A DNA stretch of 35,711 nt from Catajapyx aquilonaris (lineage: Eukaryota), in contig KZ539037.1 in the NCBI GenBank assembly GCA_000934665.2, positions 1-35,711 of the forward strand. The letters are read 5' to 3'. The notes beneath the pieces were generated by a model, which saw nothing but the letters and a program-made list of their open reading frames with translations, did not search any database and was not told where the DNA came from. Shown here piece after piece: positions 1 to 35,711 of the stretch (position 1 is the stretch's first letter; every line of letters begins with the position of its first letter). The position numbers and the translations under genes were made by a program.

Positions 1-153
1 AATTTGTCGATCAAATGACTGTCGGTGGAACGCCCTGTCGGGGAACCTCCTTGTCGGTGAAATGGCTTGTCGGTGGAATGGGTATGTCGGTGAAATGTCT
101 GTCGGTGACATGGCCTGTCGGCCGGGTGGGTGTCGGTGAAATGACCCACACCC
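1..153. mobile_element. Right end of a DNA transposon with subterminal tandem repeats (Mutator/Foldback-like); truncated by the window edge
   Basis: About 9 degenerate 15-17 bp units built on TGTCGGTGAAATG, ending in ...ATGACCCACACCC at 153. The array stops exactly where the left arm of the 154-721 inverted repeat begins. The superfamily is inferred from architecture only. Confidence 0.5.
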
Positions 154-721
154 ATTGTAATCATACGAGACAGTACTGTAATGTCGGACGTGCCTATGCC
201 TTGATGTCCAGTATTTTGCATCGCCGGTCAAGACGACGGTAGACTGGCAGTGCGTTGTTTCTGGAGTACTGGACGTCTCCACCATATCAATTCGATTTTA
301 TTTGCTCTGTGACCTTCTGACCAATGAGTAAATGTACAGGACCCAACCCAGTGCGGTGACCTGTATGACCTAGTTGCTAAACTGCATGCTGCAGTTTCGA
401 CCATCGATATAGGGGACAGAATGCTGCAACGTGCGTGTGCAAGAGAGCAATATCTGTCGTGCGCGTGCCTGTCTACGCATTCGCAGTGGTCACTTGGAGC
501 ACCTCCTTGGCTAATAAATGTTGTACTCTGTATCCAACATTCCACTACTCTCAACGGCGGTCAGCAGGTCACAGAAAATAAAACCAAGTGATATAGGGTG
601 GAACCGTACAATAGGAACAACACACTATACCGTCGTCTTGACCGGAGACGCAAAAATACTGGACATCAGCAAGACAAGTGCACATCAGACATTACAGTAT
701 TCTGTCTCGTAGGACTACAAT
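154..721. mobile_element. MITE-like element with ~90-bp inverted arms
   Basis: 154-241 (ATTGTAATCATACGAGACAG...GTCCAGTATTTTGCATCGCCGGTCAAGACGACGGTA) is the imperfect reverse complement of 628-721 (TACCGTCGTCTTGACCGGAGACGCAAAAATACTGGAC...CTGTCTCGTAGGACTACAAT). Confidence 0.7.
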
Positions 722-1240
722 ACATTAGCGCAATACAGTACCGCATCGTGTCAGATGTCAGCGTATGAGGTAGGCCTAAACAACGACAACATAGCAAGGT
801 GCCGCACCCGGACTTTTAGACTGCATTTGATCACCTATTGTACTGTACATTGACGATGAGTTACGGACCCAAGGCGGGATTATTCGGAGGCCCTCGGGCT
901 GGCTTTTGCAGCATTGAAGCTGGCGAGCCGGATGTGACGTCACGAAACTTTAAAGGTGCCGCGCCGTACGCATTAACACGATATACGCAACGGCGCCCAA
1001 AAATTCTTGCACATCCCTATATTACTGTAGTTTTACGAGTACTGTAGTAGCATATCAGCCTACCTGGCGCCTGTCCGCGAGAATTTCTTCACCCTGCTGA
1101 TGTACCGTATATCACTTATAAAACCTAAAACCATTTAAACGCTAACCGTATGTGAATTAGTTGTTAGTCTGTATTGTAGTTCTCGGCAAGCGGCAAATTC
1201 AAATTAGGCCTAAAACTTTCTTAATTATTTTTGGAATACA

Positions 1241-1291
1241 GTATTTTCAATCCGCGGATACGAAACCCACGGAATAGGAGGGCCCACTGTA
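1241..1291. mobile_element. pogo/Tigger (MER2-like) terminal fragment
   Basis: TATTTTCAATCCGCGGATACGAAACCCACGGAATAGGAGGGCCCACTG followed by TA resembles the recalled Tigger/MER2-type end (...CCGCGGATACGGAGGGCCGACTG-TA). No partner end was found. Confidence 0.45.
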
Positions 1292-2265
1292 TATTATTGA
1301 CTGTATATTATAGACGTGGTCACGATAACGTAAGCACGATCTTGGCTCACTTCCCGCCGCGGTCTAATCGAGCATACACATTACTTCTAATATTAGCCCG
1401 ATATAAAAGTAATGTAAAAGGTACCGTAACTTTGCAACACTGATGACCTAGTCCATGTCACCAATGACCCAAATGACCCGTTTCGGTTTCCTACCAAACG
1501 CGGAACCGCATGTTTAGTACGCCACCTTCCCAGTGTCAACTAATGGCCTCCAAAATGAATGACCCCAAGCAGGCCGCCCAGGACCCGAATGACCCCACAA
1601 ATCCCGAATATCGACCCCGCTCCACTCCTGAAAAGTCCTGGGGTCACAGCATGGCAAGCCAGCCACACGTCACCACCAATGTCGGCTGTCGCTCACGAAA
1701 CCAGCAGCCCGATGACCTCACTGACCAACCTGATCCGGAACATTGATCCCCATTTGCCTCCGAATAATCCTGTAAAAGTAGCGCAACATGCGGACCCATG
1801 CAACGACAACCAGTGTGAACCCACCCGAAAGGACAGGAAGGCGAAAAAGCAGACCCTGCAGGCCGCCCCCATCAAAAGGCCGGCTCCCCTATCCTCCTTT
1901 CATCCCGGTAGACTGCCGCCCAGCAGTGCGTGCTACCCTGGGGCCAGGCCTTACGTCCCAAGCAGCACGGAGCGTACGCCATCCCCTCCCACCGACCCCT
2001 CTTTTCCAGCCGCACTCTCAACCCCCCCCGGTCTCACCCTCCCTACTCCCCCGCTTGCTTCCCACCCTCCCGCTCTGCCAGCCTGCCATCCCACCCACCC
2101 AGCCACCCGCCAGCCAGCCAGCCCGGGCCGTGTTAGGCAGCGGCCCGTTTGCGGACGGGACGGGCAAAGCAGCAGACGGGGCTTGGGAAGCTAGCGAGGC
2201 GGACGTATTACCACATGTTCCCCGGTCAGGACCCCCAGGGCACGCAACAGGCACGTTGACTGGAT

Positions 2266-2745
2266 ATGAGCGACCGGTCGCTGCGGAGGCGAGAGTCACG
2301 TGACGCCGTGACCCAGAGGGCACCCAGCAGCTGGGATACGTTCGCGGCGGCCGCTTACTACACCCGCAGCCACAGCAACAATGGACAACCCAAACCTACG
2401 GAGCTGAAGAGTAACCAGCAGCAGAAGAACAACCCAGGACGAGTCAGAGGCCTGTCGTTGCTTCCGCCCAACAACAAGATGACCAAGAGGATGATGCTGG
2501 AAAGCTTCCAGCCTTGGGTGCTGCAGACGTACGGCGACGCGGCCAAAACCAAGACCATCACGCGCCGGAAATACGGCCGCATCCTGAAGACTCTGCGCGG
2601 GGAGGATGCCAACAACGCCGAGAACTCAAAGTTCCGCTTCTGGGTAAAGGCCAAGGGCTTCCGACTCGACCCGCCTCCGGGGTATCCCAGGGAGGAGAAG
2701 AAGACGACCGATCCACCGCTGTACGTCCCCACGGCCACCATCAAG
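2266..2745 (+). CDS. NOL4: First coding exon of a nucleolar protein 4 (NOL4/NOL4L)-like gene; partial CDS, start at 2266 or 2479/2491
   Basis: The translation contains FQPWVLQTYGDAAKTKTITRRKYGRILKTLRGEDANNAENSKFRFWVKAKGF...LYVP, matching the conserved NOL4-family N-terminus (recalled vertebrate FQDWCLRTYGDSGKTKTVTRKKYERIVQLLNG...NAKFKFWVKSKGF...LYVP). Similarity stops at the strong donor AAG|GTAAGG (2745/2746), phase 0. An in-frame TGA at 2257-2259 precedes ATG 2266. Confidence 0.9.
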
Positions 2746-5057
2746 GTAAGGCCCATCACTTGCTGGTGGTCTGGTCCAGCCGCCTCCTCGACTGACAGGT
2801 TCCAGGCCGAATTCTGGTCGGTCGAATTGCCCGCGGTTGCCAGTTGGGCAACGGGGTCAGATGCCAGCACGGGGCTGGAACAATGGGCAAACATTGCCAA
2901 AGTCAATGCGGGCCCAGCTGGCAACGGCCTAACGACCTGAAAAAGAAATCGGCGGGAAGTGCCGGACCGGGTTATTCATTTCGGATTCATATCTAGGGGA
3001 CACCGTTGTCCGACTGTATATAAACAAAAAAAAGAGCGCAACACCTGGTATGTATCACTTCCCGCTCTCAGAAATGGACCGGGCCGGTCCAGGATGGCCG
3101 CTAATGCCCCGGGAGGCCCCCCCAAAGTGCCGGACCGAATCGATCACCGATGGCGTGTTAATTGGGAGTGTCTGGGTCACCCGGTGTAATTATGGTCAGC
3201 ACCAAGGGATGCAGGTCACGCGTGCGTTATATTACACACATTCGTAGAGCGCGCTTGCGTGTGCGTACCATCCGAAATCCCCGCATGCCCCGGTGACTGC
3301 TGTAATGAGCAGCGGGGGGAGGGGACACATGACGCCGGTGGCCCCGAAGGAGTCCGCCCCCTCCCCTCACTTTCTTCCCCCCCTCTCCACCCCCCTCTCA
3401 TCTCCCTCACCACCGAAGCGCCATCAGCATACTTCCTGNCCCTCCCCCCGGATCCTCATCCCAGGCAGCTGCTGCTTTCGGCGCGCCTCCTGAAAGAAGA
3501 TCGCAAATTGCTGCGGTGACTATTAATTTTAATGATAGTTCCCAGCCCGCTCGGGAGGGGGCGGGACGGCTATTGGGGGGGGGTGGGGTTGTTCATTTTT
3601 TTGTTTTTTGGAATTGGATGATCGGTCGCGGAGTTGGAGTCAACAATAGGCTGGTGTCGTACTGGTGGCGATGTCGGCAAAAGAGCGAATCGAATAAATT
3701 AGCAACCACTAGCGCCACCAGTACAGGTTACACGGTGGCAACCCTGCTGATTCGAATCAATGGCCGATTTGGATCATATGCCGGTGTTATCAGGTGACAA
3801 TTGCTAAATGGTGGACAAAAATTAGGTATAGTCTGTCCAGAAGGGATGGCATTGTTTACTTTACGTAATGGGAGGGTGTATTACAAAATTGTGCGAAAAT
3901 GATGTCTATTTCGGCCGAATTCTTTTCGCCCCGTGGCTCCGCCGAATCTAATCNNNNNNNNNNNNNNNNNNGGGGGGGGGGGGGGGGGGGGGGAGAGAGT
4001 GTAAGGCTGGACGTTGCCAGATTGCATTCGGCCGATCTGGAAACGGCGGAAGTCCCGCATTCCATTCGGTGGGTCTGCTAGAGGCAACTCTTACTGATTA
4101 TGTCCAGATGCACCACATAACACGAAACTTATTATTATCATTACTTTCGACCGGTACTATCACTTACGTTGAGAAAAAAAGGCAGCGTAGTGCTCGCAAC
4201 GTGCGTAGTCAATAGTCATTACATTTTATGTGCCTGTTAGAGAATTAGGCTCCTTATAGGGACCACCGAAATGAATCCTGCCAACATGAAGGAATAGATA
4301 ATAGACGCATATGGCGTACTCTGAGTCCGGAAATATTCTGCGTAACGTAGTTCTTCATGTCTGATCGACAATAGCGTACTCTTGGTGTTTGCTGGAGAAT
4401 ATTTACCTGGAAGTTATGTACTCACGTCAGAAGCACTTTATGCGTGTACGCAAACATTTTGAATGTTACGGACCGTGAAATTCTTTGCATTGCCAAATGC
4501 AATCTGCGCCTAAATCTACCGAAATATAACTAAGGGCGGATATAGGACTGATACACGATTGTGTACATACATGAATGTAAATATTGTGATTGCAGACATC
4601 ATCGTGGATAACTATCGGTATCGCACCAGATATTGCGTATGAACATATATTTATCGCCGGCTTCTCCATAGTAGTCTACAGTACAATACATGTCGGCTGA
4701 GGCGCAACAGGGCGCAAGCACACTTTGAACTAGCTGCGAGCAATCCACCTATTCAAACAATTATGAAAAACGGATTAGGCAAACTGCCTCCGGGCCAATC
4801 AAGCGACTCAGCACATTGCTGTTATACACGCTTCGTAGCACTCGTGCCTGGTAAGGTTCGGGCATATACTATAGGACCGGATAAATTTTTACCTCCCAGG
4901 CAAGGGGCGAGTACGACAAAGCATGTAACGGGCTATATTGTGCCAAAGGTGCGATAACCGGTATGCGTGCGTCTTCCATTTTCGTGCAGCAACCCCGCTA
5001 CACTATTAATGCCAATGCCTGGCATTGTGCGTATCGCCTAATTAAAATAAAATGTGA

Positions 5058-5130
5058 TGACGTCACCATTTGCCACCTTCCAATGACGTCATCCCCTCTT
5101 AATTTGGGGGGTACCCGGAGTATGACGTCA
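5058..5130. promoter_or_regulatory. Cluster of three perfect CRE palindromes (TGACGTCA)
   Basis: TGACGTCA at 5058-5065, 5084-5091 and 5123-5130. The motifs are certain; function is not shown. Confidence 0.4.
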
Positions 5131-6755
5131 GCAAATACACGGGCCATGCACCCGAAATTTCTGAGGGGGTGTGGGGCAGTTGATGGACGAGTTGGAGGGA
5201 AGGGAGACCGGGGGGGGGGNGAAGACACCTGTGCATTGCTAGGGCGATGCCGCCAGCCGGCCTGTGACAGCTACGTTCTCCCTCCCCGTTTGCAGCAGCC
5301 CCTTTTCCTGGTCCTCCCGACCGCCCCTTCGTCCTATCGCACGTCCCACACCCCGCCAGCTGGCAACGCTTGAGTAATGAGCCCGTTCCTCTCCCACCCT
5401 CTCCCCGGTCCCACCACCCGCCTAAACTACCCACCCTCACATCCGCACACGGTTGGAAACAGAGTCAGGTCCACCCATCCGAAGAATCCCGACTTTTCAG
5501 GACCAATATTGGTGAGGCCCCCGGATGTTACATATCACCTGTTGTAACCCAACCACATACGGTCGCAAACCTGCCCAAAATCTCAACTTTCAGGTTGGCA
5601 CCTGGCCCATAGAGGGCAATGTCCGCCCGGTTGGGACAACCTGTCTGCAATATGTGACCCACGACATACTGTTCCTTGGCGCGATGACCTCCTCACATTG
5701 GCAGGTGGCGGGTTGGGCGCGGTGTTTCAAGAGGATGATCTCCCCCCCCCCGTCCTGCTCCCTTATCCTGCCATCTCCCTCCCGCTCTTTCCCCCTCGGT
5801 TTTTTACTGAGCGGAAAACGGGACATTAGAGAGTGGGTGGTAGCGGTGGTGCGCCTTTCCTCCCGCCCTCTGGCCCCCCTCTTCCCGGCCTCCCCACAGC
5901 CAGCAGAAGCCCACTTGCAGTGCCGATCGAACGGCAGGGTACCGGATGGTGTGGAGAACCCACCCCATACCGCCCTTCTACAATATAGGAAGATGGGGGC
6001 CCATGCATTGGAAGTAAATTGTACACATACAGCGGCACGAAGGTCAGAGGCTGTACGTGGCAGGGTCTATGACCGCTCATATTGTGGCCAGTACAGTGCT
6101 GGACATTAATTGTGTCGTACCGGTACTGGTGGCGTTAAATCGGTATACACATGGGCGTCACCCGGATTCGAACCGAGCGGGTGATGCAGAGGCACCTGGT
6201 GGAGACATAACTTGAGGAATGCGCTTCAGCATGCCAGGGATATCCCGAATGGGCCACCGTCTCTATTTACAGAGGAGCCGCGGGGTAAGAGCGCACCGTG
6301 CGTACCGAGGAGTCGTAAAAAAAGTTGGAACCCGTGTTAGAATGGATACTCCTAGACATGCTTGGGAAGAGCTTGGTGGGTTTATAGCCGGCCGGGTCTG
6401 AGGAAACCCAACTTGAAGCTCGCTCCAAATCAGGTCTGTTCTTACCCGCCGAAACAAAGGCGTCTTGTAGAGTGCACATGCGCTCGACGGACGCAATTGT
6501 GGAAGAGGAGCCACGTTCGATCTGGTCCAATACTGTAAAAGCACAACTATAATTATTGAGCTTAAAGAATATTGCTACAAATTATTTGAAGGCCAACTAT
6601 ACTGCTATTGTCAGGATTTCTATTCTGCCACTGGTTCATATTGTAGTGACTGATCAAACGCAGTTACCTGTCGTTACGCAGGCCTTCCAATCGGCATGTA
6701 CTGTTATAGAAGTAGCCTCTACGTTTACTCATACATGAGATGATGGAATAATCTG

Positions 6756-7686
6756 AAGGGAAGGTCACGGGGTGATAATGACGGATCTTGATGAAATTGA
6801 ACATGCTAATACAGGACAATATATGATACCCAAAAATGAAATATTTCGTGCGGAACCCCATATTTGCAAAAGTTATGACGTCTTAAAGTTTCAAAAATAA
6901 TACATTTTCATACTCCATGGGATTACATTAGCGACCACATATAATGACATTGAAGTGTGTAATCAGTTTCTAGACCTTTTCTCAGATGTCGGAAAAAAGT
7001 GATACAGAACGGCTCTGGCCGTCCGTGCGTCCGTCCGACCGTCCGTCTGTGGACAGGTATCAAGGCCTAAACCGTAAGAGATAGCGACAAACGGTTTTCA
7101 TATTCGGATTGAGCGTGACCAAAATATGTTTCATGGTCAACTTCTGGTGACCCGCCTCCCGCCACTTCCGGTCTATTCCGGGTTCACTCTATCCCCTCTA
7201 TCCGCACAAGTCTACTTTAGGGAGGGGTTATCGTTGGATTTCGAAGTTAGTTTCCGTGTATTCCTGACCGTGTTTTTCGGGGATTTACTCCGGGTTTTAC
7301 CTGACTCTCTGGCACATGGGCTGTGGAATTTATTCCTGACGTTGGACATGTTTGCAATGAGCGTCATCGGCCGCCATGATGCTATCGCCCAAGCCGATAC
7401 TGGAATCGATATGTTGCCTAGGTTACGATATATCGATTCACATGCTCACTGAAAGAATGAGAAAAGGTCTAGAAACTGATTACACACTTCAATGTCATTA
7501 TATGTGGTCGCTAATGTAATCCCATGGAGTATGAAAATGTATTATTTTTGGAACTTTAAGACGTCATAACTTTTGCAAATATGGGGTTCCGCACGAAATA
7601 TTTCATTTTTGGGTATCATATGTTGTCCTGTATTAGCATGTTCAATTTCATCAAGATCCGTCATTATCACCCCGTGACCTTTCCTT
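6756..7686. mobile_element. Fold-back element with 229-bp near-perfect inverted arms (possibly Kolobok/T2-like ends) and a HINE-like core
   Basis: 6756-6984 and 7458-7686 are reverse complements, with about 3 mismatches by eye; this explains the twin MGFRTKYFIFGYH ORFs on opposite strands. Ends are AGGGAAGG...CCTTTCCT, flanked by CTGA/TTGA. Confidence 0.85.
6971..7471 (+). mobile_element. Helentron-associated non-autonomous element (HINE/DINE-1-like)
   Basis: Sub-TIR TAGACCTTTTCTCA ... TGAGAAAAGGTCTA, an adjacent partial inverted copy (GAAAAAAGT), then a (CCGT)n microsatellite and CTGTGGACAGGTATCA. The same block occurs at 22437-22965 and 34771-35592. Confidence 0.55.
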
Positions 7687-7713
7687 TGAGTATATATACC
7701 CGTTCATACGGTA

Positions 7714-7851
7714 CTATCGGGTTCAAATACTTTTGGCCACTTTATCCTGGTCTTGAAGCAACCCTTCGCACAGACCCCACGTTAAGGAGGTGTGTGTGAA
7801 GGGTTGCTTCAAGACCGGGATAAAGTGGCCAAAAGTATTTGAACCCGATAG
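7714..7851. mobile_element. 138-bp Tc1/mariner-type MITE
   Basis: ~59-bp TIRs CTATCGGGTTCAAATACTTTTGGCCACTTTATCC... / ...GGATAAAGTGGCCAAAAGTATTTGAACCCGATAG, with TA on both sides (7712-7713, 7852-7853). Confidence 0.85.
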
Positions 7852-8160
7852 TACGTACCGGTATATGTTGCACATCCACGTGTACTGGCAGCTCGTGTAT
7901 TCCGAACGGGCGCGTCCTCCTTCTATAGGCCTTATAGTGAGAATCGGCGAGGATACAACTATACCTTCCGATCGACCTGCTTCTAGGGAAGCTGCCGAAC
8001 TCAGGCGACCCAGTCACTAACAACCAATGAAGTGCGGTGTATTCAGCACGATGTACGTGATGAGGTCTAGCCCTTCTATGGTGACATAACCGCTCACAAG
8101 GCGGACAGAAAGCTGTCAAAGATACCACCATCCTTATTTGCTTTTAATATAGCGTGCTTC

Positions 8161-8310
8161 CCCGAAAGTCGACTCAGATCCGTATCGGTGGTTATCTCGT
8201 GGACATTCGCCTGTCTCCCCTGACTTTCCGGATGCCACACTTGAAGGTCAGGGGAGAGGGGCGATCGTCCGCGGAATAACCACCGATACGGATCTGATCC
8301 GACTTTTGGG
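8161..8310. mobile_element. 150-bp hairpin MITE, family unassigned
   Basis: 8161-8226 (CCCGAAAGTCGACTCAGATCCGTATCGGTGGTTAT...TCTCCCCTGAC) pairs with ~8244-8310 (GTCAGGGGAGA...ATAACCACCGATACGGATCTGATCCGACTTTTGGG). No clear TSD. Confidence 0.7.
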
Positions 8311-10088
8311 ATGTATACACCGTGCATATAGGGCTGTCTCTTCTTCCCGAACCGACACTATAGGCTGATATAAAGTAGATATACAGCTACTGACACGAGA
8401 CGCTAGATAGAGCATATCTAGTGATTAGATTATTATTTTTGCGAGAGATAGTGGTTATTTCCTTTCCATACAAGGATATATGTATTGCTTACGGAAGTGA
8501 GCAGTAATTCTGGACGGTGTCAACAGAGTGAAATGGGCTCATCTTTCTGTCCGCCCATGCCACCAAGAGATGGAATTGGGCAAAGTAGGATATTCCGTAG
8601 TCCTCATGGAATTGGAAATATCGAGCGTGATTTAGCCAGCAGCAGGGGCTAGCAGAGGATTTTGTTCGTTCTGAAGGGAAAACTTTTCGTCCCCGGCAGC
8701 AGCAGCCGGGGATTCAGACGGGCCTAACAAATGTCAACAGGGCTCCGATAAGTACCAGCAGCCTGGCGCTTCTCTCCCGCTACCTCCGCTATATACCCTT
8801 CTTTCCACCAAATGTATGCAAAGTCGCACCAGTCGAATATATTGCCCAGTCTGTCATGCGGGTCATCCGGATGGGGTCATGTGTAACGCTCCTCACTAGA
8901 CAGCAGTGGCGTCTTCTGGATCTGAAAGAGTCGTGAAACGGCCTGGCTGCAGGCTGGTCTCAATATTATTGGACCACGACTTTGCGGGGACAGGAGGAAT
9001 GACCAGAGGAGGTCAACCTTCACACATGTTCCGTGTGTCCAACTTGAAGGGGGGTGACGACTGCATCCCACGAAAATGGAGATTAGTGGTGAAGAGGTGT
9101 GGGAGATGATGGGTTGGGTGGGGGGTAGAATGGGGTGCTATATAGTTGCCCCCAGCAGGCCTATCAACCCAGGTCATGTAATCGATTTGCCGTCAGCGGC
9201 TTGGGGAGGGGGGGGGGGGNNNGGGGGAGGGGGGGGGTTGAAGATTTGGGGGCAAAGTTACACCCAGTGGCCCACGCTAAACTACCCAACCGCATATTAG
9301 GGGGCATCTTTGGATTGTTGTGTGTCATAGACATTTATTTGACTTTTAGAGTGTGGAAAGTACATGGAGTTCTCCCAGACAGAGTGGAGTTTTCACCAGA
9401 GACGAAGCCCTTCAAGACTTGGAGCACTCGTCAGTCTGCTTCTACTTTGTGTAAATGTAAAACCTTTGTAAGGTTGCTGGATCACATGCCAGTGGGTGAG
9501 GGGGCCACAAGTATACCTGGAAGGAGAAATATAACTACTGCAGCGCGAATTAGGCGAAAGTTGCACTAAAATGGGTCTGGAGCGAAAGCTTTTGCAAAAT
9601 TCCAGAAATTTCTTAATAATTTGTACTAAAGCGCACCTGGTAACAGCTGCGTTTCGGTGGTTCACTGATGATGGAGAATTAATGGGCAAAAATGCATATT
9701 TGCACTATTTAGTTGGTTCCCAAACATTCCGTATACTTGGAAGGGAAGTGCAGTGTTGTGGAACATCTTGCGACATGAAATTCTGGGTATGGCTCAGGAT
9801 GGCCGTATAGAAGACCACCCGTCATGCCTATAGCTACTGCATATACAGGAGTCTAATCTGAAACCCCCTCCGATGAATTTATCACTCCATTAGTTTCATG
9901 TTCTGTTGCCACCCCCCGCTTTCCCTTCCACCTTCTCCATCATCCTAACTTGCCCCAAGTGTAGGCCGTTTTTACACCACTTCTCGCCACCACGGCGCCC
10001 CAACCGAATTAACTCCTCCGTTCTGCAGGGGCCGTATGGAGGAATGACTTACTTAGAAATTGAAGCTTCCACAACTCTGATATATATA

Positions 10089-10418
10089 CAGGGTGTTTCA
10101 ACTTTTTGTCCGAACAGTTATCGGAAAATTGCACGTAGCTGCTACTTTGTAAGCAGTGACTTGCAACCGGTGATTTGTCGGAGTAATGGGGAATGATGGG
10201 GTAAAAGAGGGTCACACATCCCATGGCATGTGTGACCCTCTTTTTTCCAGGCTTGACCCTCAATTTTCAGCGGGCACCACATGCCACTTCAACCTACGAT
10301 TCGCAGGGAATATTCCCCGTTTCTCCGAAAAATCACCGTTTGAAAGTCATTGCTTACAAAGTAGCAGCTACGTGCAGTTTTCCGATAACTGTTCGGACAA
10401 AAAAGTTGAAACACCCCG
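10089..10418. mobile_element. 330-bp Tc1/mariner-type MITE, copy 1
   Basis: TIRs CAGGGTGTTTCAACTTTTTGTCCGAACAGTTATCGGAAAA... / ...TTTTCCGATAACTGTTCGGACAAAAAAGTTGAAACACCCCG (~100 bp), with TA flanks. Internal palindrome AAAAGAGGGTCACACAT-CCCATGGC-ATGTGTGACCCTCTTTT. A second copy lies at 32254-32584. Confidence 0.9.
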
Positions 10419-10524
10419 TATATATAGATATAGATATAGATATACCAAGGTTCTAGTTTATACCGTGTAACTTTGATTGTCGTAAGGGGTACGTTCTGGA
10501 CATTTTCATTTAGCTTTTCAAATT

Positions 10525-10615
10525 AGAGGCGTGGTAGAAATGTGGCTGTTGCAGGACGTCCCAGGGAGATTCAACACGGGGAAAGCCAGGGGTTGGGATC
10601 GAACCTGGGCCGTTT
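10525..10615 (-). mobile_element. Degenerate tRNA-SINE fragment
   Basis: GGGATCGAACCTGGG (reverse-complement B box), in the same context as the SINEs at 22270 and 28350. Confidence 0.35.
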
Positions 10616-11849
10616 TAAAATAAAACCAGGAGCCATTTTGCCTTGTCTTAATTATTTTTTTGTCTCCTGGTAGCCTACATTCGTAGTCAGGACTGATATA
10701 AATCCAGGGACTAGAATAATTACCTCTGAGACCAACCCGGATGATTTTGCAACAAAGACGCGTACTTCGTTTGTCCCGTGCCAGCATGCTGAATATATTA
10801 TGCATGTTTTCTATTGAATTTCCGTTTCACATTAGTTTTTTTTAGTTACGTTGATGGAGCATACCCAAAACAGTCCTATAGCACTGGCTATTAGCAGTGA
10901 TATTCCAAGATAAATTCTGACTGGATATGCCGATCATTAGTTTTAATTACGTAGTTATTACGTGCCTCAGCGAAAAAGATGAAGACTATCAGTGATGCAA
11001 GGTTCCAACGAGATCACTGGAAAACTCTTGATGGCTCTCTCCACCCTGAATGCACGCACTTTGAAACACAATATAAGCTACTTTATATTCGCGTTGGAGT
11101 AGAGCCATCACCGGTTTTCCTCTGAACACGTAGCGAACTCTTTTTGGTCGCGAGAGTACAATAGTGCCTCTAGTACCTATACGGCAGCTTTTTTGAACTA
11201 CATTTTGCGAATTTTGCTGGTTTCTGCGAGTGTATTAGTCAGATTTCAAAAATACAATATTTCACTGCTCTATACTACCGCTACAATAGTCCGGAAGACG
11301 ATTCCTGGATCCTTCTGACGTGACTTACCTATTAAGTGTTACATTTAGAATGAGGGACGAAACTTGTTAGAATCTTGCTCTGTGAAATAAAAAAGCCCGA
11401 TGTATATACTGCCAGCATCACATATTGTATAAGCACGATAGAACGATGATGCTAGAATACAATGATTAAAACTGTGGATTCAGTTTGAAAATAAACCTAA
11501 ATGCAGAACGACCAGTGTCACACTGGTGTGAAGGTTTTTTTTCCCCTAAAAATTTGTCCACGGGACAGTAATTTCTGTATCAGAGAACTGATTCGACGAA
11601 CAAAAAGCACGTGTCAAATGTGTAACTCAATTTCGACCATTTCAAGTCCGTAACATCTAAAAATAATTCTTTTGTGCTAACCGCTACAAAAATTGAAAGT
11701 AGAGTAAAACTCAGCTGAAAAGTGAATATCCGGAATGATGGCTGGAAAAAAAAAATAGGTAAAGGGAACGTACCAAGGATAGATTATATCTTTCCTATGC
11801 CAGACTCAGTAGAGCGAGCACACGCTTTTGCTCGCTCCGGTTTGAATTG

Positions 11850-12330
11850 ATTTTTTTTTTCGCACCTGAACGGAAGAATAGCGGAGTGAACATTGACTTG
11901 GAGGCAATCCGGCCACTTCTGGAGGCCCTAAAGAAGTCCATTGTTAGTGAATAAATCGCTCTCTCGGACATCACGACTATAAGCTCGATGCCCGGGCACC
12001 CCTGAAAACTTGGGACGCGCTGTCCGGCGAAGCAGAACGGCCGGATAGTCTTATATGATGGCAATGGAAGTTGGAACAGGCCGTGGGGCCGTGTCCCGCC
12101 AGTCCGTAACCAGGATTAGGACACCGCCACGGATTTTTTTGAAGAAGCGCAGTTTTACACCCTCCCCAGTCTTCTATCGGCCCCACATCGCCTGGGACCA
12201 TAAAAGGGTTTTTATAAAACCGGAATCGACCAATCATCGCGGTCTGCTCCGGACAATAAACGCACCCCGCTCGTGCCCGGTATATCCAGCCATACGCTCG
12301 CTTATATGGATGTTGCGAAATCACCGTACG
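11850..12330 (-). pseudogene. Possible decayed LINE endonuclease remnant
   Basis: The minus-strand translation has AGCVYCPEQ...PFMVPGDVGPIEDW, loosely resembling the APE-endonuclease motifs GxxYRPP and ILGDFN..DW. Weak. Confidence 0.25.
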
Positions 12331-14640
12331 AAACTCCGTGCATTTTGGCCAGTACCAGTACGGGTATGGTTAGATTTTTCATGCTGCTTAAAATGTCCCG
12401 GTGGACTAATAAGGAACAAATATCCTAAAGCGTGACAGCTTATTCCTCATCCAGGCCTCTGTCAAAAGCTACCCCCAGACCACTGTAAAATGTTTGTTCG
12501 GGCAGCTCCGAATCCAACGAGGCGGAAGGGTGGGTTTACGAGGTTCAACCACCCCAAGAGCGGGCTTTACCAGGCAGGGTGTCCCGAAAGCTATCAGCCG
12601 ATTCTAGGTATCAAAGTTTGATGCCGGCCCAAGTCGTACAGCCAGCGGTGTAACAAATGATGCATGCGAGGTTGGGACGGGTCAAGACTTGCCCATCCTC
12701 CTGTAGCGAACCACCGTCCCGGAGCGAAATCTTGGGAATGTATCCCCGCAGCGCAGCGGTGTGAATGGTGCCCCCAGCCCCCTTCCACCCGCTCCTCCCC
12801 CCACAGACGGGGTGAGGACGGCCGCATGCGGTGGGGATTATGGAATATGGGAGGCAGCCCTGAAGGCCCCTCCAGACTGCCGGATCGATGGATGGGGGAG
12901 GCAGGGTGGGCAAAAGGCGGGCGGAGGACGGCCTGGGAGATAGCGAAGGAAGTGTGGGGGGTGGAAAGTGGGGAAGGCGTAATCAGCGGTGGGGAAGAGC
13001 GGATCCCCCACTCGATAGGGCCCGCACCGGGCTCTTCTGGTGTCAAATCCGGCTCCGTAGTAACCTCTGACCGAATGTGCCTTGAAAACCGGATGTTCCA
13101 CGGCCCATGGTCTGAACCTCACGGAATATACAGTACTGTAAAAGTCAAACCAGTTTTTGCGCCTGATTGGTATGCCTCCCGTGGTACAAGAGTGCGGTTG
13201 CATACATGCCAGGATGAATCCGGGCCAAATCCGGCTGGAGGGGGGGGGGGGGGGGGNACCCCGGGGGCCGGGGTGGGAGAAAGGAGGAAGGGGAGAGGGG
13301 AAAAGTGGCTGTAATGGACGGTGAGGGGGTGAAGTGAGGAAGCGGTGACCTGAGGTGGTCAATACGGGCTGGAAGTTTGGTCACGCATATATTCTGGGTA
13401 TTGTTGTGAGGTCTACTGAGTACCCCTGTAGGTAAAATGTAATGATTAACTAACTGGAGCATATGTGCACTTTTTGCACCACCTTGTACACAGTACATGT
13501 TACAGACCACACCTCTTTAAACCCCACCCCCATTTCACCGCGAGGGCTGTAATATATTCACCACCCCTTTGCACGACGCCAAAGCCTGATAACAACATGG
13601 GGCTGCAGCAGAGCAAGTGCGCCACTGTTTGCAGGTGTGCCAATAGCAAAGCTAAGGAATAAAACATGGGGCAAGTCACAGGGTCCAAGGGGGACTGTAG
13701 GTCCATTACAACATTTCTGGCTGATGAGGAGGGGGAAAAGGAAGAGAGTGGATGATTCTTGCTCCCCCAATGAGAAACAAGAGAAGAGACCGAGTGGCGT
13801 GCAAGTGATTGGATGTCATTAGGGCGCTCCTTATGACATTGGTTATGAGCCTGATGGTTTTACTTCCGTTTTACATTCCCTGCATTTCTCTTAAATTGAT
13901 GCGTCGCTTTCTGAACAATTTCTTGGGTTATTTAATGTCAAAAAACTATAGACAGAATCTTAGACAGAATCAAGTTTTACTCTTTGCGTAAATGCCAATT
14001 AAGGACAAAAATTTTAATTGTGCCGGATTATTCACTGTAAAGATCTGATTCCCCCCCCCCCCCTATTTGTGTCCATTTAGACCTATATGCTAGTAGGTTA
14101 ATGTTCCAAAATATTCGGCAATAAACATGTCAGAAAATTCCTGCATTTTTTAATGTTTTGCCGTCACGAAAAAGATATTGGAGGGTTCAGTGTCGTGACG
14201 TCATGTCCGGCTTCGGCTTGCAAAGATGCACATCTGCGCACACTTTGGAAAGCAAAACAGTCGCATTACATTGTCTACCGCAAACGGAATTTACTGTACA
14301 ATTAGTCTTGGTGACAAAACATTTGGATGCACTATAGTGCAGCTACTGGAAGACACCAATTGACGCTACAAACAAAAGCAGTACAATTACACGAGAACTC
14401 AAGTCACTTACACGGAAGCGGATTCGAAATTGCATCTCCATATAATTTATTCGTCTTTATGTAGCGTCTCTTTTCCTCCAGAAAATCAGGCATGACTTTA
14501 CGAAAATGAACCATCCTATATATCTATATGATATGACGAATGACGATACGGCTAATATCGGCTCATTTGGATGTGCATTTTTACTCAGATTCTACTGTCT
14601 TCCACTGGGAGGGTATTTGGCAACACTATGCATTTAAGCA

Positions 14641-14669
14641 GAGAGAGAGGGGGGAGAGAGAGAGAGAGG

Positions 14670-14714
<45 letters not shown>
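14641..14714. repeat. (GA)n microsatellite
   Basis: Interrupted GA dinucleotide run. Confidence 0.95.
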
Positions 14715-14715
<1 letters not shown>

Positions 14716-15739
14716 CAGGGTGTGGGAAGGTTCTGGGATCGATCCCCGATTTTTCTGTGGTTCTCTCCTGATTAGGCCACAGGCACTTCTTCCACGCTCC
14801 TCTTCCCTATTCACCCTGTTATTGGTCGATCGCCTTCCATGAACCAGAACATATAATTATGGTATATTTAGGTAGCCTAAACATTTTTAAAATCATTCCT
14901 GTTACTTGCGTGATGTTGCTAACAGGCCATTGGGCGCATAGCGCGGGTGAGAAGAGGAGCGTTCCATGCAGGAGAAGCCCGTACGGATCAAAGTCATAAT
15001 ATTGCATTATGAGTAATGCATTCATTTAATTTCAATTAGTATTTTAAAATGTTTGCTACCGTCTTCCAACATTAAAAATGACCTTGACGTTGCTCTTAGG
15101 ATCACTGCAAAGCGTCTGTGGCATTTATATGAAGAGACGCGCAGTATAACATGTACTTGCATTTTCTGATTTATTTCATGTGTTTAAGTAGTGCTATGGT
15201 GTCTTCGTAAATATTCCTCTACATTTCTGTAATATTTTTACTGCACTTTTAGAATCGTTACGTCAATTTAGACGTAACGAGGCAAAGTTTAAGTTAGACA
15301 TTTCCCTGTTTTTTAAATGATTAAATTAGGCATTGTCCTTGTTTACACTGTGACAGCGGTGAAACCAGAACCCTAATGGGCCCGTTGACATGTTGCTATT
15401 GAGTAGAATGATATTGACGGGGCAAGCTGACCGGAAGTCACGTGACGTGCGTACCCGCCCAAATCCGTATGTCGGAAGCTCTGGAGAATATCGCCTCCAA
15501 AGTGTTCTAATTAATGTGTCCGTACTCCGTAGTTGTTGGCGATTTTTGTTACTAAGCTGCTTACAGTTATTCTAACAGTTACTTTCTGGAGGTATAAGAT
15601 TAACTGCTAGTATTAGGTTGAATGGAAGAATTCATTCAGACCAGTTATGGGACCGTCTATTTCCGTGACGTAATTTCAGAACTACGCATCGTCCCATACT
15701 TGTGGCATCCGTACTTGACATCACCGCGTGCCCAACTTT

Positions 15740-16040
15740 CACCCCCTGGTAATTTGGCCCCTCTCTGGCCGAAACCAGCCGCACGAGCAAATCAGGCCCA
15801 TTCGGATGCCCGCCTTCAACCACATCTTGGTGACGATGCATAAAAATGGGCTGGGTTCCTCCTCCATCTCCAGCAGGCCGACAGAGCCGTGGGTCCGGCC
15901 GCATGCAAGGCAGGCACAGGCAGCACCGGGTTGTGTTAGCAGTCCGGATGGATGGGCGAGCGGTCGTTAGCTCGGGCGGCCAGGCAGTGCTGCACGCGGC
16001 CACTTCCGGCGTTGGTTGGGGACGCCGCTTCCGAAAGGGA
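15740..16040 (-). pseudogene. Possible decayed LINE ORF2 N-terminus (APE endonuclease; CR1/L2 group)
   Basis: Across frameshifts the minus strand reads RPSIRTAN..., LLEMEEEPSPFLCIVTKMWLK and GWFRPERGQITRG. These fall in the order expected for PSILLAN / LCxTETWL / FRxDR..RGGG. Confidence 0.3.
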
Positions 16041-17258
16041 GGGAGAGACCAGGTTGGACTGCCAAATGTGCTGGGGAAAAACCAACCTTTGGGCATGCGC
16101 ATTCCCTTGGTAGATCCTGATGTGTACGGCCCGTTTACACTAGTCGGCACAGGAAATGGAGGGAGCCTTGCCGTCTGAACGAGGACTCCCCTTGAGCTCC
16201 GGAGGCTAATGAGAACGGCGGTTGGGAGGGTGGGAAGCGGGCGGTGGCGGAGACGCTGACGATGCCGGGGGCGGAATAGGTAAGCGCAGGGAGCGTCGGG
16301 GCTTGCAAGTTGAAAGATAAAGCCATGCCAGCCTGCAAAGGGGGAGCAAAAAGGAAAATGGAGAGCCTGTATACCGCACACTTGGGTTCAATTCTTGGGA
16401 GACATCTGGGTGTGAGTTGCCGGTTGCTATGTGCTTATTCGGCCGATCCCCCTGAATCAGTCACCCTTCTCCGGCACCCCCCATAATGAAGGTGCGGGGG
16501 AAGAGGGAAGGCCCCGTGACCTGCCCATTTTCCATCCCTTCCCATATGCCAGACCTTCCCGGCGCGGCGCCCGGCAATCTCGGCTCAGCTCTAGCGAGAC
16601 TGTGCAATCTGGTGGGGAAGGGGAGGGGGGGGGGATAGAGGAGATACTGTAGATGGGGGTAGAGGAGGGGTTGTATCCGGGGATGGGTCGTCATGTGGCA
16701 ACATCGCTTTCATTCCCTGCCTGCCCTGAGGGCCAATGGGACCGACCTGAATTCGGTTTACGCACCCTTGACTTCCACGCGCCCATGTGATGCATGTGCA
16801 GGTCTACCTCGCCCTTAGGGACGCCTGATGTGGAGGACCGGGTACAGGGAGTTATTGGAGTTGAAAGGGAAAATGGCACCCAATATAGTCAGTCCATTTT
16901 TACTTAATATGCCCAAGTTTTAGGCAAATATGGAATAAGGTGTTTAAATATATATACGAGGAAGTCCCGAGTGGTTGGGTTTTCTAGAGGTCCCATCGCA
17001 CATTTCCAGAGGACCCGTACGAATCAGCTTATCCGGCACTGGGAGGAGTTGGCCAGTTGCCAGGGCCTGCCTGGTCTGGCGTGGTATATATGCCTACTCG
17101 CGTTTACATGGAAGCAAACAGGGATCGAGTTAGATCCTATGCCAGCCTGCAACACCCGGAGTAAGGCGGAGTTACCGTTTTGGGGGGCTAAACAGGCGAA
17201 TTATGCAACTTTCATAGTCGTCTAAGTATGGGCATATTACTGGGGTAATATTACAAGT

Positions 17259-17327
17259 GTGTTTCTTTTATTTGCAGGTAAGAGTCGACCGAAGTTGGAG
17301 TCATCTGATTGGGAGCGTACAGTAAGT
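17259..17327 (+). promoter_or_regulatory. Candidate recursive splice site (ratchet point) with a 44-nt cryptic exon
   Basis: GTGTTTCTTTTATTTGCAG|GTAAGA (AG 17276-17277, GT 17278-17279), then a second donor GTAAGT at 17322-17327. It is on the same strand as the NOL4-like exon. Confidence 0.6.
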
Positions 17328-18207
17328 GCTGTAGCTTGACCCGTGCTGATGTTTAGAGCCGCTTGGCCTTATCGGCTTATCCCGTTTCGGAGAATCAAAC
17401 TAGAGCGAGACAATTGGCTTGTACGGAGCGAGCCCCACAAGTGGCTGCAGCAACTAAAACAGAGTTAAGAAAAAATAAGGTAGGAGCTACAATGAATTAG
17501 CTGATGATTTGGCTGGAGGGTCCAGTTCCTGAGAAGAATATTTTCAGTATATCGTGGGCGTACAGGAGAAATCCGCTAAGTCCAATTTTGTCGGTTTTGA
17601 GTTATTTACATCACTAAGTCGCATTTTTCTGCTCTATCGCCTGGTGAAGTCCACTTGCCCTAAATATTCATGATGAGCCAACAAGCTAGGATTTTAATAT
17701 ATTACCGTGGAAGCAAGTGCAAGGTCAATTCTTTGCTTTGCATTATCGTGATTTCTACAGTATAGTATACTCCACGGGTTAGCAACAGTTAGCTGTAAAA
17801 CTTTTGATCTGTACTCCCGCCCATCGCTCAAAAATGTGTGAACTTAGGTGTAGTCCTCTATCGGTAAATCACTTCGAGAAAACTGGTATTAACAGTCGCA
17901 AAATTGGGCCCTTAGGCAAATCACAAATATTTTTGTGCTTCCCTTCGAATTGTTTACTTGCGTTTCTTAAAGAACATGTTAAAATTACGTAAAATCGAAC
18001 TAATAATAACCAGTTAAACTATTAAGACAAATGCGATAGTCATAAGTTTGTTGCTGTATCGGCCAAGTCGACGACTTCAGCAACACCCTGTTCAGGGTGG
18101 TAACCCCCCACTGGCTAAGGCAAGCCTCAGCATTTAAATAAAAATTTTAAAGAATAAGAGAGGGTGAGCAGGGCGTGCCAGTGTGGTATAACGAAGTGGT
18201 GTGTGTC

Positions 18208-18208
<1 letters not shown>

Positions 18209-18245
<37 letters not shown>
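18209..18245. repeat. (GA)n microsatellite
   Basis: Pure GA run. Confidence 0.95.
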
Positions 18246-18248
<3 letters not shown>

Positions 18249-18507
18249 TAATTAGTGCTTTCCACGGGTGGCGCGAAGTGCGTTTCATTTTTTTTTGTAC
18301 CCTTCCCTCCCCTATTCCCCTCCATCCCCCGCCCCAGCATCCCGAGAGTCGAGGGAGCGAGACAGAGTCGGGGAGAGCCCAAATTAAAAATCCGCTCAAT
18401 TATCAGCCGTCAGCGCACTAATTGCAGGGCCGGCCCCGCCACTTCCGAAGAACTTTGGCATCGGGCAGGCACCCCCCCGATCTTCACTGCCGATCATCCT
18501 AGATATA

Positions 18508-18583
18508 TCAGAACAGATGGGCTAGTCAGTTGACTCAGATAGTCAGTTGACTCTGACATTCAACTGACCACCCCATTTTTTCT
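18508..18583. repeat. Small degenerate inverted repeat with an internal tandem duplication
   Basis: AGAACAGATGGGCTAGTCAGTTGA pairs imperfectly with TCAACTGACCACCCCATTTTTTCT. TAGTCAGTTGACTC occurs twice in direct orientation. Confidence 0.35.
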
Positions 18584-19648
18584 ATGTGTGAATTCCGTCT
18601 AGTTCAACTTGAAGCCTATTCTTGTTTAGGGTAGTTCCCCTTTAGGCCGGCGGGAATTTCATTTTGAGAGCGGGTGGGGGGCAGTTTCGAGAAGGGTCCA
18701 CGTTTGTGTATGGGCAACATTGGAGTGAGTGGTCAGCAGGTAGGCCAGTGGAGCCAAATGACAATCCCCGGAATTCCAATCAATACAGGGGTGTGTGGAA
18801 GGGGGTCAGGTTTGCGGGGGAGGTGCTTGCTACATGTGTGCAGGGGGAGTCGTAACAAGGTCGATTGGGGGGGGAGGGGGGGGGGTTGAAGAAACCCCTA
18901 GGGCTTTGTGAAACGGACATCCCACCCGGCGTCCTCCCCCTTCCCAGCACCGACGGTGCCGTTTCCTCGCGGCTGTTATATATTATGGGGGGGAAAAGGA
19001 AGGGAGGAGGAAGGAGGGAGTATGTTCTCCTCCCTTTGCAAACTGGAGCGTCATAAGCAGGAGAGGGTCGTGCCGAGGAGAACTAATAGCGTGGGCCGAT
19101 TGCCAACTGGGGAGGGTACGACCGGGTCCCAAGCTGGAAAAAGCCGGCATATCGATTCTCGCAAATTTGTTTACCCCGTTCCCTCCACCCCACGGTTCCT
19201 ACGCCCGACGGAGCTCTCCCGAAAAAAAGGAGGACGGATGTGTCCTGTACGTACCGGACTTGCTTTCGTAGATTTTCAGGTGAATCTGTAAATCACCTAG
19301 ATCACGAAAGTGCGGTTCTTCCTATGGGAAACCCCGGTTAGGAGAGTCCGTACCGCCTAGAAACGGGTGCCATCGACCCTATACCTAGAGGCGCTTCTAG
19401 ACAATGCATCTCGTGCGCTTCCGCAATTGCTTGGGTGCATACCTGAAACAAGATCTTACCCACTCTGTACCCGAACCCAAGGCGGTAATTTAGGAGTTGT
19501 TTTCATCGTCTTGTGTACGTTAAAATCTGAAGTATTAAGTTACACCAAGAGCTCTTGGTTACACAAAAGGCTGCACCATGAACGACTCTCATCCCTTCCT
19601 CAGAAAAGTATTGACCTGATATAATAATAATATGTATTGAACTAAATA

Positions 19649-20385
19649 CAGGGTTATCGAAAAAGAATGCTCGGATTTTTAAAACCCAATCACTCGAAAA
19701 CTTGCTGTAGACATACGGTATCTTAATGGTTTAAGTTTTGAAATGCTAAGAAATGTCTAAACTGATGATTTTTCTTCGATATGAGCTCCATTTGTTGCTC
19801 GGAAAATGTCAGTACGGTAATCGGTGTCATGCCTAACCCGGTCAGACATGTTTGGAGTCACCATTGTGAGCCTATCCTGTATAGGTGCTGGAGATGCCGG
19901 ATCTTTTCACGATCCATGTATCTCCACAAAAAAGTCCATCTGGGTAAGATCTGGGCTTCTGGAGGGTGGCCTATCCATACTGTATAGGCATTGGGAAACT
20001 TCTCATTCAAGACTTCGCACACTTGGATGCTGAACAAATGAAACTTTTCTACTGCAGGTTTGTTTCATGGATAAAGCGACTTTTTATGTGCATCATCAAG
20101 AACAATGTGTGTGCTAGGTGGTGTAAAGACCCATCATATCCAGCACCTACGGGATATGATTGCAACGGTAACTCCAGCAGATACGATTGAGCGGGTGTAG
20201 CACGAGACCGAATACCGTATTTTTTATCTGCTGAGCGACATATAAAGCTCATATCGAAACAAACCAAGGTGAGACCAAAACTTCAGACATTTCTTATCAT
20301 TTCAAAACTCAAATCATAAAGATATGTGTACAAGTTTTCGATTTGTAGGGTTTTAAAATCCGAGCATTCTTTTTCGATGACCCTG
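19649..20385 (-). mobile_element. Internally deleted, decayed Tc1/mariner-superfamily transposon with transposase remnants
   Basis: ~110-bp TIRs CAGGGTTATCGAAAAAGAATGCTCGGATTTTAAAACCC / GGGTTTTAAAATCCGAGCATTCTTTTTCGATGACCCTG, with TA flanks. The minus strand encodes, with frameshifts, VLNEKFPN..WIG, PSRSPDLTQMDFF(LW) and VTPNMSDRVRHDTDYRTDIFRATNGAHIE. These match the WPPRSPDLTPLDFFLWG...RATNGAHIE C-terminus of such transposases. Confidence 0.9.
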
Positions 20386-21330
20386 TATTTGAGTCAATAT
20401 TCATGTTATCCTAACTCGACGTCTGATTCCGATAACATTTTTTTTGTCTAAAAATTATCCTTAGGTGTTATCAACAATATTAACTGCTAATACTGTATTA
20501 GGTTGAATAGACCAGTTTGCAAGAAATGGGCTTATTCAGACCTCGAATGTCCTGGATGCAGAGGAAGGACTGGTGGGACACGCCGGACGAGCATTATACA
20601 AATATTCCCGGTCTTTGCACCAGGTATAATACACAAACATTCACACCTCAGTTATAATGATGCTGCTGATATAAGGCTGGAAATGTTCGCGTAATGTCCC
20701 ATATCCCAAGTCGGAACATGAAATGCACCGTAGATGTGCATGGAAATCGATAAGAAAAGTATGACTATATGAAGACTTGAAATGCAAAACGTTCAGAGTC
20801 GAATCTAGTTTTATGAGGGTTTCAAGTTATGCGATCTGTTTGGATCAGCCATTATTTTCCCTGTAGAGGACTGTAATATTGTTCTACCAGAAAACTGACC
20901 GGGCCATCGTCGCAAACCAGTTCTACAAAATCAAGTCTATGCGCATCTCCACATTATAACACAGGGGCAGGTCCATATTTTTCCAGCATCACTTATGGAA
21001 GGCTGTTTGCTTCGATTGATGTGGTCTGCAATATATCCCTACTCCCTTGCGCAAAATGAAAAAGGGGGCACCCATACCTGCTGCTGGTGTGACCATAACT
21101 CAATATAAAAAAAACTACAATGTTGATGCACCTTTCTGATCCGTCAACCGTGATATACCGGGACCGCAACTGTGAATCAGTGATTCATCGTTGGCAGCAC
21201 AGGTAGGCTACACCTGGTGGGTGGAAGCAGCAGCGGGGAGCAGAGGCTTCCCACGTTCTCTTTTGCCCTTATCTCCCCAGTGGTTGGCGCGGCAAACGGA
21301 AATATTCATGAAGCCAGCGTCGCGGGCGTC

Positions 21331-21372
21331 GAGAGAGAGAGAGAGAGAGGGAGGGAGAGGGAGAGAGAGAGA
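21331..21372. repeat. (GA)n microsatellite
   Basis: Interrupted GA run. Confidence 0.9.
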
Positions 21373-21790
21373 AGGGGGGGGGGGGAGTTGGCGGGGGAGG
21401 TGGGGAGCGGGTTGGGGGATGGGCTTTCCCGGTTCCCCTTTCACGCCCTGATTACGCTCTTTGAAGAGGGAAAAGCCGTACTCCGGGAGTCACCCGGAGT
21501 TTCGCCTGCACCTGAGCAGGCTGCTCTGTCTCACACTGCTAGTATCAACTTCGCACAATGCGTTTTCTCTGGCAGAATCCTGCGGCACGCAGGACCCGTA
21601 TAATTGACTGGGTTTTGGGTGCGGAATTTTACGAACGGCTGGAAAAATGTAGGGGCCTATAGCGATGGACCAAAACATTGTGTTGCCATCGGGGTCACCG
21701 ACCACCTTGAGTTAAGCAAATGACGGTAAAGTCAATGGGTGGAATTTTCGTCCCACTGTTAGTTACTTCTAACTTAGCAGTACCAATATT

Positions 21791-22406
21791 GAGGGCGACA
21801 CGGTGGAGAAGTGGTTAGCGCCGCAGCTTTCCACCTCTAAGGTCCCGAGTTCGATCCCTGGGTCGGACGGAGGATGCTTTAGTATGTGGATAGAGTTTCG
21901 ATGGGTTCTCTCCGTGTTCGCGTGGCTCTCCCGGCTCCTCACACAATCAAAATCCCTCACAGCGCAGGCAATGATTAAAGACGGTTAATTTTTTTAACGT
22001 TACCCCGTGATAAGGCTGAGCATTTTTAGGGGGGTGGAATACCACCATTTCACTCCATTTTCCTGTATTAACTTCATTCACCGGTGCAAGGAGTCAAGGA
22101 TGTAGGGTATATAATATAGGGATAGGGATTTTTGGGGAGGGATCATTGGTGCAAGTGCAATGTCGGTAAAGGGGTCGTGCTGTTCCCCAGGAGGTTAGGT
22201 TGCCAGACACCTCCTTGGTGCAGGTCAGAGACCCTCCTGACGCAGGTAAAAGGAAAGTTCCCCAGGCGGGGATCGAACCTGGGGCCTTTCACTCAGCAAG
22301 CCGAGACGTTACCATCTCGGCCATCTACACCTCCCCTAAAGTCGGTTATTTATAGAAGATGATCCCCTAAGAGGCCCAAGGAGGCCTTTCACGGGGTATC
22401 CATTAT
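21791..22406 (+). mobile_element. tRNA-derived SINE with a V-SINE-like central domain, interrupted by a second SINE
   Basis: A box TGGAGAAGTGG and B box AGTTCGATCCC; body TGTGGATAGAGTTTCGATGGGTTCTCTCCGTGTTCGCGTGGCTCTCCCGGCTCCTCACACAATCAAAA. The tail CCCCTAAGAGGCCCAAGGAGGCCTTTCACGGGGTA resumes after the nested insert. TSD AGTACCAATATT at 21779-21790 and 22407-22418. Confidence 0.85.
21988..22336 (-). mobile_element. Full-length tRNA-derived SINE (type A), nested antisense
   Basis: The minus strand begins GGGGAGGTGTAGATGGCCGAGATGGTAACG (A box) ... GGTTCGATCCC (B box) and ends ATGGTGGTATTCCACCCCCCTAAAAA...CACGGGGTA plus an A-rich tail. TSD TAAAGACGGTTA (21976-21987) / TAAAGTCGGTTA (22337-22348). 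Confidence 0.9.
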
Positions 22407-22436
22407 AGTACCAATATTGGCCATGATACTGCTCAG

Positions 22437-22965
22437 TTTTGTAGAATTTTTCGAGAAAAATTGTCTTATAGAACGGCTCTGTCTGTGTGTCGTCTGTCTG
22501 TGGACAGGTATCAGACAGACAGAGCCGTGCTATAAGACTTTTTTCGATTTTCGGGTTACGGGATCACTATCCGCCCCTTCCCCCTGGCTGCCCCTTCCCC
22601 CCTGACCTCCCACTCCCCCCACCGACCCCTCCTCCAGATCACCATTTCCCACCTCCCTCCTCCTATCCCCTGATACCTGTCCACAGACGGACATACAGAC
22701 AGCCGTGCAATAAGACTTGTTTCGATGGATGAGAAAAGGTCTAAAATATGGGTTTGCTAGGATATATTTTTTAAAGGGGAAAGGGGCCGTCTGGGGGTAG
22801 GTGGAGAGAGGGGGGAAAGGGTAAGTCCACTTTTGGCAGAAAATGAGTTATGGGTGGTTTCAGTTTCAGTCCCAGTCCCGTGACGGACGTTGGGGACAAT
22901 AGCAGTAAACATGAAAAAGTCTACTCTAATCACGCTCACATGATTTGACAATCTTGTTTTTTTTT
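22437..22965 (+). mobile_element. Helentron-associated non-autonomous element (HINE-like), copy 1
   Basis: T-run, 5' sub-TIR (TAGAATTTTTC), (CTGT)n-like microsatellite, 3' sub-TIR GAAAAAGTCTA (22913-22923), short stem-loop AATCACGCTCACATGATT (22928-22945), terminal T-run. It is colinear with the minus-strand copy at 34771-35592. Confidence 0.75.
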
Positions 22966-22968
22966 CGT

Positions 22969-23015
22969 ATTACCCCCTGATAGGGCCATGGGTCCTTTTA
23001 GGGAGGAAGGGGAGA
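22969..23015 (-). mobile_element. Retroposon 3' tail fragment (shared SINE tail)
   Basis: The reverse complement CCTCCCTAAAAGGACCCATGGCCCTATCAGGGGGTAAT resembles the shared tail. Confidence 0.45.
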
Positions 23016-23070
23016 TTCACAAGCGGTCTTGTAGTCATTTCTGACCCTCTTAAATACCAGACCTTTTCTC

Positions 23071-23134
<64 letters not shown>

Positions 23135-23149
23135 GATTATTATTATTAT
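23071..23149. repeat. (ATT)n microsatellite
   Basis: About 26 TTA units with one interruption. Confidence 0.97.
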
Positions 23150-23179
23150 TTTGGTCACTTGTCGTGCCCCGATTCAGGT

Positions 23180-23311
23180 GCCTTATTCTATTGAAACTAC
23201 TACATTCGACCATCTGATAGTACTGAGGCCCCTGCTGGATCGGGGCACAAGCTACAAAAAAATAACTACTTCGGGCGATACGAAAACCACCCACGAACTT
23301 GGAACACCCTG
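23180..23311. mobile_element. Solo right arm of a Tc1/mariner-type MITE
   Basis: Ends GAACTTGGAACACCCTG followed by TA, the same CAGGGTGT terminus class as the element at 10089. No partner arm was found, and the left boundary is approximate. Confidence 0.45.
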
Positions 23312-23480
23312 TATAACTTTGATCAATTACCATTATACACACCAAATTAGTATTTCATGCATCTAGAATCGCCTTTCTGCTGGACATCTACTGTCAGAAA
23401 GGGTTGGTCAAAAATGACTAAATATTATGTCGGATCTATTTCCAATATATGGAATAGTCAAACTGAACTAAATATTAGCC

Positions 23481-23535
23481 TCCCCCAAAAAGGGTTATGC
23501 CCTCGTAAGGGGTTACATAATAATAAATATAAATA
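23481..23535 (+). mobile_element. 55-bp, severely 5'-truncated retroposon (tail only)
   Basis: TCCCCCAAAAAGGGTTATGCCCTCGTAAGGGGTTAC plus an A-rich tail, flanked by a perfect 15-bp TSD AACTAAATATTAGCC (23466-23480, 23536-23550). Confidence 0.8.
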
Positions 23536-24893
23536 AACTAAATATTAGCCATATTTATTACAGTCGCAGAGAGCACTACTCAAAAATGATTAAAATATGA
23601 CCCTATATTCCACTGATGTATTGGAAACAGCTTCGACAAAAAACTTACGGTACTTTTAACTAACCCGTTCTGGCAGTGTATTGAAGAAATGGAATTTTCG
23701 ATATAGAGACTACAGTACACTACATATACCTTATATTAATATACCGGTATGTTGTATAATGTGTATAAAATGCATCTATTATGTTATGGCTTTCGGTTGT
23801 TTGAGATTGAGTGCGAAGTTTATGATTTTACTTACAATATATTTATGGTTACACTTTATTGATTGTCACCTAGTGTTTGTTTGTGTCATATTTTAATATT
23901 ATTTTCATTGTGTTTTGGCTCTCCTACATAGCTGACTACCCCTTTTATAGGAAATAGCGGTGTGTTTGTTTATTTTGTTTGTTTGAAAATAACACTCGAT
24001 TTCCCATTTGTTTGAGTTAAGATTATTTGACTTCAAATTAACTTTCAATTTTCAATTTAGCCTGCGATCGATGTCTAGACCATGTTGACTTTCTATGTTA
24101 ATTTTTTTTTGGCTATCGATGCACTTTTTACACGAATTCAACATCGCGGATCGAACTCATAAAAACAACACCAAAAAACAATCGTAAACCGCTACTCCTT
24201 TTTTGTGAATACATCTCCATATGCTTTATGATTAGGAAAGTACCCTAGCACAGTGCCGTAATCGATTACTAGGTAATCACGGAATACGGCATAGCAGTGC
24301 GTGGGAGGGAAGCCCCCCCCCCTCCCCCCCATCCCCCCTCCATAATTATGGATATGCGAATCCCGCACACCCTTGAGGCGTCCCGAGCAGTGATGTTGAG
24401 GGTAGGGGAAGCTGGGACATTGCGCGTACTTATGGCGTAACAAAATGTGGCAGACGTGCCATCCGGGACTCCCAGATGGAATTTTTCAAAATTAACATTA
24501 ATGACGCGAATTTCCCTCCCGCATATTTTGAAGACTCGCCTAGAGTGAAAGGCGGGCCCCGATTAAGACAAGCAATGCGAATGTATTTAAAAAATGGTGT
24601 ATCCAGTAGGCTATATAGAGCAGGAGCTGGCATTGATCTTCCTTCTTTAACATCTCTCTCCCTCTCGTCCTTTTCCTTCCGCCCTCTCGGGGGGAGCACT
24701 TGGTTGGAGGGGGCTGGCGGGGCGGAGGGGCGGAGGGGAGCTAATCTAGGGGAGAGGAGGGGGTGGGAGTGAAGTTGGATTCCGACCTTCCGACCATGCC
24801 TCCGACCCTGAATTATCGCTCCCTTCGATTTCCCCCTTCCCCTCTCAATGCTGGAATACCCAATTCTTCAATACATACGCGCACAGTACATAC

Positions 24894-25100
24894 TAGGGCT
24901 GTGCGATATTTCGATACATCGACTGTCGATACGATATTTTCCTAATATCGAAGTTGCGATATCCGACGCTTGGCATGTTCGATGTATCGAATATCGCGAT
25001 TTTTCGATGTCGGTTTTTCGATTTTAGATATATCGACTTCGATTCGATATTTTTTAAGTATCGAAAGTCGATATGTAATTTCGGATATCGCACAGCCCTA
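24894..25100. mobile_element. 207-bp hAT-superfamily MITE
   Basis: TIR TAGGGCTGTGCGATAT / ATATCGCACAGCCCTA with a perfect 8-bp TSD GTACATAC (24886-24893, 25101-25108). The interior is saturated with CGAT/ATCG motifs. Confidence 0.92.
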
Positions 25101-25434
25101 GTACATACTGTACATACATACATTTATTCCCCCCCCCCCCCCCNCCCCCCCCCCCAATTTGGGCAGGATATAATTAGGAGGAGCCCTTATTTCCACCTCT
25201 TCTTGGGTTTGTGAGGAATCTTCTCGGCGGGAAAATAATGGGCCTCAGCGTATGCTAAATGCTAATGCAGACTCGGCCGTTCTACTGGGTGGGGGGTAGA
25301 CATGCAGCATCGTCTACCTCCCCAACCAGGCTCCAGCTCACCATCCCAGTGTTGCCTCTAATGAGGAGGTGGAGGCTTTTTGGAGGTTGGCTAGAGCTGG
25401 GGTGTGGTGGGGAGAGAGACCAAGCGAGAGATCA

Positions 25435-25900
25435 ACTAGATGCGCGTCTCATAGGCGGGCTGTATATGGTGTAGTCTGAAATTCTGGTTTGTTGAGGGGG
25501 AATGTAGTACATCGTAATTTGTGTTCCGACTCCAAGGCGGGACCTAAGGCGTGAAAAAATATCGGTTTCAATCCGGAGGCGGAACATGTATTACAGTGTT
25601 GGGGTGTATAGGATTAATCTTTGAGGTGGAATAAGTCGGTAGGATATACTGTACAAGAAGGGTGTCGAAATGGCATCTGATGTTCACAGATGCATCGGTA
25701 AGCACGTTAAAGGCTTTGCTGGCATAGTGACAAGTATATACGGAGCCGACGGAGTGCCAGAGTACAATGCTGGACTTGAAGCAGTAGCGGATATTCCCGC
25801 GAACTGTCGCAGTATTGAATATACGTAGGCTATATAGTTGTATAGTGCCTCCTATCTTGGAGTACGGTACCGCAGGATTTGGATTGCATATAAGGGACCA
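25435..25900 (-). pseudogene. Possible decayed 3' part of a LINE ORF2 (L2/CR1 group)
   Basis: The minus strand gives HYTTI*PTYIQYCDS and, further on, TARL*DAH. These loosely match P.L.YC and A.LWN.LP in the expected order. Weak. Confidence 0.3.
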
Positions 25901-27183
25901 CTCTCAAGTCGCGTATGGTGGACTATGAGTGCGAGCGAGTGCCCTTCTGCGGGCGATTGTGTCAACTCCAGATAGATCTATACTCGCACCAGATGACGGT
26001 TAGTTCCACGCGGAAGGGCACGAGTAGTCCATCACACGCACGTAATATGGGAACAGGCGTCAACAACTCTCCACGTATTTTGCCTATTGTTGCAGTGTGT
26101 TTGTGTATACTCAACTGAAAAGCTACAGGAAACTTCTCTTTTATTTAAAATTATATGCTAGGATTATCGTTCTGCTATTGCTGAATATCAGCTGAACCAC
26201 CATGTAGGCCTACTCCATGTTTATACTCTCAAGTCAGCGAAGATCTCCTTAGCTTCAAAACATCAATTATTCCACCACAGTCGAAACCTGTTTTATTCAT
26301 CCCCGGGCTGGAATCGGAGGTAAACGTTTAATTGCAGAAGCCAACTCCCCATATTTTTTTTTTCCTGAGGAACCGTCATTTCTGCAGATGACAAGTTAGT
26401 ATCGGATGAGACTGTGAGGACTGCTGTATACTGGACTATATAGTAAAATCCACAGGGCGCAGCGTGAACGCGAGCTCCAGGAGAGCCTCATGGGAAATCA
26501 GGCGGAGAGGAAGCTCTCTCCCTCTCCCCCGCCTCCCCCTTGCTGCCATCGTAGCAAGGCCTTGGACCGCAGGCGAGGACAAAGAGGACGTGGGTGCATT
26601 GTTGCGGTGGACAGGCGGTTTCTGAACCAGGTCCTAGCATCAAGGGGCATCCTATTTGCGCGCGGTTGGCAGCCAAGCACGACAGATATAGAATTTATTC
26701 CATGATTTACCCCCCCCCCCCCCCCTTCTNCCCCCCCCCTTCGATATAGGGCGGGGGGGGGGGGGGGTTGGAATGTAAACCGTCATTTACTTATTTATTC
26801 CAGCCCAGTGCTGGGTCCGGACACTGGTGGTTCACGGTGGGAGGTAGTGGTGACCGGGTTCTATGTTGCTATGGGGGGGGATATCGGAGGTGTATGGTTA
26901 GTTTGCGGGGCATATTGAGAGGGTATATTAACAATCACTGCAGGGTGTAATGGCGGAGCAGGAAGTGTGGTTGCTTTGGAGTAGGCTGTTAGGTGCTACT
27001 ATAGCTTGGAGCCGTGATTGTAGTGTAGTTTTTTTTATTATTTGGGTGGAACATTTTCTGATGCTAATTTTGAAGGGTTCCTTTTGAAGTGTCTGTAGTG
27101 AGGTTATGAAAAATATACGGAAGCTGCGAATATCCTACATTGCTTTTAATTACTGTAGCCTAGCTGTAAGCTCCTAAGATGTA

Positions 27184-27450
27184 AGTAGTTAGAAAAATCG
27201 GAGTCCCATGCCACTTCGGATATAGTAGACCAGAGTCCCACGCCAGATAATCCCCTACAATATTTTACCGATTTTAACAACTTTTAACGAAAATTTCACG
27301 TGTTAAAATATCGTCTCAACGGAATAATGGTCGTTACACATCTTAACGTGAAATTAATGTTAAAAATCGTGAAAATGATGTTAAAATTCGTTAAATCATA
27401 TGGCGTGGGACTCTGGTCTACGATATGGGACTCCGATTTTTCTAACTACT
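27184..27450. mobile_element. 267-bp MITE-like element with Polinton/Maverick-type ends
   Basis: Perfect TIR AGTAGTTAGAAAAATCGGAGTCCCAT / ATGGGACTCCGATTTTTCTAACTACT, and an inner IR GTAGACCAGAGTCCCACGCCA (27225-27245) / 27401-27421. Flanks are GATGTA (27178-27183) and GATGCA (27451-27456). The structure is certain; the family is inferred. Confidence 0.7.
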
Positions 27451-28101
27451 GATGCAGCCTGTACTATTCAATACCTGTCAGATGCAAGTTGCATTTTAAA
27501 TTCAGAAATTCATCGCCATTCGCAGGGCCTTAAAGTCAACCTATAATAATAGCAACTACTGTAGACTTCATTGACAGCAACTGAAAGTAACCGCTTAATA
27601 AAAGCCGCATCATTCCAAAAATACTAAGTTAAATACAGAGCAGAAGGCAGAGCAGTGTACTTCCTGTTCGCAAAAAAAGCGAAACGATAGAGCCGACATA
27701 CTTATGACTGGCAATTCCATAACCTATTTGCAAAACCTGTCATATGTATATAGTATTGGATCGTCGAGGCTGGGTGATGGGAGGGGGGGGGNCACAGACT
27801 GGGGGGGGGGGGGAGATGGGAAGACTCAATTCCACCTAAAATTAGCTTCTCGGCATAGAAAGGGCTGCGTTCTCAATGACGTCATGATTTCTTGATGTGG
27901 TATTTGGAAAATCCTACCAATTTCACATATCCTTGGAATGAAACTTCTGAATGTCATGTGGCATTGCGAAATTGGGGGAAATTTTATAAAGTGAAATTGA
28001 TACCTAATTAATCTGTCATTAGCCAATGTCGTTAATGATTATCAGAATTAATTGCCACAATGCACTCTAACTTTTAAAAGAGTGTGTTCCAGTCACTGTA
28101 T

Positions 28102-28416
28102 TTTTTTTCCTTACCTCATTGGGAGAATCATCGCTCCTTTCTATTTTTCTGAATTTTTCTTCTGTAACTCCGTACAGAGGAGAAAGGGAAATGAGGAAGG
28201 GAATGGGGATTTGATGGGGAAGGGACACGGGTGCAAGTGCAATATCTCAAACTGGGCCATGTGCAGTCCCCCAGGAGATCAGGTTGCCAGACACCTCCAA
28301 GGCACGGGTCAGAGACGTCATGACGTAGGCGAAAGGGAACTCCCAGGCTGGGATCGAACCTGGGACCTTTCGCTCAGAAAGCCGATACGTTACCATCTCG
28401 GCCACCGCACCTCCCC
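28102..28416 (-). mobile_element. Full-length tRNA-derived SINE (type A), copy 2
   Basis: The minus strand starts GGGGAGGTGCGGTGGCCGAGATGGTAACG...GGTTCGATCCC, and the body is homologous to 22140-22336. TSD AGTCACTGTAT at 28091-28101 and 28417-28427. Confidence 0.9.
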
Positions 28417-30944
28417 AGTCACTGTATAATTATATTATGGGAACATAGTTTGACTAACAATACGTGAGGTGTGGTGAAATATTAATTTTATTGTCATGTG
28501 GATAGGAAATGTCTATACTCTTATTTGCATCATTATTTTAGGGCAAACACGATGAGAGAAGAATGAACACTCACATTTGGAGTATGTCCCGAAGTATGGA
28601 GTGCGAATATACATAGAGGGACAGGGGTTGTCGACATGAAAGCAGACGTATGCTGTGCAATAGGCTACACTATGAGCGATAAATAAGTTGTGAATAGGAA
28701 GGTCGCTAAATCTAATTCAACGTTGCAATGGTTGCTTCCTTCTTGTTGCAATGCATAGACCTAGAGCATATCAGACGTTATCTTTGTTATACAGATAACT
28801 TAAGAAGGGAACCCACATAGCTTCTGTGGCTAACGTCACATGTTTGTTAATGGATGCAGTGCAGTGTGCTGAATTGGTCGACTCTTTCACATTAATAATA
28901 ATAATAATAATAGCTCTCGCCTTTTTGTTGAATCCGTAGCTGCCCACATTTAAACGAAATGAAACCCTTCTACAGAGAGAGCCTTGGCCTAATATGAAAT
29001 TAATCCACCATTTGTTTAGTGAATTCAATAAGGCTAATAACACCACATTGCTAAGAAAACACAATTTCTAAAGTGCCTTGTGTCGTAGGACACTGGATGG
29101 CTCGAGTTCAGGACAAGGCAGGTAGGGAAGGATCGAATGGCTATACAGGTGCTCTTCTCTATTACTCTTCTGAGCACACAGCTCAATAAAACAACCACAA
29201 ACGAGGGTTTGACCTACCTCTCACAAAGAAATCCCCAAGAAGTGTCCCTCTCTTTCACCCCTCCAAAAAGAGAGACCTTCCACTTTTACGACTGGTCACT
29301 CAGACCCAGAGGAAGTAATATGTCTCGCCCGTCAATGAGCCAATCTCCGCATGCAATTTGACACATTCCAACACCCTCCTGAACCGGATGACCCCAAGGG
29401 GGCAATAATGACAATTTTTGGGAAATATATTTTTTTAAATGATTTGTGAACGCATCTTAATCTCCACTTGTGAAATTTGATGCCGTTCTAAATTTTGGTA
29501 AGAAAACTCCCCCGTCGGCAGCAGAAGCGCCCCATACTCCCTCTCTGGCACGAGAACCCCACCTGTTCCCCTTCTACCTTCCCTCACCCCATAATGGCCC
29601 TAAAGGCGGAAATGCTCACGCGACGCTCTGAGCGATACAGAAATACATGCTACAATACTGAACATATAGGATATTTCCGATATGCACACATTGATTACTT
29701 GGGACAATATCTATTGCCCCGTTTTTGTTGCCAGCCCTGCCTGCATGGTATGAAAGCCATAAGGTGGGGGCATTCCCCCCTGCACTTCAATTTTAATTTA
29801 TGTGCAGCATTAAATTCACTGCTAAATTTTAATTAGTGCTGTAAATGTGCCTCGCTTGGCTTTCAAAGTGTCTGGAAACGATCTGAAACAATTGTTGAAG
29901 TGCATGCCTGCAGGCTTATTATGGCGACGCATAATAGTCGTACAGTACCTCACTGGTCGTGTCTCATGTGGAGGTACTTTACGACGAAAAACTTATATGA
30001 AGTGCTTTCTTTGTCAGTTCGGGGAAGCTTAAAAACAGACATGATATCTAATATTGCGAACGTTAGCTGGGAGCAGTCACATAAGGAATATGAATAGTAT
30101 TCAGGTTCAAATATGCAATTTACTCCAATATATTGACATGGTACTTGTGAAAATGCTAGCTGGCCAACATTACTGTAGGGAACCGTGAGATATATGCCAT
30201 ATTACGTTGGTGCTGCCAACAACAAAGTTAGAAACGTCAGGGCATAGCCTGCACTACGAGGAGCCTCAAAATGGCGCCAGTAGTACACATAACTCAAAAG
30301 GTTGGAGCACATAGAAATGGGCGGTCGACTTGCACACCTCGCAAGATCTGTGCTGCAATTTCAACTGCATGCTTTAGAGTCAATAAATAAATGGATATTG
30401 AATATTAGTCTGCTTAATATATATAGTGAATTCTGCAAATTGACGAATATTACCAAATGGTGCTATATGGATGTGAGGTTGAGAGAGAGTGGCGACCCTC
30501 CACCTCCGTCCTATACGCACGAAGTATAATTTATTAACATATACTCTTGAGGGCATGAGAGTAAGACTTGGTCCCGAGTATACCACCGCAGACTCCTAGT
30601 TTCATCATGTATTTATTTACGCTTCGCCAGACGAATTCGCAAGCGCTTGAAATCAGGATACTAATCCGTTTGCATTGATTTTTGTTCGTGGTTTTTCAAA
30701 TGAGTGTTGTTGTGTGATTGTATTGATATAATTCATGATATTTGCGCATTTTTTCACACCCATTGTGTGATGGATATATAGGGATGGGGAGGATGGGGGT
30801 TAAAAACCGAATATCAGTTGAAAATACTTTCGTATTCATATTTACTTTGCTTGTTTTATTCAATTCCAATATTCCCCTATAAAATTGCTATACAGTATAG
30901 CCTGTATAGGTCTATATAGTCATGATATACGAGGACACTGTGAT

Positions 30945-31050
30945 AGCATAGTGGTATAGTGGTTTAGACACTTTCCACCATTGAGGTCGTATGTTCTATC
31001 CTCTGGTCGGTCAATTGATTTTCATGTGGGATAGAAGTTTACTATTGGGT
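30945..31050 (+). mobile_element. Degenerate 5' part of the V-SINE-like element
   Basis: GTGGTATAGTGGTTTAG..CTTTCCACCATTGAGGTC..GTTCTATCC..TGGTCGG..ATGTGGGATAGAAGTTT aligns with 21802-21900. Confidence 0.6.
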
Positions 31051-31141
31051 TAATAAAATTTAAATTAATCAAGAAATGATACTGTGGGCAGAATGATTTA
31101 TGCATAGACTATGTGAAATCTAGTGAGAAAAATTGGTTCAT

Positions 31142-31474
31142 TTTTTTAAATGTAGGCCTACCCCGTTCTTGGACCTTGGGCCCTTTTTAGGGGAGTGGGA
31201 TACCACCATTTGTTGGAACCATATACTGGATATGTTTAGTTGTTCCAAGGGTAAGTAGGAGGGGGTGTGCAAAGTGCAAGTGCAATGTCGTATATTGGTC
31301 ATTTTGTGAACTCCCCCGGGTGGATTAGTCTATAGCGGAAATTTCCACCCGAGACGATGCCAGAAATGGCCCAACTCTGCACGAGATGAAGGGGGGAACC
31401 CCGGGCTGGGATTGAACCCGGGACCTTAACATCCGTGGGCACGGGCGTTACCGCAGCACCACTCCGCCTCCCTC
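31142..31474 (-). mobile_element. Full-length tRNA-derived SINE (type B)
   Basis: The minus strand starts GAGGGAGGCGGAGTGGTGCTGCGGTAACG, with B box GGTTCAATCCC. It shares GTGCAAGTGCAATGTCG with type A, and its tail is ATGGTGGTATCCCACTCCCCTAAAAAGGGCCCAAGGTCCAAGAACGGGGTA. TSD AAAATTGGTTCAT at 31129-31141 and 31475-31487. Confidence 0.9.
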
Positions 31475-31559
31475 AAAATTGGTTCATACTCTAATTAGCA
31501 CATTTTACAGTTTTAATGTTTTACAGTACACAGTGCATAAGATCTTGTCCGTCTCTCCT

Positions 31560-32086
31560 GGGCCTGTATTCTCGTAGTGCCGAATGGTTCGTACTGACGA
31601 GCGATGACATCAAAATGACGTGAACTGATCGGCTGCTTTCACGGGATTGGAACGCCGGCGGTTAGGCCCCGCCCCATACCCCCGCTTTTTGTTGCCGGAC
31701 GTTCGGTTCCGAATTCGGTGCTGTAATGTCAATAACGATTCGGTTGCCAAGCAGCTTCGAGTTTGAATTGAGCAATCATATGGTGGCCAACATGAACCGT
31801 ATGTTGAGGAAGCAGCAGGTGATAACGACAATGACTCGGCCAGGAAAATTCGACGGGAAAACCTAACAAATTCGCATTCTGCCCGATGATTGGTCCTTCC
31901 CATTGTAATTCTCAATCGGGGCCTATACCGAGGCATTGTTTATTAATATTATTGATCGGAACCTACAGAGTTCGAACGGGTTCAAACGTGTTGATATTGA
32001 CCGATTTCGTTTGCCACACTCCCTCCCCTCGGCTAGCGTCATCGTTCGTCAGTGCGAACCGCTCGGTTCGACGAGAATACAGGCCC
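31560..32086. mobile_element. ~527-bp PIF/Harbinger-like MITE
   Basis: ~50-bp imperfect TIR GGGCCTGTATTCTCGTAGTGCCGAATGGTTCGTACTGACGAGCGATGAC / GTCATCGTTCGTCAGTGCGAACCGCTCGGTTCGACGAGAATACAGGCCC. A GGGCC/GGCC start is typical of Harbinger. The 3-bp TSD is imperfect (CTG/CCG). Confidence 0.7.
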
Positions 32087-32253
32087 CGATTTTTTTTAAA
32101 AAAGTGTATGATTGATCAGTTTCATAATATGCAATGTAACGCAATCTCCAATATGAGACCAGGTCTCATGCATGAAAAATCGATATGCTTAGAGCATTTT
32201 GAAAATACTGTAGACTATTAGAACTTTTACAACCAGGCACCTCTAATTATTAT

Positions 32254-32584
32254 CAGTGTGTTTCAACTTTTTTGTCCGAACAGTTATCGGAAAATTGCAC
32301 GTAGCTGCTACTCTGTAAGCAGTGACTTGCAACCGGTGATTTGTCGGAGGATTGGGGAATGGGGAAAAAGAGGGTCACACATCCCATGGCATGTGTGACC
32401 CTCTTTTTTTACAGGCTTAACCCTCAATTTTCAGCGGGCATCACGTATGCCACTTCAACCTACAATTCGCAGGGACTATTCCCCGTTCCTCCGAAAAATC
32501 ACCGTTTGCAAGTCACTGCTTACAAAGTAGCAGCTACGTGCAATTTTCCTATAACTGTTCGGACAAAAAAGTTGAAACACTCTG
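32254..32584. mobile_element. Tc1/mariner-type MITE, copy 2 of the 10089 family
   Basis: Colinear and highly similar to 10089-10418, including the internal palindrome. Ends GTTGAAACACTCTG followed by TA. Confidence 0.9.
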
Positions 32585-33127
32585 TATATGGTAGGGGCAG
32601 GGAGCTGTGGATTATTTATACCGTATAGTAACCTGTCACGACCACAACGATTTGTTTCTCACTATCTCATGTGACATAAACAAATGAAGCCATGAGTGCG
32701 TATGATGTAGCCTAAGAATAATTACTTTATAAATTTATTTTGCTTCATACCATTGTTAGACAGTGAAAAACTGACTACTGTATTCTGTATACAGTATAGT
32801 CAGTTTGCAGTCAGTATGCAGATTCGAACTCTGTCCAGAGAACTTTCCAGGGTAGGCGTATATACTTTTGCGCGACGACTTGTAAAAATAGTCAAACAGA
32901 CTAGGTTTTTAAAAAAGTGCGTGAACATGCCTCAATCAGCATGTATAATATGAGGTGAGGGTGTTAGCAGCATCGCCTCAGTTGTTAGTCCAATTTGTAC
33001 TGCCTGAACTGACGAGTAAACAGTAAGTGCCGCATATCGCTGATGTGTGTACAGTATAGAAGCGCGTACAAAAAAACATGACCCGATAGCCAGGGAACGA
33101 CAGACTCGGCAATACATAGGGATCTGG

Positions 33128-33584
33128 AAAGGACAATAAAGCACAAAATGTATGGGCCAGTGGCCTTCCGTTCGATTTGCCTGAAAATTGGATATGTTGT
33201 AGCCCAGACTGTCCTGATCAATGTTAGATAGGGACATTTCGAGGTAGGACCTACAGGGAGCGTGATAATGACCTCCGAAGGTACTATGGGGAGTATAGTA
33301 ACTACTCCCCATATTATATTAGCACGCTCCCTGTACGTCCTACCTCGAAATGTCCCTATCCAACATTGATCAGGACGGTCTGGGCTACAACATATCCCAT
33401 TTTCAGGCAAATCGAACGGAAAACCAGAACGTGTCCCATAGTACCTTCGGAGGTCATTAGCACGCTCCCTGTAGGTCCTACCTCGAAATGTCCCTATCTA
33501 ACATTGATCAGGACAGTCTGGGCTACAACATATCCAATTTTCAGGCAAATCGAACTGGCCCATATATTTTGTGCCTTGTCCTTT
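33128..33584. mobile_element. Fold-back MITE with a duplicated right arm (possibly Kolobok/T2-like ends)
   Basis: The left arm 33128-33290 is the reverse complement of 33435-33584. An extra ~105-bp copy of the right arm lies at 33318-33422. Ends are AAAGGACA...TGTCCTTT. Confidence 0.85.
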
Positions 33585-33659
33585 GAAAAACATTGTAATA
33601 TTGTTAGCCCATTATGAAATCACATATATTGAGTAATACCCGGGCCCATGAGCAAGGTG

Positions 33660-33773
33660 CGTTCCCCTGGGTGGTTAGTCAGCCGGGAATCCCACCCGAG
33701 ACGAAACCACCGCAAACGACATGAGATCGAACCCAGGACCCGGAGTTACCACTGCCCCACTCCACTTCCACTC
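33660..33773 (-). mobile_element. Deleted copy of SINE type B
   Basis: CCCCTGGGTGGTTAGTC...CCACCCGAGACGA...GATCGAACCCAGGACC...GTTACCACTGCCCCACTCCACTTCCACTC aligns with 31312-31474. Confidence 0.7.
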
Positions 33774-34437
33774 AGAAAAAAAAACCAATATTCCAGACAC
33801 AGTCCTGAAGCCTATTGTGGCCTGACCGCAGGCTTGCTCGCAGGCCTTGTGACCGGGGCAGACCGGAGCCTGGAAAGGGAGTCGAAGTGGATGATCGCAA
33901 TGGGAACGCATCCCAGAATCCAATTTCCCCTTTTGCCCTAGCAGGGGGAAAAAGAAGAGGCGTTGGCGGCGGTGGTGATGGTGGAACTGGGGTAAGGGAT
34001 GATAAAAAGTGACGAGAGACGAGGCGGTGGCGGGACAGCCTGGGCGCGGGGAGAGAGGGAGGGAGGGAGTGAGTCCTCTCGGCTGTGGTGGATCGGGGAG
34101 TTGAAGCCTGTGTGGTAACGGGTGCATTGATCCGTAGAAGCGAGAGCGGGACTGAATGGACGTCGCCAATTTGTAATTTGGCGCCCAAGATGCGGCATGA
34201 TGATACGCATATGTACTTGTAATTAAACCATGGAATCAGAAAACGGACTATGTTACATCGAAAATGAATAATTGGCATTACACTTGTTCCGAGCCTCTAT
34301 GTACGCCCAGCGGATTGGTGAATCCATAGCGATACAGGGTGTCACGAAGAACGGTAGCCGTGTCTAGGCTCACTGTCTGCGCCAAAAGTGTAGCGTTTTC
34401 TGATTCCATGGTCCAATTCGCCAAATTTATGAAAAAA

Positions 34438-34726
34438 ATAGCTGCGGCACCCGGCGTTGCCCGGGAAGAAATGAATGAAGGGCGAACACCTGCCAGTTGT
34501 AGCCCCGTCAACTGTCCGCCCACCAATGCCATCTGTGGTCCTGCTACTCCACCTTCAACCTCTCCCGCCTGTATAACGGCAACCGTCATTTGCCTGCCAT
34601 CTGTAGTCAACCCCTAACACTTCCATCCTCTCCCGGCCTGGGGGTGGAGCACAGATGGCAGGCAAATGACAGTTGGCAGGCGGACAGACAGACAGACAGA
34701 CTCACAAACGGCTTTATTTATATAGA
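34438..34726 (-). mobile_element. 289-bp non-autonomous Helitron
   Basis: The minus strand starts TCTATATA, carries a (CTGT)n microsatellite, and ends with the GC hairpin CCCGGGCAACGCCGGG, then TGCCGCAG-CTAT (a CTRR variant). It is inserted between A and T with no TSD. Confidence 0.8.
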
Positions 34727-34770
34727 TTAGAGTGGACTTTAAACATGCCTGACTCTATAGGCTCCAATTT

Positions 34771-35592
34771 AAAACAAGACTGGCAAATCACGTAAGCGGG
34801 ATTAGAGTAGCCTTTTTTTATGTTTACTGCTATTGTCGCCAACGTCCGTCACGGTACTGGGACTGAAACTTATTTCCTTTATTTATTTCATACCCCGTGC
34901 TAGAGCCTTTGGCTCCCTTAGGGGGGTGGATTACCACCATTGGATGGGACCAGGGATAGGGAAGGAAGGAAGCGGCTGTGGCCTATTTTTACGGAAACGA
35001 AACGACCCCGGACTTGTCCTGGGGGGACCATGGAAAACCACAGAAAACCACGGTCAGGGTCGCCGGCCCCAGGATTCGAACCTACTGGGACTGAAACTGA
35101 AACCACCCATAACTCATTTTCGGCCAAAAGTGGACTTGCCCTTTTTGCTTTCCCCCCTCCCTCGTCCCACCTCCAGACCGTCCCTTTCCCCTTTAAAAAA
35201 TCTATCCTAGCAAACCCATCTTTTAGACCTTTTTTCATCCATCGAAAAAAGTCGTATATCACGGCTCTATCCGTCCGTCCGTCCGTCTGTGGACAGGTAT
35301 CAGGTATCATGGGGTAGGAGGAGAGAGGGGGAAAGGGCGATCTGGGGGAGGGGGCGGTGGGGGGACTGGGAGGTCAGAGGGAAAGGGGTGGTGGGGGAAA
35401 GGGGCGGTGGTGGGGGGAGGGGGCAGCCAGGGGGAAGGGGCGGATAGAGTGAACCCGGAACCCGGGCCTTCTTTTCGATTTTCGGCCCAAAATCGAAAAA
35501 AGTCTTATAGCACGGCTCTGTCTGATACCTGTCCACAGACAGACAGACAGAGCCGTTATATAAGATTTTTTTCTCTCGAAAAAGTCTAAAAA
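34771..35592 (-). mobile_element. HINE-like element, copy 2 (contains a SINE insertion)
   Basis: Reverse-complement homolog of 22437-22965. On the minus strand the 5' end is TTTTTAGACTTTTTCGA, and the 3' end is AAAAAGGCTA plus the stem-loop AATCCCGCTTACGTGATT and a T-run. Confidence 0.8.
34871..35082 (-). mobile_element. 5'-truncated tRNA-derived SINE (type C)
   Basis: The minus strand begins at the B box GGTTCGAATCC and ends ATGGTGGTAATCCACCCCCCTAAGGGAGCCAAAGGCTCTAGCACGGGGTA plus an AAAT tail. Perfect 16-bp TSD TACTGGGACTGAAACT (34855-34870, 35083-35098). Confidence 0.92.
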
Positions 35593-35711
35593 TTTAATAA
35601 ATTTAAAATTTTGTCCAAATTTTGCCTATGGGCCGAGTGGGTGGGAAAGCGGGGAGATAGGCTGGAGGGACCGACGAGTTTCGGGGAGAGACTATCTAGA
35701 AGCAAATGGGG

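Follow-up and report, generated by a model that had tools for sequence, protein, structure and literature searches.

In their preprint, Duff et al. showed that Drosophila ratchet points are juxtaposed splice-site motifs in which the pyrimidine tract is unusually prominent, that 196 of 197 of them carry TT at positions -5/-6, and that recursive branch points lie between -36 and -21, with a peak at -30. The host introns in that study span 11.3-133 kb and leave in segments of 2.6-63.6 kb (median 16,368 nt), the sites are strongly conserved among flies, and the recursive microexons of Ubx use the donor GTAAGA. In 2018, Pai et al. reported, in the available part of their paper, a high-confidence site in 63% of fly introns longer than 40 kb. 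More recently, Joseph & Lai (2021) stated, in the portion of the article that is accessible, that each ratchet point needs a cryptic exon of about 50 nt with a donor of its own, generally out of frame, and that such exons are skipped where the regenerated donor outcompetes the exon's own.

Genome-wide maps of recursive splicing cover Drosophila and a few vertebrates. In the available extracts of the vertebrate reports, fixed recursive sites are no commoner in lungfish than in humans and recursive splice sites are rare in mouse brain, so that long introns alone do not imply recursive splicing. The accessible part of a 2026 preprint describes recursive splicing in humans as commoner in those first introns whose upstream donor is flanked by CG-rich sequence. 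Among arthropods other than Drosophila, our literature search, which covered some of its sources in part, returned a single recursive site, the motif-predicted one in intron 2 (230 kb) of locust NPF1 (PMC8892266). The same search found no published report of recursive splicing of NOL4, in keeping with what a first, sequence-only reading of this DNA had supposed.

That reading had placed a candidate ratchet point in a long intron of a NOL4-like gene of Catajapyx aquilonaris. The window referred to throughout is the whole stretch of 35,711 nt that was analysed, and the features discussed are collected in Table 1.

Table 1. Features of the NOL4-like locus and of the candidate ratchet point, in positions of the window.
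Feature	Positions	Strand	Remarks
NOL4-like exon 1, coding part	2266..2745	+	Homologues; conserved block from ATG 2479; ends in phase 0
Exon 1's own 5' splice site, GTAAGG	2746..2751	+	All relatives' alignments end at 2742-2745 or run on into V (GT)
First intron segment, 14,532 nt	2746..17277	+	Would leave as one lariat; no NOL4-like coding match inside
Branch-point-like GTAAT	17245..17249	+	A at 17248, at -30 from the 3' splice site; putative
Pyrimidine tract and acceptor	17259..17277	+	Ends in CAG, with AG at 17276-17277; TT at -6/-5
Candidate ratchet-point donor GTAAGA	17278..17283	+	Directly 3' of the acceptor AG; would be regenerated once exon 1 joins here
Candidate cryptic recursive-splicing exon, 44 nt	17278..17321	+	No stop in the incoming frame; frame shift +2
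Cryptic-exon donor GTAAGT	17322..17327	+	ACA before GT
Remaining intron, 18,390 nt	17322..35711	+	Up to the window end; next conserved exon further on

The assignment of the host gene is borne out by protein homologues and tblastn matches alike. The 89 codons from 2479 to 2745 match the N-terminal block of nucleolar protein 4, with 209 homologues at E<=0.001, and close with ATCAAG. All the named homologues are arthropod (mayfly, cockroaches, dragonflies, spiders and horseshoe crabs) and are about 59-63% identical to exon 1; the closest protein matches reach 71-73%, too little for any of them to be the species' own protein, those at 71% being metagenome or assembly proteins. When ten relatives were compared with the window by tblastn, the matches were confined to 2362-2760 and brought up exon 1 only, and the later conserved parts of NOL4, with the strongly conserved next block, KKVAVVENFFDIIY..., that full-length relatives carry, gave only spurious matches (E<=10). 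Because no later conserved exon lies within the window after 2745, the intron, which the first reading had called long, runs from 2746 past the window end and measures at least 32,966 nt.

The frame is already open from 2260, ahead of the conserved block, and an ATG at 2266 begins MSDRSLRRRESRD... Since this resembles the start of the closest relatives, MCERARRSRDSS..., the true start codon is probably 2266 rather than 2479. The GC content of the exon 1 region (0.62) is also the highest of any kilobase in the window, which offers a weak parallel, by analogy, to the CG-rich flank of upstream donors reported for human recursive introns.

A relative's transcript of the gene occurs in an invertebrate metatranscriptome, in which a 1,266-nt contig matches 2171-2208, 2262-2313 and 2451-2705. 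Its identity to exon 1 is about 90%, with 25 differences in 255 nt, and therefore it belongs to a relative and not to this species; at 2208-2262 and 2313-2451, both within the N-terminal part of low complexity, the contig has other sequence instead. From this contig it follows that a close relative expresses the gene and that its transcript begins upstream of 2171. The search had been made with exon 1 (2200-2745), giving 0.08 of 52 sampled words, and contigs of the run were then matched at 85% likeness to 1800-21500. Five matched, four of them over 19-86 nt; none fell on the stretch that includes the site and no junction to 17278 appeared, a result that, in RNA of a relative, is neutral as to the use of the site.

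Re-reading of the window confirmed the motif to the base: an acceptor is followed at 17278 by GTAAGA and, 44 nt further on, by GTAAGT. The junction reads CAG/GTAAGA, with pyrimidines at 13 of the 17 positions upstream, and lies on the sense strand, at the distance of 14.5 kb into the intron that had been given for it. As in Ubx, kuz, Bx and several hundred other Drosophila loci, a T-rich acceptor thus abuts a GTAAG donor, and the TT at -5/-6 of the fly sites is present here too. The donor hexamer is the same as that of the Ubx microexons. At the position of the Drosophila branch-point peak, -30, there is a branch-like A, placed there from the sequence, and an AG at 17256-17257 (-22/-21) sits between this putative branch A and the acceptor, 8-9 nt past the A. 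An AG as close as 8-9 nt to the branch A is expected to be too near for use in AG selection. Both sizes fit the fly ranges of host introns and removed segments, the NOL4-like intron measuring at least 32,966 nt and its first segment, on the sense strand, 14,532 nt against the fly median of 16,368 nt.

The likeness extends to the putative cryptic exon. Against the roughly 50-nt, generally out-of-frame cryptic exons described for Drosophila in the accessible part of the literature, the one proposed here is 44 nt long and, if included, would move the reading frame by +2. Its translation in the frame of exon 1, VRVDRSWSHLIGSV plus 2 nt, was reproduced as first given; were translation to run on through the GTAAGT at 17322, it would stop immediately at an in-frame TAA (17323). 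As had also been pointed out, joining exon 1, which ends in AAG, to this position would recreate a donor, AAG/GTAAGA, and the sequence agrees. Calculated as U1 duplex energies, a proxy for the NNSPLICE score of published work, the regenerated donor reaches -9.5, the cryptic-exon donor, which is preceded by a non-consensus ACA in place of CAG, -6.7, and the native donor of exon 1 -10.0 kcal/mol. By this proxy the hierarchy of the two competing donors is the one that the available fly work describes, regenerated above cryptic, and under the competition model the 44 nt are therefore predicted to be skipped.

Some features set the site apart from the Drosophila cases, namely a host that is not a fly, a use that is so far a prediction, and a pyrimidine tract that is interrupted, by an A at -8, a G at -4 and GTG at -19 to -17. 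Among named sequences, those closest to exon 1 come from mayfly, cockroach, dragonfly and spiders (59-63% identity). The recursive-splicing exons of vertebrates, described by Sibley et al. in 2015 and in later work, follow in the available extracts the same logic of exon definition, donor competition and frame disruption upon inclusion. In those extracts, however, they are mostly expressed, and only nine fully suppressed sites are definitively noted, whereas the donor hierarchy at the NOL4-like site predicts full suppression, as in the fly. The locust NPF1 site (PMC8892266) likewise belongs to an arthropod other than Drosophila and to a long intron and, in the accessible part of that paper, was predicted by means of the Drosophila motif and a branch point upstream of it, as was done here; unlike the NOL4-like site, which is a sequence prediction, it has some backing from U2AF65 RNA immunoprecipitation.

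Taken together, the anatomy of the site fits the fly model point for point, its use being predicted. In the reading that we tentatively favour, at just under an even chance, the first coding intron of the NOL4-like gene holds a Drosophila-type ratchet point together with a cryptic recursive-splicing exon, a site that would normally leave no trace in the mRNA. In such a scheme, once about 14.6 kb of the intron had been transcribed, the 44-nt unit would be recognised by exon definition, with U2AF binding the T-rich tract and its AG (17277), U2 sitting close to the A at 17248 and U1 pairing with the GTAAGT at 17322. The exon 1 donor at 2746 would then be joined to 17278, releasing a lariat of 14,532 nt, and the new junction, AAG followed by GTAAGA, would serve as the donor of the next step, since of the two competing donors it has the stronger calculated pairing with U1. 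That step would lead towards a further ratchet point or to exon 2 beyond the window, and the 44 nt would be removed with the remaining intron, so that the mRNA would keep no trace of them. Were the GTAAGT at 17322 to win instead, the 44 nt would be included, and the frame shift would yield a target of NMD or a truncated protein.

This last outcome is the core of a different explanation, in which the 44 nt are a regulated cassette or poison exon, present in a fraction of the mature mRNA of some tissues, where it would shut the gene down through NMD, and lost elsewhere by ordinary skipping without any re-splicing. The strong acceptor, the consensus GTAAGT, the incoming frame free of stops and a length not divisible by 3 would all suit such an exon, and the available literature has examples of expressed recursive-splicing exons as well as of poison exons. 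Its own donor, however, is the weaker partner of U1 by the same proxy energies, with ACA at -3 to -1, and 44 nt is short for an exon without aid. Besides, none of 256 protein matches of relatives has such an insert after the end of exon 1, and the relatives that were inspected either keep reading into intron sequence or go on to the conserved exon that comes next. We regard this explanation as improbable. Accordingly, of the poison-exon switch suggested by the sequence-only reading, the out-of-frame length of 44 nt stands, and inclusion is the less likely event, given that the regenerated donor pairs better with U1.

A more serious competitor of the ratchet point is chance: the motif may be an unused pseudo-exon of a long, repeat-rich intron, which the spliceosome ignores or uses at the level of noise. 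On the sense strand of the intron there are 108 AG/GT juxtapositions, of which only the one at 17278 combines at least 11 pyrimidines in 17 with at least five of six matches to GTAAGT; on the antisense strand none of the 110 does. In a simple score, made of counts and distinct from the published position weight matrix scores, the site reaches 23 and the runner-up on either strand 20, so that within the intron the claim that this is the best AG/GT of the window holds, the site ranking first of the 108 sense sites. The second-best sense site, at 19280 (19259-19286), has 12 pyrimidines in 17, TT at -5/-6 and the donor GTGAAT; it falls far short of the first in strength, and the 110 nt that follow it contain no consensus donor.

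The rate at which chance would produce such motifs was estimated from introns of the same composition, 400 each simulated with order-1 and order-3 Markov models, and from 251,960 nt of real control sequence, consisting of the other strand of the window and its upstream part together with both strands of the loci of 28 relatives. What speaks for an unused pseudo-exon is that the acceptor-donor motif (at least 13 pyrimidines in 17, donor at least five of six) arose in at least one place in a fraction of 0.195 (order 1) and 0.13 (order 3) of these simulated 33-kb introns and occurred once in the control sequence, that the site was chosen post hoc as the best of the window, and that eight GTRAGT hexamers lie on the sense strand of the intron. 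In the same direction point the lack of any structural signal, in that the RNA fold of 17200-17360 has no stability beyond that of shuffles (z = 0.31) and an Rfam search of the window gave no matches, and the rarity of fixed ratchet points in long introns of vertebrates, as given in the available parts of those reports. What speaks against it is that the full compound motif (tract, TT and CAG/GTAAG, with a GTRAGT 20-110 nt downstream, here the donor 44 nt on) appeared in a fraction of 0.005 of the simulated introns at both orders and nowhere in the control sequence, and that all the independent published descriptors that could be checked (TT, a branch-like A at -30 as putative branch point, the segment length, the donor hierarchy and the sense strand) coincide at this site.

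The thresholds of the simulation were fixed post hoc at the values of the observed site, and because they were set after seeing it the real chance rate is probably several-fold above 0.005; our own estimate of a fair rate for an equally good site is about 1-3% per intron of this size. The compound feature is thus rarer than the usual chance expectation, though not decisively so. Weighing this chance rate of about 1-3% against an assumed prior of 2-10% for a fixed ratchet point in such an intron, we consider a chance pseudo-exon a real possibility, somewhat short of an even chance. Of the ratchet point as first proposed, the sequence features, namely the motif, the strand, the intron and the regenerated donor, fit, and the actual use is a prediction. 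On a related point, the intron (2746-35711) contains the pentamer GTAAG 25 times in sense and 14 times in antisense orientation, which may reflect a sense-strand excess of U1-type sites.

Comparison with relatives has so far reached a short distance into the intron. The 28 exon 1 loci of relatives, taken from metagenome contigs of distant species, reach no further than 7,424 nt downstream and together supply 41,277 nt, and in this sequence there were two ratchet-like motifs, one sense and one antisense, an uninformative yield. An exact 22-mer spanning the site had no match in metagenome contigs.

The window is rich in short repeated elements, and it is conceivable that a non-autonomous transposable element carries the motif, or that the motif is part of a feature on the other strand, with no role in the splicing of NOL4. 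Beyond this abundance of repeats, the minus strand of 17266-17271 reads AATAAA, within the complement of the acceptor tract. None of the repeated elements covers the site, however: blastn found no second copy of 16300-18300 in the window save for a GA microsatellite at 18208-18246, a fine-grained search found neither direct nor inverted repeats within 16400-18200, and none of 22 reading frames, of which 16 lie no more than 2 kb from the site, matched a Pfam family. An origin of this kind is, in our view, very improbable.

The repeats of the window are of several types. Two inverted arms of 229 nt, at 6756-6984 and 7458-7686, are 99% complementary and 473 nt apart, with the look of a foldback or MITE-like element. 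Two copies of an element of about 320 nt, at 10103-10423 and 32254-32589, are 93-98% identical, and the element has the build of an inverted repeat with a perfect palindrome in its middle, again with a MITE-like look. A repeat of about 190 nt (22133-22323, 28215-28404 and 31400-31462) contains the motif GGGATCGAACC, which has the look of a tRNA T-arm in reverse complement. A minus-strand SINE derived from a tRNA is thus a possible identity for the element; ARAGORN found no tRNA genes in the window. Inverted copies of a further element, several hundred nt long, lie about 12 kb apart in the intron (22457-22918 and 34814-35447) and are 76-97% complementary in several blocks. Long (GA)n microsatellites, and runs of poly-G or poly-C that contain the 27 N of the window, occupy 14636-14730, 18196-18250 and 21311-21430, and also 3972-4012 and 25110-25150; simple repeats are thus plentiful, and the assembly is uncertain at the homopolymers.

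The wider reading of the ratchet point is that an arthropod lineage remote from Drosophila has constitutive ratchet points in the style of the fly, written in the same grammar, and that these divide the first coding intron of NOL4, a proposal that we hold as possible, at somewhat less than an even chance. If the site proved to be unused, it would serve as a caution that sequence-perfect ratchet motifs arise by chance. If its use were verified, the motif grammar of the fly would extend to a distant arthropod with large, repeat-rich introns, and the site would provide a handle on the dosage of NOL4, in that weakening the regenerated donor should force the frame-breaking 44-nt exon into the mRNA. 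Were the wider reading true, ratchet points would be predictable from sequence alone in the genomes of non-model species, and the combination of TT at -5/-6, a branch point at -30 and an out-of-frame cryptic exon of about 50 nt with a weaker donor would be an old arthropod solution for long introns and not a peculiarity of dipterans.
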